Part shown: one piece after another, positions 1 through 64,000 of the stretch
Layout: the number at the start of each line of letters is the position of its first letter
Position numbering within the stretch: position 1 is the stretch's first letter
Source of the DNA: Candidatus Yanofskybacteria bacterium
Lineage (GTDB): Bacteria > Patescibacteriota > Minisyncoccia > 2-02-FULL-40-12 > IGHO2-01-FULL-4-A
NCBI GenBank assembly: GCA_016181175.1
Contig: JACOZV010000001.1
Span: 75,778-139,777 of the forward strand
Direction of reading: 5' to 3'
Length of the DNA: 64,000 nucleotides
The notes under the pieces: generated by a model
The model's database searches: none
Seen by the model: the letters and a program-made list of their open reading frames with translations, nothing else
Told to the model about the DNA's origin: nothing
Made by a program: the position numbers and the translations under genes

Positions 1-40
1 CACAAAACCCTCGCGTTTGCGCGAGGGTTTTGTGTTTTAA
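1..40. terminator. GC-rich hairpin plus T-run, a possible intrinsic terminator
   Basis: Palindrome CACAAAACCCTCGCG-TTTG-CGCGAGGGTTTTGTG followed by TTTT. Confidence 0.4.
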
Positions 41-127
41 CCCCTTAGATTTTTCTTGTTATTCAGATTGCTAAAGTCAGAAAAAATAGGTAAAATAATT
101 ACAAGCTTATCTTGAATAACAAGCGGT

Positions 128-211
128 GCCGCTGTGGCGAAATTGGCAGACGCGCTAGGTTTAGGACCTAGTGGAAGCAATTCCGTGTCGGTTCAAATCC
201 GACCAGCGGCA
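128..211 (+). tRNA. tRNA-Leu(TAG), class II with long variable arm; no encoded CCA
   Basis: Acceptor GCCGCTG/CAGCGGC, anticodon loop TTTAGGA, variable-arm hairpin GGAAGCAATTCC, T-loop TTCAAAT. Confidence 0.8.
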
Positions 212-217
212 CATTTT

Positions 218-1375
218 TTATTCCAACGGATTTCTAACTACCGGAAAGGAGCCGGGTGCTTTGTAAGACGATTCAAAGACGTCTTTTTTTTCGCTTCCAT
301 CGGGGTAGAGAACGGTTCTGGTCAAAGTTGTCTTAAGCGAACCGTTAGATTTTATGTCATATTGGTTGGGGCCGTCAATTGTTGTTTTGCGTCCGTCGTT
401 TGTCCCGTAAATTTCAAAATTCATTTGATCACCCACAACTTCTGCCTGGATTAAAATATAGCCAGGCGTGTCATTTTTAAACCTCAAGTCGGAAACCCCC
501 GGATAAATAGTGGCATCAAAACCCTGCGGGTTGTAGTAACGAACAGGCAGTGAATGCGGATGGCGTTCCAATATTGACAGTCCCGCCAGTGTTGCGGCGC
601 GGAACAATGTCGTTGAAACCTGACAAAGACCGCCTCCGTATTCCGGGATCAAAGCGCCTTTTTTAATAACCAATTCCGGCAGATAACCGCTTGAAGCATC
701 CACTGAACCCAGCAATTTGTTAAATGAAAATTCTTCGCCGGATTTAACTACAATGCCCGTGAATTTTTTTGAACCTACGGTAATATTATGAACCCTGGAT
801 TTAGGCGAACCGGCGAAATTTGATTCTCCGCGAGCAAGCAATGTGTTGATACCGAGATTGTTTAACTTGTCTAGCGTAACATCCGGCTGTTTTTCATCAA
901 TTACCAATTCTATGCTTAAAATTTCTTCGGAGTTGCTGTTTTTGTTGTTGCCATGTGCCAAAGCGGTGGTAATTTTGTTGGCAGTAGCGGGAATATCAAG
1001 CATCCTGCCGGATTGGGGCGGTTCAAATTCAGTAACCCCGTCATCGTTGATAACTAATTTAGCGTTTTGGGGCTGAATGTTTATTTCCTGTGAAATTTTT
1101 TCCAGATAAGCTAATATTTTATTTGTATTAATCCGCAATTCTTTTTTGCCGGTATAGTTGCGAATATAACTTTCTATCCAGGTTTTAGACTCATTTGAAT
1201 TAACCGACACCTCATTATCTTGGTATCTAAATATGAATTTTTGTTGCGAGGTGTTAGTTAAACTTGCAGTCAGTTTGCTGGTGGTCGCAAGCGGAGTATC
1301 GCGAATTGTGGCATTTACCATTTTGTTATAGTAAAAAATTTGGCCAAAAATAAAAACCGATATCAAAACTACCAT
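218..1375 (-). CDS. VanW-family protein with N-terminal TM anchor
   Basis: 385-aa ORF; conserved VanW-like core YGGGLCQVSTTLFRAA; N-terminal hydrophobic helix. Confidence 0.75.
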   Translation of the reverse strand: MVVLISVFIFGQIFYYNKMVNATIRDTPLATTSKLTASLTNTSQQKFIFRYQDNEVSVNSNESKTWIESYIRNYTGKKELRINTNKILAYLEKISQEINIQPQNAKLVINDDGVTEFEPPQSGRMLDIPATANKITTALAHGNNKNSNSEEILSIELVIDEKQPDVTLDKLNNLGINTLLARGESNFAGSPKSRVHNITVGSKKFTGIVVKSGEEFSFNKLLGSVDASSGYLPELVIKKGALIPEYGGGLCQVSTTLFRAATLAGLSILERHPHSLPVRYYNPQGFDATIYPGVSDLRFKNDTPGYILIQAEVVGDQMNFEIYGTNDGRKTTIDGPNQYDIKSNGSLKTTLTRTVLYPDGSEKKDVFESSYKAPGSFPVVRNPLE

Positions 1376-1462
1376 GAATAGTAATAAAAATACGATTTTT
1401 TTATAATCTTGTTCTATGGCTTAATTATAGCACGGAGTTTAATTTTCTTCTGTCCAAAACAA

Positions 1463-1513
1463 AACAACCACCCGACGGCCGACTAATAAGCCGGCCGACG
1501 GGTGGTTGTTTTT
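1463..1513. terminator. Rho-independent terminator, bidirectional hairpin
   Basis: AACAACCACCCGACGGCCG ... CGGCCGACGGGTGGTTGTT followed by TTT; lies just downstream of the hsp20 stop. Confidence 0.7.
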
Positions 1514-1523
1514 CCCGAGCACT

Positions 1524-2003
1524 CTAAGACGCGATTCTGACCCTTTTTACTCTGTTTTTTGCCAGTTTCGGCAAGCGCAATGTTAAAATGCCGTTTTTCA
1601 TTGTCGCCTTTGCCTTATCGGCGTCTATTTCTTCCGGTAAAATTATAGAACGAGAGAAAGCTCCCCAATATAGCTCCTGATAGTAGTAATCAGATTCTTT
1701 TACTTTTTCCTCTGAACTGCGGTTGCCTTTGATGGTAACCATATCATTAGTAATAGAGACATCAATATCGTCTGCTGTTACGCCGGCAATGGTGGATTTT
1801 ATGATAATGTCGTTTTCAGTTTGATAAACGTCAACTGTTAACTGACCCTCCTCGGATCGGTTTGTTTTGATTGAGTTTTTGGATGCGATTAAACCAGCCT
1901 CGCCAGATTCTGCCACATTTGCTTCAGTTCCGAATTGTTCCGTGAAAAAATCGTTAGTCATCCCGTTAGAGGTAATCCCGCCAAGGTCTTTTGGGCTCGC
2001 CAA
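1524..2003 (-). CDS. Hsp20/alpha-crystallin small heat-shock protein
   Basis: 159 aa; C-terminal alpha-crystallin-type domain (…VTIKGN…GILTLRLPK…). Confidence 0.85.
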   Translation of the reverse strand: MASPKDLGGITSNGMTNDFFTEQFGTEANVAESGEAGLIASKNSIKTNRSEEGQLTVDVYQTENDIIIKSTIAGVTADDIDVSITNDMVTIKGNRSSEEKVKESDYYYQELYWGAFSRSIILPEEIDADKAKATMKNGILTLRLPKLAKNRVKRVRIAS

Positions 2004-2101
2004 GTCAGACTTGGCGAGCGGGACCTCTAATGGGACACGTCCTTTTAATTATAACACCTATTTTATTGATACAAATCCAGTCAAGTTGATAATTTGATAT
2101 T

Positions 2102-2836
2102 TTATCTGGAAGGATTTGATGTTTTTGCGGCAAGTTGCAACGCGTTTTTAAATTTGGTAAAAAATGCCGAAATTATTACAGCTATAAATATCAAAAATAT
2201 TGTTGAATAAATAAGACCTTCTGGTTTTCCGCCTGCACTTAGAATAATCATGTTAAAAATTAGATGTAAAAGTGTGGCCAGTGCAATGCCAAGGGTTATT
2301 AGCTTTTTGCAATGATGGCTGTAAAACCATGCCAGAGCCAAAAAGTAACCCACCATTGCAGAGGCGACAGCATGGAGCAGTGTGGCGCCGGCAAAGCGCA
2401 GGAGCCAGATTTGGAGAGCGGCATTTGTCCCATTGGGTATCGCCTGAAAAAGCACCAGAATATTTTCAATTGCCGCAAAACCAAGCGCTGCTGAAATCAT
2501 GTAGATCATCGCGTCGGTTGGTTCATCAAATTCAGGATCGTGAAGAACTACGAACTTTACAACAAGGAATTTTACGATTTCCTCAATCGCCGCTGCCCAC
2601 AAAAAAAACCAAACCGAAACTTGAATCAAATATCCCGGCTGGAAGTGAAGGACGGCTTCGCGGAATCCCCATTGTGCCGCTATGGCAAGCGGCGCCATAA
2701 CGATACCCAGTAAAAAAGTTTTTGAGACTAGATATTTGGGCTCGGGGTACGGATCTTTTTTAAGATAAAATAAAAGCCAGCTTAAACTGGGCACAAATCC
2801 CAAAACTACCAGCAAAATAATAGTGGAAGTAGCCAC
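2102..2836 (-). CDS. PrsW-like intramembrane metalloprotease
   Basis: Polytopic membrane protein with EEIVK (EExxK), FAAIE (FxxxE) and HLIFN (HxxxN) motifs. Confidence 0.7.
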   Translation of the reverse strand: MATSTIILLVVLGFVPSLSWLLFYLKKDPYPEPKYLVSKTFLLGIVMAPLAIAAQWGFREAVLHFQPGYLIQVSVWFFLWAAAIEEIVKFLVVKFVVLHDPEFDEPTDAMIYMISAALGFAAIENILVLFQAIPNGTNAALQIWLLRFAGATLLHAVASAMVGYFLALAWFYSHHCKKLITLGIALATLLHLIFNMIILSAGGKPEGLIYSTIFLIFIAVIISAFFTKFKNALQLAAKTSNPSR

Positions 2837-2854
2837 ACACTAATTTTAACACAA

Positions 2855-5074
2855 CTATACTGGCCAATCTTCCACAAGCAGAAGTTTTTTGTTGGAAACC
2901 GGCAGTTTAGACCAGATTTCTTCAGTAACGAAGGGCATAAAAGGGTGTAGAAGCTTGAGCGAATTGATAAGGATATAGGCAAGTGTATTTTTGGTTTCTT
3001 GATCTTCGTGGTCCTTGCTTTCTTCGATGTATTTATCGGCAAATTCATGCCAGATGAATTTGTACAAACTGTCGGCAGCTTCGGCAAAATCGTACTTTTC
3101 AATTTGTTGAGTGACGTAAATAGCGACAGCATCCATCTTTACGGTTATTTCGTTTTTGATATCTTGCGGCGATTTTAATATTTTCCATTCATAATCACTG
3201 CCCAGCTTCATTGTTGTATACCTGGCGATGTTCCAAACCTTATTTGCGAATTTTTTGCCCATAACCATCAAGTTTTCGCCGAATTTTAAGTCCTGCAATC
3301 TGGTTGCTTGTGATGCCAAGCCAAAACGCAAAGCATCTGTGCCGTATTTTTCAATCAACTCAAGCGGATTAATGCCGGTACCCAACGACTTAGACATCCT
3401 TTTACCGTCTTTAGTCAAAATCGTAGCGTGGATATAGACGTCCTTAAACGGCGCTTTACCGGTAAATTCCAAACCTGAAAAAATCATTCTTGCTTGCCAC
3501 AAAAATAAAATGCCGCGATCGGAAGTTATGAAATCCGTCGAATAATATTCATTGAAGTCTTCGGATTTTTTGTCGGGCCAGCCCAGTGTGGCAAACGGCC
3601 AAAGCGCCGAAGAAAACCAGGTGTCCAGAACGTCCTCCGACTGTTCATATTTGGCATCGCAGTATTCACAAAGCGGTTTTTCGGCGGAAATTTTAATTTC
3701 CTCGCATTTGTCTATGTCTTTTTCGTGGCCGGGTCGTGGAATGCATTTGGATTCGTGATGCCAGACGGGTAACTGGTGTCCCCACCAAAGTTGTCTGGAA
3801 ATGTTCCAGTCGCGAATATTTGAAGAATCCAGCCAGTTTTCAAGCGCTACTTGCCATCGGTTTGGGTGCAGGTTTACTTTGTTGCCGCGTATTGCTTCCG
3901 AGGCTCTCTCGGCTAGTTCTTTCATTTTTAAAAACCATTGCTTGCTTGGTAATGGTTCAATGACCGAGTTGCATCTGTCACAGCGCGCTATATTGTGGTC
4001 ATAGTCTTCAATTTTTTCCATTAGGCCGATAGCCTCCAAGTCTTTGACTATTTGTTCACGAGCTTCGGTGGTTTTCATACCTTGGTAGCGAATGCCAGCA
4101 TTTTCGTTCATGCGCCCATGCTTATCAATTATTGTAAGTGACGGTAAATTTTGGCGTTGGGCGATTTCAAAGTCAGTTAAATCGTGCGCCGGTGTAACCT
4201 TTATGATACCAGTGCCGAACCCCATGTCTACTGCCTGATCGGCAACTACTTTTATTGTCATTTTTTTGGTTTTTGCAGGTTCACTGGCCGGCACGCCGTT
4301 GTCTATAGATTCTATTTCTAAATTTTTTCCGACATAATCTTTGTAACGCGCGTCTTTGGGGTGTACGGCCAAAGCGGTGTCGCCAAGCTTGGTTTCCGGT
4401 CTGACGGTCGCTAAAGTAAAAGCCCCATATTTTATAAAGTAAAGTTTTGCTTTTTCGGGTAGATAGTTGACCTCCAGATCAGATATTGACGTTCCGCACC
4501 TGACGCACCAGTTTATTACTCTTTCGCCGCGATAAATCCATCCCTTTTTATGATAGTGGATGAATGCTTCTTGCACCGCTTTTTGGTAATCGGGGTCCAT
4601 GGTGAATCTTAACCTGGACCAGTCAGCCGACACCCCTAACTTTTTAAGCTGTTTCAAAATCGTGTTGCCATATTGATCACGCCATTTCCACATGCGTTCA
4701 AGAAACATCTCTCGGCCCAATTTGTGGCGACTTGTTCCTTCCTTGGCCAGTTGTTTTTCAACCGCATTTTGAGCGGCAATGCCGGCATGATCTGTCCCCG
4801 GTAACCACAAAGTCTTATATCCCTGCATTCTCTTGGTTCTTACTACGATGTCTTGCAATGTGTATTCAAGTGCGTGTCCCATGTGTAATTCGCCGGTAAT
4901 ATTTGGTGGAGCGATACAAGTTACAAAGGGCTTAGTTTCTTCGTGCTTGCCCTCCTTCGCCAAGGCTACGGAGGGTAGCCCTTCCGGGCTAAAAAATCCT
5001 GACTCCAGCCAGAGTTTGTAAGTTCTATCTTCAGTTGACTTAGGGTCGTAAGTTTTTGAAAACTCATCAGACAT
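2855..5074 (-). CDS. valS: Valyl-tRNA synthetase, short form lacking C-terminal coiled coil
   Basis: HMGH-type motif (TGELHMGHALEY) and KMSKS (KMSKSLGTG); class I editing aminoacyl-tRNA synthetase architecture. Confidence 0.9.
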   Translation of the reverse strand: MSDEFSKTYDPKSTEDRTYKLWLESGFFSPEGLPSVALAKEGKHEETKPFVTCIAPPNITGELHMGHALEYTLQDIVVRTKRMQGYKTLWLPGTDHAGIAAQNAVEKQLAKEGTSRHKLGREMFLERMWKWRDQYGNTILKQLKKLGVSADWSRLRFTMDPDYQKAVQEAFIHYHKKGWIYRGERVINWCVRCGTSISDLEVNYLPEKAKLYFIKYGAFTLATVRPETKLGDTALAVHPKDARYKDYVGKNLEIESIDNGVPASEPAKTKKMTIKVVADQAVDMGFGTGIIKVTPAHDLTDFEIAQRQNLPSLTIIDKHGRMNENAGIRYQGMKTTEAREQIVKDLEAIGLMEKIEDYDHNIARCDRCNSVIEPLPSKQWFLKMKELAERASEAIRGNKVNLHPNRWQVALENWLDSSNIRDWNISRQLWWGHQLPVWHHESKCIPRPGHEKDIDKCEEIKISAEKPLCEYCDAKYEQSEDVLDTWFSSALWPFATLGWPDKKSEDFNEYYSTDFITSDRGILFLWQARMIFSGLEFTGKAPFKDVYIHATILTKDGKRMSKSLGTGINPLELIEKYGTDALRFGLASQATRLQDLKFGENLMVMGKKFANKVWNIARYTTMKLGSDYEWKILKSPQDIKNEITVKMDAVAIYVTQQIEKYDFAEAADSLYKFIWHEFADKYIEESKDHEDQETKNTLAYILINSLKLLHPFMPFVTEEIWSKLPVSNKKLLLVEDWPV

Positions 5075-5086
5075 GCTTATCTAAAT

Positions 5087-6181
5087 TTAACCCAGTTTTA
5101 GGTTAGCGTCCACCTTGATTGATTTTTCGGTTACCTTTTTGTTTTTTTGATAATTTAAAAAACCGGCCAAGGCGATCATGGCCGCGTTGTCAGTGGTGTA
5201 TTCCAGTTCCGGCCGGTAAAATTTAAGACCTGTTTTTTCAGCGGCAGTTTTAAGTTCTTGGCGGAGCAGTTTGTTGGCCGAGACACCGCCAGATAGCATT
5301 ATTGATTTGGTTTTGTACTCGCGTGCCGCATTAACAGTTTTTGTGACAAGCACATCAACGATAGCTTGTTGAGCTTCTTGTGCGACCGCAGTTCTTATTT
5401 TTGACAAGGCATAGGTTTTGGTTAAATCGCGGACGAGATACAAAACAGCGGTTTTAAGTCCGGCAAAAGAGAAATCCAGATTTTTTGTTTTTAACATGGG
5501 CCTGGGTAATTTGATTTTGAGTCGTAACTTTTTATTTAGAACTTTGGCAGCTTCTTTTTCAATGGCCGGCCCGCCTGGGTAACCAAGTCCGAGTATGCGG
5601 GCAATCTTATCAAATGCTTCGCCGGCGGCATCATCCAGAGTTTGGCCGATTACCTTATACTTGCCAATGTCATTTATCAGTATCAATTCAGTATGCCCGC
5701 CGGAGACAATTAGACAGAGGGCGGGAAGTAGTGAGTAGTGAGTAGTGAGTAGTGAGTAGTTTTTTTGACTTTTTAAATTTTGAATTTTGAGTTTTAAGTT
5801 TTGAGATGGAAGCCAGTTGCTAGCAATATGGCCTTCAAGATGGTTGACTCCGATAATCGGTTTTTTATATTTCCAAGCCAATGCTTGAGCAAATGTTGTG
5901 CCAACCAATAAAGAAGAAACTAATCCTGGTCCGCGAGTTACGGCAACCAGATCAACATTTTCCAATTTATAGTTTCCTATTTTCAGAGCGAGTTTGAGTA
6001 CTTTGGGAAGATTTTTGACATGTTCACGGGCGGCTAGCGAAGGAACCACGCCCCCATAGGGAGCGTGGAGTTTAACTTGAGAAGATATGACGTTTGAAAG
6101 AATCTTGATTTTGTTGTTTTTCACCTCAAGCAACGAAGCCGCCGTCTCATCGCAAGATGTTTCAATACCAAGGATCTTCAT
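5087..6181 (-). CDS. tsaD: tRNA N6-adenosine threonylcarbamoyltransferase TsaD (Kae1/Gcp), with an in-frame low-complexity insertion
   Basis: MKILGIETSCDETAASLL…, HLEGH and VSGGHTELI motifs; about 25 extra residues between the two metal-binding motifs. Confidence 0.9.
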   Translation of the reverse strand: MKILGIETSCDETAASLLEVKNNKIKILSNVISSQVKLHAPYGGVVPSLAAREHVKNLPKVLKLALKIGNYKLENVDLVAVTRGPGLVSSLLVGTTFAQALAWKYKKPIIGVNHLEGHIASNWLPSQNLKLKIQNLKSQKNYSLLTTHYSLLPALCLIVSGGHTELILINDIGKYKVIGQTLDDAAGEAFDKIARILGLGYPGGPAIEKEAAKVLNKKLRLKIKLPRPMLKTKNLDFSFAGLKTAVLYLVRDLTKTYALSKIRTAVAQEAQQAIVDVLVTKTVNAAREYKTKSIMLSGGVSANKLLRQELKTAAEKTGLKFYRPELEYTTDNAAMIALAGFLNYQKNKKVTEKSIKVDANLKLG

Positions 6182-6275
6182 GGTTTAAAATTTTAACACA
6201 CCGGGTATATTTATCAACACACTCTTGCTTGAACTAGCGATACAGGATATGCTACAATAAACCCGTAGTACTAAT

Positions 6276-6350
6276 GGCCCTATCGTCTAATGGTTAGGAC
6301 GGCTTTCTTTCAAGAAGCAAATAGGAGTTCGATTCTCCTTGGGGCTGCCA
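6276..6350 (+). tRNA. tRNA-Glu(TTC) with encoded CCA
   Basis: D-arm TCGTCTAATGGTTAGGAC typical of tRNA-Glu; anticodon loop CTTTCAA; T-loop TTCGATT; ends GCCA. Confidence 0.75.
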
Positions 6351-7036
6351 TGGAATCAAGAAGAGATTATCAAGCAGCACTCGCTCTTAGACTTGAAGGA
6401 AAAACCTACGGAGAAATTAGGAAAAGTTTTCAAATACCAAAATCCACCCTTAGCACATGGTTTTCGAGTTTAAAGATAGATAGTGAGGCTAAAAAAGTTT
6501 TAGAATCTAAGAAAAAAAATGGTTATTACAAACTAGTTGAGTTTAATAAGATAAGGACCCTAAATATAAAGAAGGAAAACGAAAATATTAGAGGGGAGTA
6601 TGAATCTAAGATCGGTAGATTAAATAATCGTGAGTTGATGGTTCTGGGAGCTGCTCTTTACTGGGGAGAGGGCTACAAAAACTTCGGTCTTAAAAATGGC
6701 GGGTATCCATATATGTGTTTGGGTAATTCAGATCCCTCAATGATCAAAGTTTTCGTTATATTTTTGTATAAGTTTTTGAAAATTACCAAGGACAGGATCA
6801 AATGTCAGATAATGATCTATCCTAGCATAAACCCTCAAAAGGCAATTCAATATTGGCAAAATATTACGCAAATTCCAAGTAAAAACTTTCGTACTCAGCT
6901 AGCAGTGAGTCGTGCTAGTCAAGGTAAAAGGCCCAGCAATTTATTACCCTACGGAACACTTCAATTACGGGTTAATAACCGACAGGAGTTTTTCAAAATT
7001 AAAGGATTAATTGATGGTATCACTCAAACTATTTAA
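6351..7036 (+). CDS. HTH-domain plus LAGLIDADG-like endonuclease-like protein (paralog A); its ATG follows the tRNA-Glu CCA directly
   Basis: N-terminal HTH-like LRLEGKTYGEIRKSFQIPKSTLSTWF; LGAALYWGEG resembles the LAGLIDADG motif; paralogous to 8478..9110. Confidence 0.5.
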
Positions 7037-7124
7037 TCTATGCTAATTTTGCTGGGCATTACAAATTAGTCGAGCGATGGTGAGGCAAGAAGTGAAGCCG
7101 ACTCTCCGTGTTGCTAATTTAGTA

Positions 7125-7160
7125 AAATAAACGGCTCATCTGGATGAGCCGTTTATTTTA
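7125..7160. terminator. Bidirectional rho-independent terminator
   Basis: AAATAAACGGCTCATC-TGG-ATGAGCCGTTTATTTT, between convergent genes. Confidence 0.75.
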
Positions 7161-7509
7161 TTGCATTTTGTGATATTTCAACTATTTTTTTAAAAATTCC
7201 AGGTTCGTGTTGGGCTAGGTCGGATAGAATCTTACGGTCTAGCTCTATGTTGGATTTTTTGAGTCCGTTGATAAATTTGTTGTAGGGGAGACCATCAAGC
7301 CGCGTGGCGGCTCCAATCTGAATTTGCCATAATCGGCGGGCGTAACCTTTCTTTTTGCGGCGGTCGTTGAACTGAAATGTCCAGGCATGCAAAAGACGCT
7401 CTTTGGCCTGACGATATTTGGTACTCCCGCCCCACATAAAACCCTTTGCATGTTTCAGCAAATTTTTACGTCGTTTGTTTGCAGTTGTTCCTCGTTTTAC
7501 TCTGGGCAT
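7153..7509 (-). CDS. rplT: 50S ribosomal protein L20
   Basis: MPRVKRGTTANKRRKNLLKHAKGF… canonical L20. Confidence 0.95.
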   Translation of the reverse strand: MPRVKRGTTANKRRKNLLKHAKGFMWGGSTKYRQAKERLLHAWTFQFNDRRKKKGYARRLWQIQIGAATRLDGLPYNKFINGLKKSNIELDRKILSDLAQHEPGIFKKIVEISQNAIK

Positions 7510-7515
7510 GTTTTA

Positions 7516-7719
7516 TTAAACGTAAGGCATCAAATTCCTAATATCTTTTTTATTAGGCTTGGCAAGCACATCCTGACCCCTGTTATTCCTTCTTGCGCTT
7601 CCATCTTGTCTAGCGTTGAAGTGATTAATGCGTGAATGGCGATGCTGTTTCTTGCCGCTAGACGAAATCTTAAAACGTTTTAAGGCAGACTTAGAACTTT
7701 TTAACTTTAGTTTTGGCAT
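7516..7719 (-). CDS. rpmI: 50S ribosomal protein L35
   Basis: MPKLKLKSSKSALKRFKISSSGK… canonical L35. Confidence 0.9.
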   Translation of the reverse strand: MPKLKLKSSKSALKRFKISSSGKKQHRHSRINHFNARQDGSARRNNRGQDVLAKPNKKDIRNLMPYV

Positions 7720-7736
7720 ATTAGAAATATTTACTT

Positions 7737-8267
7737 TTATTTTTTATGTTCCGGTCTTATTAACACGCCGAAACCTACTGGTGATCTTTTGGCTGGTTCT
7801 TCCAGTACGAACGGTTCGGAAACCATTTTGATAAGTGATTCAAGCTTGCTTCGGCCAATGTCGGCCATGCTTTTTTCGCGTCCCCGCAGAGTCAGCTCCA
7901 GTCTAACGCGGTGTCCTTTTTGCAAAAATTTATCTGCTTGTCCGGCTCTAACCATTAAGTCGTGAGTCCCGGTTCTAAAACCGATTCTTACGGTTTTAAT
8001 TTCTTGGCTGGGGACTTTGGTTGTTTTTCCGCCCTTTTCTCGTTTTTCCTTCTGGTACATATATTTACCATAATCCATGATTTTAGCAATAGGCGGATTG
8101 GCCATCGGTCCCACTTCTACCAAATCAAGACCGCGTTCATTGGCCAATCTCAAAGCTTCATGTGTGGGTATGGTGCCAAGCTGTTTGCCGTCGGCGTCAA
8201 TGACCTGAATTTGCGATTCCCTGATTTGGTTATTTAACCGCACTCTTTTATTGAAGTTTTTTTGCAT
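7737..8267 (-). CDS. infC: Translation initiation factor IF-3
   Basis: IF-3 N- and C-domains (…IDADGKQLGTIPTHEALRLANERGLDLVEV…); infC-rpmI-rplT operon order. Confidence 0.9.
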   Translation of the reverse strand: MQKNFNKRVRLNNQIRESQIQVIDADGKQLGTIPTHEALRLANERGLDLVEVGPMANPPIAKIMDYGKYMYQKEKREKGGKTTKVPSQEIKTVRIGFRTGTHDLMVRAGQADKFLQKGHRVRLELTLRGREKSMADIGRSKLESLIKMVSEPFVLEEPAKRSPVGFGVLIRPEHKK

Positions 8268-8337
8268 ATATTTATTTATATAAGTTTAACACGCAGTCTT
8301 TGTTTTTTACCATGTTGGGTGTTTGCAAAGTATCTTA

Positions 8338-8411
8338 TGGTGGACCCACGGGGAGTCGAACCCCGGACTCGATCATGCCATGATCGCGTGTTACCGCTAT
8401 ACTATGGGCCC
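8338..8411 (-). tRNA. tRNA-Ala(GGC) with G3:U70 and encoded CCA
   Basis: Reverse complement gives GGGCCCA…TGGGTCCACCA; anticodon loop ATGGCAT; G3:U70 alanine identity pair; one D-stem mismatch. Confidence 0.7.
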
Positions 8412-8477
8412 CCTTAGACAGGATACTTATAAACTAGTGCTATGTTATAAGTTCGGGTACTATGTTATAATTGTAGC

Positions 8478-9110
8478 ATGCATATTCATAGCGATCAAAT
8501 CATAAATAACCTCAAATTATTGCGCAAAAAGGGGTACAGCATACATGAGTTAATGGACAAATTTTCTTTACCGAAAACAACAATATGGCACCATGTTCAT
8601 AAAATAAAATTACCGCCAGAAATTATATTACGACTTAGGACTGCTGGAGGTAGAACTAGTAGTGCTCGTAAAAAACTGGCTTTAGAAAAAGCAGAAAAAG
8701 AAGCATCAGAAATCATTAATAGCAATCTAAAGTATCATGTGAGTATTTTGGCAATGCTCTATTGGGCAGAAGGTGATAACAAAAATAATTTTTCCTTCGT
8801 CAATACCAATGCTGGCATGATTAAACTCGTAATACACATACTGGATAAATGTTTGGGTGTGAAAAGAAATCAATTATTAATAACGGTTCGATACTTTACA
8901 GGCATGGATCAAAATAAGTGTCTGGAGCATTGGTCAAAAGTTACAGGAGTTTCCAAAAATCGTATTAGAATGTATTATAACGATGGTTATCACAGGGGAA
9001 GAACAGAATTTGGAATGTGTCGGATTGGAGTAAAAAAAAGTAGCTATCTTTTTAAATTGGTCCGATCATTAATTAACGGCTTAGTTAACGAAATAATTTT
9101 GCCCCGGTAG
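8478..9110 (+). CDS. HTH-domain plus LAGLIDADG-like endonuclease-like protein (paralog B); its stop codon overlaps the tRNA-Arg 5' end
   Basis: HTH-like NNLKLLRKKGYSIHELMDKFSLPKTTIWHH; LAMLYWAEGD matches LAGLIDADG at 6 of 9 positions; shares motif blocks with 6351..7036. Confidence 0.5.
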   Translation: MHIHSDQIINNLKLLRKKGYSIHELMDKFSLPKTTIWHHVHKIKLPPEIILRLRTAGGRTSSARKKLALEKAEKEASEIINSNLKYHVSILAMLYWAEGDNKNNFSFVNTNAGMIKLVIHILDKCLGVKRNQLLITVRYFTGMDQNKCLEHWSKVTGVSKNRIRMYYNDGYHRGRTEFGMCRIGVKKSSYLFKLVRSLINGLVNEIILPR

Positions 9111-9173
9111 CTCAATTGGAAGAGCGGTCCCGTCCTAAGGGAAAGGTTGTGGGTTCAAATCCTGCCCGGGGTA
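9101..9173 (+). tRNA. tRNA-Arg(CCT); no encoded CCA
   Basis: GCCCCGG acceptor, D-arm GCTCAATTGGAAGAGC, anticodon loop GTCCTAA, T-loop TTCAAAT; one anticodon-stem mismatch. Confidence 0.7.
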
Positions 9174-9180
9174 CTTATTA

Positions 9181-10659
9181 GTGCAAAAATCAAAAAGTAA
9201 AAATCAAAGTTACGAAATTCCTAAAGAAGTTAGGGAGGTTTTGAATAAACTTGAGAGCACGGACTACGAAGCCCATATTGTCGGCGGGAGCGTGAGACAC
9301 TTGATAATGGGCGAACAGCCGAATGACTGGGATATAACCACCAACGCTAAACCCGAAGAAATACAACAACTTTTTCCCGATAGTTTTTACGAAAACAAAT
9401 TCGGAACTGTTGGTATTAAAACCCGTAGCGACGATTCGGTTTTGCAAGTAGTGGAGGTTACGACTTATCGCATTGAGTCTAAATATACCGACAAAAGGCA
9501 TCCCGATGAAATTAAGTATGCCGATAAAATTGAAGACGACCTGAAAAGGAGGGATTTTACAATTAATGCCCTCGCAATGAACAGCAGCGGAGAAATTATT
9601 GACTTATTTGGCGGTCGTGAGGATATAAAAAATAAGATTATTCGCGCAGTCGGTAATCCCGGTGAAAGATTCAGCGAAGACGCTTTGCGTATGATGCGAG
9701 CGGTTAGGTTTGTGGCCCAGCTTGGTTTTGAAATTGAACACGACACCCTTGAAGCAGCCAGGGAAAATAACGGACTTATGGCGGCTGTATCCAAGGAGCG
9801 CATTCGCGATGAGTTTGTTGGAGTAATCAACTCACAGGATGCTTACAAAGGCGTAGACATGCTTCGCGAAACAGGATTGCTGAAATTTGTTTTGCCGGAA
9901 CTGTTGGAAGGTGTAGGCGTCGGTCAAAACAAACACCACATTTATAATGTTTGGGAGCACAATCTGCTAGCTCTCAAATATGCTTGTGACAAAAACTATT
10001 CGTTTGAAGTTCGTATGGCCTCATTGCTTCATGACGTCGGTAAACCCAGGAGTAAAAGAGGGGAGGGACCAGATTCTACTTTTTATGGTCATGAGGTAAT
10101 CGGTGCGTTCATGGCCGCACAGATTATGGATCGTCTTAAATTTTCCAAGGAGCAAGCCGATAAAATTATTAAATTGGTGCGTTATCATCTTTTTTACTAC
10201 AATGTTGGCGAGGTTACGGAATCGTCGGTCAGGCGTCTTGTCGCGAATATTGGCAAAGAAAATGTTGAAGATTTGATAAAAGTGCGTGAAGCCGATAGAA
10301 TCGGTTCGGGTGTGCCTAAGGCTAAGCCATACAAGTTGCGCCATCTGCAGTTTATGATAGACAAGGTGGCGCGGGATCCTATTTCTCCCAAGATGCTCAA
10401 GATAAATGGAAATGACATAATGGAATTGCTGGGCATTAAGCCGGGTGTAAAGGTTGGCATGATTGTACATGCACTTATGAATGAAGTGCTGGACAAACCA
10501 AGTAAAAATACCAGAGAATCTCTTGAAGCAAGAGCCAGAGAATTAAATCAACTTTCAGAAACTGAACTTGCTGAATTCGGCAAAAAAGGTAAACAAAAAG
10601 CTTTAACCGAAGAAGAAAAAGAAATAGAAAAAATTAAAGCGAAATATTATGTGGAATAA
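9181..10659 (+). CDS. cca: CCA-adding enzyme (tRNA nucleotidyltransferase, PolyA-polymerase head plus HD domain), GTG start
   Basis: GGSVRHLIMG…DWDI…RRDFTINALA nucleotidyltransferase motifs, then an HD domain (LLHDVGK). Confidence 0.85.
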   Translation: MQKSKSKNQSYEIPKEVREVLNKLESTDYEAHIVGGSVRHLIMGEQPNDWDITTNAKPEEIQQLFPDSFYENKFGTVGIKTRSDDSVLQVVEVTTYRIESKYTDKRHPDEIKYADKIEDDLKRRDFTINALAMNSSGEIIDLFGGREDIKNKIIRAVGNPGERFSEDALRMMRAVRFVAQLGFEIEHDTLEAARENNGLMAAVSKERIRDEFVGVINSQDAYKGVDMLRETGLLKFVLPELLEGVGVGQNKHHIYNVWEHNLLALKYACDKNYSFEVRMASLLHDVGKPRSKRGEGPDSTFYGHEVIGAFMAAQIMDRLKFSKEQADKIIKLVRYHLFYYNVGEVTESSVRRLVANIGKENVEDLIKVREADRIGSGVPKAKPYKLRHLQFMIDKVARDPISPKMLKINGNDIMELLGIKPGVKVGMIVHALMNEVLDKPSKNTRESLEARARELNQLSETELAEFGKKGKQKALTEEEKEIEKIKAKYYVE

Positions 10660-10666
10660 TCTTACT

Positions 10667-10738
10667 CGGGGATTAGTGTAGCGGCAACACGCATCGTTCG
10701 GGACGATGAGATGGTGGGTTCGACTCCCACATCCCCGA
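10667..10738 (+). tRNA. tRNA-Pro(CGG); no encoded CCA
   Basis: Perfect acceptor CGGGGAT/ATCCCCG, anticodon stem CATCG/CGATG, loop TTCGGGA, T-arm GTGGGTTCGACTCCCAC. Confidence 0.85.
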
Positions 10739-10768
10739 CAATAGATTTAATTTATTTCGTCATTAGTT

Positions 10769-11452
10769 ATGCTTTTATCAAGAGACCAAATTTTAAAACA
10801 CCTGCGTCGTGGCACGATTGTAATCGAGCCGTTTAATCAGCGCCAGTTAAAAACGACCAGTTATGATGTAACGCTTGGCGAGTGGTTTTGGCGCGAGGGT
10901 CATCCGTCTGGAAGGGCGACCATACACAATGTTTACGATGCCAACTCAACAAGCAATGTTTGGCAGGGGCCGTTTCGCGCCGAGTCGGCCGGTGCCATAC
11001 GCAAATGTCTTTCCGCAGAATTTAAAAATATTTCCGAAAAAGCGCGATTAATTCTTCTTGCTCCCGGCGAGACCATTTTGGCGCACACGCAGGAATTTAT
11101 AGGCGGACGCGAAATTTGCGTGGCCAAGATGTATGCCCGTTCTTCTTTGGGCCGTAATTTTGTTGAAGTATGCAAAGACGCCGGTTGGGGCGATGTCGGG
11201 TACTTTAACCGTTGGACAATGGAAGTAACAAATAATTCCAAACACTATACAATTCCTCTTGTGGTTGGTCGGCGCATAGCCCAAATGGTATTCTATGAAG
11301 TTGCTCCGTTAGCAACGAAAAAAATTGATTATGTTGGTGAGGGTGGGAAATACCAACTCTCGCAAGATATTAAAAAGCTGAAGAAAATGTGGCAGCCCGA
11401 AGTAATGCTTCCCAAGATGCATTTGGATTATGAGGTAAGAAAGCTGAAATAG
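10769..11452 (+). CDS. dcd: dCTP deaminase / dUTPase-fold family protein
   Basis: Blocks align to dCTP deaminase (…TIVIEPF…SYDVTLG…LAPGETILAHT…ARSSLGRNF…GWGDVG…). Confidence 0.7.
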   Translation: MLLSRDQILKHLRRGTIVIEPFNQRQLKTTSYDVTLGEWFWREGHPSGRATIHNVYDANSTSNVWQGPFRAESAGAIRKCLSAEFKNISEKARLILLAPGETILAHTQEFIGGREICVAKMYARSSLGRNFVEVCKDAGWGDVGYFNRWTMEVTNNSKHYTIPLVVGRRIAQMVFYEVAPLATKKIDYVGEGGKYQLSQDIKKLKKMWQPEVMLPKMHLDYEVRKLK

Positions 11453-11494
11453 CGGAACCTTAAAAATTAAAGTAACAAATGAAAGGAGGAAAAA

Positions 11495-12190
11495 ATGAGG
11501 CTAATAATATTGGCATTTTTTTTATGTTTAATAGCAACAAACGCAAACGGACAGCGTCGTCCGGCCGAACTTCGCGGTTCCAGAGAACAACGAATTGAGC
11601 AAAACACTAAAGCTATAGGTTTGGGTTTTGAACAAATAACTACCGATCAAGAGTTGCTTAAAATGGTAACCAATAATTTGCTGGTAGAGCTAAAGGATGC
11701 AGAGTATTATTTTGTTGATAGGGGAGTTACACCGCTCAAAAAAAAGCGCAACGGCAAAAAAATAATTACTTGTCCGCCAAAAGAGAATAAAGTTTTCGTT
11801 CTTGATTTTACGGCCGCCTATGTTGAATTGCTGGCTCGTGATTTTTTTCTGGAGTTTGGCAAGAAATTAAAAGTAACATCAGGCGCGCGAAGTCTTGAAG
11901 AACAACTTCTCATGAGAACCGAGGGATCGTGTTATTACACCTCTTATGCCGCTGAAGTAAAAAATTATCTTGAGGAGTCACTTCACGTGAGAGGCAACAC
12001 GATTGATATTTCGCGCAAGGTGATCACGATTGTCCGCGGCCGGCGTAAAGAGATATCCATGTCGTCCAGAGAAGTTAAGTGGATGCGGGATCGTTTAATC
12101 GCCGATAAGCTAAAAGGAATTGAGTTTGAAACCGAACCGATAGAAGAAAACATTTGTTACCACGTAGTAGTGTTCCCGAAAATAAATTAA
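11495..12190 (+). CDS. Secreted peptidase M15 / LAS-family-like protein
   Basis: Signal peptide MRLIILAFFLCLIATNANG; TSGARSLEEQ and SLHVRGNTIDIS (SxHxxGxAxD-like zinc site). Confidence 0.5.
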   Translation: MRLIILAFFLCLIATNANGQRRPAELRGSREQRIEQNTKAIGLGFEQITTDQELLKMVTNNLLVELKDAEYYFVDRGVTPLKKKRNGKKIITCPPKENKVFVLDFTAAYVELLARDFFLEFGKKLKVTSGARSLEEQLLMRTEGSCYYTSYAAEVKNYLEESLHVRGNTIDISRKVITIVRGRRKEISMSSREVKWMRDRLIADKLKGIEFETEPIEENICYHVVVFPKIN

Positions 12191-12214
12191 TCCGCTCAAA
12201 ACGCGGATTTTTAG
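12189..12214 (+). terminator. Intrinsic terminator
   Basis: AATCCGC-TCAAAAC-GCGGATT followed by TTTTAG. Confidence 0.6.
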
Positions 12215-12216
12215 TT

Positions 12217-12245
12217 TTGCCATTTCAAGGCTAAAAATGTAGAAT
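12217..12245 (+). promoter_or_regulatory. Sigma70-like promoter for tRNA-Ala(CGC)
   Basis: TTGCCA-17 nt-TAGAAT, about 20 nt upstream of the tRNA 5' end. Confidence 0.5.
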
Positions 12246-12264
12246 AGCAAAGATGTGTGTCAAT

Positions 12265-12335
12265 GGGCCCGTCGTAAAATGGTATTATACGGCATTCGCA
12301 TTGCCGGGTCGGGAGTTCGATTCTCCCCGGGTCCA
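12265..12335 (+). tRNA. tRNA-Ala(CGC) with G3:U70; no encoded CCA
   Basis: Acceptor GGGCCCG/CGGGTCC with G3:T70 wobble, perfect anticodon stem CGGCA/TGCCG, loop TTCGCAT, T-loop TTCGATT. Confidence 0.85.
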
Positions 12336-12719
12336 CAGTTAATTTGAAAAAATAGGGATATGTTTGATGTACATGAAATATCGTGGCAATAGAATGTTTT
12401 TAATTATTTATGGAAGTTTAGTAAGCTTTTAATTTTGGTTATCGTGATATCAATTTCAAAATATAAAATATTTTTAAACCTCTTTAAATTTAACCGTGTA
12501 TGTAAGCATATGCGGTATATATTAAATTCATAGAAGACTTTTGTTAATCTCTAACAGCAACAAACTGTTTTAAAATTACAGTGAGAAATTGGGCATGAAG
12601 ACCATTCCGGGTAAGTTTTTCTTTGCCGTTTAGCGTATTTATCAGTAAAGTAAAAAATACCCTTATTCTACTTAATTTTTAAGGATTTGTTTGGATACCG
12701 TGATTTTGTTTGCTGTGGA

Positions 12720-12755
12720 TAAGTTTTTTCTTGATTTTAAAATGCGTGGTATAAT
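12720..12755 (+). promoter_or_regulatory. Candidate promoter with extended -10 (TGgTATAAT) for the giant surface-protein locus
   Basis: TTCTTG-16 nt-TGGTATAAT about 70 nt upstream of the GTG at 12824, within a 480-bp AT-rich intergenic region. Confidence 0.35.
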
Positions 12756-12823
12756 TAAAAATATCAAACATAACTTTTAATTTACGAGTATGTTTGATAA
12801 GGCGAAATTAGTGAGTACTCTCT

Positions 12824-15800
12824 GTGTCTTTTATTACTTTGTTTGAGACGCAGGAACAATTAGAAAAATCATTGGAATCAATCGATTATTCGTCGGTTAA
12901 TTTTTTTGTTAAAGACGGAAAAAGATTTATTGAGGCGTCTTTTCTCGCCAAAGAGTTTGGCTACGAACCGGGTCATGTTGCAAGATTGGCTAGACAAAAT
13001 AAGATTGATTCTTTTTACGACCAGCCATCAAGGCGCTGGTACGTTACTAAGGAATCTTTGGCAAAATATCAGGAGCAGGCGCACTTGAATAAAAAACTCG
13101 CCGGTTTAAAAAGCGCCAATTTAGTCAAACCAATTATTCAGCAAACCACAATTGCCCCCCAGGAAAAAGCAATTTCTGTTGAAACAGATTTGGAAGCGGG
13201 TCAGTTGCGGCTTGCCGAAACAGGCCGTACAGTTCTTTCAGAGGAATCTGCTGACATCTCAATTGATAACGATGCAGTTTCTTCACCAGTTCTTTCTGAA
13301 TCAGTTCTTTCTAATTTTCATACTCACAGTCAGTATTCAGCTAGTTCTCGCCTTAAGGCCGCTGTTACGGCAATGTTTGCAACAGCGGCCTTTATATTTT
13401 TGTTAATTTTTGGAATGACAGTTTTGCCTAAGGATTTAAGTTTGGTTAAGGATCTTACAAGCAAACTTTCGGCTGTCCCGACATTTTTTCTGGAGAATCA
13501 TGGGACTGTTTCCAGACCTGCGTTTTTGCCGGTAAAACCAACCGGTCAGTATCTTAATCTTGCCGTCGTTTTTTACCAGGATTTTATTGAAGAACCAATT
13601 GAAAAATTTTTTGATTTTTATGAAAACGGACCGGTTCTGTCGCCGTTGGTAGCTCCCAAAGATTTTTACCTGACAGTGGTTCCGCAACCCAAGCCGAAAA
13701 TTAATTTTTCATTTTTATACAATTTTAAAAATTTATTTTTTGCTCCAGTCGAAAAACTCGCTGATTCCAGTGTTGGTTTTACCGAACAAATTTTAATCAT
13801 TTGGGGCAAAATGAGCCAAATAGAGATACTGCCGGCAGAGACAAAATCAGTACCTCTTTTTTCACAAGTAAAAATAACTAGTCCGAATTTTGCTTCTATC
13901 GCAGATTCTATTGCAGATCAAAGTTTTATTAAAAATTTTAAGCAAGTTTTAAATAACGAAAAGTTGGCGCTGCCGTCGCTTAATCTCATTTCAACTCAAG
14001 GTTTGGCAGGTGGTTTGAACAAAGGTTTTGCGGACTTGTCCCAAGCCGCAGACACTTTTTCGTTCTTGCCGAAATTGCCTGACAGAGTAACTGGTTTTTT
14101 CTCGGATCTTAAAGAAATTATCCTGTCTCCGCTCAAAGATATTGCCAACTACGGTGACAATTTAACAGAGCAGTCACCAACCTTTCCTGATCAAATAAGT
14201 CAGCCAGAATCATCGCCAGCAGGAGTCAAGCCGCCGACTACTTTTTCTCCGGCAAAGTCATCCGGTCCAGTATATGTTGCCACCCCGATTGATCAGAGTT
14301 TCATCAAAAAATTGGTAAAGCAATTTTTTGATGAAGAAAAATCTGCGCTTACCCCTCTAAATCTTATTTCAGTCCAAGGTTCCGTTGATGACTTAAATCA
14401 AAAACTTGCTGATCTGGTTTCGCGTGTCAATCAAATTCCGCCTCCACTCCAATACATAGGTGGTGGCGGTGGTGGTAGTACAACCACGGTTGGTGGGGGC
14501 GACGCCCAAGTTGCCGGTTCTAAATTAACGGTTGGCGTCACAGTGGTTAATAGCGGTTCAATTGGTACGACATCCGGTAATTTTTCTATTGATTCCGGCG
14601 GTGGCACAACGACTATTTCAGACAACCTAACCGTAACGGGCTTACTCTCTGCTTCCACCGCATCGTCACACTCTTTTATTGGTGATTTATCAATTAGTGA
14701 CGATATTGAGTTAACCGGTGATGCTTCCGCTTCCGCTTTTTTCGGTGCCGGGCTTAACGCCATGACCGGCACAACTGGTTGTTCTGGTGCTTCTGCTGAC
14801 AAACTTCTATACAATGCCACCACTGGCAAGTTTTCCTGCGGTTCTGATCAAAATAGTGGCGGTGGTGGCGGCGCTCCATTAGGCATTGAGATAGTAAATT
14901 CCGGAGCTGCCTTTGGCACCCATTACGGTTCAATATCTTTTGACGCCAGCCATTTTACAGTATCTCTTGCCGACCTAAGCGCCTCTTCTTCATATGTCCG
15001 TCTTGACTGGGGAGCCGGCGGTCCCGCTTCCTTATCACAGGATGAGACTGTAGCCGGCAAATGGCTCTTCAACTCTGCCTCCACCCAATTCAATAACCTA
15101 CTAGAATTAAACGGCACCGCTTCAGTATCCGTAGCCAACACCAATTTCAACATCAATCTAAATGGAACAGGTGACTTTGTTATCCAAGATGCCGGTTCAA
15201 CAGTATTCACAGTTACTGATACAGATACCATAACCCTAAACAACGGATCTGCTGACCTAGTTAGTATTACTGGCAATGCATCAATCTCCTCCAATCTAGA
15301 ACTCACCGGTACCGGCTTCGCCTCCGCCTCCTACTTCTATGCCCAACCAGGGACAGCTGCTTTACCTGCTTTCGCTTTCGGTAATGATACAGATACAGGA
15401 ATATTCAGGTCAGCCGCAAATCAATTGGGTCTTGCCACCAATGGTGTAGAAAGATTGACCATTGATCCTTCTGGTTATGTTGGTATTGGTACAACCAGTC
15501 CAACTACAAAATTTGAAGTCCAAGGTACTGCTTCAGCATCTAATTTCTTAACCGTTGGTGCGATTCAAGTTGCCGGCGGAGTCTCAAAGACATTTTCCAG
15601 ATTCGGACTGGATGACACCGGCCACAATTTAATAGCCGCCTCTGATTTGCTTGTAAGCGGAATGTTGGAAATTAATAGCAACACCTTCTTTGATGCCAGT
15701 GCAAGTGTTGCAGTTAATTTTGATGTAGGAAGCGGAGCAAACGTAATTAAGATTAGGCCTAACGCTGGCAACAATTCTGGTTTTCGCTTGGAAGGTAATG

Positions 15801-16276
15801 CGAGAAATATTAAAAGATTTACAATGTGGCCTGAATTTGCCGGAGCAGTAATGACTGGCAATACGACAAATAGTGTTGGAACTATGACTTCTGATAATGA
15901 GTCTTCGTCTTCATTCAGGAGTTATTACCAATGGACTGCGACATCAGCTACAACACAGGAATACAAAATATTTGTGAAGGTTCCAGTACCCAACGATTTC
16001 AGTGCATTTAATACTGGAGTAAAGGTCGGTGCCTATAAGAGTAATGCTAATGAGAGGATTTTGTTTAGCATAAGGGATACGGCTAACGCCATTTCTAATA
16101 TTGCCAGTGTTAGCGTGGCGACCTCGGCTGAAAACTGGACACTAACCACATCTTCAACACCAACAGGTACTTATGCTTCGGGCAGCGATATGATTTTCAT
16201 ATTTGAAATGCTTTCTAGCTCTAGCCAGAGGGTACGGCTAGGTTCAATAAGTTTTGATTATTACAGTAAGTTTTAA
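12824..16276 (+). CDS. Giant membrane-anchored surface protein 1 (1150 aa): cytoplasmic N-terminal domain, one TM helix, Gly/Ser/Thr-rich extracellular region
   Basis: TM segment AAVTAMFATAAFIFLLIFGMTVL near residue 185; poly-G runs; Thr/Ser/Asn/Gly-rich beta-rich C-terminal two-thirds; GTG start. Confidence 0.7.
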   Translation: MSFITLFETQEQLEKSLESIDYSSVNFFVKDGKRFIEASFLAKEFGYEPGHVARLARQNKIDSFYDQPSRRWYVTKESLAKYQEQAHLNKKLAGLKSANLVKPIIQQTTIAPQEKAISVETDLEAGQLRLAETGRTVLSEESADISIDNDAVSSPVLSESVLSNFHTHSQYSASSRLKAAVTAMFATAAFIFLLIFGMTVLPKDLSLVKDLTSKLSAVPTFFLENHGTVSRPAFLPVKPTGQYLNLAVVFYQDFIEEPIEKFFDFYENGPVLSPLVAPKDFYLTVVPQPKPKINFSFLYNFKNLFFAPVEKLADSSVGFTEQILIIWGKMSQIEILPAETKSVPLFSQVKITSPNFASIADSIADQSFIKNFKQVLNNEKLALPSLNLISTQGLAGGLNKGFADLSQAADTFSFLPKLPDRVTGFFSDLKEIILSPLKDIANYGDNLTEQSPTFPDQISQPESSPAGVKPPTTFSPAKSSGPVYVATPIDQSFIKKLVKQFFDEEKSALTPLNLISVQGSVDDLNQKLADLVSRVNQIPPPLQYIGGGGGGSTTTVGGGDAQVAGSKLTVGVTVVNSGSIGTTSGNFSIDSGGGTTTISDNLTVTGLLSASTASSHSFIGDLSISDDIELTGDASASAFFGAGLNAMTGTTGCSGASADKLLYNATTGKFSCGSDQNSGGGGGAPLGIEIVNSGAAFGTHYGSISFDASHFTVSLADLSASSSYVRLDWGAGGPASLSQDETVAGKWLFNSASTQFNNLLELNGTASVSVANTNFNINLNGTGDFVIQDAGSTVFTVTDTDTITLNNGSADLVSITGNASISSNLELTGTGFASASYFYAQPGTAALPAFAFGNDTDTGIFRSAANQLGLATNGVERLTIDPSGYVGIGTTSPTTKFEVQGTASASNFLTVGAIQVAGGVSKTFSRFGLDDTGHNLIAASDLLVSGMLEINSNTFFDASASVAVNFDVGSGANVIKIRPNAGNNSGFRLEGNARNIKRFTMWPEFAGAVMTGNTTNSVGTMTSDNESSSSFRSYYQWTATSATTQEYKIFVKVPVPNDFSAFNTGVKVGAYKSNANERILFSIRDTANAISNIASVSVATSAENWTLTTSSTPTGTYASGSDMIFIFEMLSSSSQRVRLGSISFDYYSKF

Positions 16277-16293
16277 AAAATAATTTTTTAACT

Positions 16294-19200
16294 GTGTCCA
16301 AACATCTAAAAATCATAATATTCTCACTTTTCTTGGTCGCTGGCTTTACTATGAAGTCAGATTTTGCTTCTGCTGCATCCCGTTATTGGGTAGGCGGGGG
16401 ATCATCAACAAACTGGAATGCTACCGGCCCCACTAATTGGTCAGCCACATCAGGAGGAACTAATAATGACACAGTTCCCAATTCTACTGATGATGTTTTT
16501 TTCAATTCCAGTTCCGGTACCGGTAATTCCGTAATTTCTGCATCTATTACCATCAACTCTTTTGATGCTACTGGATATACTGGAACCCTGACCCACAATG
16601 CCAGTGTTACCCTGACGATTTCTGGGAGCGGGGTAGTTTTCAAACTAGCATCGGGGATGACATATACAAAAGGAGGTAATACGAGTTCTGCCCTTTCCTT
16701 TACCGGCACATCGGGTACTACGATGATAACAACAGCAGGGAAGACTATCGGTAAGATAACTTTTAATGGCGTGGGAGGATCATGGCAATTACAGGATGCC
16801 TTAAATGCTGCAGGTACCGCTTCGCAAATTATTTTAACTAGTGGTAACTTTGATTCCAATAATTTTAATGTGACAATGGGATCTTTTGTTTCCAGTAATT
16901 CCAATACTCGTACGCTGACAATGGGATCTAGTACTTGGAAGCTTCAAGATGGCGGAACTATCGTTTGGAATCTCGCAACCGTCACGGGTCTTAGTTTGAA
17001 TGCGGGTACCTCTACGATTGTGATTTCTAGTACGAACGGTAGCGGAAAAACATTCGCTGGTGGGGGACAAACATATTATAATGTTGTTTTTTCGGGGGAC
17101 AATATCAACATTTCGGATTCCAATACTTTTAATAATTTTGCTATTAATAATGCTGGCCTGACAAATGGGTTAGCCTTGGGGGTAGGGAAGACACAGACTA
17201 TTATGGGATCATTTACGACTAATGGATCTGCGGGAAGTTTAGCGATTCTTAAAACTACTACATCGGGTAGTACTGCAACTTTGTCAAAAGCGTCGGGAAC
17301 AGTTTGCGTTGACTACATGAGTATTAAAGACTCAACCGTTAGCGGTGGCGCCTCTTGGTATGCCGGAGCCAACTCCACGAATGTGTCAGGCAATACAGGT
17401 TGGACATTCTCTGCTTGCCCCGGTGGAGACACCACCCCTCCCACAGTTTCAATATCTTCCCCAACAGCAGGATTAACAGTTTCAGGCAATACCACGGTTT
17501 CAGCCACCGCCTCTGATAATGTAGGAGTATCTGGCGTCCAATTCAAATTAGATGGAGTAAATCTTGGAGTAGAAGATATTGACTCCCCATATTCAATAAC
17601 CTGGGATACAACCGCTACTACCGATGGCTCTCATGATCTTACCGCTACCGCTCGTGATGCATCAGGCAATCAAACTACTTCATCTGCCGTGACGGTTACA
17701 GTAAGCAATCCCACCCCTACCCCCACCCCCACCCCCACCCCCACCCCTACCCCCACCCCTACACCTTTGCCGGCAACTGGTATTCCCGTTATTTTCTTTA
17801 CCGATCTTGAGTCGGGTCCCAACACAGGCGGAGAGAACAACAATGGCGCCTTTGTCACAATTTACGGCAAAAACCTTTCCGGCAGTACTGTTACAGTGGG
17901 AGGAGGATCAGCAATTATTAAACTAACCTCAACCCCATATCTCTGGTATGAAAAAATGGCAATTCAATTAGGAGCGAGTACTAATTCTGGCAATATCATA
18001 GTTACTAATGCATATGGCTCATCCAATAACTTACCATTTACTGTGAGAGCGGGTAATGTTTATTGCGTTTCAATGACTGGTGCAGACTCCAATAATGGAA
18101 AATTTACTACCGAAACACCGCCATCAGCTGGCGTACAAGGATGTTGGCTAAATGTATACAAGGCAAAAAATACAATTGCCGCAGGTGACATCGCCTATAT
18201 CCTGGATGGTGCGAACCAGACAACCCCTGAACCAGGAACGGGAGTAGCACTTCAAATTTCTAACGGTGGAAATTTGGGGAATCCGAAGGCTTTGATTGTC
18301 TACCCAGGTGGCACTTCTGTTTTAGGTGCCATAGGTAGCGGCGACTGGGTGGGTTCTGTGGGCGGTATTAAGGTACTGGGGAGTGCCAGCAATGCAGACT
18401 ATATTACCATCGCCGGGTTTACATTCAAAACTTTTAGTAGTGCGCTCTCAATTTCTGGTAACACATATCCCAGCGCACAACACTGGAGATTTATCGGCAA
18501 TTATCTGACCTGTCCCGGGGGTGATGGGCAGTCCGCTTGTGCCTCCCCGGGTTCCATGGAATACCTGGAGTTTTTAGGAAACGAGATTACGGATGCTGGC
18601 TGCAAAGAAGGGGGAACGCAGAATTGTAAACTCATTAGCCCCGCAAACACAATCACGACAGTTGGCACAACACTGACGCTGAGTGGTTTTACTTCTGGCG
18701 TGAATCTCGGTGCTAGAATCTGCGTAACGACCTGCGCATCAGGGCAAGTTCGTCATATCGTAGCGGCTGGACCAAATAACCTAAACTGGATACTCGATAG
18801 CGCATTCACGTCTGATGTTACGGATTCGACATTTCAGTTTCGTTACGGATTAACATCGAAGCAGTACCACTCTGTTTATGTGGATAACAGTGATCACATC
18901 GAAATTGGGTGGAGCTACATCCACAACAATAACTCCTGTCGTGGGATTTTGACCAACTCGACCGGTACAACCGGTGGGCACCAACAGCACGATCTCTCTT
19001 ACCACGACAACATCATTCATCATCAAACCTGTGCCGGAATCGACCTCAACACCGTGGACCCCAATACTGGGCCAGTCGAGGTCTACAACAATTTGATCTA
19101 CCATGTCGGGACAGGGCCAACTCCACATGATGGCATCGGTAATCTTGCGTGCATTTATTCTGGTGATAATAATCGAAGCTCTCCAGGGGCTGGAACAATT

Positions 19201-22200
19201 GAAGTCTACAATAACACACTCTACGATTGCGGTTCCTATAACCCAACTTCAGGCGACAGCGGGGCGATCAATAAGTCTGGTCAAAATGAGAATATTATAA
19301 TAAACCTCCGCAACAATATTATTTTGCAAAATTCAGGAGAGGTTTATATTAAGTCTTCTGGTAACAACAATATCAACGCCCAAGTTACGGGTAGTAAAAA
19401 CCTATTTGCTATGGTTTCTGGTTCGGCTCAAGATTTATCGGGATTTACTGGTCTAACCCCCTACCTCACCCTCGACCCCCTCTTCATCAGCACAACTACC
19501 CCGGATTTCCACCTCCAATCCACCTCTCCCGCCAAAGATGCCGGTGTATTCACCACCGCCCTCTTTGACATTGATGGTATCTCTCGTCCACAAGGAGCAT
19601 CTTTTGATATTGGCGCCTATGAGTATCCATCAGGCGCAGTAGCAGACACAACCTCTCCCACAGTTTCAATAACTTCTCCAACCGACGGCTCAACCCTTTC
19701 CGGCGCTGCCAATACAATAACTGCCAATGCCTCAGATAATATCGGGGTAGTCGGCGTCCAATTCAAAATAGACGGAATCAATCTAGGTTCCGAAGATACA
19801 TCATCCCCATACTCTATTAACTGGGACACCACCACATATACCAACGGCTCTCATACCATAACCGCCGTAGCCAGAGATCCATCCAGCAATACAACAACTT
19901 CTTCAGGAGTCAGCGTAAACGTAAATAATGAAGTGGCTCCAACTCCTCCGGTCATATCTAATGTAACTGCCTCATCTATCACTACTACCGGCGCTACCAT
20001 CACCTGGACTACTGATAAATCATCAGATTCACAGGTGGAATACGGCTTAACCACCAGCTACGGTTCATCTACAACTCTTGATTCAACATTGGTTACCAAC
20101 CACTCAGTTCTATTATCAGGCCTAACATCACAAACAACCTATCATTACAGGGTTAAATCACAGGATACCCCGGGCAACCTAGCCACCTCAGGAGATTTTA
20201 CCTTTACCACCGCCACACCCCCTCCGGTAATCTCAAACGTCCAAGCTACCAATATCACCGCTACCTCTGTAACTATTACCTGGGCTACTGATCGAGCCAC
20301 GACCAGCAAGGTTAACTATGGTTTGACTTCCAGCTATACCAATTCCACGGTTAAAGACACGACTCTGGTAACCAGCCACTCCGTATCCATAGGCGGCCTG
20401 TCTGCTTCTACTCTCTACCACTACCAGGTTGAATCATCGGATTCAGGCAATTTAACTTCCGTTTCTTCCGATGCCACCTTTACCACGGCCGCCTCGGCTT
20501 TACCCGTCATCTCCAATATCCAAGCCACCAACATTACTACAAGCGGAGTCACCATAACCTGGACGACTGACATATCCTCTGATTCGCAGGTAGAATATGG
20601 TACCACCACGGCTTATGGCTCATCCACAACTCTTGACTCCACTCTTGTTACCAGTCACAGCGTTGCCCTAACCGGCCTTTCCGCCGGCACTATATATAAT
20701 TACCGGGTCAAATCCAGCGGAGCGGTTTCAACCAACAAAACCTTTTCAACAACATCGGCTTCCGATACCACCGCCCCCGCCGCGGTTACCAATCTGGCCA
20801 GCACCGGCACAACCAGAACATCCGTTGACTTATCCTGGACTGCTCCAGGCGATGACGGTAATACCGGCACCGCTACTTCCTATGATATGCGCTGGCTGAC
20901 CGTCCCTATAACTGACTCCAACTGGAGTTCCGCCAATATTCTTACCGGTTTGCCTGCGCCAAAAACGGCCGGCACAACCCAGACATATACGGCCATTGGC
21001 TTAACGGCTAACATCACTTACTACTTTGCTTTAAAAACAAAAGATGAAAGCAATAATGTTTCAGCGTTATCAAATGTGATAAGCGCTAAGACCAAAACCG
21101 ATACCGCCACTGGCGGCGGAGGCGGCGGAGCTTCTTCTTTTGACGCCTCGCCCGGGCCGGTTAAGATTTCCAGAATTGGCGAAGCCGACAGTCAGATTCT
21201 GTTAGAATGGCGTAATCCAACCGATGAGGACTTTGTCCGCGTACAAATTGTTGTTAACGAAAACCGCCAACCGTTAAATCAGGATGACGGCAGGATAATA
21301 CTGGAAGAAAACACTACCAAATTCCTCCATGTCAATCTGCGAAACGGCAAAACCTACTATTTTAATATCTACGCCTTGGACTTGGCCAAAAACTTTTCCG
21401 AACCGGTTAAGCTCAAAGCTGTCCCCCAAGAAGGAGTATTATCTTTCGCCGAAAACATAGAGCCGCTTGATGTCGCCCAAACAACCCAATACATTGCCCC
21501 GAAGATAATAACCGAAGAAGACTTCTCCGTTTTCAGGCCAAGGATATTCCCCAAAGCTGTTTTAATCAGATACGCCTTTGATAAGAACGTCTATTACATA
21601 GAAAACGGCAAGAGAAGACTGGTACCCAATTATGCCACCCTCCTTAAACTGACCAATAACAATCCAAACAAGGTTTTAACGGTATTGGATAAAGAACTGA
21701 TAGACGGTTATTCATCTGCCGCTCCTCTTGAAGAAAAAGACATCACCTCTTTATCAAAAGAAATTACCGCCCAATCAGCTTTGGTTAAAACCAAAGACAA
21801 ACCGACTGTCTACCTGGTAAATACAATAGACAAGACCAAACAAACCATTCCCACGCTTGCGGTATTCTATTCCTACGGCTTTTCATTCAAAAACGTATCT
21901 GAAACCAAACAGGAAGACGTGGATGCCCTAACTGAAGCAGGAGAATTAACTCTTAAAACATTTCCAAATGGTTTTCTCATGAAATCTCCCGACAGTTACA
22001 AGGTTTACATAATCCAAGATGGCCAAAAGAGATGGATCAAAACCCTCAAGCTCTTCCTGGGCTTCAAATACATTGATAAAGACGTAACTACCCTGCCTAA
22101 AGAATTAATAGAAGCCTACCCAACAGGATCAGATATTGAAAAGCAGGATGAAACATTACCCAGCAAATTACAAATCAAAGTTCCGGCTACCATCCATGCT

Positions 22201-22437
22201 GACGGCACCCTGGTTAAATTAAAAGATAACTACAAGGTTTACCTTGTAGACAAAACCCAGCTTAAATGGATTGAAACCCAGGAAGAGTTTAAGACCAAGA
22301 AATATAAATTAAAAGACGTGATTGCTATTACCAAGGACGAGTTTGAGTTGTATGGGATGGGGGAGGAAGAACCCATCGAAGAGATAACCACGGGGATAGA
22401 GATGGGAATAATCCCCTCGTCAAGTGAGGGGCAGTAA
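16294..22437 (+). CDS. Giant secreted multidomain surface protein 2 (2047 aa): Ig-like domains, (PT)n linker, parallel beta-helix region, 3x FN3-like domains, 4x C-terminal repeats of about 55 aa
   Basis: Signal peptide MSKHLKIIIFSLFLVAGFTMKSDFASAAS; Ig-like GVSGVQFKLDGVNLG…; PTPTPTPTPTPTPTPTP; three VISN…ITWTTD…YHYRVKS FN3 repeats; C-terminal YKVY…GYxxxxVxx…EL repeats. Confidence 0.75.
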   Translation: MSKHLKIIIFSLFLVAGFTMKSDFASAASRYWVGGGSSTNWNATGPTNWSATSGGTNNDTVPNSTDDVFFNSSSGTGNSVISASITINSFDATGYTGTLTHNASVTLTISGSGVVFKLASGMTYTKGGNTSSALSFTGTSGTTMITTAGKTIGKITFNGVGGSWQLQDALNAAGTASQIILTSGNFDSNNFNVTMGSFVSSNSNTRTLTMGSSTWKLQDGGTIVWNLATVTGLSLNAGTSTIVISSTNGSGKTFAGGGQTYYNVVFSGDNINISDSNTFNNFAINNAGLTNGLALGVGKTQTIMGSFTTNGSAGSLAILKTTTSGSTATLSKASGTVCVDYMSIKDSTVSGGASWYAGANSTNVSGNTGWTFSACPGGDTTPPTVSISSPTAGLTVSGNTTVSATASDNVGVSGVQFKLDGVNLGVEDIDSPYSITWDTTATTDGSHDLTATARDASGNQTTSSAVTVTVSNPTPTPTPTPTPTPTPTPTPLPATGIPVIFFTDLESGPNTGGENNNGAFVTIYGKNLSGSTVTVGGGSAIIKLTSTPYLWYEKMAIQLGASTNSGNIIVTNAYGSSNNLPFTVRAGNVYCVSMTGADSNNGKFTTETPPSAGVQGCWLNVYKAKNTIAAGDIAYILDGANQTTPEPGTGVALQISNGGNLGNPKALIVYPGGTSVLGAIGSGDWVGSVGGIKVLGSASNADYITIAGFTFKTFSSALSISGNTYPSAQHWRFIGNYLTCPGGDGQSACASPGSMEYLEFLGNEITDAGCKEGGTQNCKLISPANTITTVGTTLTLSGFTSGVNLGARICVTTCASGQVRHIVAAGPNNLNWILDSAFTSDVTDSTFQFRYGLTSKQYHSVYVDNSDHIEIGWSYIHNNNSCRGILTNSTGTTGGHQQHDLSYHDNIIHHQTCAGIDLNTVDPNTGPVEVYNNLIYHVGTGPTPHDGIGNLACIYSGDNNRSSPGAGTIEVYNNTLYDCGSYNPTSGDSGAINKSGQNENIIINLRNNIILQNSGEVYIKSSGNNNINAQVTGSKNLFAMVSGSAQDLSGFTGLTPYLTLDPLFISTTTPDFHLQSTSPAKDAGVFTTALFDIDGISRPQGASFDIGAYEYPSGAVADTTSPTVSITSPTDGSTLSGAANTITANASDNIGVVGVQFKIDGINLGSEDTSSPYSINWDTTTYTNGSHTITAVARDPSSNTTTSSGVSVNVNNEVAPTPPVISNVTASSITTTGATITWTTDKSSDSQVEYGLTTSYGSSTTLDSTLVTNHSVLLSGLTSQTTYHYRVKSQDTPGNLATSGDFTFTTATPPPVISNVQATNITATSVTITWATDRATTSKVNYGLTSSYTNSTVKDTTLVTSHSVSIGGLSASTLYHYQVESSDSGNLTSVSSDATFTTAASALPVISNIQATNITTSGVTITWTTDISSDSQVEYGTTTAYGSSTTLDSTLVTSHSVALTGLSAGTIYNYRVKSSGAVSTNKTFSTTSASDTTAPAAVTNLASTGTTRTSVDLSWTAPGDDGNTGTATSYDMRWLTVPITDSNWSSANILTGLPAPKTAGTTQTYTAIGLTANITYYFALKTKDESNNVSALSNVISAKTKTDTATGGGGGGASSFDASPGPVKISRIGEADSQILLEWRNPTDEDFVRVQIVVNENRQPLNQDDGRIILEENTTKFLHVNLRNGKTYYFNIYALDLAKNFSEPVKLKAVPQEGVLSFAENIEPLDVAQTTQYIAPKIITEEDFSVFRPRIFPKAVLIRYAFDKNVYYIENGKRRLVPNYATLLKLTNNNPNKVLTVLDKELIDGYSSAAPLEEKDITSLSKEITAQSALVKTKDKPTVYLVNTIDKTKQTIPTLAVFYSYGFSFKNVSETKQEDVDALTEAGELTLKTFPNGFLMKSPDSYKVYIIQDGQKRWIKTLKLFLGFKYIDKDVTTLPKELIEAYPTGSDIEKQDETLPSKLQIKVPATIHADGTLVKLKDNYKVYLVDKTQLKWIETQEEFKTKKYKLKDVIAITKDEFELYGMGEEEPIEEITTGIEMGIIPSSSEGQ

Positions 22438-22445
22438 GATGACAA

Positions 22446-25400
22446 ATGTTAAATCTAATTTTCCAAAAACTGCTCAAAAAGAAAACGATTGACCGCTTGA
22501 TTCTAGCGGTCAAAAAGTTTATAGCCGGCACGACGATTTTAATGTCGGTGTTTTACGGCACTCTTTATTATGCCCTAGTCACATTAGCTAGCGAAAACGA
22601 ACAAGTTCCCAAACCACTTGTCAGTCAGACAGGAGATCCGACCAGTAATCCCGGCAGATATTATTTAGAGTCTCTTAAAAACAGAGCTGATGAAATTGTC
22701 GGTCTTACCTTTACAAGCCACGATAATTACCAAGAATTTGTTTTCGCTGGCAATAAAATTATTGAGCCAGCATCAATTACTATAAACGACAAACCATACG
22801 TGCCATTCAGATTGCTTTTGTCTTCAAGCAGTAAGGACTACGAAGTTGAACTCAAATCCAAGAAAGGGACGCAAATAATTTCTTTAGCCGGAGATCGTTT
22901 CGAGTATTCTATTTTTGAAAAACAACAAAAAGGTTTTTTGAAATTGGCTTCCGTTAATCCGAAATTTCAAATAAAAAATTGGGGGACCGTGGAAGAACCT
23001 CAGTCAACACCCAGCTGGCAAGATATTATTTTTACAAATCCAGTATCAACCAGTTGGTCAGTATATGACAATTACATAGAAATCAAACAAAATAGCAATT
23101 TTATTACAGGAGAAAAAAATTACAACGCTTGGTTAAAGGTAAAACTTGGTTTTGATAGTTCAGATTATATTAACTCCTGGAATTTCGGCGTATCAGGCCA
23201 GGAAAATATTACACCCGCAGATGAATTTAGAATTAGACTGCAGACTGTGCTTGCGGGTAAAATCAAACATCAGACAAATGATAGCGGTAACTTGGAAGTT
23301 GGTATAGAGAATCCAAAAAGTAATACAGCTGAGGATGTCATAGATTTGGACAATTTATTTCTAAATCCAACGGCTTCGGTATCTCAAACGCCGAGTATAT
23401 TACCAGAAGCTACGGTCGGTTCGATACCAGTGGAACCAGAAGTAACTCAATTACCAAGCGCCACCACAGAACCTTCGCTGATTTCGACACCCGAGCCGTC
23501 TCTTACTCCGGCTGCATCTGTGTCAGAATCGGGCAATGAAGCAAGCCCTTTGTCTGAAGAACAAGAGACGATCCCGACTCCGCATTTTGAGATTACTTCA
23601 ACCCCATCCAGCGAGAGTCCAGCCCTAGAATCAATACCGGAGCAGACGCCGGAGCCGATTACTACGTCCCTGCCGGAAACTACTGGCAATCAAGACGAAA
23701 CCACGCCTGAACCAAGCCCCACCTCGCTATTAAATAAATTCTTTGGAATCAATATTGTAAATGCAGAAGAAGTGACAGAGCAACCAGTAGAAGCAAGCAT
23801 AGACCCGGTCATTATACCAGAAAATACAACTAATCCAGTCTCCGAAATACAAGAGCCTACTTTGTCGGAAACTGATACCGATGAAACTGCGAATTCTATT
23901 ATAGCGGAACCGATACTCCAACCACTGATTGAGGGTGCTTCAAGTATTATTAATCAAGTTACCGATAGTTTAACTAATTTTGCAGAAAGTCCGAGTATAT
24001 CATTGCCGACTTTGGAACCGGAGACAGTTTCTAACAGCGAGCCGGTAACTATTTTTGAAGAACCTATTGTTGCAAGCTCAGATCTTTCGGAGCCCCCCCA
24101 AAAGCCGCAATCAATTCCAGCCCAAATTGCAAACGTATTAAATAGTTTGAATCTTTTTTCTGTTACTCAAACCACCATTTCTGAATTAAATTTTGGTTTA
24201 GGAGACGAGGGTGGGAGCAATCTCCAGATAGATGAGAATAATAACATCCTAACAACAGAGGTAAGTTTGAATTCCAGCAACAACGGGGTTTCAGTTATAC
24301 TTTCAGATATCGGTGTGGCCGTTTATAACACCGGTATCTGGATAGCTTCGGGCGATGGCAGTAAATCAACAGATTTCAAACTTCACTTCAATTCCAGCTA
24401 CGGCGGCGCGATTGATGAGTTGTATCTTGGCACCGACTTTCATACCAACAAAGTGGCGACTCCGCAGGCAGGATCGGGGGGGCTGACATTGATTGAGCAG
24501 GATCATTTTTCCCAAGCGGAAACCAGAAGTTCAACCCTGGAAGTGATTGAGCAATCCAAGGTCAGGATAGTCATAGACAACACCTTTAGACTTGGCCCGG
24601 AGGCTGGCATAGCCGAAAAGTGGTCAATTTATGCCACCGGCCGGATAATAAAACAAACGATTTTTGATAAATATAAAACTGGCGAGGAAAGGTGGTATCT
24701 CAATGCTGCCAAAACCGGTTTTGATTTATCAGCGGGTTATAACTACAATCAGCTGATTTTAAACACCAAACTGGAACCCAATTCCAAAGACCTGATGTTG
24801 GTTTGGCAAAATCCAAGTTTGTTGACCTCTTCTTCTTTTGAGGCAGGCGAAACGGATAGTTCATATACAACCGTTGCGAAATTAAACCGTCAGCCGTGGA
24901 CCTATACTGAATACCAAATGATTGATTTGATGCAAGAGGATTTGAGCATGATTGATAAAACCTCAATAGATGAAAGAGCGAATGATTATCGCAATCCCGA
25001 CAATCCAGAATTCACGGTCGGCAGTTTCAGAAAGGTCAATCAGCAATATTTTTCTTATGAAATGGATTCGGCCGGCAGTAAAAATCATGTAGTATTCAAA
25101 ATGGACGGTTCACAAATCGCAAGATTCCATCCGGTATTTGAAATTCACGAATGGAACAACCCAGACCTTAGCGCAATCAGATCATACATGAACCAGAAAA
25201 ATATGGTTGAGAATCGTGACTATATTGTTGATTTCAGGAATAGTGATCCCGGCACTGGTATTTTGATATTCCACTTTCTTGGCACAGTACGCACCAATTC
25301 AGAATTAAGCGCTGACGGGTTTGTAACTTTTGATATTGATCCGGAGGTTACTCCGGGTTCGGGGATACTGGCTTATGGAGGAGGGAATATGCAGACAAGT

Positions 25401-27908
25401 TTTGTGACTACCGATGCTACAGGAAATAACTTGGGAGCTTTTGCCAGCGTTTCAGCGAGCACATTTAATCCGTTTTGGGTGGTTAATCGTGCCAGTCCGG
25501 TTGGCGGTAGTCAGGCCTCCGGTTCGGACAATGAACACTTGGTAGGCGACCTTAACGGCACTGGCAATCTTGAGATGCTGCGCTGGAACGGTACCGCTTG
25601 GGCGTTGGATTGGACGGAAAACAATGTTGGTTCACAATCGCTTGATGTAAGAGCGTATGATATTGCTTATGAAAATAGCGGTGAAGCGGTGGCGGCTTGG
25701 TCCCAAACTAACGATACAACTGGTCTTATTGAATACAGAGTTTGGAATGGGATTAGTTGGGGAGCGTCAACAAGCTTCACCGTGCCGACCACAAACAAGA
25801 TTGCTTGGATTGAAATGGCATCACACCCAGCCAGCGGTTCAAATCAAAATGATATTGGACTCTGCTATGTTACCGGCGGATTGAACGAAACCGGTTGTGC
25901 AGTCTGGAATGGGACTACAAATACCTGGGGCAATGCGGTGCTTAGAGAAAGCGATTCATTAAATAATAGAAAATCCGTTTCAGTATTTTACGAGCAAAGC
26001 TCTGGAGATCTTATAGAAATTTCGGGTATAGAACATACCACAAATGGTGGTGGTGTGGTTTTGACCTATTCAAGTTGGGATGGCTCAAGTTGGACGGCAA
26101 CATCCTCTTTCAGTAGCGGCAGCGGAACGGGGGATAGTGCCAATGATCTTAGTTGCGCTCCAGCTCCTTTTTCGCTCAACGGCACGACTACGAAGAATAA
26201 GGCGGTATGCCTTGCTTATGATGGTTTTGCAGATGACGTGTGGTCGTTTATATGGGACGGTTCGGCGCCTAACAACGAGAATTCAAATACTACAACAAGT
26301 ACTGTTGCCGCCGGTTTACTTATTTCTGGCGGAGTCAATTGGATTATTGATACGAGAGCTATGGGGCTAATTATTATCAATGTTAGTGCGGGCAGCAACC
26401 AAGTTGATTATGAGTACTGGGATGATACTGCTGGCGCTTGGACGCTAAATCAGACATTTACGCATACCACTGGTACTAAAAGAAGTTTTCAGGTTGAACC
26501 AAATCCAAACCAGAAAAACACGGCAACAGTTCTTATAAGTGACAATAATACCAATCTCTTTGCTTATGAAGCCAGTGTCAGCGAAACCACAGTTACTTTT
26601 AATAACTTGAATAATGGTAATGCAATAACTCAAGATTTAACGAATGTTGGCAAAAACCAAGCATTTATGATGGCCTACGACCTATTCCCCAACCCTACCC
26701 AGACGCATTTCCAATGGTTGAATGACGATGCGGGGTTGAACTCTGGGACTGCGGCTGCCGCCCAGGATGCGACATTAACGGGATTAACAAACGGTTCAGT
26801 TAAGAGATTGAGGGTTGAGATTTCAAACGAAGGCGCAGGGAGCAAAAGCAGTAATTTCCAGCTGGAGTTTGCCAAAAAAGGTTCTGGTTGCACTCAAGCT
26901 ACGCTTTCCGCCGGTTGGAATTACAGGGAGATACATACTGATTCGGTAACTGCTTCAGACGCTTTTGATATACAAGATTCAACCAACTTCAGCAATGGGG
27001 CGGCGACAACAGCATCATTGAGTGCCAGCGACCCTACCTTTGTAGCGGGTCAAGGCATAGATTCCGCATCATCCACCAGCGCCATTGCTTTGAATGGCAA
27101 TAACTATACCGAGATTGAATATGCTTTGCAGGCGAATACCAACGCCCAGTCCACGACTACCTATTGTTTCCGCTTGACTGATGGCGGGGCGAGTACTTCG
27201 TTCACTTATCAGAGATATGCGGAGGTTCAGACGGGGACGATTGGAGTTTCCGTTCCAACCTATACCGAAGATTTCTTCAGGTTCTATATAAATGTTGACA
27301 ATATTTCTCCAACCGATCCTTGGCCAACTAGCTCTAATGATTTAGCCGAAAACGCCACAATGTCAGCGCATTTTGCAAGCATTGCCAGCGGCAGTATTAT
27401 GCGTTTGCGAACCAACATGTTAGTGGGAACGGCTACTCTAAATGCCGCCTCGCAAACATTCCAACTGCAATATGCGGAAGGATTCAACTGCGGAGCATTA
27501 TCCGGTGGCAGTTGGGCTTCAGTAGGGGCGTCTACAAGTAATACAATCTGGCGATTTGGATCTAATGGAAGCGTAACTGACGGCACGGCCCTATCAAGCG
27601 GCGGCACCCTTTTATCCAATTCTGATAATGGCGCGCGAGCTACCTACGAAGAGGGCAATCCATCAGCAGTCAATCCCAATGCCGTAACCAGCGGCCAGCG
27701 CATGGAACACGACTGGTCTGTTCAAAATAATGGTGCCGTATCCGGCGCGGCATATTGTTTTCGTATTATCCGTAATTCCGGTACAACCCTCGAAACCTAT
27801 AACAGGTATCCTCAAGTAATACTAGGCCCGTCAACCGACCAGATTTTACGCCACGGTGCTTTCTTCAGCGAAGGAGTTGAGCAAGGGTATTACTGGTCAG
27901 GAATTTAG
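22446..27908 (+). CDS. Giant membrane-anchored surface protein 3 (1820 aa): mucin-like S/T/P/E-rich stalk and C-terminal repeated jelly-roll-like modules
   Basis: N-terminal TM helix FIAGTTILMSVFYGTLYYALVTL; about 150-aa low-complexity TEPS region; repeated C-terminal modules ending …YCFRL…YQRY / …YCFRII…YNRY. Confidence 0.7.
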   Translation: MLNLIFQKLLKKKTIDRLILAVKKFIAGTTILMSVFYGTLYYALVTLASENEQVPKPLVSQTGDPTSNPGRYYLESLKNRADEIVGLTFTSHDNYQEFVFAGNKIIEPASITINDKPYVPFRLLLSSSSKDYEVELKSKKGTQIISLAGDRFEYSIFEKQQKGFLKLASVNPKFQIKNWGTVEEPQSTPSWQDIIFTNPVSTSWSVYDNYIEIKQNSNFITGEKNYNAWLKVKLGFDSSDYINSWNFGVSGQENITPADEFRIRLQTVLAGKIKHQTNDSGNLEVGIENPKSNTAEDVIDLDNLFLNPTASVSQTPSILPEATVGSIPVEPEVTQLPSATTEPSLISTPEPSLTPAASVSESGNEASPLSEEQETIPTPHFEITSTPSSESPALESIPEQTPEPITTSLPETTGNQDETTPEPSPTSLLNKFFGINIVNAEEVTEQPVEASIDPVIIPENTTNPVSEIQEPTLSETDTDETANSIIAEPILQPLIEGASSIINQVTDSLTNFAESPSISLPTLEPETVSNSEPVTIFEEPIVASSDLSEPPQKPQSIPAQIANVLNSLNLFSVTQTTISELNFGLGDEGGSNLQIDENNNILTTEVSLNSSNNGVSVILSDIGVAVYNTGIWIASGDGSKSTDFKLHFNSSYGGAIDELYLGTDFHTNKVATPQAGSGGLTLIEQDHFSQAETRSSTLEVIEQSKVRIVIDNTFRLGPEAGIAEKWSIYATGRIIKQTIFDKYKTGEERWYLNAAKTGFDLSAGYNYNQLILNTKLEPNSKDLMLVWQNPSLLTSSSFEAGETDSSYTTVAKLNRQPWTYTEYQMIDLMQEDLSMIDKTSIDERANDYRNPDNPEFTVGSFRKVNQQYFSYEMDSAGSKNHVVFKMDGSQIARFHPVFEIHEWNNPDLSAIRSYMNQKNMVENRDYIVDFRNSDPGTGILIFHFLGTVRTNSELSADGFVTFDIDPEVTPGSGILAYGGGNMQTSFVTTDATGNNLGAFASVSASTFNPFWVVNRASPVGGSQASGSDNEHLVGDLNGTGNLEMLRWNGTAWALDWTENNVGSQSLDVRAYDIAYENSGEAVAAWSQTNDTTGLIEYRVWNGISWGASTSFTVPTTNKIAWIEMASHPASGSNQNDIGLCYVTGGLNETGCAVWNGTTNTWGNAVLRESDSLNNRKSVSVFYEQSSGDLIEISGIEHTTNGGGVVLTYSSWDGSSWTATSSFSSGSGTGDSANDLSCAPAPFSLNGTTTKNKAVCLAYDGFADDVWSFIWDGSAPNNENSNTTTSTVAAGLLISGGVNWIIDTRAMGLIIINVSAGSNQVDYEYWDDTAGAWTLNQTFTHTTGTKRSFQVEPNPNQKNTATVLISDNNTNLFAYEASVSETTVTFNNLNNGNAITQDLTNVGKNQAFMMAYDLFPNPTQTHFQWLNDDAGLNSGTAAAAQDATLTGLTNGSVKRLRVEISNEGAGSKSSNFQLEFAKKGSGCTQATLSAGWNYREIHTDSVTASDAFDIQDSTNFSNGAATTASLSASDPTFVAGQGIDSASSTSAIALNGNNYTEIEYALQANTNAQSTTTYCFRLTDGGASTSFTYQRYAEVQTGTIGVSVPTYTEDFFRFYINVDNISPTDPWPTSSNDLAENATMSAHFASIASGSIMRLRTNMLVGTATLNAASQTFQLQYAEGFNCGALSGGSWASVGASTSNTIWRFGSNGSVTDGTALSSGGTLLSNSDNGARATYEEGNPSAVNPNAVTSGQRMEHDWSVQNNGAVSGAAYCFRIIRNSGTTLETYNRYPQVILGPSTDQILRHGAFFSEGVEQGYYWSGI

Positions 27909-27930
27909 AAAAAATTAATTTTTTATAAAA

Positions 27931-28653
27931 CTAAATTTTAATTTCTGCCAGTAATTTTTGATTTATCTGGTCCAACTCTTTTAGCACCTGCTCATATAAA
28001 GGCCGGAGATCGGATTGCAGTTGTTTGATGTTTTGAATGTATTTAAGGCGGAGTTGATTACTGGTTCTAAACTGGTCTCTGTTGGTTGCCTCAACCAGCT
28101 TATCTACTAAATCAATAATGGGTTGGAAATGGGCAGTTATTTTTTTTGTGTAGTTGGCTAGTTCTGGAGTGTCGTCATATTTTTTAAGCCGGATCGTTAT
28201 TTGTTTGAGGGCATATTGAGTGAGGGAAAGGCGGTACATGAAGTCGCCCTTATTTTCTGATACCGAACGGCTGTTCAAGTCATTTTCAGGATTATATTCT
28301 AAAATTTTAGGTAGCAAGTCGCCAAACTCCTGGCGGTAGTTATAATATTGACTCAACGATTCCAAAGCAAGATAACTTTTTTCGTATGACAAAACATCTA
28401 ACGATAGACGCCGAGAGTTTTTGGTAATATCGGCTAATATTTTTTTAGTTTCAGAAATTTTCTTGATTTTTGCCGTCCCTTCGGTGCTGAGCTTCTGTAA
28501 GTTATAAATTTGCGCCCGTAAATTTTGTGCCAACTCTTTTTGGCGGATACGATAGTATATTGGCCCTAGCAACTGAAAAGCACCAAAAAATACAAGTCCA
28601 GCAATAGCCGAATAAATTAAACGCCTATATTTGAATAATTTGTCGTACCACAT
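27931..28653 (-). CDS. Hypothetical membrane-anchored coiled-coil protein
   Basis: 240 aa; N-terminal TM helix, then a helical/coiled-coil-rich region; no recognisable motif. Confidence 0.5.
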   Translation of the reverse strand: MWYDKLFKYRRLIYSAIAGLVFFGAFQLLGPIYYRIRQKELAQNLRAQIYNLQKLSTEGTAKIKKISETKKILADITKNSRRLSLDVLSYEKSYLALESLSQYYNYRQEFGDLLPKILEYNPENDLNSRSVSENKGDFMYRLSLTQYALKQITIRLKKYDDTPELANYTKKITAHFQPIIDLVDKLVEATNRDQFRTSNQLRLKYIQNIKQLQSDLRPLYEQVLKELDQINQKLLAEIKI

Positions 28654-28702
28654 TGTTTTTATTTTATCATTCTCCGCTCTGGGTTGAAAGCCAAGAGTTT
28701 TT

Positions 28703-29254
28703 TTGCTAAGTTTATACTCTATGCAGGAAATAAAAGAAAAAGCAGGTAATTCCTATCAGCAGGAATTTTTTATAAGTCCCTCGCGCGGTCAACGCGAATT
28801 TTTGGATATAATAAGCGATATAACCGATTTTGTTAATGAAGATCCGTTGAGCAAATACGTTGTTGTCGTTGGCACCGACTCTGAGGAAACGATAACGCCC
28901 AACGGGCATGCCGGCCTTGCCAATTTTGTCAGCGTGATTACTGTTCATCGCGTGGGCAGGCACGGCAGATATTTTTGGAAAAAAATCTCTGATGTTAAAA
29001 CATTTGATAGGCACGATAGGATGCTGAAGGAGGCGTATTATTCATTGGAACTTGCGCAAAGAGTTGTTGCTCATTTGCGCGAAAAACTAAATGATCGATT
29101 GTACGATTTTGAAATCCATCTTGATATCGGCAATAACGGCCCGACCAAAACTATGATTCAGGAAATAGTCGGCATGATTACAGGTAATGGCTTCACGGCT
29201 CGTATCAAACCCGATTCATATGCGGCGAATAAGGTTGCGGACCGGCATGTGTAG
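28703..29254 (+). CDS. Hypothetical protein, possibly a DUF458 / YkuK-like RNase H-fold protein
   Basis: 183 aa; blocks VVVGTDSEE and GLANFVSVITVHRVG; assignment by memory only. Confidence 0.35.
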   Translation: MLSLYSMQEIKEKAGNSYQQEFFISPSRGQREFLDIISDITDFVNEDPLSKYVVVVGTDSEETITPNGHAGLANFVSVITVHRVGRHGRYFWKKISDVKTFDRHDRMLKEAYYSLELAQRVVAHLREKLNDRLYDFEIHLDIGNNGPTKTMIQEIVGMITGNGFTARIKPDSYAANKVADRHV

Positions 29255-29308
29255 TAATTTTTAATTTTTAATTTTTTAATTTTATAAATAAACTCTAAAT
29301 CTAAAACA
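29254..29308. repeat. Left arm of the AT-rich palindromic hairpin repeat (family A), interrupted by the 4HB gene
   Basis: AATTTTTAATTTTTAATTTTTTAATTTTATAAATAA matches the 5' arm of copies at 37306, 55441 (inverted) and 62394. Confidence 0.7.
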
Positions 29309-29644
29309 ATGAAATATGATCTTGAAGAAAGGTGTGCGAAATTTGGTGAAAATATAATTTTATTTTTGAGTGGTTTAAAAAAAGATGAAATTAATCGGCC
29401 GCTTGTTGGCCAACTGATCAGATCGGCTACAAGTATCGGTGCCAATTACATGGAAGCAAATCAGGCTGCATCCAAAAAAGATTTTATTAATAAAACAAGA
29501 AATAGCCAAAAAGAAGCTAATGAGAGCAAGCATTGGCTAAGAATGATTGCTGTTGCTTCGCCGAATCACAAAGAAAGTTGTAGAAAACATTGGCAAGAGG
29601 CCCATGAGTTGACGTTAATTTTTGCCAAAATTAGCAAGAGTTAG
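29309..29644 (+). CDS. Four-helix-bundle protein of the 23S rRNA intervening-sequence protein family (TIGR02436-like; Avd-like fold)
   Basis: 111 aa; DLEERCAKFGENIILF…VGQLIRSATSIGANYMEANQAASKKDFINK…ESKHWLRM matches the S23p/4HB family consensus. Confidence 0.8.
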   Translation: MKYDLEERCAKFGENIILFLSGLKKDEINRPLVGQLIRSATSIGANYMEANQAASKKDFINKTRNSQKEANESKHWLRMIAVASPNHKESCRKHWQEAHELTLIFAKISKS

Positions 29645-29654
29645 TTTTTGAACC

Positions 29655-29707
29655 CTTTTAAACATTAAGATTTATTTAAAAATTATAAAATTACAAAATT
29701 AAAAATT
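29655..29707. repeat. Right arm of the AT-rich palindromic hairpin repeat (family A)
   Basis: AAACATTAAGATTTATTTAAAAATTATAAAATTACAAAATTAAAAATT matches the 3' half of the 37306..37410 copy. Confidence 0.7.
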
Positions 29708-30754
29708 ATGGTCAACGCAATTTATATTTTTGCTAGTTTAATCGTTGGCGCCCTATTTGTTCTAGTCGTTTTTAAGTCGAGTAAGCATTCAAAGGATGAT
29801 CAAGGTTTACAGACGATCAATCAGCGTTTAGACACTCTTAGTGTTTCAATGAATCAAGCTTTACGGGACACGGTGAAAATGGTGGCCGATCAGCTCAAAG
29901 ATAGCCGCGAGTCGGTGGAGAGGTCATCGCTGGCAGTCAATCAACAGGTGCAGGGGTTTACTACGGGTCTGACGCAGTTGAGTGAAAATCTTAAAAGCGT
30001 GCACGAGAGCGTGAAAAACGTTTCCTCTTTTCAAGATATTTTCAAAGCGCCCAAACTTCGCGGTATTTGGGGTGAAGCATCGCTTGAAGCATCGCTGGCG
30101 CAGTATTTTCCCAAGGATCGCTATGAAATTCAGCATTACTTCAAATCGGGTGAAGCCGTGGATGCTGTTTTGAGACTGCCTAACGATTTAATTTTGCCGA
30201 TTGACTCCAAATTCAACTGGGAAAATTTTGAGAAGATGGTAAATTCCGATAATGATATCGCGCGCGAACAATACAAAAAAACATTTTTGTCTGATGTGAA
30301 GAAAAAAATTGACGAGATCGCATCCAAGTATCTTTTGCCGTCAGAGGGCACGACTGATTTTGCCTTGATGTATGTGCCGGCAGAAACGGTTTATTATGAG
30401 GTTGTAAATAATATCAAAGATGTTGATTTGCCGGCTTATGCTTTGAGCAAAAAAGTTTTTTTGGTTTCACCTAATACGTTTATGTTGTCGGTTTCGGCGA
30501 TCGGGCACTGGCTCAAAGATGTCCAGCTCAATAAGCAGACCAAAGATATAATGAAGCGGTTGGAGCGCATAGCTCTTGATGGTCGCAAGTTGGGTGATGA
30601 CTTCAAACGGCTGGGAAAACACTTATCTGACGCTCGCGGATCTTATGATGATTCGGAAAAGCGGCTTACACTCATGGTAGATCGCGTGCAGAATGTGGTT
30701 GAGCTTGAGGATGGCAAGGGGGATGGCAAAAATGAGGGGAATCTGTTAAATTAA
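29708..30754 (+). CDS. rmuC: DNA recombination protein RmuC
   Basis: N-terminal TM, coiled coil, conserved RmuC C-terminal block (…FALMYVPAETVYYEV…VSPNTFM…). Confidence 0.8.
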   Translation: MVNAIYIFASLIVGALFVLVVFKSSKHSKDDQGLQTINQRLDTLSVSMNQALRDTVKMVADQLKDSRESVERSSLAVNQQVQGFTTGLTQLSENLKSVHESVKNVSSFQDIFKAPKLRGIWGEASLEASLAQYFPKDRYEIQHYFKSGEAVDAVLRLPNDLILPIDSKFNWENFEKMVNSDNDIAREQYKKTFLSDVKKKIDEIASKYLLPSEGTTDFALMYVPAETVYYEVVNNIKDVDLPAYALSKKVFLVSPNTFMLSVSAIGHWLKDVQLNKQTKDIMKRLERIALDGRKLGDDFKRLGKHLSDARGSYDDSEKRLTLMVDRVQNVVELEDGKGDGKNEGNLLN

Positions 30755-30769
30755 TTTTTTAATAAAAAT

Positions 30770-32818
30770 ATGATTACTGTAATTTTTGCGATAAGTATTT
30801 TGGGGATAGGGGTGGCTTTTTGGTTGGCGCGACATGTTTTGAGTCAGGATACTGGAACGGATAAAATGCGCGAGGTTGCCAGAGCTATTCAGGAAGGAGC
30901 ACAGGCGTTTTTGAAGCGGCAGTATACGACTATTGCTATTTTATCGGCAGTTTTGACTGTTGTTATTTTTGTTCTATATTTGCTAGCCGGTAAAACCGAT
31001 TTGGGTTTGAAAACCGCCCTGGCATTCGCGCTTGGTGCAGTTGCTTCTGGTGCGGCTGGATTTATTGGGATGTATATTTCGGTGAGAGTTAATCTTCGCG
31101 TTGCTGCAGCCGCTGGTGCAAGTTTAAACAAAGCACTGAGGACCGCCATCCGCGGTGGAGCCGTATCCGGTATTTTAGTGGTATCGCTTTCGCTTTTGGG
31201 TGTTGCCGGACTTTTTGTTTTATTCGGCGGCCTTAAGAACCCACTTCTTGTTCCTCTTGAGATCGTAGGTTTTGGTTTTGGTGCTAGTTTTGTGGCTCTT
31301 TTTGCGCAACTTGGCGGAGGCATTTATACAAAAGCAGCAGATGTAGGAGCTGATTTAGTGGGCAAGGTGGAGGCTGGTATACCCGAAGATGACCCGCGCA
31401 ACCCGGCGGTTATCGCCGATTTGGTTGGCGATAATGTTGGTGACTGTGCCGGGCGCGGTGCTGATCTGTTTGAGTCCACTGCGGCTGAAAATATCGGTGC
31501 TATGATTTTGGGTATCATCTTGTTTCCAGTTTTCGGCGTAAGCGGTATTATTTTCCCTTTGGTTGCCAGAGCATTTGGGCTCATCGCATCAATGATCGGC
31601 ATTATTTCCGTCAAATCAAAAGAAAACGAAGATCCGATGCACGCCTTGAATCGCGGTTATTATCTGACAACCGCGCTTGCCGCTGTCGGTTTGTTTGTCG
31701 CGACGTATTATCTTTTGCACGAACATTGGTTATGGTTATTTTTGGCCGGTATAGTCGGGATTGTTACCAGCCAGATTTTTGTTCATCTGACGCAATATTA
31801 TACAGAATATAAATATAGGCCTGTAAAAGAAATCGCTGAAGCATCGCAAACCGGTCCGGCGACTAACATTATCACTGGTTTTGCCGTAGGCCTTGAGTCG
31901 GCCGCCTTGCCTGTGGTTGTAATTTCCGCGGCACTTGCCGGCTCTTATTTTCTGGGATTAAAGACTGGCGTTGCGGGCGGAGGACTGTATGGGACCGCTG
32001 TGGCGACGATGGGAATGCTGGCAACTGCCGCGTATATTCTTGCAATGGATACATTTGGTCCGATCACGGACAATGCCGGAGGCATAGTTGAGATGTCGCA
32101 AGCGCCGGAAGAAGTCCGCCGCAAGACTGACAGATTGGATGCAGTTGGCAACACAACCAAGGCTCTGACTAAAGGATATGCCGTTGGTTCCGCGGCGCTG
32201 GCGGCGTTTCTCCTATTTTCGGCTTATTTGCAGGACGCCCATCTTTCTGCGGTTGACTTGGCCAAGCCGCTGGTGTTTATCGGAGGACTAATTGGAGCCA
32301 TGTTGGTATTTTTATTCTCGGCTCTTGCAATACGCGCAGTAGGCAAAGCGGCTTACTACATTATTAATGATGTTAGGGCGCAATTCCGTGAAAATCCAGG
32401 AATTATGCAGGGAACTTCAAAGCCTGACTATGCACGTTCGGTTGATATTGCCACCCGCGGCGCGCTTAAAGAAATGGTCGCGCCTGGTCTTGTTGCGGTA
32501 TTGGTACCAACTAGTGTTGGATTCATACTTGGTCCGGAAGCGGTTGGCGCAACTTTAATGGTTGGTACGATTGCGGGTGTGATTTTGGCGCTGGTGCTTA
32601 ATACTGGGGGCGGAGCATGGGATAATGCAAAAAAATGGATTGAAACTGGCGAGTTTGGCGGCAAAGGTTCCGATGCGCACAAAGCGGCAGTAGTTGGCGA
32701 TACGGTTGGCGATCCGTTCAAAGATACCGCCGGTCCCTCGCTTCACGTTTTAATTAAATTACTCTCAACCCTGACTCTTGTTCTCGCGCCGATGTTTTTG
32801 GCTCGGCATTTGTTCTAA
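30770..32818 (+). CDS. hppA: Membrane-bound proton/sodium-translocating pyrophosphatase
   Basis: 682 aa polytopic; signature GGIYTKAADVGADLVGKVE and DNVGDCAGRGADLFES. Confidence 0.9.
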   Translation: MITVIFAISILGIGVAFWLARHVLSQDTGTDKMREVARAIQEGAQAFLKRQYTTIAILSAVLTVVIFVLYLLAGKTDLGLKTALAFALGAVASGAAGFIGMYISVRVNLRVAAAAGASLNKALRTAIRGGAVSGILVVSLSLLGVAGLFVLFGGLKNPLLVPLEIVGFGFGASFVALFAQLGGGIYTKAADVGADLVGKVEAGIPEDDPRNPAVIADLVGDNVGDCAGRGADLFESTAAENIGAMILGIILFPVFGVSGIIFPLVARAFGLIASMIGIISVKSKENEDPMHALNRGYYLTTALAAVGLFVATYYLLHEHWLWLFLAGIVGIVTSQIFVHLTQYYTEYKYRPVKEIAEASQTGPATNIITGFAVGLESAALPVVVISAALAGSYFLGLKTGVAGGGLYGTAVATMGMLATAAYILAMDTFGPITDNAGGIVEMSQAPEEVRRKTDRLDAVGNTTKALTKGYAVGSAALAAFLLFSAYLQDAHLSAVDLAKPLVFIGGLIGAMLVFLFSALAIRAVGKAAYYIINDVRAQFRENPGIMQGTSKPDYARSVDIATRGALKEMVAPGLVAVLVPTSVGFILGPEAVGATLMVGTIAGVILALVLNTGGGAWDNAKKWIETGEFGGKGSDAHKAAVVGDTVGDPFKDTAGPSLHVLIKLLSTLTLVLAPMFLARHLF

Positions 32819-32904
32819 AAGCAAAAGTAATTTTACCGTTGCGCAACAGTTATTTTTTTGTTAAGTTTAGTTTGTGTTTTTTTTAAAATTATGGAGCATG
32901 AGAA

Positions 32905-33141
32905 GTGTCCAAACAGCAATCAGAAAAACTTTTAAAAAAGGAAACAGAAGAAAGATCCGGCAGAAAATGTCATTGCGGCGGCGATGTCATAAGAATAAAA
33001 TTTTGGAGAGTATATATTCCGCCAAGCTTGCGTGATTTTGTAATGGGAGTTATAGAAGAAACACAATACGTGGAAGATTTTACACCGTTTCATTGCAAAA
33101 AATGCGGTATCCAGTATTTTAAACTGCCAGAGAAAAGGTAA
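32905..33141 (+). CDS. Small zinc-ribbon protein (CxCGG … CKKCG)
   Basis: 78 aa with CHCGG and CKKCG cysteine pairs. Confidence 0.4.
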   Translation: MSKQQSEKLLKKETEERSGRKCHCGGDVIRIKFWRVYIPPSLRDFVMGVIEETQYVEDFTPFHCKKCGIQYFKLPEKR

Positions 33142-33311
33142 ACAGGGCTTGACTTCATATTTCGGATTTGCTATACTCGTAATCATAAACCTGGGGTTAA
33201 TTTTACGAATCAAACCTCAACCAATTGGTCGTCCTCGGACGGCCTTTTTTTGCAAATAATCAGTCTACTCAAATTTTTGGATTAGAAATAAAAAGAACAT
33301 CTCTCGATGTT

Positions 33312-33584
33312 CTAAACACGATTTTTGAGATTCGTGGGGTGTGACGTGAAGTAGATATAAATGCACAATGTAAATAGTCCAAAAATTATCGATCCAACAG
33401 GACTGAAATGCAACACATGGAATGCTATCAAGATAGTTAGAGGAATAATTACAATACCACCCCAACTTTTTATAACCTCTCGAAGCGTTGTTTTTTTATT
33501 TCGTATTTCACGAATATCAACAACAATCTTAAATAACAATATAATAAAAACCAAGAACCAAATCAGCCACTGCATGGTTATCAC
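33312..33584 (-). CDS. Small hypothetical membrane protein (2-3 TM helices)
   Basis: 90 aa, hydrophobic helices; no homology recognised. Confidence 0.4.
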   Translation of the reverse strand: MITMQWLIWFLVFIILLFKIVVDIREIRNKKTTLREVIKSWGGIVIIPLTILIAFHVLHFSPVGSIIFGLFTLCIYIYFTSHPTNLKNRV

Positions 33585-33799
33585 TCCATTTTAAAGAACA
33601 AGCCGCACGAAAAGCATAAACCCTGTATGCCAGTTTGTCAATAGTCAAAAAACTTGAGTATAATATTGGAGCGAGGTTTGTGGATAACTAACTTATCTTG
33701 TTTCTTAATAAAATGTTAAAATTTACCTGTATTACTTAATTTTTTATTAAGCCCCTCCTTTGCTAAAGCTTCGGAGGGCGAAGGAAGGGAGGTGTTTGT

Positions 33800-34483
33800 A
33801 TGTTAGAAGTTACAGCAGCATCAGATGTGGTGAGGGCGTCCTTGTTGACCCTTTGGGGCAACGTCGCGGGATTTTTACCGCGCTTGGTTGCCGCCATTGT
33901 GGTCTTTTTAGTTGGTTGGCTCGTGGCGATTCTTATCGCCAAACTGGTTTGGCACATTGTTAGATTGATAAGATTGGATCGCGCGCTTGAAGGTGTCGGT
34001 TTCAGAAGAGTCTGGGAGCGAAGCGGTTACAAATTGAACAGCCCGCTTTTCTTTTATGAACTCGTAAAGTGGTTTTTCATAGTTGTATTTTTGATGGCCG
34101 CAACCGATATTCTTGGTTTGGGTCAGGTAGCAGGATTTTTGCGCAGTGTTGTGAATTATTTGCCAAACGTTTTCGTCGCGGCATTTGTCCTGTTAATCGG
34201 TGTTTTGGTCGCAAAGTTTTTGGAGGGAGTGGTTAGAGGTTCAGTCAAGGCAGCGCAATTGGCATCGGCTAATTTTCTCGGTTCATTGGCCAAGTGGGCA
34301 GTGATTATCTTTTCATTGCTAGTAGCTTTGAGCCAATTAATGGTGGCCGAAGAGATTATCAGGATTGTTGTTATGGGAGTAGTTGCCGGTGGCGCGTTAG
34401 CTTTCGGTTTGGCTTTTGGTTTGGGCGGACGAGCGCATGCCGATGAATGGATAGGAAAAATGAGAAGGCATATTGGAGAATAA
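33800..34483 (+). CDS. Membrane protein with three tandem 'conserved TM helix' repeats (MscS N-terminal-like)
   Basis: Three repeats of about 55 aa (…NVAGFLPRLVAAIVVFLVGWLVA… / …VAGFLRSVVNYLPNVFVAAFVLLIGVLVA… / …ANFLGSLAKWAVIIFSLLVA…); SD-like GGGAGG upstream. Confidence 0.55.
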   Translation: MLEVTAASDVVRASLLTLWGNVAGFLPRLVAAIVVFLVGWLVAILIAKLVWHIVRLIRLDRALEGVGFRRVWERSGYKLNSPLFFYELVKWFFIVVFLMAATDILGLGQVAGFLRSVVNYLPNVFVAAFVLLIGVLVAKFLEGVVRGSVKAAQLASANFLGSLAKWAVIIFSLLVALSQLMVAEEIIRIVVMGVVAGGALAFGLAFGLGGRAHADEWIGKMRRHIGE

Positions 34484-34525
34484 AAGAAACCAGAGTTAAG
34501 TGACTATAGACTATAGCCATTTGAA

Positions 34526-34560
34526 AACAACACCCGCTAAAGCGGGTGTTGTGATTTTTA
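34526..34560 (+). terminator. Rho-independent terminator
   Basis: AACAACACCCGC-TAAA-GCGGGTGTTGT followed by GATTTTTAT. Confidence 0.75.
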
Positions 34561-34583
34561 TCAACAAGCTATCCCATGACTAG

Positions 34584-34612
34584 TTGACGCTGTTTTTTTG
34601 TTTTGCTACAAT
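34584..34612 (+). promoter_or_regulatory. rRNA operon promoter (sigma70 consensus-like)
   Basis: TTGACG-17 nt-TACAAT; downstream leader contains several hairpins and the 5' half of the 23S processing stem. Confidence 0.65.
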
Positions 34613-35151
34613 GGCCATAATCAAATATATGAATAAATTCCACAATAATTTCATAACAAAAAGCGGCTGAAGCCAAGTTCTTAATTTGCGTTTACAAGCA
34701 GCCGCGTAAATCGCGGATTTTTTATCAAAATTGAATATATTAGAGCCATTATTGGCTGTCGTCGGGCATCTCCTTACGGAGGTGCCCGACGGAAGCTAAC
34801 ACTAAACCGATTGAATAGATTGCAATTTAAAAAATAAATAGTTAGCGGGTATCCCGGTTAGAGCTTGCGATTGCCACAAGTGGCAATCCACCTCTAACGG
34901 GATTAAAAAATTGCATTTCTGCATTTAGAAATGAGTTCCAAAATGCAGAATAAGTAGATTGAATTCGATCTATCAATAGAGATCGAGGATTTAATCTTGT
35001 AAGGAATTATTAAGGGCGTATGGAGGATGCCTTGACACCAAAAGGCGACGAAGGACGTGGCGTGACGACGATATGCTTCGGGGAGCCGTCTAGCGGGCTT
35101 TGATCCGGAACATCTCAGTAGCCAGAGGAAAATAAAACAAACCCCGCACCT

Positions 35152-35273
35152 TTTGAGCACAAGATTTTATTTGGCATCCGCATTGTGATGCGTGGCTGAC
35201 GGATATTAATTATTTGTTGTTTGCGCACTACATTTCGGAATCTAATTGACACTAGTGCTTAAAAGGTGCGGGG
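35152..35273 (+). repeat. Hairpin insertion in the 23S 5' domain, flanked by 13-bp inverted repeat CCCCGCACCTTTT / AAAAGGTGCGGGG (family B)
   Basis: Inserted between GAGGAAAATAAAACAAA and AACATTTCCTAAGTAGCGGCGAGCGAA; same IR termini as 57160..57227 and 42283..42458. Confidence 0.65.
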
Positions 35274-35652
35274 AACATTTCCTAAGTAGCGGCGAGCGAA
35301 AGGGAAACAGTCTAAACTCTTGTTTATTAAGTTTACTTAGTGAGTGGGAGTGTTGTAGGAAGGATTTTTTTCTAAACACTGGACATCTGCATATACTCTT
35401 GTGCGGATATCCAGGAAATTAGGATTGAGTTACAAAGTTAGATGTTAGCTGAACGGTCCTGGAAAGGCCGACCAAAGAGGGTGATAGTCCCGTAAACCAA
35501 AACCTCTAATCTCAATCAACCGAGCACATAACTTTTAGGAGTTATGAGCTCGGTTGGAAAATCCTCTCCTGAGTACCCATGGAGCAGACTATCCGTGGCG
35601 AAGCCGGGCCTACTACGGTCCAAGACTAAATACTTTTGGTGATCGATAGTGA

Positions 35653-35686
<34 letters not shown>

Positions 35687-35799
35687 GGTTAGGGGAGTGA
35701 AATAGAACTGAAACCATATGCCTACAAAGAGCCGAAGCCCTTCCCGTCGCAAGACGGTCAGGGTGACGGTGTGCCTATTGAAGAATGATCCAACGAGTT

Positions 35800-36128
35800 T
35801 TTACAAGTGGTTTATCCAGCTTCACTTTTGGTTTATGATGACTTTATGTGGATAGTTTATATTATTCAGAACAATCTAACTGAAAAAATATATATTGGCT
35901 GTACAAATGATCTCAAGAAACGAGTCGAAAAGCATAACAGCCAAACAAATAAAGGTTATACAAGACGACTTATCGGTCAATGGATTTTGATATACGCGGA
36001 AGCTTATAGAAGCAAAGAAGATGCTTTTCGACGGGAGTCAAAACTCAAAGACCACGGTAGTTCTAAACATGAATTGAAGAAGAGAATCAGCAATTCATTG
36101 TTAAAACCAAAAGTGAGGCTGGATTAAG
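35800..36128 (+). mobile_element. Stem-bounded intervening sequence in the 23S helix-25 region carrying a GIY-YIG ORF
   Basis: 19-bp stem CCAGCTTCACTTTTGGTTT (35816-35834) / AAACCAAAAGTGAGGCTGG (36104-36122) enclosing the ORF; inserted between …GAATGATCCAACGAG and GGATAAGCCCGTATAGGG…GGAAACCGAGTG. Confidence 0.65.
35846..36127 (+). CDS. GIY-YIG nuclease-family protein (YhbQ/UPF0213-like) encoded inside the 23S IVS
   Basis: WIVYIIQNNLTEKIYIGCTNDLKKRVEKHN…YTRR…WILIYAEAYRSKEDAFRRESKLK is a GIY-YIG motif set; an alternative GTG start lies at 35807. Confidence 0.7.
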   Translation: MWIVYIIQNNLTEKIYIGCTNDLKKRVEKHNSQTNKGYTRRLIGQWILIYAEAYRSKEDAFRRESKLKDHGSSKHELKKRISNSLLKPKVRLD

Positions 36129-36582
36129 GATAAGCCCGTATAGGGTGCATCCGTAGGGAAACCGAGTGTTAAAAGCGCGACTTAATCGCTTGTAAAAGAC
36201 CCGAAGCCAGGTGAGCTACCCATGGCCAGGATGAAGTTTGTCGAAAGACAAATGGAGGTCCGAACTAGTTGATAGCGCAATATCATTGGATGAGCTGTGG
36301 GTCGGAGTGAAAAGCTTATCGAACCTGGTAATAGCTGGTTCTCCCCGAAATGCCTTTAGGGGCAGCGCCGGTGAGTAGTCGCGGGGGTAGAGCTCTGAAT
36401 GGTTTGCCGTGCCAGCAATGGTAGGCTTACCAAACAAACTACGAATACCGCGGTGTAATCGCCGGTAGTGAGACTGTGAGGGCAAAGCTTCATAGTCGCG
36501 ACGGGATTAGCCGTTTGACCACCGCTTAAGGTCCCTAAATCTATGCTAAGTGTTAAAGGAAGTCATTTTCCTTAGACAGGTA

Positions 36583-36624
<42 letters not shown>

Positions 36625-37305
36625 CAGCTTACTGCTCGAATTCTAATTTCGGTTAGACGAGGAAAGTGGCGCCGAAGATTCAACGGGGCTAAGCATAGTA
36701 CCGAATGCGTGGACCGTCCCGATTTATCGGGATGAGTGGTAGGGGAGCACTTCAAGCCGCTGCGAAGGTGTGTCGTGAGGCATGCTGGAGCGCTTGGAGG
36801 AGAGAATGTTGGAATGAGTAACCACAAGCGAGGTGAGAACCCTCGCCGCCGTAAGCCTAAGGTTTCCTCCGCAATGTCAATCACCGGAGGGTTAGGCGAC
36901 GCTAAGGATAACCGTGCCTACGGGCATGGGAAGCCGATGCTAAGCCGGTTAATATTCCGGCCCTTCCATATGTATTGATGGAGCGACGGAGGATATAAGC
37001 TGGAGCAGATTATTGGATTTCTGTTTTTGGATTCCAGGATTGTCGTTTGGAAAATCCGGCGACTGACTTTAATGTCAAAATACGAATTTGAAGAAATCAC
37101 GGGTAACCGTGGGATTCCAGTGAAGAGCCTTCCAAGAAAAACTTCTAAAATTATGCATATGGGAAACGTACTTAAAACCGACACAGGTGGGCTAGTGTAA
37201 GTGCACTAAGGCGAACGGGTGATTATTGGCTAAGGAACTCGGCAAAAAAGTGGCCGTACCTTCGGTATAAGGCCTACCTGACCGTGCCTCACTGCGTTCG
37301 GCACG

Positions 37306-37410
37306 AATTTTTAAATTTTTAATTTTATAATTTTAATAAATAATTTCTAATGTTTAAAAATTAAAAACATTAAGATTTATTTAAAAATTAAAAATTGGAA
37401 ATTAAAAATT
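37306..37410. repeat. AT-rich palindromic hairpin repeat (family A), full ORF-less copy inserted in a variable 23S helix near the helix-63 region
   Basis: AATTTTTAAATTTTTAATTTTATAATTTTAATAAATAATTTCTAATGTTTAAAAATTAAAAACATTAAGATTTATTTAAAAATTAAAAATTGGAAATTAAAAATT; arms are mutual reverse complements; central mini-hairpin TAATGTTT/AAACATTA; flanked by 23S exon sequence. Confidence 0.75.
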
Positions 37411-37632
37411 CTAACAAGCCGAGCATAGCGAGGCGCGGTTGGGTCGCAGCTAACGAACCCCTGGCGACTGTTTATCTAAAACACAACTCTGTGCTAAGCC
37501 GAAAGGCGCTGTATACAGGGTGACGCTTGTCCAGTGCTGGAACGTTAACGGTGGAGGTGGTATGCAGCAATGTGTATTGCCAACGCCCGAAGCGCCAGTG
37601 AACGACGGCGATAACTATAATCGTCCAAAGGT

Positions 37633-38949
37633 TTTGAGAATTTGTCAGATGGCAAGTTCTCAAAAGGACTTGGCCGATTGTAGTGAATTTATATTGATAA
37701 ACAAAAGTAGCTGCCTATCGCGTGACGAAAGTTTTACGCGATGTCTTAAAATATATTCGATCATATGCTGGAAAGTCTGAGTATCCACAACTACTATGGT
37801 ATGATGTTACCTTTGGTGATAAAATATATCTATGCCAAGTAAAAATGTTAGTGGTGCAGACGATCAGCAGGAAAGTCTGAAAATGATGGGTTGGATAACA
37901 GGTTTTGTTGATGGGGAAGGATGTTTTACTGTCAGTATATTCAAGAATTACAAAGCTCAACGCAAGCTCGGATGGCAAGTATTCCCTGAGTTTGTAGTTT
38001 CCCAAGGAGAGAAGAGCTTGAGCGTTCTCGAACTGATCAAGAACTACTTCAACTGTGGTTATATAATAAAAAATAAAAGGAACGATAACCACCACGAAGA
38101 TATGTTCAAATACTGTGTGAGATCTTTGTCGGATCTAGAAACCAAAATTGTGCCATTCTTTACCCAAAACAAACTCCTAACCGCAAAGCGAAGAGATTTT
38201 ATAATCTTTAAGGAAATCCTAAAAATGATGGGTCGCAAGGACCACCTTAACCTTAAAGGACTTAGAAAAATTGCCTCTCTAGCTTTGCAGATGAATCGTA
38301 AAAAAAGACCCAAGTTTTCAGAAATCCTCAGAGACTAAACGTCGAACCCGCTCAAATTTTTGGACTTAAATAAAAAAAACCTCAACTGAGGTTTCGATGA
38401 ATTTGCTATTAATAATCAATTATAGGAGCTTGTTCGTGCCGCTTATCTATACCTTTAAATCTACTGTCGGTACGGATTTTCCTAATGGTATTTCGTGGTA
38501 ATTCACATTGAATCAGCATAATATCATTGTTTCTGAGTTTAACATTAAATTCTACTATGCCATATTCTATAAAATATATAATAAGAGATGCTACCCAGCG
38601 TACATGAACACGAAGAGTTAATTTTTCCATGAATTTTCCACCTTTCTTTTGTGATTTAAAATGAACTTTGAAATGCAACACCAATAAACTAAATGTTTAC
38701 TGGTTTGCCCTACTCGCCCTGATTTGTAAAAGGATGAGGAAAATAAGGATAACCCTTTACTTTACTCGTCTTTTAGCTGATTTTTATTGTAAAATAAGGA
38801 CAAATCAGATGTTGCACTTCGGGGGTAAATGCGAGCGAAGAAACCCAGTGGTAAGTATAAATCAATTAAAATTTAGTGTCAATAGTCCAAAAATTTGAGC
38901 GGGAAGATATAGTCCGAACTGCATGGCGACATGCAGAGTAACATACTTA
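37633..38949 (+). mobile_element. Intron in 23S at the E. coli ~1917 site (CCAAAGGT | AGCGAAATTCC) carrying a LAGLIDADG homing-endonuclease gene
   Basis: Exon junction reconstitutes AAGGTAGCGAAATTCC; 1317-nt insert; internal 19-bp long-range pairing CCCGCTCAAATTTTTGGAC / GTCCAAAAATTTGAGCGGG; 3' motif GAACTGCATGGCGACATGCAGAG shared with the insert at 39499. Confidence 0.7.
37832..38338 (+). CDS. LAGLIDADG homing endonuclease (single-motif, I-CreI-like), intron-encoded
   Basis: 168 aa; MMGWITGFVDGEGCF LAGLIDADG motif. Confidence 0.8.
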   Translation: MPSKNVSGADDQQESLKMMGWITGFVDGEGCFTVSIFKNYKAQRKLGWQVFPEFVVSQGEKSLSVLELIKNYFNCGYIIKNKRNDNHHEDMFKYCVRSLSDLETKIVPFFTQNKLLTAKRRDFIIFKEILKMMGRKDHLNLKGLRKIASLALQMNRKKRPKFSEILRD

Positions 38950-39169
38950 AGCGAAATTCCTTGTGGGGTAAGTTCCCACGCGCATGAATAGCGGAACGAC
39001 TGGGGGACTGTCTCAGCCAATAGCCCGGTGAAAATGCAATGTCAGTAAACGAGTTTTTATGCGTAGTGTAGTGGCGAGCCTTTGAAGTCATGTTCTTGGA
39101 TGTGATGGAGGCGACAATGAAACAGCCATCTTAAAGACTTGTAATTCTAACTGGTGTAACCCTAGGAGG

Positions 39170-39441
39170 TAAAATATGTTTTCTGATAAAAAACCAATAG
39201 AATATTGGATGCAAGAACTAATGAATCTAAAACATGAATGTGATCTGATGACAGAAAGGATAAGGAGTACCAGAGCGAACATTGAATATCTAATAGATTC
39301 AATCAAAGACAGAAGTCCAAAAGGAGTTGACCCAGAAAAATGGAAAAAGTTTTTAGCAGAATGGAATTCGTTTCAAATTGAATATAGTAACTTCCAATTT
39401 TAGTTTAAGTCGCCCTATTTTTAGGCAAGTTTTATTTGCCT
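39170..39441 (+). mobile_element. Stem-bounded IVS in the 23S domain V (helix-79-equivalent) region with a 75-aa ORF preceded by a perfect SD
   Basis: 14-bp stem GTAACCCTAGGAGG / CTTCCTAGGGTTAC encloses the insert; AGGAGGTAAAATATG gives SD spacing of 6 nt. Confidence 0.6.
39176..39403 (+). CDS. Small helical hypothetical protein encoded in the 23S IVS
   Basis: 75 aa (MFSDKKPIEYWMQELMNLKHECDLMTERIRS…); strong SD; no recognised family. Confidence 0.45.
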   Translation: MFSDKKPIEYWMQELMNLKHECDLMTERIRSTRANIEYLIDSIKDRSPKGVDPEKWKKFLAEWNSFQIEYSNFQF

Positions 39442-39498
39442 CTTCCTAGGGTTACATCAAGACAGTGCCTGGTGGGTAGTTTAACTGGGGCTGTTGCC

Positions 39499-39995
39499 TT
39501 AACGCGGTATTCGTTACACCGCATGGGGCCTACTGAAAGTAATTTCAGTATGCAAATTCGACTATATGCTGGAACCCCCGCGCATATCTGAATACTCTAC
39601 TTAGTAGCTGAGCTACTAAGTAAGTGAAAATTTTGGATCGATGCGGACAATCAGCAGGGAAGTTCTTCAATTAAATTCAGGACCCCTCAACGACTGTACG
39701 TCGAGTGCCGCGAAGCGGCAATGATACAGTCTGAACTGCATGGCGACATGCAGAGCTGGGCAGAAATGACCCGGCCGCCTATAAAATTTGGTTTTTTAAG
39801 GCCATGTTTTATGGGAAGGGTTTAGCGAATAATGCCTTATAGCACCGTTGAAGCTGTGCGATTGCACGGTTTGCGAGCAGTATAATTTTTCACTGCGAGT
39901 AAAATCCACAGATTCAACGGAGCGTAGCAACCTCGCTGGGGTTGCAAGCGGTGATAGAAGGTATTATTCGCTAAACCTGCAAAGTAACACAATTG
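39499..39995 (+). other. ORF-less structured insertion (intron or IVS) in 23S between GGGGCTGTTGCC and CCTAAAGAGTAACGGAGG
   Basis: About 497 nt with no ORF of 60 aa or more; contains GTCTGAACTGCATGGCGACATGCAGAG, near-identical to the 3' motif of the 37633..38949 intron, and a 20-bp internal stem GGTTTAGCGAATAATGCCTT / AAGGTATTATTCGCTAAACC. Confidence 0.5.
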
Positions 39996-40250
39996 CCTAA
40001 AGAGTAACGGAGGCGTTCATTAAGGTCGGCTAGCTGCGGATGGAAATCGCAGCGATAGTGTAAAGGCAAAAGCCGGCTTAACTGCGAGACGGATGTGTCG
40101 AGCAGGTGCGAAAGCAGGACTTAGTGAACCGACCGTTGGTCGTAGGACCGCGGAAGATCATCAGACAAAAGCTACTCCGGGGATAACAGGCTGGTACTGC
40201 CCGAGCGTCCCTAGCGACGGCAGTGTTCGGCACCTCGATGTCGGCTCGGC

Positions 40251-40769
40251 TTTTAATCGACTTTTTAACTGTTTGAGCCCGAGGAAAAGACATCAAAATA
40301 TAAATCACGGCGCAATAATATAGGAATATATTATTGACTGCTAACTTATATCGGTAAAACCCATTCGGTAAACTCGGGGTAATACCGAGAGAAGTTATTT
40401 GTTCAAATTTTTGGAAAAATAAAAAAGACCCTATTGGGTCATGTAAAATATGGCAAATGGTAAGGTAATGGCTAAAACAAATTGAAAGCGACAGAGACCA
40501 TCAGTATAGATTTTTTTGAAAGATCCAAGGGCTATAAGAGAGTTAAAAATCCAGAAAATAAGCATTAAAACCAGAGATATTAGCAGTTGTTGGGAGTTCA
40601 TTATTGCCTCCTAAATTAAATATAATTGATTATTAAATTATTGTCAATACCCAATTAATTTGACTCCAAAAATTTGAACAAATAACACTCGTAGAGACTA
40701 AATGTTAGCCATCCAATCTGCCAATCAGTGGAGGATGAAGTTATGGTCCAATGCACATAGTAATATGTG
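40251..40769 (+). other. ORF-less insertion in 23S after CACCTCGATGTCGGCTCGGC (E. coli ~2510 region); boundaries unresolved
   Basis: About 500 nt without an ORF; internal long-range pairing TTGTTCAAATTTTTGGAAAAAT / GACTCCAAAAATTTGAACAA resembles the module in the 37633..38949 intron; exon resumes near GAAACATGCGTGAGACAGGTTGGTCC. Confidence 0.4.
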
Positions 40770-40840
40770 GAAACATGCGTGAGACAGGTTGGTCCTTATC
40801 TGGTGCGGGCGTTGAAGTTTGAGGGGGGTTGTCCCTAGTA

Positions 40841-41614
40841 AGAAATTGCTACTTCACGCAGTAATGCGTGATGACAACTCGGCTAATAACGGTGAAATCT
40901 TATTATTTTTGTGTTCGTTGATAACTACAATTGTCGCGGTCCGACAATTATAGTACAATTTACTTGAGGACCAGAAATAATTAAGACGATACCGTGGGAA
41001 GTCAATCTAAAATTGATTTAGCATATATTGCAGGTTTTCTTGATGGTGACGGAAGCTTGATGTTACAAATCAAGAGACGCAAAGATGGAACCAAAAAGTT
41101 TCGCTTTATGTCTACAATTTGTTTTTATCAGGATAGTAACCACGAAGAATTTCTGCATTGGATAAAAAATATTCTTGGAATTGGTTATTTGACTCAAAGA
41201 GATGATGGCATGAGTGAACTAAGAATTAATGGATTTAAACAAGTTAAAGATATAATAAAAAACTTATTGCCATTTATTAAATTCAAGAAAAATCAAGCCA
41301 ATGCTATTTATGAAGCAACTAGCATGATGAGCAGTAAGATTCTAAGCCGTTTAACCAAGCAGGAATTGTTAAAAATCGTAGATTTAATGCTTATAATTCA
41401 AAAGCATAATTATAAATCTAGAAGCAAGAAAACCAAAAAAGAACTCATTCAATTATTAGATTTGACCCCGTAACGACTTGTCGAGTTTAGCTCGACGGAT
41501 GATTAGCGATGAGATTGCATCAATGGTTAATCATAACATGCCGATTCCCTGAATCCGCTTTTTGCGGGAGGGAAAAGATATAGTCTACACTTATAGTGAT
41601 ATAAGATTTTGTGA
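40841..41614 (+). mobile_element. Intron in the 23S sarcin-ricin loop (CCCTAGTA | CGAGAGGACCGG) carrying a LAGLIDADG homing-endonuclease gene
   Basis: Flanking exons reconstitute CCTAGTACGAGAGGACCGG exactly; 774-nt insert. Confidence 0.7.
40994..41473 (+). CDS. LAGLIDADG homing endonuclease, intron-encoded
   Basis: 159 aa; LAYIAGFLDGDGSL LAGLIDADG motif. Confidence 0.8.
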   Translation: MGSQSKIDLAYIAGFLDGDGSLMLQIKRRKDGTKKFRFMSTICFYQDSNHEEFLHWIKNILGIGYLTQRDDGMSELRINGFKQVKDIIKNLLPFIKFKKNQANAIYEATSMMSSKILSRLTKQELLKIVDLMLIIQKHNYKSRSKKTKKELIQLLDLTP

Positions 41615-42282
41615 CGAGAGGACCGGGATGAACGAACCTCTGGTCTACCAATTGTTTTGCCAAAAGCAGCGTTGGGTAGCTATGTTCGGTTCCGATAAGC
41701 GCTGAAAGAGATTTGAGGCGAGGCGAAGCAAAAACAACGAGGCATGGCTTGTGCCATGTCAAGGAGTTTTTGTGAAGCCGCAGCTCAAATATATAAATTG
41801 CAGCAGAAATGATTATTAAGTCGGAGGCACAAAGATTCGTGAGAGATTATCACGTTGATAGGGCGCAGGTGTAAGCGCGGTAACGCGTTCAGCCGAGCGC
41901 TACTAATAAATCATCAATTCCTTACAAGATTAAGTCCTTATGACCTTCGCGCTTAAACTGCGGAGCCCCCAAAATCTAAGGGGCTGGCCGCAGTTAAGCC
42001 GCAAGGATTTGCCCAATTTCTTCGTTAAGCACTCCGGTGCTCCCTCGCCATACCTCTAGTATGGCTCGGTTCACTCCTCGTGCTTGCCTCGAACTTGGCC
42101 AAACGCGAAGGTCAAAAATGCAAAAACACCCCTTTAACTATAAAAACTAAAAACCATTTGCTTGGTGGTTATACCGGAAGTGTCCCACCCGATCCTCCCG
42201 CCCATGTACACATAGGCGGGATTGCGATTTGCAGTTGTGCTCGTTACACTGTGCGCAAGCAAATCGGTAACATTCAGACTTG

Positions 42283-42458
42283 CCCCGCACCAAAATTAAA
42301 AATTAAAGCCAGCAAGTTGGTGACTATACTGTGAGTGCTCCACCTGTTCCCATTCCGAACACAGAAGTGAAATCTCGCAAGGCCCATGATAGTACAGTGC
42401 TTAGCATTGTGCGAAAGTAGGTAGTCGCCAGCTTGCTGGTTTTAATTTTGGTGCGGGG
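42283..42458. repeat. Family-B inverted repeat (CCCCGCACCAAAATTAAAA … TTTTAATTTTGGTGCGGGG) enclosing the 5S gene as an extended processing-stem/hairpin
   Basis: Left arm 42283-42307, right arm 42440-42458, 19 bp perfectly complementary. Confidence 0.6.
42308..42439 (+). rRNA. rrf: 5S rRNA with a 16-bp extended terminal helix
   Basis: GGTGACTATACTGTGAGTGCTCCACCTGTTCCCATTCCGAACACAGAAGTGAAATCTCGCAAGGCCCATGATAGTACAGTGCTTAGCATTGTGCGAAAGTAGGTAGTCGCCAGC; ends GCCAGCAAGTTGG / CCAGCTTGCTGG pair. Confidence 0.8.
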
Positions 42459-42587
42459 ACTCGGTAGTGAAATCTTCCAGGGCCTATGATAGTATCGTGC
42501 TTAGCATGATACGAAAGTGGGTCACCGCCAGACAAATGGTTTTTAGTTTACTTTTATTTTAGTAGTGATCCAGCTATAATTAATCTA

Positions 42588-43367
42588 ATGAACGACTCTC
42601 AACGACTGCAAAAACAGATAATGGTTGCTATAATTTTCTTTTTGGTTGTGGGTGGTATTGGTTTCGGAATTTATCGTGGCGTTGCGCCAGTTTCTCCAAC
42701 CCCCACACCTAATCCGACAATTAACTTGGCACCGATTCGGGTTCTGGATTCTAAATTTTTGAATATTGAAAATAATGACTATGATTTTTTAGCTAAAGTG
42801 AACAATAGCAACACGGAATACGGTTCACCTAATGTTGAATATGAAATTAAATTTTATAATTATGCTGGACAACAGATTTCAAATAAAATCGGACGATTTT
42901 ACATTCTACCAGGGCAGACGAAATACATTATTGAGCCTTTGCTTAAATTTCAAACACCGATCAGTCGAGCTGATATTAAAATCACAAGCGTAGATTGGCA
43001 GAAACTTCAAACTCTAGCTACCGCGGGCGCTACTTTGCTAGTTAAAAATGTTTCGTATCTGCAGAATTCACAGGCTGGTGTTTTTGCAAAAGTAGGTGGG
43101 GAGATTTTAAATAATTCCGACTTAGATCTTAATACGATTGATGTTGTTGTTGTTGTTTTAGATGCAAGCCAAGAGCCGATTGCCATTAATAGAACAAACA
43201 TATTTACGTTCCTTGCCCGTACTACTAGAGGATTTGAAGTCCAATGGTTTACGCCGTTTATCGGGCAAATGAATCGCGTAGATGCCGAGGCTAATGCGAA
43301 TGTTTTTGAGAACTCAAACTTCTTGCGTACCTATGGCGGACAGGAAAGATTTAAGCAATTCTATTGA
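42588..43367 (+). CDS. Hypothetical membrane-anchored extracytoplasmic protein
   Basis: 259 aa; N-terminal TM helix VAIIFFLVVGGIGFGIY, PTPTPNPT linker, beta-rich remainder. Confidence 0.5.
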   Translation: MNDSQRLQKQIMVAIIFFLVVGGIGFGIYRGVAPVSPTPTPNPTINLAPIRVLDSKFLNIENNDYDFLAKVNNSNTEYGSPNVEYEIKFYNYAGQQISNKIGRFYILPGQTKYIIEPLLKFQTPISRADIKITSVDWQKLQTLATAGATLLVKNVSYLQNSQAGVFAKVGGEILNNSDLDLNTIDVVVVVLDASQEPIAINRTNIFTFLARTTRGFEVQWFTPFIGQMNRVDAEANANVFENSNFLRTYGGQERFKQFY

Positions 43368-43392
43368 ACTATCAGAAAACAAAAAATAGGAA

Positions 43393-44478
43393 CTAGTTTC
43401 TGGTACTGATACGGATATTCTGTATTATCCCCAGTCCGATCATGAGCGTAACCAGATGACTGCCGCCGTAACTCAAAAAAGAAAAAGGAATACCAGTAAT
43501 AGGCAGTAGACCTAGATTAAAACCGGCGTTGATGGAAACGTGGGCAAAAATTAAAGTTAAAAACCCTAAAGAGAAAAGCTTGGCAAAATTATTATCAGTC
43601 CTGGATGCGATAGAGCCAATGCGGAACATTAAAGATAAGAAAAATATAACTAGTACAATTATTCCTGCAAAACCGAATTTTCTGGCATAATTTGCAAAAG
43701 CAAAGTCATTATATGGTTCTGGAACAAGCGCCCGCTGGGTCGCTTTTTTGTCAAAAGCTGTGCCAAACCATTGCCCCGATCCTAAGGTTGTTTTGGCCTG
43801 TAAAATATTGTAGCCGCTTCCTTGCGGGTCAAGGTAAGGATTGATAAAAGAAGCGAGCCGATCTTTTTGGTATGGTTTAAGAATTGCGAACCAACCTATG
43901 GTTGCGATTATTACTCCAATCATCAAAATTGTTAAAAGATGATTTCTTTTTATTCCAGAAAAAAGGAGCATGGCCAACCAAATAAGGGCCAGTACTATTA
44001 CCGAACCTAAATCTGGCTGGCTGAACATAAGAGCGGCTGGAATAAATGCATATACGGCCGAAGCCAGTATGTGGCGTGCATGATAAATTTCCACATGTTT
44101 TTGTGAAAAATATTTAGCCAGCAATACCACAAGAGAAAGTTTGGCCAGTTCGGACGGCTCAAAAGTGAAATTTTTAAAAATAATCCAGGAACTAACGCCT
44201 CGTATTTCCCGGGAAGTCAGGGCAATAAGTAAAAGGACGATTGCGACCAGATAAAGCACGATTGATGCCGAGGACATATTTTTGAAAATCCGATAATCAA
44301 AAAAAGATACCGCTAACATGATGGCCATGCCGATTATCAAAAATACAGCTTGCCTTTTTATAAAATCAGGAGATCTTGGTCCGATATTATAAAAACTGGC
44401 GATACCAAGCCCTACAGTCAGTACGACAATTACAACTAACCACAAATCCATTTTCCTTATATGAGATAGGAAAGACAT
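43393..44478 (-). CDS. SEDS-family peptidoglycan glycosyltransferase (FtsW/RodA), immediately downstream of rpoC on the same strand
   Basis: 361 aa polytopic; conserved PEPYNDFAFA and GSGYNILQAKTTLGSGQWFGTG blocks. Confidence 0.8.
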   Translation of the reverse strand: MSFLSHIRKMDLWLVVIVVLTVGLGIASFYNIGPRSPDFIKRQAVFLIIGMAIMLAVSFFDYRIFKNMSSASIVLYLVAIVLLLIALTSREIRGVSSWIIFKNFTFEPSELAKLSLVVLLAKYFSQKHVEIYHARHILASAVYAFIPAALMFSQPDLGSVIVLALIWLAMLLFSGIKRNHLLTILMIGVIIATIGWFAILKPYQKDRLASFINPYLDPQGSGYNILQAKTTLGSGQWFGTAFDKKATQRALVPEPYNDFAFANYARKFGFAGIIVLVIFFLSLMFRIGSIASRTDNNFAKLFSLGFLTLIFAHVSINAGFNLGLLPITGIPFSFLSYGGSHLVTLMIGLGIIQNIRISTRN

Positions 44479-44493
44479 GTACTCTTTTTTCTT

Positions 44494-47400
44494 TTACTCT
44501 TCTTCGGGTGCTGGCTTAGCCACATATTGGTAACCGGTACCGGCTGGTATGAGACGGCCGATGATGACGTTTTCTTTTAGCCCGCGCAAAGTATCTTCTT
44601 TGCCGGCAACAGCTGCATCAATCAATATACGTGCTGTTTCTTGGAATGATGCTGCCGATAAGAAGCTTTCGGTTGAAAGCGAAACCTTTGTAATACCCAA
44701 TAGCAATTGTTCAAAAGTAGCTGGTTTGCCATTGTGATTTTGCACGTCTTCATTTGCTTCCAAAACTGTACGTTTTTCCACAACATCGCCTGGCAATAAC
44801 TCTGTATCACCCTGATCAAGAATCTTGACCCTAGAGAACATTTGTCTGACTACCAACTCAACGTGTTTATCATTAATGCCTTCACCAGTGGCAAAATAGA
44901 TACTTTGTACTTCGCGGATTACATAACGAGCAACATCTTGAACATTTCCTGTTGTGTGTAAAAGTTCTCTCAAGTCAATGTGACCATCTGAAAGTTGTTG
45001 GCCGGCCGTTACCAAGTCGCCAGCTCTAACCGATGATGTCACTCCCGGCATTGTTAGGTATTCACGCTCCTCGCCCTTATCAGACATTATTTTAATAAAT
45101 GTTTGATTGCCTTTTTCTTCAACGCTTATTACTTTGCCGTCAATTTCAGATATCAGTGCTTTTCCAGATGGTGGCCTGACCTCAAAAATTTCTTGGACAC
45201 GCGGCAGACCCATGGTAATGTCACCAACACTGGCGACACCTCCAGTATGAAAAGTTCTCATTGTAAGCTGAGTGCCCGGTTCTCCGATTGCTTGTGCGGT
45301 AACTATACCCACCGCTTCGCCTATTGCTACTAATTTATTTTTAGATAAGTCGTAACCATAGCAAACACGGCAAATGCCATCTTTGGCTTTGCAGGTTATA
45401 AGTGATCTGATTTTCACTTTTTCTGGTTTAGCTTGGTCAATTTTAACGGATGTTTCCTTGTCTATCAATTGGTTTTTTTTAGCAATAATATTGCCCTCAG
45501 TGTCTTTTATTTCTTCCATAACAGCGCGACCCAGCAAACGTTTTCCTATGCTATCTCCACCTATCGATTTGCCATCAGACGTATGTAGGGTATAACCCTC
45601 CTTGTCCTTACAATCTTCTTGTTGTACAACAACGTCTTGCGCCACATCAACCAAGCGTCGTGTCAGATAACCAGCCGTGGCAGTACGTAGGGCGGTGTCA
45701 ACCAGTCCCTTTCTTGCGCCATGGGTAGAAATAAAGTATTCCAAAACATTTAATCCTTGCTTGAATGAGCTTTTTACTGGCAACTCAATTAATTCTCCGT
45801 CTGGTTTGACCATTAAGCCACGCATACCAGCGAGCTGGTTGACAGTACCCCAGTTACCTCTGGCTTTTGAGTCAACCATCATGAAAACGGCATCATCTTC
45901 TTTAAATTGATTGCTGACCATTTTTTCTAGTTTTGACTTGGTGACTGTCCAGATTTCAATAGCTTTTGATTTGCGTTCATATTCGGTCAGTAACCCCTGT
46001 GCATAAAGAGACTGATTTTCTTCTATAGTATTTTCTGCTTCGGTCATTATTTCTGTTTTTTCCTTGGGTACTCTAAGGTCGTCCATGCCCCAAGAGACAC
46101 CGGAAACTGTTGCATAGTGAAAACCATATTCTCGCACTGCGTCCATAAACTCAACAACTATGTCTTCTCCATAATCATGCAGAATTTCGGCTTCAAGATT
46201 GCGAAGGTCGGTTTGGTTGAATGTTTTATTCACAAAGGCATGATCTTTTGGTAATGCATGGTGGAATATTATTCGGCCAATTGAGGTTTCAATCAACTTT
46301 GGCGAAGAATCTAAAACATCTTTTGGCAAGTAGACTTTTATTTTACTTCTTAGATCTATTATCCCGTGCTCAAGAGCTAACATTGCCTCTGACTCTGACG
46401 AAAAAATCTTTCCCTCGCCGATTAAACTAGTGCCAATGCTTGTGAGGTAGTAACAGCCAAAAGTGATATCTCTGGTTGCAATCGCGACCGGTTCACCCGT
46501 TGCTGGTTTTAATATTCCGTGTGTTGAGAGCATCAAGTCGCGCGCTTCTTTTTGAGCCTCTGCTGTTAAGGGTAAATGAACGGCCATTTGGTCACCATCA
46601 AAGTCAGCATTGAAAGCACGCGTTGGTAGGGCGGGAATTTTTATTGCCTTACCCTCAATTAATACTGGTTTAAAAGCCTGCACTGACAATCTGTGCAGAG
46701 TGGGGGCGCGGTTTAACAAAACCAGCCTGTCTTTAATGGCAAATTCCAATGCTTCCCAAACTTCAGGAACCTCTTGTTCTATAAGATGACTCGCAGAGCG
46801 AATATTGTGAGCCAACCCTTTGGTTTTAAGATAATTTATTATAAATGGCTTAAATAATTCTAGAGCCATAAATTTAGGTAAACCGCACTCGCTGATCTTT
46901 AAATTTGGGCCGATAACAATTACGCTTCTGCCGGAATAATCTACGCGTTTGCCGAGTAGGTTTTGCCTGAATCTACCCTGCTTTCCCTTAAGCATATCCG
47001 CAAGAGACTTGAGGGCTCTTTTTTGGCCAGTGGAAGCTGAAACAAGCGTTTGCCCCCGCCTCATAGAATTATCTATAAGTGCATCAACGGCTTCCTGGAG
47101 CATCCTTTTTTCATTTTTTGTGATAACCTCTGGTGCTTTAAGCTCAACCAAATGTTTCAAGCGGTTATTTCTATTTATGACGCGTCGGTAAAGATCATTT
47201 AGATCCGATGTGGCATAACGGCCGCCGTCTAATTGAACCATTGGGCGAAGTAGCGGTGGAATAATTGGCAGGACTTCAAGAATCATCCACTCCGGGCGTA
47301 TATTATTTCTTAGCATTTTCTTGAGTATTTTAAGGCGGCGCATCCACTTTTTTTGTATAGTTGGATTATCAATTTCTTTTAAACCATTTTCTGCTTTCGT

Positions 47401-48075
47401 TATTTCTTCTTGCAGATCCATCTCTTCCATAAGTTTTCTTATTGCTTCAGCGCCTATGCTTGCTTCAAAAACTTCACCATATTTGAGTGATAAATCTCTG
47501 AATTCGAGTTCCGAGAGTATCTGGTATTTTTTTAAGCTTTTGAGATTACCTTTTTCTTCTTCACGCCGTTCTTTAATTCTTTCCTGTTCGCTTTTCTGCG
47601 GAGCGTTTTTAATAAGAGATCGGAAACCGGTTTCCATTTTTTTCATGGCCTCGGTTTTTAGGTCTTCGTTTACCCTCGTTACAATGTAAGCCGCAAAATA
47701 TATTACCCTTTCAAGGTCTGGCAATGAAACATCCAATACTGTGGCAATGCGCGAAGGCATTCCGCGTAAAAACCAAATATGCGCAACAGGGCTAGCTAAC
47801 TTAATGTGACCCATACGTTCGCGCCTGACGATAGATCTTGTCACCTCAACGCCGCAACGATCGCAGATAATTCCTTTGTAGCGTATCCTTCTATATTTTC
47901 CACAATAACATTCCCAGTCTTTTGTCGGTCCGAAAATAGACTCTGAAAATAGACCTTCTTTTTCAGGTTTTTGTGTGCGGTAATTTATCGTTTCCGGTTT
48001 AGTTACTTCGCCATAAGACCACTGAAGTATTTCTTCAGGCGAAGCGACTCGGAGTTTTAAGGCAGAAAAGTCCAT
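44494..48075 (-). CDS. rpoC: DNA-directed RNA polymerase subunit beta' (1193 aa)
   Basis: NADFDGDQMAVHLP catalytic motif, zinc finger CxxC…CxxC at N-terminus. Confidence 0.95.
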   Translation of the reverse strand: MDFSALKLRVASPEEILQWSYGEVTKPETINYRTQKPEKEGLFSESIFGPTKDWECYCGKYRRIRYKGIICDRCGVEVTRSIVRRERMGHIKLASPVAHIWFLRGMPSRIATVLDVSLPDLERVIYFAAYIVTRVNEDLKTEAMKKMETGFRSLIKNAPQKSEQERIKERREEEKGNLKSLKKYQILSELEFRDLSLKYGEVFEASIGAEAIRKLMEEMDLQEEITKAENGLKEIDNPTIQKKWMRRLKILKKMLRNNIRPEWMILEVLPIIPPLLRPMVQLDGGRYATSDLNDLYRRVINRNNRLKHLVELKAPEVITKNEKRMLQEAVDALIDNSMRRGQTLVSASTGQKRALKSLADMLKGKQGRFRQNLLGKRVDYSGRSVIVIGPNLKISECGLPKFMALELFKPFIINYLKTKGLAHNIRSASHLIEQEVPEVWEALEFAIKDRLVLLNRAPTLHRLSVQAFKPVLIEGKAIKIPALPTRAFNADFDGDQMAVHLPLTAEAQKEARDLMLSTHGILKPATGEPVAIATRDITFGCYYLTSIGTSLIGEGKIFSSESEAMLALEHGIIDLRSKIKVYLPKDVLDSSPKLIETSIGRIIFHHALPKDHAFVNKTFNQTDLRNLEAEILHDYGEDIVVEFMDAVREYGFHYATVSGVSWGMDDLRVPKEKTEIMTEAENTIEENQSLYAQGLLTEYERKSKAIEIWTVTKSKLEKMVSNQFKEDDAVFMMVDSKARGNWGTVNQLAGMRGLMVKPDGELIELPVKSSFKQGLNVLEYFISTHGARKGLVDTALRTATAGYLTRRLVDVAQDVVVQQEDCKDKEGYTLHTSDGKSIGGDSIGKRLLGRAVMEEIKDTEGNIIAKKNQLIDKETSVKIDQAKPEKVKIRSLITCKAKDGICRVCYGYDLSKNKLVAIGEAVGIVTAQAIGEPGTQLTMRTFHTGGVASVGDITMGLPRVQEIFEVRPPSGKALISEIDGKVISVEEKGNQTFIKIMSDKGEEREYLTMPGVTSSVRAGDLVTAGQQLSDGHIDLRELLHTTGNVQDVARYVIREVQSIYFATGEGINDKHVELVVRQMFSRVKILDQGDTELLPGDVVEKRTVLEANEDVQNHNGKPATFEQLLLGITKVSLSTESFLSAASFQETARILIDAAVAGKEDTLRGLKENVIIGRLIPAGTGYQYVAKPAPEEE

Positions 48076-48078
48076 ATT

Positions 48079-51000
48079 TTAAATCTCTTTTAACTCTATA
48101 TTCAACCCCAATCCTTTTATTTCTGACAGCAGCACCTTAAATGATTCTGGTAGGTGCGGAGCCCTGATTTCTTCTCCCTCAACTATTGCTTCGTATGTTT
48201 TTGCACGTCCTTGAACATCATCGGATTTGATGGTTAGCATTTCTTGCAATGTGTGAGCTGCTCCATAACCTTCAAGTGCCCAGACCTCCATTTCTCCAAA
48301 TCTTTGACCGCCAAATTGAGCTTTGCCGCCCAATGGCTGCTGTGTGATCAATGAATACGGGCCGATAGAACGCATGTGCATCTTGTCTTCTACCATGTGC
48401 ATCAGTTTCATGAAGTAGATAACCCCGACAGTGGTTTTCTGGTGGAATTTTTCTCCAGTGCGGCCATCATAAACGTATATTTTGCCATCTTCGGGCAATC
48501 CGGCTAATCTTAGCTCTTCCTTTATCATGCTTTCTGTTGCACCGCCCATCGCTGGAACCGCGGCTTTGTAGTCTAATTTAGATGCCGCCCAACCAAGATG
48601 GGTTTCTAAAACTTGGCCGATATTCATACGCGAGATTATACCAAGGGGGGATAAGATCATATCGACTGGATGTCCATCTGGTAGATAAGGCATGTCCTCT
48701 TCTGGTAGTATGGTGGATATAACGCCTTTATTTCCATGTCTTCCGGCCAACTTATCTCCGACTTGGACTTTTCTCATTTGTGCGACTGAAACCTGGACAG
48801 TTTTAATAACTCCCGCCTGAAGTTTGTCGCCCTGGTCTCTGGAAAATATTCTTACTCCAACGACGCGCCCAACCTTTCCATAATCTAGAGTTAAAGAGGT
48901 GTCTTTTACGTCTTGTGATTTTTCTCCGAATATTGCTCGCAGCAGTCTTTCTTCGGCGGTCAAATCGCTTTCACCTTTTGGTGAAATTTTACCGACTAAA
49001 ATATCTTGAGAACGTACTTCGGCTCCGATGCGCACAACACCATCCGGATCAAGGTTTTTAAGTTTTTCTTCAGAACGGTTAGGAATATCATAGGTAGTAA
49101 CTTCTGGTCCCAGCTTGGTTTCTCGTACATCTATGGAGTAATCTTCAATGTGGATAGAAGTGAACATGTCCTCCTTGACCAGCTTTTCCGAAAGTACTAC
49201 AGCGTCTTCAAAGTTGGATCCTTCAAATGACATGAAAGCAACGACTAAATTGCGTCCCAAAGCTAATTCCCCATTTCTAGTTGCTGGGCCATCTGCTAAA
49301 ACATCCCCCTTTTTTACCTTCTGGCCTGGTTTTACAATCGGGCGCTGGTTAATTGCAGTGAAGCTGTTTGATTTATTAAATTTCAATAAATTATAATTTA
49401 ATTCCCCTCCTTTATTGGTGCGCAATATAATTTTGGAGCTATCTATTTTTTCAATAGTGCCCGCGTCATCTGCGATTATCATCATGCCCGAATCTCTGGC
49501 AACTCTTTCTTCAAGTCCAGTACCAACGATCGGTTCTTCAGGAGATACAATTGGTACTGCTTGTCGTTGCATGTTGGAACCCATTAGGGCGCGGTTAGCA
49601 TCATCGTTCTCGAGAAACGGAATAAGAGACGTGGCAACAGAAAATGGCTGTTTGGTTGAAACATCGATGTAATCAATTCTGTCGGGTGTAACCAAGTCAG
49701 GTTCACCTTTAACCCTTGACGGTATTTTGGCTTCTGTAAATTTGCCGTTAGAGTCTAATTTGGCGCCAGCATGAGCAATGATAAACCGTTCTTCTTCGGT
49801 AGCATCAAAGTAATCAATTTGTTCTGTAACTTTGCCCTTAGACACCTTGCGATATGGCGAGAGTATGAAACCCAGTGGTGATACTTTGGCATGTAATGAT
49901 AGATGACCAACCAATCCGATGTTCGGACCTTCTGGAGTTTGAATTGGGCAAATTCTTCCATAATGTGAAGGGTGAACGTCGCGTACTTCAAAACTTGCTC
50001 TTTCACGAGTGAGTCCGCCGGGACCGAGTGCCGACAACCTACGTTTGTGTTCCAGCTCTGCAAGCGGGTTAACCTGGTCCATGAATTGAGAGAGCTGACC
50101 AGATGAAAAAAATTCTTTGACTGCAGCAACAAATGGTCGCGAATTTATAAGTTGGCCCGGAACAATAGTCGCTATATCCAAAGTGCTCATGCGGTCTTTT
50201 ATGATTCTTTCCATTCTGGCAAAGGACAGCCTTAATTTATCTTGTAATAATTCCCCGAGAGTTTTTACTCGACGGTTGCCAAGGTGGTCAATGTTATCAG
50301 GTTGGGCAGTGGGATCATTGTTCAAGTGTATCAGCTCCCTCATTATATCTATGATATCTTCCACCTTTAGCACCCTATTCTTCTCGTCTAGTGGATAGTT
50401 CTTTTGAAAACGTTGGTTCATTCGGTAACGTCCCACACGCGAAAGGTCATATCTGGAAAAGTTGAAAAACATGTTGTTGATCATCTGCCTGGCGTTGTCA
50501 ACGGTTGCAGGATCACCCGGCCGAATACGCTTATACATTTCTATTAAACCCTCATCCTGATTTGAGGCGGCGTCGGCAACTATAGTAGAAACGATGTATT
50601 TCATTTCTGGATCGGTATCTACATCTTCAAAAAGTTTTTTAATTTCTTCATCTTTACCTATACCAAAAGCTCTCAAAATAGAAGTTGCCGGAATTTTTCT
50701 TTTGCGGTCGATACGTACAGATATTACACCGCTTGATTCTGTTTCAAATTCAAGCCAGGCTCCCCGAGAGGGTATGATTTTTGCACTAAAAAACCGTTTG
50801 AAACGGCTTAGGCGTGATAACGAAAAGAATGCGCCAGGGCTTCGAATAAGCTGTGAAATCACAACTCTTTCAACCCCGTTAATTACAAAAGTGCCGCGCG
50901 GAGTCATGATTGGAAAATCAGCCAAATAAATTTCCTGCTCATCCAACTTGCCGGTTTTTTTGTTTTTTAGAGATATTTTTACTCGCAGAGGGGCTTCATA

Positions 51001-51231
51001 GGTGATATTTTTTTCTCTGGCAACTTGTTCGCTGAATTTCGGTTCTTCCAATTTAAAATCCAAAAATCTTAGTTCTAAATCTTTGTTGGTCCAGTCTTCA
51101 ATAGGAGAAATATCATTGAGAAGTTCTTTTAAGCCAACATTTAAAAACCATTGATAAGAATCAAGTTGAACCTGAACCAGGTTCGGTGGCTCAAAAGTAT
51201 CCGGGGCGTATTTTGATAGTATTTTGCGCAT
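48079..51231 (-). CDS. rpoB: DNA-directed RNA polymerase subunit beta (1050 aa, compact)
   Basis: Canonical rpoB blocks (…GPNIGLVGHLS…, …RHGNKGVIS…, …GQRFGEMEVWALE…). Confidence 0.95.
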   Translation of the reverse strand: MRKILSKYAPDTFEPPNLVQVQLDSYQWFLNVGLKELLNDISPIEDWTNKDLELRFLDFKLEEPKFSEQVAREKNITYEAPLRVKISLKNKKTGKLDEQEIYLADFPIMTPRGTFVINGVERVVISQLIRSPGAFFSLSRLSRFKRFFSAKIIPSRGAWLEFETESSGVISVRIDRKRKIPATSILRAFGIGKDEEIKKLFEDVDTDPEMKYIVSTIVADAASNQDEGLIEMYKRIRPGDPATVDNARQMINNMFFNFSRYDLSRVGRYRMNQRFQKNYPLDEKNRVLKVEDIIDIMRELIHLNNDPTAQPDNIDHLGNRRVKTLGELLQDKLRLSFARMERIIKDRMSTLDIATIVPGQLINSRPFVAAVKEFFSSGQLSQFMDQVNPLAELEHKRRLSALGPGGLTRERASFEVRDVHPSHYGRICPIQTPEGPNIGLVGHLSLHAKVSPLGFILSPYRKVSKGKVTEQIDYFDATEEERFIIAHAGAKLDSNGKFTEAKIPSRVKGEPDLVTPDRIDYIDVSTKQPFSVATSLIPFLENDDANRALMGSNMQRQAVPIVSPEEPIVGTGLEERVARDSGMMIIADDAGTIEKIDSSKIILRTNKGGELNYNLLKFNKSNSFTAINQRPIVKPGQKVKKGDVLADGPATRNGELALGRNLVVAFMSFEGSNFEDAVVLSEKLVKEDMFTSIHIEDYSIDVRETKLGPEVTTYDIPNRSEEKLKNLDPDGVVRIGAEVRSQDILVGKISPKGESDLTAEERLLRAIFGEKSQDVKDTSLTLDYGKVGRVVGVRIFSRDQGDKLQAGVIKTVQVSVAQMRKVQVGDKLAGRHGNKGVISTILPEEDMPYLPDGHPVDMILSPLGIISRMNIGQVLETHLGWAASKLDYKAAVPAMGGATESMIKEELRLAGLPEDGKIYVYDGRTGEKFHQKTTVGVIYFMKLMHMVEDKMHMRSIGPYSLITQQPLGGKAQFGGQRFGEMEVWALEGYGAAHTLQEMLTIKSDDVQGRAKTYEAIVEGEEIRAPHLPESFKVLLSEIKGLGLNIELKEI

Positions 51232-51351
51232 CCCGTACGAGACAGGAAATGCTTAAGCATTTCCGTTGATTATAATTTATCCCTTAGAAACAGCTTTGAT
51301 TTTATTTATCCGCCAGGTTATCCAAAAAAGTTCTTGCTGTCTCGTTCGGGA
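51232..51351 (-). promoter_or_regulatory. rpoB 5' leader element: CCTGTCTCGTACGGG-ATG start module plus GGAAATGCTTAAGCATTTCC hairpin, with an inverted partner (CTGTCTCGTTCGGGA) about 100 nt upstream
   Basis: Minus-strand mRNA reads GGAAATGCTTAAGCATTTCCTGTCTCGTACGGGATGCGCAAA…; the same module recurs at ssb, rplD and 56825. Confidence 0.55.
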
Positions 51352-51485
51352 CGCATAAGAACACAAAAACACCTCAACCCCGCTTAGCGGGGACGAATTA
51401 AAAACCTGCTCTCTTTAATTTTGCGAGATATCAGTTTCCACCCTTAGATATACAAATCTGGTAACTAGCAATTAGCAACTGGCGA

Positions 51486-51746
51486 CTAGATTTGTATACC
51501 CGCAACGAAAGCGGCGATTATTTTGTAAGAAGTGCTGTCTTGGCCGAGATCGCTATGTATTTTATAGCTTTTTAATGACTTGACGTCAATGTTATTCCTT
51601 TTCAGAAGCTTGTCAAGATTAGTTATCAACACATCACTAAGATCATGATAATACTTTGCAGTTTGTAAGTCAAGCATGCGACCGTCTTGCTGAAGTTCTA
51701 ATCTAAAATCCTCGGCACGTAAAACTATGATTAGGTCTAATTTCAT
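51486..51746 (-). CDS. Hypothetical small protein, possibly a TsaB/YeaZ-like N-terminal fragment
   Basis: 86 aa; weak resemblance only (…YKIHSDLGQDSTSYKIIAAFVAGI). Confidence 0.3.
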   Translation of the reverse strand: MKLDLIIVLRAEDFRLELQQDGRMLDLQTAKYYHDLSDVLITNLDKLLKRNNIDVKSLKSYKIHSDLGQDSTSYKIIAAFVAGIQI

Positions 51747-51821
51747 TGGTAAGACTTTATCAAAAAATTCCCGTGTTTACAAGATTTTGCTTTTTATTTT
51801 TAGTTTTTATACAATTAGATT

Positions 51822-54098
51822 GTGAAGCGCAAACTCAAAAGCCCGAAAAGAGTTTTAAAAAAGTCGGTAGAAGCCCAGGAGGTTTTGGGGTTGTCGCAGG
51901 AGACCAAGAATGGCATCTGGGGCGTGGCATCTTTGGGGCTGGCCATAGTTAGCACTTTGGCCTTTTTTCATAAGGCAGGCAGTGCGGGTGAACTTTTTGC
52001 GTCAGCCGCCAAGTCGTTGTTTGGTTGGGGCATATTTTTGGTGCCGCTTGGTCTGGCCATGCTTGGCGTGGCATTTCTTAAATCAATTTCGCGCAAGATA
52101 TATTCAAGCGCTATTATTGGCACAGTGCTTTTTGTCTTGGGGTTTTTGGCAGTCTTTCATGTTTTAGGCAATGGAGATTTGGCGGTTCGCATGCATCAAG
52201 GCGGATATCTTGGTTTAATTATCGGTTTTCCCATATTAAAAGCAGTCGGCTTTACTTCTTCATTCGTGGTATTGCTGATTTTGCTTTTTGTTTCGGTTTT
52301 AATAGCACTCAACATTCCCGTCCATAAACTAATATTGCGCAAGAACGAGGGCACAGAAGAAAACGAAGAGGAACAAGTTTTGAAAGATAATGTGGTAATA
52401 AAAAGAGGAACTCAAATTGTAGATATAAAAGCGGAAGAAGCGGCCGCAGTCGCAAAGGCCAAGGCTCAAGCATCTGCCCCCAAGGCGCAAACAGTAGCCA
52501 AGCACGACGAGGAAGAAAGGGAATTTATCATCAAAACATCGCGATCAGGCAAGTGGATCCTACCGCCTATTGAAATTTTGAATTCGGACAAAGACCAGCC
52601 GCGTTCCGGTGACATAAACGCCAACGTTTCCATTATTAAACGCACTCTTGCCAACTTCGGTATTGATGTTGAGATGGGCGAAGTTTCTATCGGTCCGGCG
52701 GTGACCCAGTTTACCTTGCGTCCGGCAGTTGGTGTTAAACTTGCCAAGATTACCACCTTGAGAAATGACCTCGAGCTTGCTTTAGCGGCGCATCCGATTC
52801 GTATTGAAGCGCCGATTCCGGGCAAGGCGTTAGTCGGGGTTGAGGTGCCGAATAAAAAATCGGCAATAGTGGGGCTGCGCGACATGTTTGAGTCGGAAGA
52901 ATTCAAGAAAAGCAAATATTTTTTACCGATTGCGGTTGGGCGTGATGTTGCCGGTTTTCCTGTTTTTGCGGGACTCGAGAAGATGCCACACCTGTTGATT
53001 GCGGGAGCCACGGGTACCGGCAAGTCCGTTTCCATTAACACCCTTTTGCTCTCGCTTTTATACAAACATTCGCCGGACACTTTGAAATTCATAATGGTTG
53101 ACCCTAAACGCGTTGAACTCTCCCTTTATAATGGTATTCCTCATCTTATTACACCCGTTATTGTCGATTCTAAAAAAGTTGTAAACGCTTTACGCTGGGC
53201 TGTCAGAGAAATGGAAAAGCGCTATGAGCGGCTGTCCATGTCTGGTTCGCGCGATATATTTTCTTTCAACATAAGACAAGCCGCGGCTAAAGAAGATCTA
53301 ATGCCGGTTATTGTTATAGTCATTGATGAATTGGCTGATTTGATGGCGGCTCATGGTCGCGATGTTGAAGCGGCGATTGTCCGACTTGCCCAAATGGCTC
53401 GTGCTGTTGGCATACATTTGATCGTCTCAACTCAACGGCCTTCGGTTGAGGTAATAACCGGTTTAATCAAGGCCAATATTACGTCCCGCATCGGTTTGCA
53501 AGTTGCTTCACAAGTAGACTCACGTACTATTTTGGACATGTCTGGCGCGGAAAAATTGTTGGGTAACGGCGATATGCTATATCTTGCCGGCGACGTGTCA
53601 AAACCGCGTCGAATTCAGGGTTCATTTGTGAGCGAGAAAGAAGTAAAGGACGTGGTTAAGTTTATCAAGCAACAAGCGGAACAACTTGACGAGGAAATCG
53701 GGGAAGAAAAAGAGGAAGAACTGAAACTTGATCCCGATGAGGTCGTGACAAGCACGGCTGGCGTTGATGGCGGCAATATGGGCGATGATCTGTTTAATGA
53801 CGCCAAAGAAGTGGTGGCTCAAGCCGGTAAGGCCTCGGCATCTTTACTCCAGCGTCGGCTTCGCGTAGGGTACGCACGAGCGGCCCGACTTTTGGATCTG
53901 CTTGAAGAAAAAGGAATTATTGGTCCGGGCGAAGGCGCCAAACCAAGGGAAGTATATATTGGCCCTTCGGTGGGCTCAGGACTAGGAAAGGGCGGCGGCG
54001 TGCCTCCGACACAAGACAACTTTGTAGATGATGGTTCGGTGGCCGAAGTCGTATCGTCTGATTCAAAGCTAGACGATAAAATTGCGGTTGAAGAATAG
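51822..54098 (+). CDS. ftsK: DNA translocase FtsK/SpoIIIE
   Basis: N-terminal TM helices; Walker A GATGTGKS; FtsK motor blocks; C-terminal gamma (winged-helix) region. Confidence 0.9.
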   Translation: MKRKLKSPKRVLKKSVEAQEVLGLSQETKNGIWGVASLGLAIVSTLAFFHKAGSAGELFASAAKSLFGWGIFLVPLGLAMLGVAFLKSISRKIYSSAIIGTVLFVLGFLAVFHVLGNGDLAVRMHQGGYLGLIIGFPILKAVGFTSSFVVLLILLFVSVLIALNIPVHKLILRKNEGTEENEEEQVLKDNVVIKRGTQIVDIKAEEAAAVAKAKAQASAPKAQTVAKHDEEEREFIIKTSRSGKWILPPIEILNSDKDQPRSGDINANVSIIKRTLANFGIDVEMGEVSIGPAVTQFTLRPAVGVKLAKITTLRNDLELALAAHPIRIEAPIPGKALVGVEVPNKKSAIVGLRDMFESEEFKKSKYFLPIAVGRDVAGFPVFAGLEKMPHLLIAGATGTGKSVSINTLLLSLLYKHSPDTLKFIMVDPKRVELSLYNGIPHLITPVIVDSKKVVNALRWAVREMEKRYERLSMSGSRDIFSFNIRQAAAKEDLMPVIVIVIDELADLMAAHGRDVEAAIVRLAQMARAVGIHLIVSTQRPSVEVITGLIKANITSRIGLQVASQVDSRTILDMSGAEKLLGNGDMLYLAGDVSKPRRIQGSFVSEKEVKDVVKFIKQQAEQLDEEIGEEKEEELKLDPDEVVTSTAGVDGGNMGDDLFNDAKEVVAQAGKASASLLQRRLRVGYARAARLLDLLEEKGIIGPGEGAKPREVYIGPSVGSGLGKGGGVPPTQDNFVDDGSVAEVVSSDSKLDDKIAVEE

Positions 54099-54141
54099 CG
54101 TTAAATAAATACATCGTTGGGAGGCGATAGTATTTGTAGTT

Positions 54142-55176
54142 ATGGTAAAAGAAAAAGGTAAAAAGGAGGAAAAAACAGCAAGGACAGATGTTGCGAATCG
54201 CGGTGTTGATTTAGCCATTAAAGAGATACAGGAAAAATACGGCGATGGCTCAATTATGAAGTTGGGTGATGCACGCAAGGTTGATGTGGATGTGATACCT
54301 ACAGGTTCGATTTCGCTTGATCTTGCGCTTGGTGTCGGTGGTATACCGCGAGGCCGCGTTACTGAGGTCTACGGGCCCGAATCAAGCGGAAAAACTACAC
54401 TGGCCCTACATCTTGTTTCTGAAGTTCAGAAAATGGGTGGTGTGGCCGCTTATGTTGATGCCGAGCACGCGCTGGACCCGGACTATGCCAAAAAAATTGG
54501 TGTTAGGGTTAATGATCTTTTGATTTCCCAGCCCGATACCGGTGAACAGGCTCTTGAAATAGTCGAAACATTGGTGCGTTCGGGTGGTATACAGCTTGTC
54601 GTGGTGGATTCAGTCGCAGCGCTTACGCCGCGGGCCGAGATTGAAGGCGAAATGGACCAACAGCATATGGGTTTGCAGGCGCGGTTGATGTCTCACGCTT
54701 TGCGTAAACTGACGGGCATAGTATCTAAAACCAATACGGCGGTTTTATTTATAAATCAAATCAGACAAAAGATCGGAATTATGTTTGGCAATCCCGAGAC
54801 AACGCCAGGTGGTTTGGCGTTGAAATTCTATTCTTCTGTAAGAGTTGAAATCCGCCGCGCGGCGCAAATACAGTCAGCCGAGAAAATTATTGGCAATCGC
54901 GTTAAGGTTAAAATTGTAAAAAACAAAGTTGCCGCGCCGTTCAGGGTTGCCGAGTTCGACATACTTTATAATGAAGGTATCTCCCGCCATGCGGATCTGG
55001 TAAATACCGGCGTAGTGCTTGGCGTGGTTGCAAAAAGTGGTGCGTGGTACAACTTCGGCGAACAACGTCTTGGCCAGGGCATTGATGGCGCCCGACTGTT
55101 CCTGAAGGAAAACCCCAAAGTAGAAAAGGAAATTCTCGGAGCCGTTAAAAAGGCCGCGGCGGTCAAAGAAGCGTAG
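54142..55176 (+). CDS. recA: Recombinase RecA
   Basis: GPESSGKTT Walker A, canonical RecA blocks throughout. Confidence 0.95.
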
Positions 55177-55191
55177 TTCCATCAACAAAAT

Positions 55192-55226
55192 AAAATCTCC
55201 ACCGATCGGTGGAGATTTTATTTTTT
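55192..55226. terminator. Bidirectional rho-independent terminator between recA (+) and rpsR (-)
   Basis: AAAATCTCCACCGATCGGTGGAGATTTT followed by ATTTTTT. Confidence 0.8.
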
Positions 55227-55430
55227 AAGAGTTTGTAATTTTGTATATGGCATGAGTCCCATATATCTGGCATTTTTAACTGCGTTGGCTACCATGCGCT
55301 GGTGCTTCTGGCACAAGCCGGTGCGGACCGAAGAAGAAATCTTAAACTGGCCCGAAACAAATTTGCGGAGTATATCCGTGTTTTTATAATCAACATAATT
55401 AATTTTTTCCTGACAAGCGGAACAAACCAT
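55218..55430 (-). CDS. rpsR: 30S ribosomal protein S18
   Basis: 70 aa; …YKNTDILRKFVSGQFKI…RMVANAVKNARYMGLMPY. Confidence 0.9.
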   Translation of the reverse strand: MVCSACQEKINYVDYKNTDILRKFVSGQFKISSSVRTGLCQKHQRMVANAVKNARYMGLMPYTKLQTLKK

Positions 55431-55440
55431 GCTTGGGTGA

Positions 55441-55540
55441 ATTTTTAATTTCCAATTTTTAATTTTTAAATAAATCTTAATGTTTTAATTTTTAAACATT
55501 AGAAATTATTTATAAAATTATAAAATTAAAAATTATAAAA
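55441..55540. repeat. AT-rich palindromic hairpin repeat (family A), inverted copy between ssb and rpsR
   Basis: Reverse complement is about 95 percent identical to 37306..37410. Confidence 0.75.
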
Positions 55541-56060
55541 TCTCTTTTTCTTCAATATCGCTATCAGAAATTATCGGGTCACTGGTAATGGGTGCATCCT
55601 CATTTATAACAGGTATGTCTTCTTCTTTCACTCCATTAGAAATTGCGCCCGCGCTTTGCGCGCCCGAAGGGCCTTTGGGCGGGCTATTTCTAACGGGGTT
55701 CACCTCATTGTTATATGAGCCCGTTCCCATTGCCTTGGGTCCCAACTGCATGCCATCAGCAACAATCTCCGTTCGATATCTTTTTACTCCATCTTGGCCT
55801 TGCCAAGTTCTTGTTTGGAGACGCCCCTCAAAAAGCGCCAACTGTCCCTTGCGCAAGTATTTTGAAATTACGTCGGCAAGTCCACCCCAAGCTGTTACGG
55901 TGTGAAATTCAACCTGTTCTTGTTTTTCACCTGTTGCGCGGTTGTTCCAGACACGATTTGTAGCCAATCTAACAGTGACAACCATTTGTCCCGATTGTGT
56001 TGTCCTTGATTCCGGGTCAGCCGCTAACCTGCCGATTAAAAATACTTTGTTCAGATTCAT
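55533..56060 (-). CDS. ssb: Single-stranded DNA-binding protein; true start MNLNKV…, since the upstream in-frame extension is encoded by the repeat module
   Basis: OB-fold MNLNKVFLIGRLAADPESRTTQSGQMVVTVRLATNRVWNN…, Gly/Pro-rich linker, acidic C-terminal tail DSDIEEKEIL. Confidence 0.9.
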   Translation of the reverse strand: MNLNKVFLIGRLAADPESRTTQSGQMVVTVRLATNRVWNNRATGEKQEQVEFHTVTAWGGLADVISKYLRKGQLALFEGRLQTRTWQGQDGVKRYRTEIVADGMQLGPKAMGTGSYNNEVNPVRNSPPKGPSGAQSAGAISNGVKEEDIPVINEDAPITSDPIISDSDIEEKEIL

Positions 56061-56106
56061 CCCGTACGAGACAGGAAATGATTTATCTGAGTAAATCATT
56101 TCCGTG
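56061..56106 (-). promoter_or_regulatory. ssb translation-initiation module: GGAAATGATTTA-loop-TAAATCATTTCC hairpin plus CCTGTCTCGTACGGG-ATG
   Basis: Minus-strand RNA reads CACGGAAATGATTTACTCAGATAAATCATTTCCTGTCTCGTACGGGATGAATCTG. Confidence 0.55.
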
Positions 56107-56134
56107 CCCATTTAATCTACTTTATTAATCCCGC

Positions 56135-56638
56135 CTAGATAACCATCGTAACCATTTCTTGTTCAAGTTGCTGTTTTTCCGCTTCGGTTTTTTCTTTGGC
56201 TGGTTTTTTGGCTATTTCCGCTGTGGCCGGTTCATGTGTTTTTATTCTTGGCCTGGATCGGTATTGTCCCAAAATTCTTAATTCCTTACCCTCGTCCGGC
56301 TTTTTAAGAAGCAGATATCTCAATATGCCGCCCTGCAATTTTATTTGAGAATTTATTTTTTCTATTGTTTCAGTCGGTGCTGAAAAATCCAATATGCCAA
56401 AGTTGGCATATTGTTTGTTTTTTATCATATATGACAGATGCACGCGTTGGGGAACTTTAGAAGTTAAAATTGAACCGCCGGCCTGTGTTACTAAGGCAGA
56501 AAGTTCCTGTGTTTGCGCCTTAATATCAATCTCTTCGAGATCAGGACCTAAGTGATAAGCAAGCTCATAGGTTTTCGGTTGTATATCAGCTTCCGTCATC
56601 TTGGGAAAAAGGTTAGCAGAATTTATCGTTAGAGTCAA
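56135..56638 (-). CDS. rpsF: 30S ribosomal protein S6 (rpsF-ssb-rpsR operon)
   Basis: …KTYELAYHLGPDLEE…QRVHLSYMIKNKQYANFGILDF… S6 fold; operon context; start codon uncertain (M1 or M14). Confidence 0.75.
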   Translation of the reverse strand: MTLTINSANLFPKMTEADIQPKTYELAYHLGPDLEEIDIKAQTQELSALVTQAGGSILTSKVPQRVHLSYMIKNKQYANFGILDFSAPTETIEKINSQIKLQGGILRYLLLKKPDEGKELRILGQYRSRPRIKTHEPATAEIAKKPAKEKTEAEKQQLEQEMVTMVI

Positions 56639-56692
56639 ATTTTTGCGGGGGTTGAATTAGTTTTGCTGGTTTGATATAAATAAAAGTAATGA

Positions 56693-56824
56693 ATCCCGAA
56701 CGAGACAGCCCTTGTCAACGGCATGGAAAGGTTGCGGCGGCTATCTAATTGGTGATTTATAAAGTTAATTTAAATAGACACGGAAATGATTTACTCAGAT
56801 AAAACATTTCCTGTCTCGTACGGG
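56693..56824 (+). promoter_or_regulatory. Leader of gene 56825: inverted partner ATCCCGAACGAGACAGC (56693-56709), hairpin GGAAATGATTTACTCAGATAAAACATTTCC, then CCTGTCTCGTACGGG-ATG
   Basis: Same module architecture as at rpoB, ssb and rplD. Confidence 0.5.
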
Positions 56825-57181
56825 ATGAATTTTAATCGATTAAAAGAATTAGTTGGTAAATTGGGCGGGCTTTTGGTGTTGGACGGTGATAAGCCTGAGT
56901 TGGTGGTATTGACATACAAAAAATATCAAGAAATTGAAACCGGAGAGGAAGTGGCCATTTCTAATCCTAATCGGAATGGAGCAGACGAAGGAAGTATTTT
57001 GAGCGGCGAAGGCGGCGAAGATGGTAGTGACGACGACAGAAAAACTCTTGATCAGTTAAACCAAGAGATACTTGCATTAAAAGAAGAGATAAGACAAAAA
57101 GAGGAGGCTGAATTGATTGGAAATGGACAAGTGACGGAACCGATAGCCGAAATTGTTGACCCCGCACCTTTTTTGGACTAG
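56825..57181 (+). CDS. Hypothetical protein with a Phd/YefM-antitoxin-like N-terminal fold and an acidic coiled-coil C-terminus
   Basis: MNFNRLKELVGKLGGLLVLDGDKPELVVLTYKKYQEIE resembles Phd/YefM; start set at the module ATG rather than the upstream in-frame extension MIYSDKTFPVSYG. Confidence 0.45.
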   Translation: MNFNRLKELVGKLGGLLVLDGDKPELVVLTYKKYQEIETGEEVAISNPNRNGADEGSILSGEGGEDGSDDDRKTLDQLNQEILALKEEIRQKEEAELIGNGQVTEPIAEIVDPAPFLD

Positions 57182-57227
57182 CGCTCCGCGCCAAAATTTA
57201 AAAAAGTTGTCCACAAAAGGTGCGGGG
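57160..57227 (+). repeat. Family-B hairpin (CCCCGCACCTTTTTT … AAAAGGTGCGGGG) overlapping the stop of the upstream gene and abutting the tuf promoter -35
   Basis: 13-bp inverted-repeat termini identical to the 23S insert at 35152..35273; interior begins TTGGACTAGCGC (compare TTGACACTAGTGC in the 23S copy). Confidence 0.6.
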
Positions 57228-57256
57228 TTGACTTTGATTAGGCCTTGTTCTATAAT
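57228..57256 (+). promoter_or_regulatory. Consensus sigma70 promoter upstream of tuf
   Basis: TTGACT-17 nt-TATAAT (perfect -35 and -10 hexamers). Confidence 0.7.
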
Positions 57257-57369
57257 GGTTTTACTTGTCTTTTTTTAATAATAAGAAGGTTACAGGTAGC
57301 GGTTCCAGGTGTCAGTAAAGTTAATTGACTGAAAACTGCAAACTCTTCTCTGTAAACTAAAGAACGCAA

Positions 57370-58572
57370 ATGGCAGGAAAATTTGAGAGATCAAAGCCGC
57401 ACTTGAATGTCGGCACAATTGGTCACGTTGACCATGGTAAAACCACCTTGACGGCGGCTATTTTACACACGCTAGATCTTTTTAAAGATGAGGGCTATGG
57501 TGCTCGCGTTGAAAAAGTTGATCAGATTGATAATGCCCCTGAAGAAAAAGCTCGCGGTATTACTATCGCATTGCATCATTCAGAGTATGAAACACCGAAA
57601 CGTCACTATGCTCACGTTGATGCTCCTGGTCACCAGGATTATATCAAGAACATGATTACGGGCGCTGCCCAAATGGACGGTGCGGTTTTAGTTGTGGCTG
57701 CAACAGACGGTCCGATGCCGCAAACCCGTGAACACATTTTGCTTGCTAGACAAGTTGGCGTGCCTTACGTAATGGTCTTTTTAAATAAGGTAGATCAGGT
57801 TGACGATCCAGAAATGCTTGATCTGGTTGAAGCTGAAATACGTGAGCTTCTGAACAAATATCAATTTCCCGGAGATAAAACGCCCATAGTCAGGGGTTCG
57901 GCTCTGAAGGCTCTTGATGCCAAGAGCAAAGACGATCCGTCTCTCAAATCAATCAAGGAACTTATTGATACGCTTGATTCATATATTCCTGATCCAGTTA
58001 GAGAAATAGAAAAACCGTTCCTGATGCCTGTGGAAGACATCTTTTCTATAGAAGGTCGTGGCACTGTTGTTACTGGTCGTATTGAGCGTGGAAAAGTTAA
58101 GGTTAACGAAGAAATTGAAGTGGTTGGTATTACTCCTACTCAGAAAACCGTAGTAACTGGTATAGAAATGTTCAACAAACAGTTAGATGAAGGAATGGCA
58201 GGGGATAATGCTGGCATACTGTTAAGGGGTCTTAAAAAAGAAGATGTGTCCCGTGGCCAGGTACTCTCTAAACCAGGTTCAATAACCCCGCATACAGAAT
58301 TTGATGCGGAGGTTTATGTTTTGTCTAAAGAAGAAGGTGGCAGGCATACGCCGTTTTTCAAGGGTTACAAACCGCAATTTTACTTTAGAACAACCGATGT
58401 TACAGGGGATGTTACTTTGCCTGAGGGAACAGAAATGGTTATGCCTGGAGATACAGTTAACTTGAAAATTAAACTTATTGCCCCGATTGCTATGGAAGAA
58501 AAGCAACGCTTTGCTATTAGAGAAGGGGGAAAGACAGTAGGTGCAGGCGTTGTCACAAGAGTTATAGTATAA
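57370..58572 (+). CDS. tuf: Elongation factor Tu
   Basis: [23 protein letters not shown]-motifs; 400 aa. Confidence 0.97.
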
Positions 58573-58574
58573 AA

Positions 58575-58618
58575 ATAACCACGCCCTTGAGCTTATGGCT
58601 CAAGGGCGTGGTTATTTG
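58575..58618 (+). terminator. Hairpin terminator/attenuator between tuf and rpsJ
   Basis: ATAACCACGCCCTTGAGC-TTATG-GCTCAAGGGCGTGGTTAT followed by TTG. Confidence 0.65.
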
Positions 58619-58640
58619 AAGTTCTTTTTGTACCATTAAA

Positions 58641-58979
58641 ATGCCAAGCAAAAAAGACAAAACACCAGAAGTAGCCCAACAACGAATTAGAATCAAATTG
58701 AGGGCTTATGATAATAAGATTATTGATAAGTCTGCCAAGCAGATCGTTGAAACGATTGAAAGAAACGGTGGCAAGGTTATTGGCCCAGTGCCATTACCGA
58801 CAGAGATCCGCAAGTATACAGTCAATCGCTCCGCTTTTATAGATAAAAATTCCCGTGAACAATTTGAAATGCGTGTTCACAAAAGATTAATAGATATTTT
58901 CGGTCCCAATTCCAAAATTATAGATTCCCTAATGAATCTTAACCTACCAGCCGGTGTAGATATTGAATTGAAAATGTAA
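58641..58979 (+). CDS. rpsJ: 30S ribosomal protein S10
   Basis: …[27 protein letters not shown]…[10 protein letters not shown]…. Confidence 0.95.
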
Positions 58980-59147
58980 TTTTCAATTCAATATCTACAC
59001 CGCAACGAAGGGGTCGGGAAACAATGATGGTTTCCCGATGAGGAAGTTGGAAACCGCTTGGTTTCCAAGAGTGGGAGCGGTGCCCTAGCGAGCGAAGCGA
59101 GCGGTGGAGGGGCCCACGATGGAATAGATATTGAACTTAAGATGTAG
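58953..59147 (+). other. Perfect 22-bp hairpin spanning the rpsJ stop codon, plus an inserted structured segment of about 140 nt ending in a duplicate of the last 27 nt of rpsJ
   Basis: GGTGTAGATATTGAATTGAAAA-TGTAA-TTTTCAATTCAATATCTACACC (58953-59001); duplicate GGAATAGATATTGAACTTAAGATGTAG (59121-59147) encodes GIDIELKM*, matching the rpsJ C-terminus GVDIELKM*. Confidence 0.55.
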
Positions 59148-59326
59148 TTAAGACATAATCGGATTCAATGGTGCCAGATGTCGTTATCGTTTATCGATGC
59201 CGACATTTGTTACTTTCTGTGAAGTAACAATATAACTTAATGGTTTTAATTTTTAATAAAACCTAATTCGCACAAACTGATTTAGCTTTTGGTTATTTTG
59301 CCCAGCTAGATCTGGGTTTTTGTTTT

Positions 59327-59926
59327 ATGTCATTTATCCTTGGTAAAAAAATTGGAATGACCCAAATTTTTCAGGAAGATGGAACCGTAACTCCCGTAAC
59401 TTTGGTTGAAGCCGGTCCAGTTACTGTTACGCAGGTAAGGGTTAAAGACAAAGATGGCTACGAAGCGGTGCAGGTCGGTTACGGTAATGACAAAAAACTT
59501 AATAAACCCAAGGGCGGACACTTAAAAGATCTCAAACCGCTCAAAGTATTAAGGGAAACAAAAGTACTGAATGATAAAAAAAGAGGTGACGAAATAGATG
59601 TTTCCGCATTTGGTATTGGTGACAAAGTAAAGGTAAGCGGTTTCTCTAAGGCCAGAGGATTTCAGGGTGTGGTCAAGAGACACGGTTTCCATGGAATGCC
59701 TGCCAGTCATGGCCATCATCACGTTTTACGCCATGGCGGTTCCATCGGCCAACGTTTTCCCCAGCATACTCTCAAGGGTATGCGCATGGCCGGACGCATG
59801 GGCGGCAAGAGAATAACAACGAGAGGATTAAAAATTTTAAATATTGATAAAGAAAATAATCTTTTGGCAATAAAGGGAGCAATTCCCGGCCGCCGAGGAA
59901 CATTATTAGAAATAACAAAAATATGA
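59327..59926 (+). CDS. rplC: 50S ribosomal protein L3
   Basis: 199 aa; canonical L3 blocks. Confidence 0.95.
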   Translation: MSFILGKKIGMTQIFQEDGTVTPVTLVEAGPVTVTQVRVKDKDGYEAVQVGYGNDKKLNKPKGGHLKDLKPLKVLRETKVLNDKKRGDEIDVSAFGIGDKVKVSGFSKARGFQGVVKRHGFHGMPASHGHHHVLRHGGSIGQRFPQHTLKGMRMAGRMGGKRITTRGLKILNIDKENNLLAIKGAIPGRRGTLLEITKI

Positions 59927-60050
59927 ATCCCGTACGAGACAGCTAGGTCTAAAGTTAAAGGTAAAAATAATAAAATTAGCACTAACTGTTTTGGCGGGAT
60001 AACTTAAAAGATATGGATTAGGTTTATAACCTAATCCTGTCTCGTACGGG
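59927..60050 (+). promoter_or_regulatory. rplC-rplD intercistronic element: ATCCCGTACGAGACAGC … hairpin GGATTAGGTTTATAACCTAATCC plus CCTGTCTCGTACGGG-ATG(rplD)
   Basis: 17-bp inverted termini (59927-59943 / 60036-60050) flank a 92-nt spacer; the module abuts the rplD start. Confidence 0.55.
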
Positions 60051-60716
60051 ATGAAAATAGAATTATACAATCAAGCTGGTGAAGTTGTTGGTACGGTTGA
60101 TCTGTCCGATAAGGTTTTTGGTTTAACTATGAATGGGGAGTTGGTAAAGCAAGTTGTTGATGCGCAGGTAGCCAATTCAAGACAAGTGATTGCTCATACA
60201 AAAGACCGCAGTGAAGTGCGAGGTGGCGGTCGCAAGCCGTGGCGGCAAAAGGGAACAGGCCGAGCCAGGCATGCTTCTATCAGATCGCCGATTTGGAAGG
60301 GCGGGGGTGTTGCGTTCGGTCCCACCAAAGAAAGGAATTTCGAGAAAAAAATAAATAAAAAAATGAAACGCAGGGCATTGTTTATGGCTTTATCAAGCAA
60401 GGCCAAAGACAAAGCATTATTATTATTAGATGACCTTAAATTAGAAACTCCAAAAACCAAACTAGGAGCCAATGTAATCAAAACCTTATCTTCCAAGATG
60501 GAAGGATATCGGGCATCCAAGCAAAAGATGGATTCGATTTTATTGATAACTTCTGATCAAAATCAAACCATTGTCCGCACTTTTAATAATTTACCGTTTG
60601 TTGGCATATTACCAGCCAAAAGTTTGAACGTTAGAGATGTCTTGAGTAAGAAGTATCTGATTTTGTTACAAAATGCGGTGCCGGTAATTGAGAAAACATT
60701 CAGAATTTCTAATTAA
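60051..60716 (+). CDS. rplD: 50S ribosomal protein L4
   Basis: 221 aa; …RGGGRKPWRQKGTGRARHASIRSPIWKGGGVAFGP…. Confidence 0.95.
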   Translation: MKIELYNQAGEVVGTVDLSDKVFGLTMNGELVKQVVDAQVANSRQVIAHTKDRSEVRGGGRKPWRQKGTGRARHASIRSPIWKGGGVAFGPTKERNFEKKINKKMKRRALFMALSSKAKDKALLLLDDLKLETPKTKLGANVIKTLSSKMEGYRASKQKMDSILLITSDQNQTIVRTFNNLPFVGILPAKSLNVRDVLSKKYLILLQNAVPVIEKTFRISN

Positions 60717-60817
60717 CCCAATTACTAATTGATCTAAACAAATCGCAATACCCAAAATCTAATTAGTCATTTGTTGTTATTTAGTAATTAGAGCAATTAA
60801 TAATTAGAAATATATTT

Positions 60818-61210
60818 ATGGCATTATTTAGTAAAAATAAAAAAGAAAAAAAAGAAAGCCGCAAAGAAGAAGGTCAAAAAAATGTTGAGCAAGTCTTGCC
60901 TGTTAGCCCGTCTTTGCCTAAGGGTGAAAATGCCCATTCTTACAGCGTCATACTATATCCGCACATAACCGAGAAGGGAGCATTATTGGGCCAGGACAAT
61001 AAATATTTGTTTAAGGTTGCTGTTGGTGCCGACAAAACGGAAATAAAAAAGGCAATTGAAAGTTTGTACAAAGTTGCAGTTCAAAAAATTAATGTTCTTT
61101 ATGCGCATTCTAAGCTCAGGCGAGTTGGAAGACACGAAGGACATAAACCAGGATTTAAAAAGGCAATAGTAACATTAAAAGAAGGGAGCAAAATAGATAT
61201 AGCGGCATAA
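60818..61210 (+). CDS. rplW: 50S ribosomal protein L23 with a Lys/Glu-rich N-terminal extension
   Basis: …ILYPHITEKGALL…YLFKVAVGADKTEIKKAIESLYKV…. Confidence 0.9.
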   Translation: MALFSKNKKEKKESRKEEGQKNVEQVLPVSPSLPKGENAHSYSVILYPHITEKGALLGQDNKYLFKVAVGADKTEIKKAIESLYKVAVQKINVLYAHSKLRRVGRHEGHKPGFKKAIVTLKEGSKIDIAA

Positions 61211-61219
61211 ATTTCTAAA

Positions 61220-62047
61220 ATGTCTAAAAAATACAAACCCACAACCCCGGGACGGCGACAAATGCTGGGATATGATTTCTCAAATTTGTCGCGCGTAGAA
61301 TCACTCAAGCCGTTGACGGCTGGTTTTAGGCGTGCGGTCGGCAGGAATAACCAGGGAAGAGTAACATCGCGTCACCGTGGAGCAGGGGTCAAGCGGTTAT
61401 ATCGAGTTATAGATTTTAAGCAGAATAAATTAAACGTACCGGCGAAAGTTTTTTCAATAGAATATGACCCCAATCGTACGGTAAGAATAGCGCGATTACA
61501 CTATATTGACGGAGAAAAACGTTATATATTAGCTCCGGGTGGTTTAGCTGCTGGCAAGCAAGTTGTTACTGCCGAAAAGACTGCACTTGAACCGGGAAAC
61601 AGAATGAAACTCAAAAATATTCCGCAGGGCACGATGATCCATAATATAGAATTACATCCAGGCAAGGGAGGTCAATTAATACGTTCAGCTGGATCTGGCG
61701 CGACTGTATTGGCCCACGAAGGTGAATATGTGCAAGTGGTTTTACCATCATCTGAAGTGCGAAGATTTCATGGTGAGGTTATGGCATCAATCGGCCAGTT
61801 ATCCAATTCCGAGCATAGCTCTATAGTGATTGGCAAGGCAGGCAGGTCAAGATATCTCGGAAGGCGGCCAAAGGTGCGGGGTACGGCAATGAATCCAGTG
61901 GATCATCCGCATGGTGGCGGAGAGGGCAGACAACCTATTGGTATGCCGCATCCCAAGACTCCGTGGGGCAAACCAGCACTGGGTGTTAAAACAAGGAACA
62001 AAAAAAAGAAATCAAGTAAATTTATAGTTAGACGTAGAAAGAAATAA
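61220..62047 (+). CDS. rplB: 50S ribosomal protein L2
   Basis: 275 aa; …[10 protein letters not shown]…. Confidence 0.97.
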
Positions 62048-62051
62048 ATTT

Positions 62052-62393
62052 ATGAGTCGAAGTATCAAAAAAGGCGTATATGTGGATGAGAAACTGATGA
62101 AAAAGGTCAGCAAACTTAGAGTTGGTGATAAAACAGTAATCAAGACGTGGGCAAGGGCTTCAACGATTGTGCCTGAAATGGTGGGTTTTACTTTCGGCGT
62201 GCATAATGGCAAGACACATTTACCGGTTTTGGTTACAGAAGATATGGTTGGACACAAACTTGGCGAGTTTTCACCGACGCGCAAGTTTAGCCGTCACGGT
62301 GGCAGAATGCAGCGTGAGATAGAAGCTGCGGCCAGACAAAAAGAAATAGAAGCGGCGCAGGCGGCAAAGGTGGAACCCGAAGCCAAGAAGTAA
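62052..62393 (+). CDS. rpsS: 30S ribosomal protein S19 with a C-terminal extension
   Basis: …[18 protein letters not shown]…. Confidence 0.95.
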
Positions 62394-62481
62394 TTTTTTA
62401 ATTTTATAATTTTATAAATAATTTCTTAATTTTTAAACATTAATATTTATTTAAAAATTAAAAATTGGAAATTAAAAATTT
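62394..62481. repeat. AT-rich palindromic hairpin repeat (family A) splitting rpsS and rplV inside the S10 operon
   Basis: TAATTTTTTAATTTTATAATTTTATAAATAATTTCTTAATTTTTAAACATTAATATTTATTTAAAAATTAAAAATTGGAAATTAAAAATT, similar to 37306..37410. Confidence 0.75.
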
Positions 62482-62487
62482 AAGGAT

Positions 62488-63027
62488 ATGGAAGTAATCG
62501 CAAAACTTAATAATTTACGAATTTCGCCTAGAAAAGTAAGACTTGTTGCCAAGGCGATTAAGGGGATGGATGCAATGTCGGCGAAGCATCACCTCGATTA
62601 TATTATAAAAAAATCAAGCAATCCGATTTCAAAATTGCTTAGTTCGGCAATGGCTAACGGACACAATGGTCTCGGTCTTGTTAAAGAAAATCTTTTTATT
62701 AAAGATATTGTGGTTAACGAAGGACCAAAATTAAAAAGAATTATACCAAAGGGATTTGGTATGGCTTCACCAATCGAAAAGAAAACTTCGCATATAAAAA
62801 TAATATTGGAAGAAAAAGTTCCCGGGTTAAAAAGAGAAGAGACAGTGGTTAAAAAACAAGAGTTAAAAGTTGCGGAGCAGGAAATCCAAGCTGAGTCGGG
62901 TGGAACGAAAGAAGGAAAAATGCAGATCAAATTAAAGCCGGATATTAAAAAAGAAATTGGCAAAAAGGGCGGGATATTCGGACAGTCCGGTAAAATTAAA
63001 AAGTTTTTCAGAAGAAAAACGATATAG
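62488..63027 (+). CDS. rplV: 50S ribosomal protein L22 with a long Lys-rich C-terminal extension
   Basis: …NLRISPRKVRLVAKAIKGMDAMSAKHHLDYI…. Confidence 0.9.
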   Translation: MEVIAKLNNLRISPRKVRLVAKAIKGMDAMSAKHHLDYIIKKSSNPISKLLSSAMANGHNGLGLVKENLFIKDIVVNEGPKLKRIIPKGFGMASPIEKKTSHIKIILEEKVPGLKREETVVKKQELKVAEQEIQAESGGTKEGKMQIKLKPDIKKEIGKKGGIFGQSGKIKKFFRRKTI

Positions 63028-63101
63028 ATAACAGCGATTCCAATGCAATGATGACGTCCCACTTCGTGGGTCCCCGCCATCACATTGGAACCTTCGATGA
63101 C

Positions 63102-63734
63102 GTGGGACAGAAAATTTCTCCAACATCAATGAGAATTTCGGTAAATAAGGATTGGCTATCCCGCTGGTTTAATGTTAAAAAATATCCTGAATTTTTAAAG
63201 GAAGATGTTGCTATCAGAGAATTTTTATCAAAAAAGTTAAAAAATATGAGCGTTGATAGGGTGGGGATTGAACGTAGCCCAGATGTTTTAGCGATTACCG
63301 TGCATACTGCACGTCCAGGATTAATCATTGGTCGTGGCGGAACGGGTATCGAGGATTTGAAGCGTGAACTTGTAAAAATAGTTAAGCGCAAGACGGCAAT
63401 TCGTTTGGATATCCAAGAATTTAAAAATCCGGAAACTTCAGCCAAAATTGTTGCTGAACAGATGGCTGAACAAATAGAAAAAAGAATCCCGTATAGGCGC
63501 GTGCTCAAACAATCGCTTGCCAGAATTTTGTCTAATCGTGATGTAAAAGGTGCCAAAGTTGCTCTCGGTGGACGTTTGGACGGTAACGATATAGCCAGAA
63601 CAGAACATCTTGAGCAGGGAAGTTTGCCATTGCAGACACTAAGAGCAGATATTGATTTTGCTAAATTTACGGCCCACACGACTTATGGGACTGTGGGTAT
63701 CAAGGTTTGGATTTATAAAGGACTAAAATTTTAA
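63102..63734 (+). CDS. rpsC: 30S ribosomal protein S3, probable GTG start
   Basis: VGQKISPTSMRISVNKDWLSRWF… KH and S3-C domains; the upstream part of the 63048 ORF looks non-coding. Confidence 0.85.
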   Translation: MGQKISPTSMRISVNKDWLSRWFNVKKYPEFLKEDVAIREFLSKKLKNMSVDRVGIERSPDVLAITVHTARPGLIIGRGGTGIEDLKRELVKIVKRKTAIRLDIQEFKNPETSAKIVAEQMAEQIEKRIPYRRVLKQSLARILSNRDVKGAKVALGGRLDGNDIARTEHLEQGSLPLQTLRADIDFAKFTAHTTYGTVGIKVWIYKGLKF

Positions 63735-63737
63735 TTT

Positions 63738-64000
63738 ATGTTACAACCAAAACGCATAAAGCACCGCAAGGTTCATAAGGGAAAATTGAAAAAAGTCGCA
63801 ACGCGCGGTCATTATTTAAGTTTTGGTAGTTTTGGATTGAAAGCCATGGAGTCAAGTTGGCTGAAGGCTAATCAACTAGAGTCGGCAAGGCGTGCAATCG
63901 CTCATTTCATCCAACGTGGTGGCAAAATTTGGATAAGAGTATTTCCAGACAAACCACGAACTCAAAAGGGCGCTGAAGTGGGAATGGGTGGTGGCGCAGG
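63738..64000 (+). CDS. rplP: 50S ribosomal protein L16, truncated at the window end
   Basis: [24 protein letters not shown]…. Confidence 0.9.

Follow-up and report, generated by a model that had tools for sequence, protein, structure and literature searches.

An AT-rich palindromic sequence family in 23S rRNA, in operon spacers and around a four-helix-bundle protein gene is probably a horizontally spreading cassette with MITE-like derivatives

MITE-like palindromes are found in the operons of various bacteria, among them the Correia/NEMIS elements of Neisseria, the ERIC/IRU elements of enterobacteria, the REP/BIME elements and the Rickettsia palindromic elements. Correia elements are substrates of RNase III, and they duplicate a TA dinucleotide on insertion. 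Among the intervening sequences (IVSs) of 23S rRNA, RNase III cuts those that carry an ORF of the four-helix-bundle (4HB) family and are bordered by inverted repeats, and the hypothesis that IVSs are mobile elements was put forward in 1993 (PMC4990558). The origin of IVSs and the role of their 4HB ORF have been called unclear and have been open since the early 1990s; the helices in which IVSs are commonly found are 9, 25, and 45 (PMC4990558). The 4HB ORFs belong to PF05635, the Pfam family that detects Avd-like proteins (PMC10053308). ORFs of PF05635 have been found in 22 CPR rRNA insertions, and CPR rRNA insertions also comprise group I/II introns with LAGLIDADG or GIY-YIG genes (PMC11270868).

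We analyzed a stretch of DNA of 64,000 nt (the window) from a Candidatus Yanofskybacteria genome, in which a single sequence family took three forms: a hairpin without ORF in rRNA, further such hairpins in essential operons, and a unit outside rRNA that carries an ORF. The features are as follows.

29255..29308, plus strand: left arm of the ORF cassette, (AATTTTT)n heptamers and then TAAATAA (blastn, inverted repeats, period of 7-8, cofolding)
[quoted passage not shown]
29645..29707, plus strand: right arm of the ORF cassette, AAACATTAAGATTTATTTA and then (AAAATTA)n (26/26 nt match to the short copies)
37306..37410, plus strand: ORF-less copy in the 23S rRNA gene (blastn, Rfam LSU local alignment, fold)
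55440..55540, minus strand: ORF-less copy in the ssb/rpsR spacer (blastn, 97.9% to the 23S copy; fold z -5.3)
62394..62481, plus strand: ORF-less copy, decayed, taking up the rpsS-rplV spacer (blastn; fold z -1.5)

The sequences were found at the coordinates given by the original prediction, and their contexts were confirmed, namely inside 23S (Rfam), between ssb and rpsR on the minus strand, and between rpsS and rplV. Five loci had been claimed; a profile made from the short copies and run on the 64-kb window with nhmmer matched only four. Two extra matches were rejected as a fifth copy: one at 42292-42307, an arm-like match of 16 nt that was too short to call, and one at 59236-59257, a conserved rpsJ-rplC spacer motif that is present in a relative (L045) as well. 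By blastn, the 23S copy (37306-37410) was 97.9% identical over 97 nt to 55440-55534 on the opposite strand (E 2e-42). It matched 62394-62481 in two blocks of 97-98% identity (E 4e-19 and 5e-9), with an internal deletion of ~8 nt that takes away half of the apical mini-hairpin of the latter copy. It also matched both flanks of the ORF, with 26/26 nt at 29660-29685 and 24/25 nt at 29263-29287. As had been proposed, the rRNA insert without an ORF, the hairpins in operons, and the unit around the ORF belong to one family.

The arms had further been described as mutual reverse complements. Complementarity was 80-82% between 29255-29305 and 29665-29708, around the ORF, and 76% between 37305-37341 and 37375-37411, in the 23S copy. 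In the ORF-less form of ~100 nt (three copies of 88-105 nt within 64 kb, with inverted arms of ~37 nt), the arms are joined via a small apical hairpin, TAATGTTT...AAACATTA. These copies are short, non-coding, multicopy, and bordered by terminal inverted repeats, as MITEs are, and more copies were present in other genomes. The predicted RNA hairpin of the 23S copy, folded together with its flanks, had a z of -7.6; the ssb-rpsR and rpsS-rplV copies had z values of -5.3 and -1.5, respectively. Since the arms consist of A and T only, their pairing register is ambiguous. They are 90-98% A+T and repetitive, with a period of 7-8, which might suggest that the similarity arose by chance among AT-rich low-complexity spacers. 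This explanation has already been refuted and retains practically no probability, in that E-values were as low as 2e-42, the core common to the copies, CTAATGTTTAAAAATTAAAACATTAAGATTTATTTA, is not low-complexity, and inverted-repeat scores were above those of every composition-matched shuffle.

In the ORF-carrying unit, the left arm begins right after the TAG stop of an RNaseH-like gene (28703-29254), and the right arm abuts the ATG of rmuC (29708). The two arms pair long-range around the ORF, with a cofolding energy of -21.6 kcal/mol. The ORF had been assigned to the 4HB IVS protein family with an Avd-like fold, and profile scores and fold both bore this out. The product of 29309-29644 scored 52.2 bits with PF05635 (curated cut-off 33.8, E 7.7e-14) and 69.1 bits with TIGR02436 (curated cut-off 24, E 3.4e-19), and it matched PDB 2RLD by sequence (2.5e-12). 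Its AF2 monomer model had four helices and a pLDDT of 95, and Foldseek TM values for this model were 0.83-0.87 with 2RLD, 0.84 with 2GSC, and 0.66-0.75 with Avd. Similar to Avd of diversity-generating retroelements (4DWL, 8UBE), the protein has a four-helix-bundle fold (Foldseek probability 0.99) and is basic (pI 9.5), but the sequence identity was 10-12%. Neither a reverse transcriptase (RVT) nor a template/variable repeat of a diversity-generating retroelement was found among the called neighbours of this locus and seven others that encode homologues.

The unit resembles the 23S IVSs of Leptospira and Coxiella burnetii in its PF05635/TIGR02436 protein and in the position of the ORF in the loop of a terminal-inverted-repeat stem (PMC4990558). 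The family also shares with 23S IVSs the replacement of an rRNA helix loop, a GC content lower than that of the host, and a suspicion of horizontal transfer (PMC4990558). In contrast to 23S IVSs, the unit with the ORF is part of a protein-coding operon in the window, the copy located in rRNA is ORF-less and occupies helix 63, and the arms are A/T-only heptamer arrays kept across many lineages.

Inverted arms of AATTTTT heptamers were present at 8/8 independent loci that encode close homologues (63-81% aa identity), these being the window, L017, L025, L035, L047, L048, L050, and L055. At each of the 8 loci the inverted-repeat score exceeded those of all 200 composition-matched shuffles. All 8 cassettes were intergenic, none of the cassette loci examined had an ORF cassette inside rRNA, and both neighbours were co-directional in 7/8 (T2SSF/pilin, PfkB/AdoHcyase, trpE/trpG, trigger factor/epimerase, NDK/unknown, RNaseH-like/rmuC, and a large ORF without Pfam match/hypothetical). 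In L055/L056 the upstream neighbour was 287 nt off and its strand was ambiguous. The GC content of the cassette was lower than that of its host in 7/7 tabulated loci (L055 was left out). One cassette host has a GC content of 52%, and the rest of its sequence is not AT-rich. L035 derives from a 1.8-Mb contig with trp genes and an SLH domain, from which we infer that its host is not a CPR genome.

Among the 4HB homologues dN was 0.12-0.30 and dS was saturated. Judged from these sequence comparisons, the 4HB protein is under strong purifying selection, in contrast to S23p of Coxiella, which is thought not to be made (PMC4990558). Left-arm identity was 0.86 versus 0.67 +/- 0.06 in shuffled arms, and identity at four-fold sites was 0.24. 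Since the arms were kept though synonymous sites were saturated, the arms are under sequence constraint as well. Arms and ORF together thus form a cassette conserved across many candidate-phyla lineages, with selection on both parts.

An alternative is that only the gene is mobile, the 4HB ORF entering the loop of pre-existing AT-rich hairpins whose arms are not the cassette's own. In the window, the ORF takes exactly the place of the apical part of the short form, and short copies outnumber ORF copies, both of which would agree with such a history. However, the arms went with the ORF in 8/8 loci of different lineages and contexts, the host of 52% GC included, and the sequence between arm and ORF was common too, TAAATAAATCTTAA in L055 being the exact complement of TTAAGATTTATTTA. 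We consider it very unlikely that the hairpin was merely the target.

In the 23S rRNA gene, a 144-nt insert that holds 37306-37410 stands in place of the 3-nt apical loop of helix 63 (LSU model positions 1752-1778, Rfam). The insert with its hairpin therefore lies in the loop of an rRNA helix, as IVSs do, but outside the helices 9, 25, and 45. Together with the flanking rRNA stem, whose halves still pair, the hairpin had a folding energy of -37.8 kcal/mol and the z of -7.6 given above. The same 23S gene also holds introns, as described for CPR rRNA insertions (PMC11270868), with group I introns at 38760, 39472, and 40589 (Rfam). Unlike those insertions, the hairpin at 37306-37410 matched neither the group I nor any other intron model of Rfam, has no homing endonuclease, and has copies outside rRNA. 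The 23S copy was seen in the present assembly only; the sole independent (Logan) contig found begins downstream of it. The GC-rich flank of the insert had a single 18-nt match to a spacer element of L045.

The 23S copy could instead be an expansion segment and not an IVS, in which case the hairpin would be kept in the mature rRNA. Helix 63 is a variable surface helix that accommodates long extensions, and eukaryotes have their expansion segment ES27 there. In a related 23S (L046), this helix tip is occupied by another, dissimilar stem-loop of ~300 nt, which includes a small ORF of its own. Helix 63 does not belong to the classical sites of IVSs (PMC4990558). Against this, a near-perfect duplex of ~45 bp is the kind of RNase III substrate present in known IVSs (PMC4990558). 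Retention of the hairpin is a real possibility, though one we lean against; it touches a single step and is compatible with a mobile cassette.

In the ssb-rpsR spacer, the stop codon of ssb (55535-55533) falls within the first arm of the element. The SSB of the window is without the C-terminal DLKDIPF that is present in L045, as its last seven codons, the DIPF tip included, were replaced by the element. The rpsS-rplV copy had been said to split the S10 operon; no gene is split, and the element fills the intergenic spacer. At this site L012 (L22 67% identical) has an intact element, and L044, the closest relative found (L22 79% identical), is empty, with a plain 19-nt spacer. Presence/absence polymorphism at orthologous sites, another trait of MITEs, was thus found at rpsS/rplV.

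In the related Yanofskybacteria MAG L045, nearly all ribosomal-operon spacers have hairpins whose heptamers are unrelated to those of the window. Hairpins built from (AACCTGT)n, (AACTGGT)n, (TATAACC)n, and (AGCTATC)n are present in many spacers of the S10/spc operon, and rpsS/rplV and ssb/rpsR are among the spacers that bear them. The presence of other heptamer hairpins at the same spacers in related genomes leaves room for a host function. The hairpins would then be selected host RNA signals that punctuate polycistronic transcripts by acting as sites of processing or stability, each genome homogenizing its own sequence family. The hairpins would be bound by the 4HB protein, the 23S copy would be a by-product, and cassette spread would be secondary. 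Further structured spacer families in the window, the sense orientation of the window copies (4/4), and the conservation of arm sequence beyond saturated synonymous sites speak for such a role. It is at odds with the plain spacer of L044, the removal of the SSB tip by one copy, the mixed orientation in other genomes, the foreign GC content of the cassettes, and their presence in one genome unlike CPR. On balance we regard a primary role as host signals as unlikely.

As the original prediction held, the family spreads; the arms are common to 8/8 independent homologue loci, L044 as the closest relative found has no element between rpsS and rplV, and the GC of the cassettes is below that of the host. 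Short copies were also found at 12 metagenome loci and in 2 other MAGs, in unrelated contexts and abutting ORF ends, their conserved core being partly an ascertainment effect of the search pattern. Orientation relative to host transcription across genomes was sense in 9, antisense in 5, and convergent in 2, and this mixture weakens a purely RNA-level role. To call these findings direct evidence that IVS elements transpose was an overstatement, as no target-site duplication, transposase, or mechanism was found. Within the 1-2 nt ambiguity caused by AT-rich ends, no duplication was visible at any copy (flanks CACG/CTAA, AGAG/CACC, GTAA/TAAGG, and GTAG/ATGG), and no transposase, recombinase, or reverse transcriptase was seen in any cassette locus.

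The short copies are similar to the Correia, ERIC, REP, and Rickettsia palindromes in their length of ~100 nt, in having several near-identical copies, in lying between genes of operons and occasionally in genes or RNA genes, and in forming long RNA hairpins. They differ in the absence of target-site duplication, in their tandem-heptamer arms, and in that the only ORF-bearing relative encodes a 4HB protein and not a transposase or RAYT; an autonomous relative with a transposase, as MITEs have, was thus not found. Carriage by phages was considered and rejected: the core pattern gave 0 matches in viral contigs, and no close relatives of the protein were found there. Phage records gave two weak protein matches only, and a second arm pattern matched nothing beyond a simple repeat and coding sequence in a phage of 24% GC.

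We consider it probable, with some reserve, that these sequences constitute an AT-rich palindromic (foldback) cassette family that spreads horizontally within and between genomes and has MITE-like ORF-less derivatives. The full form would be promoter-poor and ~450 bp long, comprising a left arm of ~45 nt of AATTTTT, a 4HB gene of 111-125 aa, and a complementary right arm of AAAATTA. The ORF-less form of ~100 nt would be a MITE-like deletion derivative that later multiplied on its own. Both forms would persist where they do least harm, between operon genes, right at a gene's 3' terminus, or on the tip of an rRNA surface helix.

Once transcribed, the arms probably form a ~45-bp A-U stem, with G-U pairs in it, and this stem could be a substrate of RNase III, as the stems of classical IVSs are. 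In 23S, the outcome may be a fragmented yet functional rRNA, or a hairpin tolerated as an expansion. In mRNA, cleavage may part the cistrons from one another and set the 4HB mRNA free. The protein, which is basic and Avd-like, may bind the arms as RNA or DNA and help to keep or move the cassette. Other signals were looked at and discarded. A sense-strand G-U bias did not prove RNA-level selection, since neither the ORF copy nor the decayed copy showed the stability advantage that two near-identical copies had. No U-tract terminator was present, and a terminator inside 23S is implausible. Promoter-like matches were at the level of shuffles (3 found vs 2.7 expected).

On the reading of a spreading cassette, the 30-year-old idea that IVSs are mobile elements becomes testable, and the natural occurrence of an SSB without its C-terminal tip deserves attention. 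The same reading would account for the position of orphan genes annotated as "four helix bundle protein", of which there are thousands, between genes unrelated to one another, cas1 and cas2 among them. More speculatively, and in our view quite unlikely, tandem-heptamer hairpins and the 4HB protein may be one system in this clade, and perhaps in all places where PF05635 genes occur scattered. A putatively pentameric Avd-like protein would recognize the repeated heptamers in the arms of its cassette, either in RNA or in single-stranded DNA that has folded, and drive either copying of the cassette into new sites or punctuation of polycistronic RNA; classical rRNA IVSs would then be one landing site of a wider class of transposase-less cassettes. 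Distant homologues agree with such a system, among them one in Nostoc that is sited between cas2 and cas1 and has different inverted-repeat arms.

The window (GC 42%) belongs to a candidate phyla radiation (CPR) MAG, Candidatus Yanofskybacteria, and its features around the AT-rich palindromic element are listed below.

Window features
start 35000: 23S rRNA gene with three group I introns, two LAGLIDADG ORFs and one GIY-YIG ORF
37832-38338 and 40994-41473: LAGLIDADG ORFs in 23S
38760-38936, 39472-39753 and 40589-40770: group I intron matches in 23S
42316: 5S gene
minus strand: rpsF-ssb-rpsR operon
plus strand: start of the S10 operon
51232-51350, 56050-56128, 56757-56835 and 59927-60050: second palindromic spacer family, termini CCCGTACGAGACAG...CTGTCTCGTACGGG

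Read directly, the window contained the element sequences where the original prediction had placed them. By blastn, the 23S copy (37306-37410) was 97.9% identical to the opposite-strand ssb-rpsR copy (55440-55534; 97 nt aligned, E 2e-42). It aligned with the rpsS-rplV copy (62394-62481) in two blocks of 97-98% with a deletion of about 8 nt between them. It also matched the flanks of ORF 29309-29644, with 24/25 nt on the left (29263-29287) and 26/26 nt on the right (29660-29685). A short-copy profile search of the window detected 37306-37410, 55440-55540, 62394-62481, the ORF-flanking unit and no others, giving four copies rather than the five loci first proposed. Two candidates for a fifth were rejected: 42292-42307 was a 16-nt arm-like match adjoining 5S, and 59236-59257 was a conserved rpsJ-rplC spacer motif that a relative shared. 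The arms were inverted repeats built from units of 7-8 nt, with AATTTTT as the left unit and AAAATTA as the right one. In predicted RNA folds, the 23S copy with its rRNA flanks reached -37.8 kcal/mol (z -7.6) and the ssb-rpsR copy -24.4 kcal/mol (z -5.3); the rpsS-rplV copy, with half of the apical mini-hairpin lost, was barely above shuffles (z -1.5). The two arms flanking the ORF were predicted to form a stem of about 45 positions that has the ORF in its loop.

All four copies lay in sense orientation relative to the host transcript. In 23S, local Rfam alignment showed a 144-nt insert replacing a 3-nt apical loop (LSU model positions 1752-1778) in a hairpin that follows the CGUACCUUCGG hairpin and was identified as helix 63. 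The rRNA halves flanking the AT-rich unit still paired in the predicted fold, which argues against an assembly artefact; no independent contig across this junction was found. The ssb-rpsR copy was in the sense of the minus-strand genes, with the ssb stop codon within its first arm. The window SSB (55533-56111, minus) ended in DSDIEEKEIL and that of a relative, L045 (893-1432), in DSDIEEKEIDLKDIPF; the window protein lacked the C-terminal DLKDIPF of the L045 protein, and the element's arm supplied its last codon and stop. Because the two SSB ends differ and the stop lies within the arm, the element has replaced the last seven ssb codons, including the DIPF tip, which is the contact for partner proteins. 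No tail remnant was left downstream of the ssb-rpsR element, and the adjacent ORF 56786-57181, without a Pfam hit, showed no second SSB domain. The rpsS-rplV copy occupied the spacer from the stop codon to the Shine-Dalgarno sequence, and the ORF-carrying unit reached from immediately behind the stop codon of an RNaseH-like gene to the rmuC ATG.

The two LAGLIDADG ORFs and three group I introns bring the window 23S gene to about 7.3 kb, a stretched form typical of CPR rRNA genes. A further insertion of about 339 nt (35807-36127) contained the GIY-YIG ORF (PF01541, 1e-17) within a 24-nt inverted repeat, 92% complementary (35811-35834 / 36104-36127), and thus had a stem-plus-ORF architecture like that of an rRNA intervening sequence (IVS). 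The GC-rich rRNA-side flank of the helix-63 insert (GCCGAGCATAGCGAGGCG, 37418-37435) was an 18-mer match to L045 10952-10969, within a ribosomal-operon spacer repeat; here one element may be nested in a second, making the insert a composite. A related 23S (L046, 3405-3729) carried, on this same tip of helix 63, a different stem-loop insert of about 300 nt, with a 63-aa ORF (zero Pfam hits) between CCTCAGGATTACCATGTAGCAG and CTGCTACTTGGTAATTCTGAGG.

As originally predicted, ORF 29309-29644 belonged to the four-helix-bundle (4HB) family, scoring above the curated cut-offs of both PF05635 and TIGR02436. Its product was basic (pI 9.5) and matched PDB 2RLD by sequence. The AlphaFold model (pLDDT 95) was a predicted four-helix bundle that superposed on 2RLD (TM 0.83-0.87) and 2GSC (TM 0.84), and more loosely on Avd of diversity-generating retroelements (TM 0.66-0.75). 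Among 5,575 protein homologues, the best 120 were 68-85% identical and were named from Falkowbacteria, Moranbacteria, Microgenomates and Minisyncoccia, among others.

We compared the window with seven further independent loci carrying the long, ORF-containing form. In 7/7 of these the gene lay between the same arms, AATTTTTAATTTT(N)TAATTTTT..TAAATAA on the left and TTATTTA..AAAATTA(N)AAAATTAAAAATT on the right, and the inverted-repeat score of each locus exceeded all 200 composition-matched shuffles. Genes on both sides were co-directional in seven of the eight loci, window counted.

Neighbours of the long form
T2SSF / pilin
PfkB / AdoHcyase
trpE / trpG (L035)
trigger factor / epimerase
NDK / unknown gene
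RNaseH-like / rmuC (window)
large ORF without Pfam hit / hypothetical protein
L055/L056: upstream neighbour 287 nt off, outside the 7/8 co-directional count

The L035 organism has a contig of at least 1.8 Mb, IS elements, trp genes and an SLH protein, from which we infer a host unlike a CPR genome. Cassette GC (0.26-0.40) was below flank GC (0.35-0.53) in 7/7 tabulated loci (L055 left out). Between cassettes, dN was 0.12-0.30 with dS saturated or not computable, and the 4HB protein is therefore functional. Left-arm identity was 0.86, a value somewhat inflated by the anchoring of arm extraction, versus 0.67 +/- 0.06 for shuffled arms and 0.24 for four-fold sites; the arm sequence itself, beyond its pairing ability, is thus kept over a divergence that randomises neutral sites. 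In one long-form locus (L048, 2843-2963) the right arm was broken by a GC-rich palindrome, ACCGCCTAATGGCGGGGTCCCGCC...GAGGCGGGAT, that looks like a spacer element nested in another. Upstream of the window cassette, 12824-27908 held three giant ORFs in a row (1150, 2047 and 1820 aa); the same ORFs in a Logan contig (L003) had zero Pfam hits.

The 24-25-nt core pattern of the short, ORF-less form was found at 2 loci in other Patescibacteria MAGs and 12 metagenome loci. These elements lay in unrelated gene contexts, nearly all 3-15 nt from a flanking ORF end, and none was inside an Rfam-detectable RNA gene. Their orientation varied across genomes, with 9 sense and 5 antisense to neighbouring genes and 2 between convergent genes. 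The short form corresponded to the left arm of the long form, up to and including TAAATAA(T)TTCTAA, and to its right arm beginning at AAACATTAAGATTTATTTA; a 19-nt apex between them completes a near-perfect palindrome. Since short copies of several genomes have this same apex, our reading is that a single deletion gave rise to the short form, which multiplied afterwards, and that the ORF was not lost independently many times.

Occupancy of rpsS|rplV varied among relatives. The closest found, L044 (L22 79% identical), had a plain 19-nt spacer, L012 (67%) an intact element and L045 (73%) an unrelated hairpin. The site is dynamic, and the window copy is either a gain or a survivor of losses elsewhere. 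No target-site duplication was seen at any copy, and no transposase, recombinase or reverse transcriptase was found inside or consistently beside the cassette. The missing duplications would be compatible with a hypothetical route that either is recombination-based or depends on single-strand hairpins (HUH-type). The original prediction had taken the family as direct evidence that IVS elements transpose; with neither duplication nor transposase this was too strong. What sequence comparison does show is a palindromic cassette that is conserved and horizontally distributed and has ORF-less derivatives. It has persisted in spacers of operons, at the 3' ends of genes and on the tip of an rRNA helix, and we class it as an IVS-type, MITE-like palindromic cassette.

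Alternatively, spacer hairpins may serve the host by punctuating or stabilising transcripts, and heptamer-repeat hairpins were indeed widespread in spacers of this clade. L045 (Yanofskybacteria GCA_016185545, 568-17827) had hairpins in many S10/spc operon spacers, rpsS|rplV and ssb|rpsR among them, with arms of tandem heptamers, (AACCTGT)n, (AACTGGT)n, (TATAACC)n, (AGCTATC)n and (AACTAGA)n, quite different from the AATTTTT/AAAATTA arms of the window, and a GC-rich repeat family of about 150 nt at 8038, 12442 and 13595. The window also contained palindromic spacer families besides the AT-rich cassette. Two 79-nt copies of the second family (86% match, inverted), upstream of ssb and of the divergent ORF 56786, created spurious N-terminal ORF extensions (MIYSDK.FPVSYGMN). 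In tsaD (5087-6181, minus), adjacent arrays (AGTAGTG)x5 and (TTTTGAN)x5 at 5727-5804 were read in frame and fell between positions 103 and 104 of the TsaD Pfam profile; this essential gene thus carries a repeat insertion that keeps the reading frame. Given the L045 hairpins, the other window families and the tsaD array, heptamer-repeat hairpins are a general feature of the clade's spacers, which suggests that something recognises the heptamer periodicity. A perfect 21-bp GC-rich hairpin after tuf (58573-58617), a perfect 24-nt palindrome across the rpsJ stop (58952-59002) and a highly structured 347-nt rpsJ-rplC spacer (-106 kcal/mol) were also present.

For the cassette, IVS biology (PMC4990558) suggests that transcribed arms would form a duplex of about 45 bp and be cut by RNase III. 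Such cutting would remove the hairpin from 23S, and in mRNAs it would split the cistrons from one another and release the 4HB message. More speculatively, the basic Avd-like protein might bind its own arms and aid maintenance or movement. IVSs with this ORF family inside inverted repeats occur in Leptospira and Coxiella, and the idea of mobile IVSs dates from 1993 and remains unsettled (PMC4990558). PF05635 ORFs were reported in 22 CPR rRNA insertions (PMC11270868), and PF05635 is recognised as Avd-like (PMC10053308). Our literature search found no published account of the conserved AT-rich heptamer arms, of operon cassettes outside rRNA, or of ORF-less derivatives common to rRNA and mRNA sites. 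The cassette gives concrete tests for the old question of IVS mobility and points to a broader group of cassettes that carry a four-helix-bundle gene and no transposase.

On plasmids of cyanobacteria, distant homologues (35-39% identical) likewise lay inside operons. In a Nostoc plasmid (L052, NZ_CP040299, 27283-27639) the 4HB gene was located between cas2 and cas1 and had its own inverted arms of AAAAGT-type repeats (score 63 versus a shuffle maximum of 30), the distal arm overlapping the annotated cas1 3' end. Together with a Pseudanabaena plasmid (L054), these distant genes were found between cas2 and cas1 or adjoining cas1. An association of the 4HB domain with CRISPR adaptation modules has been reported, and the cas2-cas1 placement may explain it.

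Follow-up and report, generated by a model that had tools for sequence, protein, structure and literature searches.

Classical intervening sequences (IVSs) of bacterial 23S rRNA genes, as found in Salmonella and other Enterobacteriaceae, are stretches of about 90-150 nt that lack an open reading frame (ORF), occupy the tips of helices 25 and 45 (H25 and H45), and are excised by RNase III without religation of the rRNA. The insert described here, which lies in the 23S rRNA gene of Candidatus Yanofskybacteria bacterium, a member of the candidate phyla radiation (CPR), resembles them in being a non-intron insert whose ends pair into a long stem and whose occurrence is sporadic, with presence and absence alternating between relatives, but differs in its length of 315 nt, in encoding a nuclease, in its position at a helix junction (604/605, E. 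coli numbering), and in that its own excision is presumed. The 23S IVSs of Leptospira and Coxiella burnetii share with it inverted repeats and a small ORF filling the loop, which in their case encodes the four-helix-bundle protein S23p (23S_rRNA_IVP, PF05635), from a family that, like the one described here, also occurs free-standing elsewhere; unlike them, the present insert carries a GIY-YIG cargo, has termini conserved across many sites, and is accompanied in relatives by ORF-less derivatives. Endonucleases of I-TevI-type group I introns (TIGR01453) have the same GIY-YIG fold and motif residues and are likewise lodged in genes within inserts lost at the RNA level (presumably so here), whereas our cassette has no linker, DNA-binding domain or ribozyme. 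Nearest to the encoded protein in sequence and predicted structure are Slx1 and the UPF0213 proteins (YhbQ, BH0048, EF2693; about 95-107 aa for UPF0213), which, in contrast to it, are products of ordinary chromosomal genes not known to reside in inverted repeats or RNA genes; Slx1 has, moreover, an added RING/PHD domain and a partner, Slx4, unlike the cassette protein. In overall layout, a nuclease gene between hairpin-forming inverted repeats, together with short ORF-less copies in the same genome that share only the termini, recalls REP/RAYT elements and MITEs with autonomous parents, from which the cassette is set apart by a GIY-YIG rather than a Y1/HUH or DDE enzyme, by the lack of target-site duplication, by insertion into structured-RNA genes, by transposition that is only presumed, and by there being no ORF-less copy in the DNA analysed.

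GIY-YIG ORFs in non-intron insertions have been described before in CPR bacteria. Tsurumaki et al. (2024, J Bacteriol; PMC11270868) catalogued 30 of them in rRNA insertions, 15 in 16S and 15 in 23S, all in insertions unlike either intron class and scattered over several sites, and judged spread by homing unlikely; such ORFs had been reported earlier still (Brown 2015, as cited in PMC11270868). The insert described here is the same phenomenon, so that an earlier note on this DNA, made from the sequence alone, went too far in calling the arrangement not commonly described, and as a single instance it is no discovery in itself. What goes beyond that catalogue is a conserved terminal inverted repeat, a -10 box, ORF-less copies, copies in RNase P RNA and outside the CPR, and the site at 604/605. 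Our literature search found no report of a conserved stem belonging to the cassette itself, of a co-oriented distribution over several kinds of RNA gene, of a -10 hexamer or leaderless mRNA, or of ORF-less hairpins with the same termini.

The DNA analysed, here called the window, is a 64-kb stretch to which all positions below refer. The inserted element spans 35812-36126 and, like its component features and the flanking helices, lies on the + strand; from empty-site alleles and blastn, it displaces only a 1-2 nt junction of the 23S rRNA. Its extent is fixed by the empty allele of one relative (L090), which reads ACAAGTGGT directly followed by AGGATAAGCCC, that is, ...AAGTGGT joined to AGGATAAGCCC..., within flanks 87-98% identical to those of the window, while three more distant empty sites (L010, L008 and L019) align with a 2-nt junction at the insert position. 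The same site is filled in the window and in L003, L082 and L083. Comparison of L090 with the filled alleles of the window, L082 and L083 places the ends of the insert at the ends of its stem, and the step from an empty GGT/AGG to a filled GGT(TTAT...ATTA)AGG leaves no target-site duplication; none was found at other sites of the family either. On either side, 23S sequence picks up directly in both the Rfam alignment and blastn. The survey of related LSU genes for presence or absence that the earlier note had recommended thus yields both states, and the insert is, relative to close relatives, an extra, non-intron segment of the kind by which IVSs are recognised.

With the E. coli rrn operon as numbering reference, an alignment to it, the E. 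coli fold and the Rfam LSU alignment put the insert between the 5' strand of helix 27 (E. coli 590-603; window 35798-35811, directly upstream) and helix 28 (606-626), at the A604/A605 junction; an independent blastn maps E. coli nucleotide 604 to window position 36126. Helix 28 (GGAU AA GCCC GUAUA GGGU GC AUCC) follows directly downstream at 36128-36152, as identified by the E. coli alignment and fold and by blastn. The site is therefore not H25, the classic IVS site to which the insert had previously been assigned and which the E. coli numbering of the alignment and blastn excludes: aligned to E. coli 533-560, H25 occupies 35737-35764, about 50 nt 5' of the insert, as a normal short hairpin that is intact and uninterrupted. 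Neither classical location, the tip of H25 or of H45, is thus the one used here; the H27/H28 site is a peripheral multi-helix junction.

The arms of the terminal inverted repeat are CCAGCTTCACTTTTGGTTT at 35816-35834, whose outer CCAGC is kept across the family (family alignment and pair counts), and AAACCAAAAGTGAGGCTGG at 36104-36122, which also codes for the last residues of the ORF, KPKVRL. They form 19 bp, of which 18 are Watson-Crick pairs and one is U.G (T35821 with G36117), so that the stem previously called perfect is fully paired as RNA but not a perfect inverted repeat as DNA. Pairing continues outward through T35815-A36123 and A35814-T36124 to give 21 bp and then, past a T.T mismatch, reaches the ends of the insert at T35812-A36126; a stem of 19 bp, extendable to 21-23 bp, corresponds to the pairing of about 20 bp or more that marks the ends of IVSs. 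Folding of 361 nt, a check also proposed earlier, pairs the arms and gives z=-5.3 against shuffles, and the exact 15-mer CCAGCNNCANTTTTG is restricted, within the 64-kb window, to the two arms. As the first reading of the sequence had observed, almost nothing besides the stem is non-coding: the ATG follows the 5' arm after only 11 nt, and the 3' arm overlaps the final codons and stop of the ORF.

The ORF (35846-36127) comprises 93 codons and a TAA stop (36125-36127), and its product is 100% identical to an NCBI entry annotated as GIY-YIG nuclease family protein [Candidatus Yanofskybacteria bacterium]. The recommended search against PF01541 confirmed the proposed GIY-YIG identity with 65 bits against a gathering cutoff of 22.6 (E=8e-18, residues 1-73), and the motif and catalytic residues are present as Y5, Y16, G18, R26, H30 and E64, the last five invariant among 40 homologs and Y5 kept in at least 90% of them; in the nearest ortholog, that of L082 (88% identical), His replaces the first catalytic Tyr. 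Between these two genes dN/dS is 0.11, which indicates that the nuclease gene is under strong purifying selection. An AF2 model (pLDDT 83; elements E2-9, E15-20, H23-31, E46-54, H57-69 and H71-80) has the three-stranded sheet and flanking helices of the GIY-YIG alpha/beta fold, with the last four residues, encoded by the stem, disordered. Its best Foldseek matches are 1zg2 and Slx1 nuclease domains, at probability 1.0 as against only 0.3 for I-TevI, and phmmer retrieves 1zg2 (E=7.4e-5) and 1ywl (E=4.9e-3). TIGR01453, the profile of group I intron endonucleases, gives 28 bits against a cutoff of 56.05 and covers residues 4-45 only, and in a Pfam scan the loop ORF matched GIY-YIG, T5orf172 and MUG113 only, with no match to PF05635. 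The comparison with YhbQ/UPF0213 made at first sight thus holds: at 93 aa the protein is a single domain, within the roughly 90-110 aa of UPF0213 proteins such as BH0048 and EF2693, which are essentially a catalytic domain, and its closest relatives are UPF0213 and Slx1, not I-TevI. It stops about 20 residues past the catalytic core, with neither C-terminal linker nor DNA-binding domain, and by analogy such a bare domain may act only together with a partner, just as Slx1 depends on Slx4. The protein is an intact Slx1/UPF0213-type GIY-YIG catalytic domain, with presumptive nuclease activity. A phage origin was rejected, relatives in IMG/VR being only distant (at most 33% identity).

Upstream of the ORF, a -10-like hexamer, TATGAT (35834-35839), is separated by a 6-nt spacer (35840-35845) from the ATG, so that a transcript made from it would begin at or next to the A of the start codon. 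The same spacing recurs in the family: among 81 copies, the pattern TANNNT has a 6-nt spacer 33 times and a 7-nt spacer 11 times, and no further offset between 0 and 24 exceeds nine. Of the remaining ORFs in the window, 8 of 35 (23%) have it, an appreciable background in this AT-rich genome over which the family is enriched (Fisher p=0.002). Two copies from Firmicutes have a Shine-Dalgarno sequence in place of the -10 box. Since a two-hexamer promoter scan of the window did not call the TATGAT site, the case for a promoter comes from the family-wide spacing, and a -10-like hexamer 6 nt before the ATG suggests a leaderless mRNA. In 52 of 68 family members the 3' arm contains the stop codon, so that an RNA cleaved at the stem would usually be a non-stop message.

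The family assembled for comparison comprises 80 homologous loci (81 copies in some tallies, 68 members in others). In 55 of the 80 the gene lies in or adjoins a 23S, 16S, RNase P RNA or tRNA gene, always co-oriented with it: 34 loci inside 23S and 3 in its leader, 11 inside 16S and 1 upstream, 3 inside RNase P RNA (Rfam, E-value mode) and 3 adjoining tRNA genes. The other 25 have no recognised RNA gene nearby; ARAGORN, run on sequences from which the cassette had been deleted in silico, revealed no new tmRNA or tRNA host for these free copies, and Rfam in E-value mode gave RNase P RNA at the three loci and no other structured RNA for the rest. In RNase P RNA the cassette takes the place of P3, and in 16S of helices. 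The site most used in relatives is H63 (E. coli about 1707-1751), not H45, and H25 is also used, by four other members (L041, L052, L067 and L078). Despite this variety of locations, covering about 17 sites in 23S, 16S, RNase P RNA and intergenic DNA, the termini CCCAGC.../...GCTGGG are common to the copies, as transposons and MITEs would have it, target-site duplication being the feature of such elements that is missing. Since the same termini recur at unrelated sites and in intergenic copies, derivation of the stem from a host helix was rejected. At the domain I site, a variant terminus, CCGAGC, resembles the host motif GAGCUCG, yet an ORF-less copy at H25 of L024 has the same variant at its ends.

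Distinct stems are found at 67 of the 80 loci, with a median of 21 bp and a range of about 18-30 bp, which is roughly the length that a double-strand-specific RNase needs. An alignment of 31 stems has 97% of its positions paired and 12 of its 18 pairs changed on both sides, with a covariation score of 0.616, compared with 0.161 for shuffles and at most 0.094 for slid pairing, although part of this signal is ascertainment, because the stems were found through an inverted-repeat search, and a constraint on the terminal repeats at the DNA level would also yield covariation. G.U outnumbers A.C on the sense strand (46 vs 13, p=2e-5), an excess to which a C-to-T bias linked to transcription, acting on the non-template strand where transcription is high, could contribute. 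Stem and gene are one conserved unit, the stem being part of the cassette. The suggestion that IVSs act as vehicles for nuclease genes therefore survives in that hairpin inserts with such genes recur across the 80 loci, but not in the sense of a host IVS that has acquired a gene.

Hairpins with cassette termini but no ORF occur in seven relatives (L002, L005, L009, L024, L033, L034 and L046), among them near-identical pairs (95% and 94%) at different 23S sites of one gene and, in L046, one clear internal-deletion derivative. Within a genome, cassette and ORF-less copies have variant termini in common (CCAGCCGTA in L033, CCGAGCACCAC in L024), and both elements of L005 have an identical C.A mismatch. 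The 64-kb window has one cassette and no ORF-less copy, and an AT-rich palindromic insert in H63 of its 23S gene (37279-37441) is without cassette termini; mobilisation in trans is thus suggested by the other genomes only.

Taken together, these features make it probable, though by no means certain, that the insert is a self-contained, hairpin-bounded GIY-YIG cassette, a mobile element of IVS (that is, non-intron) type at the H27/H28 junction of 23S rRNA. As we envisage it, the arms would pair in the pre-rRNA so that the insert protrudes on a long double-stranded stem, and a host double-strand-specific RNase, most likely RNase III, would cut it out without religation, leaving the ribosome unharmed. 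The nuclease would be translated from a separate, leaderless mRNA beginning at the ATG and driven by the -10 box inside the cassette; without the 5' arm, this transcript would form no stem and would keep its stop codon. The protein would then act on DNA, probably on a structure or on the cassette termini rather than on one rRNA target sequence, and would thereby help the cassette to spread, together with its derivatives that lack the ORF.

Other readings have been weighed against this one. That the segment belongs to a larger intron of group I or II reaching beyond the stem, an outcome that the earlier note had itself set against its reading, might have been thought of because the same 23S gene has three group I intron matches elsewhere (39472-39753 with 67.6 bits, and two weaker) and two LAGLIDADG ORFs in a Pfam scan; but no Rfam covariance model for either intron group matches within 35700-36300 (E<=0.01), and 23S sequence resumes at once on both sides. 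An intron identity of the insert is ruled out by the absent model match together with the empty allele of L090, as had been claimed from the scarcity of non-coding sequence apart from the stem, and the larger intron, to which we attach next to no probability, is refuted by the empty-site comparison, in which the insert ends exactly at the stem. It is also quite improbable that mature 23S rRNA retains the insert as an expansion helix specific to the lineage, with its ORF expressed independently: a peripheral multi-helix junction could tolerate an extra helix, and an internal promoter would uncouple expression from processing, but a 280-nt AU-rich coding loop is an unlikely stable component of a ribosome, the stems are held to the lengths given above, the same cassette stands in place of P3 in RNase P RNA and of helices in 16S, and CPR rRNA insertions have been reported absent from transcripts, i.e., removed (Brown 2015, as cited in PMC11270868).

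More is to be said for a classical site-specific homing endonuclease in an RNase III-excised IVS, which would cut uninterrupted H27/H28 23S rDNA and be copied in by recombinational repair. The site is filled in three relatives and empty in L090 with flanks 92-98% identical, repair-mediated homing predicts the lack of target duplication, and rRNA genes are the usual habitat of homing elements, as the two LAGLIDADG ORFs in this same gene illustrate; in addition, nearest-neighbour proteins occupy the same site in 26 of 51 cases, far above the 6.7 expected, and therefore same-site inheritance or homing is also important. Yet the protein is a catalytic domain of about 90 aa with no DNA-binding domain, falls well below the TIGR01453 cutoff (28 bits vs 56), and has a fold nearer to Slx1 and UPF0213 than to I-TevI; proteins 55-65% identical are spread over about 17 unrelated sites, some of them in RNase P RNA or intergenic DNA, the closest species-representative relatives of the window protein being at H63 (L002, 65%) and in rnpB (L005, 64%), and ORF-less copies 94-95% identical sit at different sites of one gene, all of which leaves homing at this site an unlikely account. 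Doubtful to a like degree is that the gene is a passenger useful to the host, a small housekeeping nuclease of UPF0213 type that happens to sit within hairpin inserts, perhaps because it is co-expressed there with stable RNAs, with hairpins that arise or move by host processes and a protein that takes no part in their spread. Strong purifying selection is compatible with a host function, the closest PDB matches, UPF0213/YhbQ, are ordinary chromosomal genes in many bacteria, 25 of the 80 homologs have no recognised RNA gene nearby, and the three copies adjoining tRNA genes (L055, L064 and L076) have no convincing inverted repeat. Against this, nearly all copies, free-standing ones included, keep a terminal inverted repeat with conserved ends, for which a mere passenger would have no need; variant termini are common to the cassette and ORF-less copies of the same genome (L033, L024 and L005); close relatives are polymorphic for presence and absence; and stable-RNA genes, which occupy well under 1% of genomes of this kind, contain or adjoin 55 of 80 copies.

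Beyond the hairpin-bounded mobile cassette of the window, a wider proposal can be put forward tentatively, as a conjecture that we hold to be somewhat less than evenly likely: that bacteria harbour a class of mobile elements hitherto unrecognised, of which the cassette is the autonomous form, moved by an Slx1/UPF0213-type structure-specific nuclease and settling wherever helices and junctions of structured-RNA genes (23S, 16S and RNase P RNA) permit it. Processing of the stem by a host double-strand RNase would take the place of self-splicing in keeping the element harmless, a leaderless transcript would escape that processing, and some of the many short unexplained CPR rRNA insertions would be MITE-like derivatives without an ORF. 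Insertions are present in about 82% of the 23S genes of CPR bacteria, and about half of these insertions are without an intron match (PMC11270868). A search for the termini CCCAGC.../...GCTGGG is an easy way to annotate such inserts where they interrupt rRNA or RNase P RNA genes of MAGs, in which they at present disrupt rRNA and ncRNA calling (RNase P RNA falls below the Rfam gathering score in all three insert-bearing loci). Should a good part of the CPR insertions prove to derive from a single hairpin-bounded nuclease cassette, whether as copies or as relics, a long-standing oddity of these bacteria would have a mechanism; self-splicing would then also not be the only means by which a selfish nuclease gene persists within essential RNA genes, and the widespread, uncharacterised GIY-YIG proteins of UPF0213/YhbQ type would gain a first biological context.

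The GIY-YIG gene of the window lies within a discrete insert of the 23S rRNA gene, bounded by its own inverted repeat, whose limits are defined by L090, an empty-site allele recovered from a metagenome by a pattern search for joined flanks. This allele reads ...ACAAGTGGT|AGGATAAGCCC... across the site, has flanks 87-98% identical to the window, and delimits an insert of 315 nt at 35812-36126 (hereafter, the cassette), whose ends coincide exactly with the inverted repeat. No target-site duplication is found on comparing this filled site with empty L090. The arms quoted in the earlier note, at 35816-35834 (5′ arm) and 36104-36122 (3′ arm), pair through 18 Watson-Crick pairs and one U.G, and extend outward to 21 bp, or to 23 bp with one mismatch; the region folds with z=-5.3 relative to shuffled sequences, so that the note's description of a stem-bounded ORF is correct at the sequence level. 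The ATG lies just 11 nt beyond the 5′ arm, and the C-terminus and stop codon of the ORF overlap the 3′ arm. The note's placement of the insert at helix 25 (H25), the classic site of intervening sequences (IVSs), missed by about 50-70 nt and two helices: alignment to a fetched E. coli rrn operon assigns H25 (E. coli 533-560) to window 35737-35764, a short, intact hairpin, and the insert to the A604/A605 junction, between the 5′ strand of H27 (590-603; window 35798-35811) and H28 (606-626; window 36128-36152), while independent blastn equates window 36126 with E. coli nt 604.

Relatives display both states at this H27/H28 junction, a cassette being present in L003, L082 (88% protein identity) and L083 (72%), and absent from L090 and the more distant L010, L008 and L019, which have a 2-nt junction there; the flanks of filled L083 and empty L090 are otherwise 92-98% identical. 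That the segment might be part of a larger intron was considered and rejected, because comparison with the empty allele shows the insert ending at the inverted repeat and no Rfam intron model matches over the insert region. L083 additionally has in H25 an AT-rich insert of ~180 nt (~175-330 of that locus) with CGAATA-type repeats, absent from the window and L090, and a further insert downstream of H31 is common to L083 and L090 and absent from the window and L082.

The ORF runs on the + strand from the ATG at 35846 to the TAA at 36125-36127 and encodes 93 aa, rightly called a GIY-YIG nuclease (PF01541, 65 bits, E=8e-18), whose sequence matches at 100% identity an NCBI protein encoded on a 374-kb contig of a Candidatus Yanofskybacteria MAG, which makes the host a member of the candidate phyla radiation (CPR). 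The enzyme is intact and subject to selection, with Y16, G18, R26, H30 and E64 invariant and Y5 present in at least 90% of 40 homologs, and dN/dS of 0.11 against L082. In this closest ortholog (L082 16-297; 88%, same site) the first motif Tyr is replaced by His (MWKVHVIQ vs MWIVYIIQ), in a gene that is overall under purifying selection. Among solved structures, sequence comparison ranks the UPF0213 proteins BH0048 (1zg2) and EF2693 (1ywl) nearest, and an AlphaFold model (pLDDT 83) is most similar to 1zg2 and the Slx1 nuclease domain (TMq up to 0.67). Sequence and predicted structure thus place the protein in the structure-specific branch of GIY-YIG enzymes, as a catalytic domain alone. The alternative of a homing enzyme of I-TevI type, with its DNA-binding domain, was rejected on these grounds, the I-TevI catalytic domain matching the model with a probability of only 0.3 and the protein scoring below the family cutoff of TIGR01453 (group I intron endonuclease).

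With each species represented by one genome, a scan yielded 182 confirmed relatives. Among the best 80 of these 182 loci, the ORF lies inside a 23S gene in 34, in a 23S leader in 3, inside a 16S gene in 11, upstream of a 16S gene in 1, inside RNase P RNA in 3, abutting a tRNA gene in 3, and with no recognised RNA gene nearby in 25, and is co-oriented with the RNA gene in 55/55 RNA-associated cases. Within 23S, flanking sequences distinguish some ten sites, most often H63 and otherwise H25, the H27/H28 junction, three positions in domain I and four more; five further sites are in 16S and two in the RNase P RNA gene, rnpB. The three rnpB hosts, L005 (E=2.7e-25; cassette 2477-2779), L034 (2471-2777) and L066, fall below the Rfam gathering score because of their inserts, and we take the flanks ...AAUCG|AGGAAAGUCCGG to put two of the cassettes at helix P3, replacing that helix. 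A few copies occur outside the CPR, in Tindallia, a Bacillota MAG, Dehalococcoidia, Omnitrophica and WOR-3. Nearest-neighbour proteins occupy a common site in 26/51 cases (6.7 expected), and therefore same-site inheritance or homing, plus site switching, both occur; the closest species-level relatives of the window protein are at H63 and in rnpB. Six H63 copies (L002, L004, L007, L008, L020 and L044) lack a stop up to the end of the 3′ arm and read into 23S sequence, their conserved tails (e.g. ...GRSESIPGDCLxKTQLPANS) being simply translated rRNA. Three more distant homologs lacking a convincing inverted repeat (L055 2501-2758, L064 2501-2755 and L076 2501-2755) end 0-15 nt from, or overlap, a co-oriented tRNA-Ile or tRNA-Cys gene, which may be another route to co-transcription and processing with a stable RNA.

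Conserved across these many sites is the unit of repeat plus gene. An inverted repeat of 18-30 bp (median 21 bp) brackets nearly every copy irrespective of site, with a conserved outer end, 5′-(Y)CCCAGC NN CA N TTTTG... and ...CAAAA N TG NN GCTGGG(R)-3′, whose variants include CCCTCCCC, CCCCGCCC and CCGAGCAC; the stem belongs to the cassette. In 31 stems anchored on CCAGC, which were ascertained as inverted repeats, a caveat for any pairing signal, 97% of positions are paired, both sides change in 12/18 pairs, and the covariation score is 0.616, as against 0.161 when shuffled and <=0.094 with partners slid. The sense strands of 67 distinct stems contain 46 G.U versus 13 A.C pairs (p=2e-5, with equal penalty for all non-Watson-Crick pairs), an excess to which a transcription-linked C-to-T bias could contribute. 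Subject to these two caveats, covariation and G.U excess are both consistent with selection acting on pairing of the sense transcript. The pair directly inside the CCCAGC/GCTGGG terminus repeatedly departs from Watson-Crick pairing, the 5′ arm invariably contributing the pyrimidine: U.G in the window, L011, L015, L016, L023 and L029, and C.A in L005, L012, L022 and L037, the L005 mismatch recurring in its ORF-less copy.

Relatives carry such ORF-less copies, hairpins 74-129 nt long that share the cassette termini, in these same rRNA and RNase P genes; none with cassette termini occurs in the 64-kb window. L002 has three, of which two, at different 23S sites, are 95% identical; L009 also has three, one pair being 94% identical; L033 has three, L024 two, and L034 two in rnpB (2030-2155 and 2174-2300), where L005 has one (3191-3287). 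Within one genome, the cassette and the ORF-less copies can share rare terminal variants (CCAGCCGTA in L033, CCGAGCACCAC in L024), and the short copy of L046 consists of the first 33 nt and last ~50 nt of the resident cassette. Cassettes and short derivatives together have the appearance of autonomous and non-autonomous mobile elements.

In 33/81 copies a TANNNT hexamer precedes the ATG by exactly 6 nt, and in 11/81 by 7 nt, never exceeding 9 copies at other offsets from 0 to 24, and the same pattern is present in 8/35 other window ORFs (Fisher p=0.002). The window copy is the -10-like TATGAT at 35834-35839, which a generic two-hexamer promoter scan of the window did not call. Shine-Dalgarno-like motifs are rare in cassette ORFs and other window ORFs alike, and in the two Firmicute copies AGGAGG or GAGG takes the place of the hexamer. 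The stop codon falls inside the 3′ arm in 52/68 copies and beyond it in 10/68, and therefore RNA cut at the stem would usually lack a stop codon. This layout suggests two RNA fates, a pre-rRNA with both arms, processed at the stem, and a leaderless transcript that is translated. A double-strand-specific RNase, probably RNase III, would cut the stem out of pre-rRNA and the ends would not be rejoined; the gene would be read from its own transcript, starting at the ATG and lacking the 5′ arm; and the nuclease may promote spread at the DNA level by recognising structure or the termini and not one target sequence.

That rRNA genes can be heavily interrupted is known for CPR bacteria (PMC11270868), and the host gene here, a bacterial 23S starting at 35000 (Rfam) and ending at ~41925 (blastn against E. 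coli 23S), spans ~6.9 kb owing to several large inserts. These follow E. coli ~1932 (37633-38949, with a LAGLIDADG ORF at 37832-38338), ~2258 (39495-39995, with a group I intron matched at 39472-39753, 67.6 bits) and ~2661 (40844-41613, with the second of the two LAGLIDADG ORFs found by Pfam, 40994-41473), or lie at ~2513-2595 (40248-40777, with a weak group I match at 40589-40770); another weaker group I match falls at 38760-38936, and additional sequence lies between E. coli 1982 and 2225. H63, the commonest cassette site in relatives, holds in the window a very AT-rich, near-palindromic, ORF-less insert of ~160 nt (37279-37441) that gives spurious 'MIR7533' matches on both strands and lacks the CCCAGC/GCTGGG termini. 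A short domain I hairpin at 35520-35553 (CCGAGCACATA...TATGAGCTCGG), at the cassette site of L024, L027 and L029 (with CCGAGCAC termini), could be a cassette relic or, because E. coli has GAGCUCG there, a native helix. The 5S gene follows at 42316-42433 (Rfam); no 16S gene is present in window 1-35000, the 35 kb preceding the 23S-5S pair, and therefore the rRNA genes appear unlinked. That upstream region includes three adjacent very large ORFs (12824-16276, 16294-22437 and 22446-27908; 1150, 2047 and 1820 aa).

The cassette has classical analogues in the IVSs without an ORF of Enterobacteriaceae and, in Leptospira and Coxiella, the IVSs that encode S23p. The earlier note had considered a GIY-YIG gene in such a setting not commonly described, but the arrangement is in the literature: 30 GIY-YIG ORFs have been counted in CPR rRNA insertions, all in insertions unlike either intron class, scattered over sites and with homing doubted (PMC11270868), and that article attributes to Brown 2015 both the first report and the demonstration that the insertions are removed from transcripts. 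Among the papers searched, none was found to describe the conservation of the termini, the -10 box at its fixed spacing, the RNase P RNA copies or the ORF-less derivatives. Hence, the window adds a further example to a class already catalogued, while the family-level picture is plausibly that of a new variant of IVS-type mobile element, and worth experimental follow-up.

Follow-up and report, generated by a model that had tools for sequence, protein, structure and literature searches.

The 23S rRNA gene of this genome raises the question of how a block of nearly pure A/T sequence came to lie inside one of its helices, and of what becomes of that block once the gene is transcribed. The segment, here called copy A, spans positions 37306-37410 (plus strand) of a 64-kb window, the whole stretch of DNA that was analysed; an earlier note, made from the letters alone, had called it an ORF-less copy of an AT-rich hairpin element inserted in the rRNA, and had reasoned that it has to be taken out or else tolerated as an expansion.

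The host is a bacterium of the Candidate Phyla Radiation (CPR; Patescibacteria), Ca. Yanofskybacteria, and not an organelle. Among the proteins encoded in the window are FtsK, RecA, SSB, an aminoacyl-tRNA synthetase of class I, an H+-pyrophosphatase and giant Big_7/fn3 surface proteins, and bacterial RpoB and RpoC are present as small, separate polypeptides; this bacterial gene content, together with an IVP protein (described below) that has a 100% identical counterpart in a Ca. Yanofskybacteria MAG, rules out an organellar origin. The host 23S gene (35000-42290, plus strand; 5' end from Rfam, 3' end approximate) is heavily interrupted and is followed by a 5S rRNA gene at 42316-42433. An insert of 339 nt that bears a GIY-YIG ORF occupies its helix-25 site, and three or more group I introns, two of which contain LAGLIDADG ORFs, lie in its 3' half.

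The insert in helix 63

A cmscan search of 37100-37640 aligned both flanks of copy A to LSU_rRNA_bacteria (model positions 1575-1965; 217 bits, E 2e-69), which bears out the earlier claim that recognisable 23S exon sequence stands on either side. In this covariance alignment, 37271-37288 correspond to model positions 1745-1762, and a 144-nt block (37289-37432) occupies the loop of the hairpin at model positions 1745-1780, where the LSU consensus has 3 nt. The insertion point falls at model position 1762/1763, at the apex of a helix, and the block is thus an insertion in the 23S rRNA, as had been proposed. It consists of a GC-rich 17-bp extension (37289-37305 and 37411-37432) capped by the 105-nt A/T element, a palindrome that sits in the apical loop of the extended helix.

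We take the receiving helix to be helix 63 of domain IV, a surface helix, by reference to the E. coli 23S secondary structure; this call uses the conserved motifs that flank it, …GGCAAAA…CCGUACCUUCGG…AAGG upstream and CGACUGUUUA…AAAACACA downstream. The 5' strand of the helix (37274-37305, plus) is made up of a conserved base (CTACCTGACC…) and the GC-rich, lineage-specific extension (…GCCTCACTGCGTTCGGC ACG), and the 3' strand (37411-37449, plus) of a CTAACAA junction, the returning extension (GCCGAGCATAGCGAGGC) and the conserved base (GCGGTTGGGTCGCAG). Paired by hand, 15 of the 17 positions of the extension match 37418-37434.

The full sequence of copy A is AATTTTTAAATTTTTAATTTTATAATTTTAATAAATAATTTCTAATGTTTAAAAATTAAAAACATTAAGATTTATTTAAAAATTAAAAATTGGAAATTAAAAATT, with the termini AATTTTTAA… and …AATTAAAAATT. 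Read directly, its junctions are …CCGTGCCTCACTGCGTTCGGCACG / AATTTTTAAA…AAAAATT / CTAACAAGCCGAGC…CTGTTTATCTAAAACACA (slashes mark the ends of the element), and the boundaries first given for it proved exact. GC content is 0.11 in the 100-nt interval 37300-37399, as against 0.44-0.56 in the adjoining rRNA; the statement that composition here departs far from that of rRNA therefore stands, whereas the accompanying figure of about 85% A+T was too low, the count being 94.3% (99/105).

The region 37270-37450 folds as a single long hairpin that prolongs helix 63 (-70.5 kcal/mol); shuffled versions averaged -30.6 kcal/mol (z = -10.1), and 0 of 200 folded equally well. Copy A alone folds at -21.3 kcal/mol with about 46 pairs (an arm duplex of ~46-48 bp); G·U pairs make this sense strand the more stable of the two, the antisense folding at -15.6 kcal/mol. 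The duplex is nearly pure A-U and carries several bulges, a feature that counts against the excision by RNase III considered below. RNAalifold recovered 16 invariant A-U pairs and one compensatory pair among nine members of the family, from an alignment that slips in heptad-like A/T repeats. No ORF of 20 aa or more was found within 37306-37410, in agreement with the description of the segment as ORF-less; a spurious 42-aa frame begins in the last 16 nt of copy A and continues into the rRNA.

Several familiar classes of sequence were considered for this hairpin and set aside. No match to the Rfam model Intron_gpI was found at 37289-37432, although the same model does detect three introns elsewhere in this 23S gene. 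Matches to the miRNA families MIR7533 and MIR8007 scored far below their gathering scores and reflect the long hairpin only. An intrinsic terminator was rejected: the element has no GC-rich stem followed by a T-run, it sits inside an essential rRNA gene and the S10 operon, and no terminator-like call was made at any copy, including copies B and C below. A promoter role was likewise rejected, the A/T arms holding few promoter-like 9/12 matches, fewer than are found in shuffles.

Dispersed copies and the IVP cassette

A blastn search of the window with copy A returned 55439-55534, which is 98% identical over 98 nt (E 7e-43), with additional matches at 62395-62480 and 29256-29292/29656-29707. A 24-nt core pattern matches exactly four places in the 64-kb window against 0 expected (100 shuffles). 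These four copies, together with the 98% identity of the closest one (copy B), argue for a recent common origin of copy A with copies outside the rRNA. The segment is indeed one copy of a repeated AT-rich hairpin, as the earlier note had it, and one of the four bears an ORF.

Copy B (55440-55534, minus strand) is ORF-less and lies in the ssb-rpsR spacer on the same strand; the TAA stop codon of ssb (55533-56111, minus) overlaps its first two bases. It folds at -20.7 kcal/mol in the sense and -15.8 kcal/mol in the antisense direction. After rpsR stands a genuine terminator of the same genome, a GC stem with a T-run. Copy C (62392-62480, plus), ORF-less and with a shortened loop, fills the rpsS-rplV spacer of the S10 operon, beginning at the stop codon of rpsS and reaching the ribosome-binding site of rplV. 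[quoted passage not shown] The cassette fills exactly the gap between two co-directional genes; its inverted repeats, I1 and I2, are 38-44 nt long and 80-82% complementary, and its arms co-fold at -21.4 kcal/mol.

All four copies share sharp, mutually inverted termini, AATTTTTAATT… and …AATTAAAAATT, and all four are in sense orientation relative to the surrounding transcription unit, orientation calls being soft for an element that is nearly palindromic. Inspection of the flanks of about 10 copies, copies A-D included, revealed no common direct repeat of the kind a target-site duplication leaves. The helix-25 insert of the host gene, considered as a further member of the family, was set aside, as its arms (ATCCAGCTTCACTTTTGGTTT/…) bear no relation to those of the element and it carries an ORF of the GIY-YIG type.

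The family extends to other CPR genomes. An exact scan of species-representative genomes for the 24-nt core returned at least nine loci, seven of them in CPR genomes (Parcubacteria group, Moranbacteria, Saccharibacteria and others); these genome scans worked by exact words, and their counts are samples, not censuses. Five of the seven CPR copies are clear A/T hairpins of ~100 nt, the copies in L003 and L010 being partial. Copies in the other CPR genomes sit in intergenic spacers, and L006 has a second one, flanked by a tRNA gene on either side. Relative to neighbouring genes, the ORF-less copies elsewhere are in the same orientation in roughly seven cases and in the opposite orientation in five, with one between convergent genes; this mixture counts against the reading that we prefer.

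At E ≤ 1e-5, homologs of the IVP protein number more than 5500. Identity reaches 70-85% in the best of them, which come from MAGs of Moran-, Falkow-, Microgenomates and other groups, and most homologs are on very short contigs, as expected of a repeat that breaks assemblies. Nine IVP loci were examined, namely copy D and the DNA around eight homologs. At all nine, AT-rich inverted repeats flank the ORF (terminal inverted repeats of full-length cassettes, AATTTTTAATTTT… / …AAAATTAAAAATT), and at all nine the ORF is co-oriented with both neighbours, for example pilC/pilin, tig/epimerase, trpE/trpG and ftsK/HTH. Comparison of IVP genes between cassettes gave pN of 0.17-0.25 and pS of 0.8-1.0, with synonymous sites saturated; selection on IVP is thus strongly purifying. 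Despite this saturation, conservation of the arms far exceeds neutral expectation, which suggests that they are recognised by some factor. No recognisable transposase was found in the nine cassettes, and PF05635 is the sole protein encoded by these same-ended relatives; its only PDB relative by sequence is 2rld, an uncharacterised protein. Viral contigs yielded one chance-like DNA match and no relative of IVP. Literature searches on PF05635, on 23S_rRNA_IVP and on MITE or palindromic repeats of Patescibacteria found no description of the AT-rich family.

Taken together, we consider that copy A probably derives from a mobile IVP cassette, as a non-autonomous form that lacks the ORF and acts in the 23S gene as an intervening sequence (IVS). 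Derivation would have run from the cassette to the ORF-less form by loss of the ORF, and the family would be mobile as DNA; support for such mobility is indirect, as neither a target-site duplication nor a recognisable transposase was recovered.

The conserved arms could also be explained if the hairpin were a host RNA signal, for example a site between cistrons that serves RNase III or mRNA stability, or one bound by IVP, that is placed in transcription units and of which the 23S copy is a by-product. Besides the persistence of the inverted repeats where IVP synonymous sites are saturated, this account can draw on the position of all copies in transcribed non-coding spacers, often as an exact stop-to-start fill in ribosomal-protein operons and in tRNA clusters, and on the uniform co-orientation of the nine cassettes with their neighbours. 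However, purifying selection confines selfish elements to spacers too, occupancy is sporadic among related genomes, and the ORF-less copies are inconsistent in orientation; the literature, moreover, gives PF05635 proteins no function outside diversity-generating retroelements. We regard a domesticated signal of this kind as very unlikely.

Occupancy of helix 63 in related 23S genes

At least 120 metagenomic 23S fragments were recovered by exact match to a 21-nt anchor that shortly precedes helix 63, and the downstream anchor was located in 114. The helix 63 region measures 40-64 nt in 78 of these 114 genes, where it is a short helix, usually GCAA-capped, and 102-532 nt in the remaining 36, where it holds assorted inserts. 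Some of these inserts are ~330-350 nt long with GIY-YIG ORFs homologous to that of the helix-25 insert in the window, one (L075) contains three tRNA genes on the rRNA strand, and others are unrelated hairpins, many with G·U pairs. The sense strand folds better than the antisense in 16 of 20 sequences tested, the window's own region counted.

Flank identities are rough, and among the matches listed the most similar flanks (L080; 91.6% over 500 nt) enclose a GIY-YIG insert at helix 63, those of L079, also among the closest, enclose a different hairpin, and in four genes with flanks of ~85% (L034, L115, L108, L074) helix 63 has no insert. The comparison with relatives proposed in the earlier note has thus given an answer: the most similar flanks listed carry either no insert or unrelated ones. 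Helix 63 is a recurrent, sporadic and tolerated insertion site, and the segment is not a conserved expansion. An ordinary lineage-specific expansion with conserved homologs but no repeat signature, which the same note had named as the finding that would speak against an inserted element, is not what the data reveal, given a 98%-identical intergenic copy and a sporadically occupied site. A break in the rRNA at this helix must be tolerated, because the ORF- and tRNA-bearing inserts found at the same loop could not plausibly stay in the ribosome.

Two more distant genes (L064 and L071; ~79%) have the same GC-rich extension with compensatory changes and, at the same nucleotide position, a related hairpin that is shorter and decayed (nhmmer E 7e-4). 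Copy A may accordingly be an old insertion, and the 98% identity between copies A and B may stem from gene conversion or re-insertion and not from one recent hop. Family members were also found at the tip of another 23S helix, shortly before helix 25 (L082, L069 and L087; mapped with Rfam in L082 alone), and inside a group I intron loop (L071, L079). An exact-word scan of metagenome contigs for the empty site (GCGTTCGGCACG N0-20 CTAACAAGCCGAGC) gave 0 matches, and searches for strain variants by exact protein (the intron LAGLIDADG ORF, S19 and RecA) found no record.

These observations bear on whether the insert is real. The source is a MAG, the IVP contig being present for example in the SRR121134xx groundwater series, and short-read contigs with an IVP copy do break at the repeat; a repeated AT-rich sequence might then have been mis-threaded into the 23S contig during assembly. 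Yet both junctions lie at the tip of a helix, the two strands of which pair with each other around the insert, L064 and L071 are independent assemblies from other samples that have the related hairpin at the same nucleotide and on the same extension, and many other independent 23S contigs carry hairpins at the helix 63 loop. An artefact of this kind is hardly credible.

They bear equally on whether the insert is kept. Eukaryotic ES27L is a long, retained expansion segment that emerges from helix 63, and like the present insert it is a long, flexible helical arm extending that helix; retention here is therefore structurally possible. The insert would then have arrived as described above and remained in the rRNA, so that a ~60-bp extension of helix 63 protruded from the large subunit, either neutral or serving as a binding platform. 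The fold agrees with this, in that the insert prolongs helix 63 coaxially into one long helix, as do the range of lengths seen at this surface helix in related genes (40 to more than 500 nt) and the G·U-rich, sense-biased hairpins that several relatives have there, which are compatible with importance at the RNA level. ES27L, however, is conserved in the lineages that have it and stays in the ribosome, whereas our insert is a copy of a dispersed repeat. Its near-identical intergenic copy, and a site that is empty or differently filled in the nearest relatives listed, do not describe a conserved structure; the same loop elsewhere holds ORFs and tRNA genes, which need removal, and CPR ribosomes are otherwise reduced at helix 63. 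Its long, near-perfect duplex also belongs to the substrate class of RNase III, an enzyme that CPR retain. Retention is a possible outcome, if on the whole a doubtful one.

Processing and relation to known elements

If copy A is a cassette derivative acting as an IVS, the following course of events can be proposed. The palindromic cassette, which consists of AT-rich terminal inverted repeats and a four-helix-bundle IVP gene and is widespread in CPR, would have given rise to an ORF-less derivative, and one ORF-less copy would have landed in the apical loop of helix 63. Since it is located within the gene and no terminator was called at it, the element is transcribed with the pre-23S rRNA. Its arms would pair into a ~46-48-bp, A-U-rich duplex atop helix 63, and RNase III would most likely cut this duplex out without re-ligation, leaving a split 23S rRNA whose two pieces would be joined through the ~27-bp GC-rich base of the helix. 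The hairpins in the ssb-rpsR and rpsS-rplV spacers may be handled in the same manner or may simply be tolerated.

Excision by RNase III is argued here by analogy, and on that footing we think it somewhat probable. IVSs with IVP/S23p ORFs are hairpins excised by this enzyme (PMC4990558), and IVS hairpins with or without such an ORF are cut out in Salmonella, Leptospira and Coxiella, where the fragmented 23S rRNA is functional (PMC4990558; PMC2672173). The rnc gene is retained by CPR (PMC12641178); neither it nor an RNase III signature motif was found in the 64-kb window, which is unsurprising at that size. In a survey of CPR rRNA genes, insertions are reported to be removed from the transcripts, and those that are short and not introns are suspected to be IVSs (PMC11270868).

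By mechanism, the closest kind of known element is the bacterial rRNA IVS. Classical 23S IVSs (of Salmonella, Leptospira, Coxiella and others) resemble copy A in their insertion at a helix apex, in terminal inverted repeats that form a long stem and in sporadic occurrence among relatives; those that bear an ORF encode a protein of the same PF05635 family as copy D, sense to the host transcript, copy A itself having no ORF. An IVS and group I introns occur in one gene in Coxiella (PMC4990558), as in the host 23S gene here. Copy A differs in its site, helix 63 and not the canonical helices 25, 45 and 9, in its 94% A+T, and in that its excision is proposed by analogy. The family differs further in having near-identical copies outside rRNA, in operon and tRNA spacers, and the window's ORF-bearing copy is intergenic; by contrast, the short 23S inserts described from two genomes had neither a homolog nor a further copy that could be found in the rest of the genome (PMC2672173).

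Within CPR, insertions are reported in 82% of 23S genes (Tsurumaki et al., 2024, PMC11270868, following Brown et al., 2015). That survey records 23S_rRNA_IVP ORFs in 22 CPR rRNA insertions and lists 535 insertions in 23S genes that are neither intron-like nor ORF-encoding, which it calls uncharacterised (PMC11270868). Copy A comes from the same clade and fits its short (<200 bp), non-intron, non-ORF class, the suspected RNase III IVSs. Judged by its accessible part, the survey compares rRNA genes only and contains no report of a common AT-rich palindrome, of copies outside rRNA or of a link between ORF-less inserts and an IVP cassette (PMC11270868).

Two other kinds of element share features with the family. 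Like bacterial MITEs and REP-like palindromes, its members are ~90-105 nt long, have terminal inverted repeats, are dispersed as intergenic copies and have a longer, ORF-bearing relative with the same ends. Unlike MITEs, they show no target-site duplication, and the longer relative encodes a four-helix-bundle protein and not a transposase; unlike the REP type, they are not GC-rich units of 20-40 nt. The cassette IVP also falls within the same Pfam discussion as Avd, the accessory protein of diversity-generating retroelements (DGRs), a PF05635-related four-helix bundle (PF05635 is mentioned in PMC10053308). In contrast to Avd, none of the nine cassettes examined has a neighbouring reverse transcriptase, template repeat or variable repeat.

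A broader proposal, which we put forward as speculation and think rather unlikely, is that the palindrome and the IVP gene form a distinct class of selfish element with no recognisable transposase, one that colonises transcribed non-coding DNA, namely the tips of rRNA helices, intron loops and tRNA and operon spacers. Such elements would be harmless since host RNase III would remove the arm duplex from the RNA, and IVP, as an Avd-like nucleic-acid-binding protein, would recognise the arms as a mobility or maintenance factor. Bacterial IVSs in general would then be the rRNA-resident fraction of the class, with the helix 63 copy as a non-autonomous derivative.

The origin of IVSs is treated in the literature through hypotheses only, either as remnants of transposition or as mobile elements whose ORF supplies a mobility function (PMC4990558). 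As a CPR rRNA insertion copy A is ordinary; it is unusual in offering a concrete and testable origin for an IVS. One genome holds a series made up of a full IVP cassette, ORF-less copies in operon spacers and a 98%-identical ORF-less copy in the 23S gene, and the same arms surround IVP genes in many CPR lineages, which makes the mobile-element hypothesis for IVSs directly testable. The family also offers an identity for some of the 535 CPR 23S insertions tabulated in PMC11270868. The survey of related genes, for its part, points to helix 63 as a place where breaks in the large-subunit rRNA of CPR are frequent and tolerated. In practical terms, repeats of this kind break short-read assemblies and inflate the lengths of rRNA genes in MAGs.

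Inserts and introns in the host 23S gene

The host 23S rRNA gene carries a second insert resembling an intervening sequence (IVS), which is unrelated to the AT-rich hairpin family. This 339-nt insert (35814-36152) lies at helix 25, the canonical IVS site; its terminal stem comprises 24 bp (arms at 35811-35834 and 36104-36127), and it encodes a small GIY-YIG endonuclease (ORF at about 35846-36127). In other CPR 23S genes (loci L080, L144, L129, L099, and L137), helix 63 contains homologous GIY-YIG inserts whose stems (CCAGC.CCACTTTG…) resemble that of the helix-25 insert. Given these homologs at both helices, the GIY-YIG cassette seems to move from helix tip to helix tip.

The 3′ half of the host gene additionally contains several group I introns, with Rfam Intron_gpI matches of 67.6, 39.6, and 26.2 bits. 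The intron regions extend over about 37633-38949, 39472-39753 (inside a 511-nt insert), and about 40280-41500, with approximate exon boundaries; LAGLIDADG ORFs span 37832-38338 and 40994-41473. Sequence context places the first intron, which begins directly after …CCAAAGGU, at the classical L1917-type site.

Hairpins and tRNA genes at other RNA sites

In L082 (1084-1215), L087 (3857-3990), and L069, members of the AT-rich hairpin family also occupy the apex of another 23S helix, the hairpin immediately preceding helix 25 on the 5′ side. Two small GC-rich hairpins (e.g., CACATTG…CAATGTG, GCATCGCG…) flank the long A/T hairpin there, and the same three-arm layout, an A/T hairpin with two GC "clamps," recurs at helix 63 in L082, L128, L032, L145, and L091. 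A related hairpin (…CCTAATTACTAATTGACCTAATTTC…GAAATTAGAAATTAGAAATT), likewise bracketed by small GC hairpins, is located in a peripheral loop of a 23S group I intron in L071 (3360-3450) and L079 (8105-8200). Within the host window, an intergenic hairpin of another flavor (60708-60800), situated upstream of the rpsS-rplV region with a gene on either side, is similar to this intron-loop hairpin. Its 5′ arm is A/C-rich and its 3′ arm G/T-rich (AATTACTAATTGATCTAAACAAAT … ATTTGTTGTTATTTAGTAATTAG), so that good pairing is confined to the transcribed strand. Outside rRNA genes, a family member (L006, 7554-7678) takes up the interval separating two tRNA genes of the same orientation in a Moranbacteria genome.

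The helix 63 region of L075 (contig JACXTT010000251.1) measures 532 nt and contains three tRNA genes (6828-7102, minus strand), identified by ARAGORN as Ile-GAT and two "Ser" tRNAs of 76-77 nt. Their location on the rRNA strand within helix 63 implies that the L075 23S rRNA would be split there through tRNA processing.

IVP cassettes in other genomes

[quoted passage not shown] In JGI contigs (L020-L025), one of which is listed at more than 1 Mb, the trpE-trpG spacer is occupied by an IVP cassette that has the same AT-rich ends, and IS elements (rve, Y1_Tnp) lie near the cassette. The genome in question looks larger and is possibly non-CPR, which suggests that the IVP cassette crosses phylum boundaries.

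Additional features of the window

Three consecutive giant ORFs (12824-27908) encode products of 1150, 2047, and 1820 aa. The outer two returned no Pfam match, and the middle one contains Big_7, fn3, and purple-acid-phosphatase-N domains. Around the 5S rRNA gene, a 28-nt inverted repeat with 89% complementarity (42299-42326 and 42422-42449) presumably forms the 5S processing stem; a further inverted pair of 26 nt lies nearby (42144-42169 and 42524-42549). A canonical intrinsic terminator (CTCCACCGATCGGTGGAG then TTTTATTTTG; 55205-55235, minus strand), located 3′ of rpsR in the interval where rpsR and recA converge, provides a useful contrast to the A/T hairpin.

Follow-up and report, generated by a model that had tools for sequence, protein, structure and literature searches.

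An intervening-sequence-like insert with a small open reading frame at the tip of helix 79 in a Candidatus Yanofskybacteria 23S rRNA gene

Whether the open reading frames (ORFs) carried by intervening sequences (IVSs) of bacterial rRNA genes are expressed or useful is a question that has stood since the 1990s. It arises again for a 23S rRNA gene of the Yanofskybacteria, which lie within the Patescibacteria, the candidate phyla radiation (CPR). Non-intron insertion sequences in CPR rRNA genes were reportedly noted by Brown et al. in 2015. In the 64-kb stretch of DNA that we analysed (the window), an initial annotation had described an insert in domain V of the 23S rRNA gene with a 75-aa ORF inside, and had taken the enclosing stem, in which a Shine-Dalgarno sequence is embedded, to imply that the ORF is translated. 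We asked what kind of insert this is, whether the ORF is a gene, and what the stem means for its translation.

The insert and its host gene

The insert is closed by an 18-bp stem of consecutive pairs, two of them G-U, between TGGTGTAACCCTAGGAGG (39152–39169) and CTTCCTAGGGTTACATCA (39442–39459). This stem was recovered by a repeat search and was present in both the minimum-free-energy and the centroid folds. It encloses an ORF on the + strand (39176–39403; 75 aa, stop codon TAG at 39401–39403), which is preceded by the Shine-Dalgarno-like hexamer AGGAGG (39164–39169) and the spacer TAAAAT (39170–39175), leaving a 6-nt gap before the ATG at 39176. Stem, ORF and spacing are all read directly in the sequence, as the initial annotation had them, and its assignment to domain V also held, since the E. 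coli map and the Rfam LSU alignment both placed the insert in helix 79 (H79), in the apical loop at E. coli ~2211–2214. The E. coli counterpart of the site is the H79 hairpin alone, GTGGACCCG-TGAT-CCGGGTTGC. On the E. coli map, window positions 39152–39162 and 39449–39459 match H79 proper, and 286 nt (39163–39448) stand in place of its tetraloop. The 5' arm of the extended helix on the + strand thus consists of H79 proper (39152–39162) and an extension, TAGGAGG (39163–39169); the 3' arm consists of the extension CTTCCTA followed by GGGTTACATCA of H79 proper. The whole H79 tip, stem arms included, measures 308 nt, and its interior 272 nt.

In the fold, AGGAGG pairs with CTTCCT at 39442–39447. 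Directly beside the 3' arm, a 7-bp hairpin (AGGCAAG-TTTTA-TTTGCCT, 39423–39441, + strand) appeared in both the minimum-free-energy and the centroid folds. The interior is AU-rich (31% GC) and folds no better than its shuffles (z = +0.39), so that it reads as mRNA rather than as structural RNA. No promoter or terminator was detected for the insert on the + strand, and a cmscan of 38940–39500 at E ≤ 10 found no intron model or other Rfam family inside it.

The rRNA sequence is colinear on both sides of the insert. Directly 5' of H79 lies the 23S exon with helices 76–78, the rRNA of the L1 stalk (39050–39151, + strand), in which positions 2125–2216 of the Rfam LSU model aligned to 39050–39141 with 44.3 bits. 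On the 3' side, a 23S exon (39460–39499, + strand; E. coli ~2224–2262) separates the insert from the next group I intron. By blastn this exon is 91% identical to E. coli and 96% identical to an insertion-poor Yanofskybacteria relative, L128, with E. coli 2225–2258 aligned to window 39461–39494. The sequences that flank H79 inserts are TTCTAACTGGT...TCAAGACAGTGCCTGG.

The host gene is ~7 kb long (~35000–41950) and full of insertions, which we delimited by mapping onto the E. coli 23S rRNA and onto L128. They comprise a non-intron insertion with a GIY-YIG ORF at the helix 25 site (35807–36127), a group I intron with a LAGLIDADG ORF (37633–38949), the ORF-less group I intron downstream of the H79 insert (39500–39995; Rfam match at 39472–39753, 67.6 bits), a 525-nt block (40253–40777) and another LAGLIDADG intron (40844–41613). 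A 5S gene follows at 42316–42433, and the 64 kb contain no 16S gene. As assembled, this 23S gene is without two universally conserved segments of the peptidyl-transferase centre. At the 39049/39050 junction 66 nt are missing (~E. coli 2034–2099, with H72, A2058–A2062 and the 5' strands of H73–H75), and between 40252 and 40778 another 76 nt are missing (~E. coli 2510–2589, H90–H92 including the A loop). A search for the two segments across the whole window did not find them; a near match on the minus strand at 9303 lies inside a coding region and was set aside as chance. Both segments are present in L128 and in two further relatives, L123 and L141, whereas a metagenome contig that ends within H79, L129, has the first segment only. 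Nearby, L123 itself shows a tandem duplication of 42 nt. The simplest explanation of the missing segments is that an intron-rich rRNA gene was misassembled, the alternative being a pseudogene copy. The reality of the H79 insert is unaffected, because independent assemblies confirm it, and the gaps limit what can be said of this particular gene copy. They also serve as a warning on rRNA assemblies in intron-rich CPR genomes.

Helix 79 in related genomes

Orthologous 23S genes were reached through conserved flanking protein genes and through a single homologue of the ORF product. The majority of orthologous contigs end within the 23S gene, short of H79, and by way of the neighbouring genes L123, L128 and L141 alone reach it. 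A nucleotide scan using the exon on the 3' flank yielded 120 loci, 116 of which were irrelevant (a TTTAAC variant common to Actinomycetota); L005, L055 and L110 were usable and L028 was uninterpretable. In L005, L055 and L110, which come from other Patescibacteria, H79 is a short hairpin of E. coli size (~20 nt) with no ORF. H79 is extended in all the Yanofskybacteria that were sampled. L128 carries a near-perfect 75-nt hairpin and L141 a 108-nt hairpin, both ORF-less. In L123, a metagenome-assembled genome (HYX20) deposited as Yanofskybacteria whose flanking protein is 91% identical, the tip measures 292 nt and holds a 70-aa ORF. L129, a 23S fragment on an independent JGI metagenome contig, has a tip of >300 nt with a 64-aa ORF. 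The H79 tip is thus sporadic among related taxa and variable in length and content, from ~20 nt to >300 nt.

We examined covariation of the stem in the window, L123, L141 and L128, with 18 positions per side placed in register from the conserved flanks. Standard pairs occupied 97% of the cells, and 10 of the 18 pairs had changes on both sides. None of 500 shuffles matched any of the observed covariation measures. When the partner strand was slid by 1–3 columns, pairing fell to 39–50%, with a sharp peak at slide 0. Because the covariation exceeds all shuffles and collapses when the strands are slid, the comparison of these sequences indicates that the extended H79 stem is a selected RNA structure. 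The 7-bp hairpin beside the 3' arm has equivalents in L129 (TGGCGAG-TTAAT-CTCGCCA) and L123 (AGCCGAA-GTAA-TTCGGCT); its position and size are constant in the three inserts and its sequence differs. The basal stem and this hairpin are the only conserved structure within the insert.

The content of the tip did not follow the relationship of the flanking rRNA. The L123 stem is homologous to that of the window, with four compensatory pair changes. Its 70-aa ORF, MSRKQKISRKEINR..., showed no homology to the window ORF by BLASTP or by hhalign profile comparison. In the exon with helices 76–78 the window is 91% identical to L123 and 79% identical to L129; the insert is nonetheless of the L129 type, with a stem that is 100% identical and a homologous ORF. 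This discordance between insert type and flanking exon, over the ~100 nt of exon compared, suggests lateral exchange of the insert or replacement of its interior. Classical IVSs, too, are thought to be horizontally transferred, according to a CPR survey (PMC11270868).

The reading frame, its protein and its start

The one exact database match of the ORF was the NCBI entry 'hypothetical protein HYT61_00605' of a Candidatus Yanofskybacteria metagenome-assembled genome, annotated there as 64 aa from the ATG at 39209. When the 272-nt interior was shuffled 2000 times with its dinucleotides preserved, an ORF of 75 codons or more turned up once. The ORFs of L129 and L123 also beat chance (24 and 5 of 2000 shuffles, respectively), and in all three inserts the ORF fills about 70–85% of the interior (shuffle p 0.0005 to 0.012).

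A word-indexed search of 5.8 billion proteins returned the window ORF itself only, exact look-ups of this ORF and of the window's LAGLIDADG protein gave no other contigs, and look-ups of the three ORFs in 90% clusters gave singletons only. A single true homologue, P0122 (64 aa, E = 2.4e-9, 48% identity to the window ORF), emerged when 1.84 billion cluster representatives were searched exhaustively with HMMER. P0122 is encoded on L129, within the 23S fragment and inside the stem that is identical to the window's. Two repeat proteins from the same search were discarded, the DPxKW-like motif alone being common to them and the ORF. A metagenome protein scan relied on exact 8-mer seeds and missed L129 for this reason; its candidate, L122, was likewise rejected as seed-driven, with DPEKWKKF inside a 549-aa repeat protein and no rRNA.

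The window ORF and P0122 have a C-terminal motif in common, P-x-GVDPEKWK-x-FL-x-EW-xx-FQ-x-EYSNFQ, which back-translates from the ORF as GGNGTNGAYCCNGARAARTGGAAR; tryptic peptides of the ORF include FLAEWNSFQIEYSNFQF and GVDPEK. The conserved core of the window protein begins near residue 9–12. Between the two ORFs the indels are in frame, and 10 of 30 identical residues are encoded by different codons. Nei-Gojobori dN/dS was 0.46/1.59 overall and 0.19/1.55 in the C-terminal 30 codons. In the C-terminal half the excess of synonymous differences was significant (binomial p = 0.0012); in the N-terminal half it was not (p = 0.28), and a simple count showed no significant concentration of the differences between window and L129 at third codon positions. 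AlphaFold2 modelled the protein as a helical hairpin with a mean pLDDT of 88 (helix 8–43, a loop, helix 53–71). On the strength of this single pairwise comparison, we take the ORF to be most likely a real gene, conserved in the loop and the second helix.

The initial annotation had recognised no family for this protein, and our searches agree with it. Sequence profiles of Pfam, PHROGs, NCBIfam and PDB gave nothing significant for the window protein, Foldseek found no PDB match at E ≤ 0.001, and tblastn against phages together with viral contigs likewise gave nothing significant. A match to LntA_helical (E = 0.0045) fell short of the cut-off and was put down to generic helix similarity. The window ORF did not match PF05635, the family of S23p proteins, at E ≤ 1; as a positive control, the ORF of the L123 insert in domain I scored 109 bits against this family. 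Conservation of the ORF in related inserts, on which the initial annotation had made its reading depend, was found in part: L129 has a homologue, but the L123 ORF is unrelated and L128 and L141 have none.

The claim that the stem supplies the Shine-Dalgarno sequence likewise held in one genome and not in its relatives. AGGAGG occurs 11 times on this strand of the 64 kb, and because it occurs only so often, its juxtaposition with a given ATG is unlikely to be due to chance. The juxtaposition is real in the window, but it differs in both relatives with an ORF. In L129 an in-frame TGA comes after the identical AGGAGG stem, and the homologous ORF starts 48–54 nt past the motif, or 42 nt past it if TTG 775 is the start; no Shine-Dalgarno sequence was recognisable for this homologue. 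In L123 the stem has AGATGG, and the ORF has a GGAG of its own (GGAGAGG) outside the stem, ahead of the ATG. Moreover, AGGAGG was paired with CUUCCU in every predicted fold. Because the hexamer is base-paired, the stem masks AGGAGG as much as it supplies it, and on the predicted folds a ribosome could reach the motif only as long as the 3' arm has not been transcribed, or once the stem has been cleaved or has melted. In a crude survey, GGAG stood upstream of the first ATG in 3 of 26 long window ORFs, so that initiation led by a Shine-Dalgarno sequence may not be general here. The further step taken in the initial annotation, from the stem arrangement to translation of the RNA, is unsupported as stated; what points to translation, indirectly, is the synonymous excess in the C-terminal half of the ORF.

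Class of the insert and alternative readings

The initial annotation had called the insert an IVS, and the anatomy bears this out: it replaces a helix tip, its ends form a long duplex, it has no intron core or other ribozyme, and its presence is sporadic and variable among relatives. We conclude that it is probably a lineage-specific IVS of the classical bacterial type in the H79 loop, which would be excised by an RNase III-type cleavage and would carry a small exchangeable protein cargo.

The main rival, which we consider unlikely, is an expansion segment that would stay in the mature 50S subunit, comparable to ES31L or to the H54a 'handle' of mycobacteria, with the ORF as a passenger that is rarely or never translated. 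H79 is a surface helix that tolerates insertions; the eukaryotic ES31L emerges from it, and large retained insertions are sterically tolerated there. The preservation of the basal helix by covariation and the extended H79 in all sampled Yanofskybacteria would also fit. ES31L, however, is retained, structured and non-coding, whereas the interior of the window insert is unstructured and coding. Stable conserved structure throughout, as expected of an expansion segment, was not found here (z = +0.39; stem and hairpin only). Against retention also stand the AU-rich composition of the interior, its wholesale exchange between close relatives and an ORF under partial purifying selection that fills it almost end to end, and insertions in CPR rRNA are reportedly taken out of the transcripts (PMC11270868). 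Quite improbable, in our view, is that there is no functional gene at all, the frames being accidental or decaying in a fast-evolving spacer and the similarity to L129 reflecting recent ancestry or constraint at the RNA level. That reading can point to a single homologue, to an N-terminal half that is effectively unconstrained, to the lack of third-position bias, to the missing Shine-Dalgarno sequence of L129, to the two relatives with ORF-less hairpins, and to the Coxiella S23p ORF as a precedent for decay (PMC4990558). It leaves unaccounted for three independent inserts with an ORF longer than chance (p 0.0005 to 0.012), the C-terminal synonymous excess with different codons for 10 of 30 identical residues, the in-frame indels and the confident AlphaFold2 model.

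Two further alternatives fared worse. The insert could belong to a larger intron or homing element, as a peripheral domain or degenerate ORF of a group I intron or as the remnant of an endonuclease gene; the initial annotation had itself named membership in a larger intron as grounds for abandoning its reading. A group I intron does begin 40 nt downstream, in a gene crowded with introns and with ORFs of the LAGLIDADG and GIY-YIG types, but the conserved 40-nt exon at 39460–39499 lies in between, and L123 has the H79 insert without an intron at the downstream site. No intron model matched within 39153–39459, the insert has neither a group I core nor a LAGLIDADG, GIY-YIG, HNH or His-Cys box endonuclease domain, and no known homing-endonuclease fold is small enough to fit a two-helix hairpin of 75 aa. 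This alternative is essentially refuted. A chimeric join in a metagenome-assembled genome is suggested by the two suspicious deletions of conserved exon in the same gene and by the duplication in L123, whose HYX20 locus-tag style is like the HYT61 of the window. It is essentially excluded by the identical stem and homologous ORF on the independent JGI contig, by the homologous stem with another ORF in L123, and by flanks that are colinear with rRNA on both sides.

In the favoured reading of the insert as an RNase III-type IVS, it would be transcribed within the pre-23S rRNA from the rRNA promoter, with no promoter of its own. Its ends would pair into the 18-bp helix that continues H79, adjoined by the conserved 7-bp hairpin, and this long duplex would be the likely handle for post-transcriptional removal, most plausibly by RNase III and without religation. 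The 23S rRNA would be left as two pieces held together by the remaining base pairs of H79. The unstructured, mRNA-like interior would carry a small gene for a helical-hairpin protein of 64–75 aa. Its translation would take place on the nascent pre-rRNA, ahead of synthesis of the 3' arm, or on the fragment once that is released. In this genome, closure of the stem would mask the ribosome-binding site, AGGAGG lying within the stem, an arrangement that is not conserved. The cargo would be exchangeable, the same stem holding, according to the relative, a homologous ORF, an unrelated ORF of similar size, or none. RNase III-type excision is favoured because of the IVS anatomy, the reported removal of CPR insertions and the presence of an RNase III gene on a related Yanofskybacteria contig (L124). 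According to the CPR survey, rRNA insertions are taken out of the transcripts, protein-coding ones included, and those non-intron insertions that lie at classical IVS sites are suggested to be, in all probability, IVSs of the RNase III kind (PMC11270868).

A bolder extension, which we regard as quite improbable, is that the H79 tip of Yanofskybacteria serves as an exchangeable slot for cargo, in which the cell's strongest transcription unit expresses small helical proteins and the closing of an rRNA helix gates their translation. Ribosomes would then have access to the Shine-Dalgarno sequence only while the 3' arm is still to be transcribed, or once RNase III has cut, and the proteins might have a role at the ribosome or in rRNA maturation, in organisms from which many biogenesis factors have been lost. 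If true, this would be a functional protein gene nested in an rRNA and regulated by its folding.

The closest known systems are the ORF-bearing 23S IVSs of Leptospira, Coxiella burnetii, Xanthomonas and Brucella, which encode S23p (PF05635, 23S_rRNA_IVP) and are non-intron insertions at a helix tip like the insert described here. They too have a long stem formed by their own ends, are co-transcribed in the sense direction with the rRNA, carry one small all-helical ORF, and are sporadic among relatives and apparently exchangeable. The site differs, classical IVSs lying in helix 45, 25 or 9 and the window insert in helix 79 of domain V. The cargo differs as well, a two-helix hairpin of ~70 aa without PF05635 compared with the ~115-aa (110–120) four-helix bundle of S23p. 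In Coxiella, the best-studied case, the ORF has a poor Shine-Dalgarno sequence, which RNase III cuts away, and is apparently untranslated in vivo and decaying (PMC4990558). The window ORF has a perfect AGGAGG before its ATG, and RNase III excision, demonstrated for Coxiella, is what we infer for this insert. The insert is a new site and a new cargo for a known class of ORF-carrying rRNA IVS rather than a new kind of element, where 'new site' is set against helices 9, 25 and 45. Its ORF differs from that of Coxiella in having a canonical AGGAGG at ideal spacing, a conserved C-terminal motif with an excess of synonymous substitutions, and a stem that would occlude its ribosome-binding site; it thereby offers a concrete candidate for the translation of rRNA-embedded genes.

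The non-intron rRNA insertions of CPR bacteria (Tsurumaki et al. 2024, PMC11270868) occur in the same group of organisms and represent the same phenomenon. There, 82% of CPR 23S genes are reported to have insertions, for which 14 hot spots are numbered. Many of the insertions belong neither to the group I nor to the group II introns, GIY-YIG or 23S_rRNA_IVP proteins are encoded by some, and most lie at the top or base of stem-loops (PMC11270868). According to the same text, Pfam-annotated ORFs only were counted, and 469 non-intron 23S insertions were listed with 'no annotated ORFs' (PMC11270868). Small ORFs like that of the window would be missed because of this way of counting, which suggests that surveys limited to Pfam-annotated ORFs overlook small protein cargos, and helix 79 can be added as an IVS-type site. 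ORF-less IVSs, as in helices 25 and 45 of Salmonella, Proteus, Campylobacter and Rhizobiales, resemble the 75-nt hairpin of L128 and the 108-nt hairpin of L141 in being long, near-perfect hairpins in place of a helix tip; they sit in another helix, and the window insert has three times the length and is protein-coding.

Conserved 23S segments absent from the window

The 23S gene of the window lacks a universally conserved segment of approximately 66 nt at the junction 39049/39050 (within 39037-39050). The lost segment corresponds roughly to E. coli ~2034-2099 and comprises H72 and A2058-A2062 together with the 5' strands of H73-H75; its counterpart in L123, a contig of the Yanofskybacteria MAG HYX20, reads gatgctgactacccgcaccaagacggaaagaccccggaagctttactatagcttggtattgggtta. 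The segment is present in L123, in the independent JGI metagenome contig L129 and in the Yanofskybacteria relatives L128 and L141, and a search across the entire 64-kb window did not find it. This gap reflects either a misassembly or a pseudogene.

Another conserved exon, of ~76 nt, is absent further downstream, where a 525-nt block (40253-40777) stands in its place. The absent exon corresponds roughly to E. coli ~2510-2589, which covers H90-H92 including the A loop, plus the U2585 region. Over its 3' 180 nt the block resembles a group I core, with a sub-threshold Rfam score of 39.6 bits; it may have arisen as a chimera in which two introns were joined and the intervening exon was lost.

The helix 79 insert and other insertion sites

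The helix 79 insert (39152-39459) and the exon beside it (39050-39151) differ in their apparent kinship. The exon is 91% identical to that of L123 compared to 79% for L129, whereas the insert resembles that of L129, with a 100% identical stem and a homologous ORF, and is unlike that of L123. This discordance, for which the exon side of the comparison spans only ~100 nt, is a hint that the insert was laterally exchanged or replaced.

Helix 25, a classical site of intervening sequences (IVSs), is also interrupted in the window: the insertion (35742-36125) holds a 106-aa GIY-YIG ORF (35807-36127; Pfam 64.6 bits) and is presumably the "first" ORF-bearing IVS implied by the initial annotation. It agrees with the published pattern in the candidate phyla radiation (CPR), where GIY-YIG ORFs are located in non-intron insertions (PMC11270868). 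A bona fide 23S_rRNA_IVP ORF (PF05635, 109 bits) lies in a domain I insertion of L123 (11848-12201), and the window 23S has no insert at that site. The helix 45 region, also a classical IVS site, is a further variable IVS-type site in the Yanofskybacteria lineage, with ~120 extra nt in L128 (12551-12695) compared to only 25 in the window.

Assembly and linkage of the rRNA genes

Many orthologous contigs in public assemblies stop within the 23S gene, indicating that intron-rich 23S genes assemble badly. L123 contains a tandem duplication of 42 nt (ATGAATAGCGGAACGACTGGGGGACTGTCTCAGCCAATAGCC twice; 16015-16097) inside a conserved 23S region, near the place corresponding to the 66-nt deletion of the window; this duplication is probably a further assembly error.

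No 16S rRNA gene was found in the window, which flanks the 23S-5S pair with 35 kb upstream and 21 kb downstream, and 16S therefore appears to be unlinked to 23S-5S in the source genome. Directly 3' of the 5S rRNA lies a truncated second 5S-like copy (42459-42549), with 75% identity to the 3' portion of the 5S gene (42359-42449).
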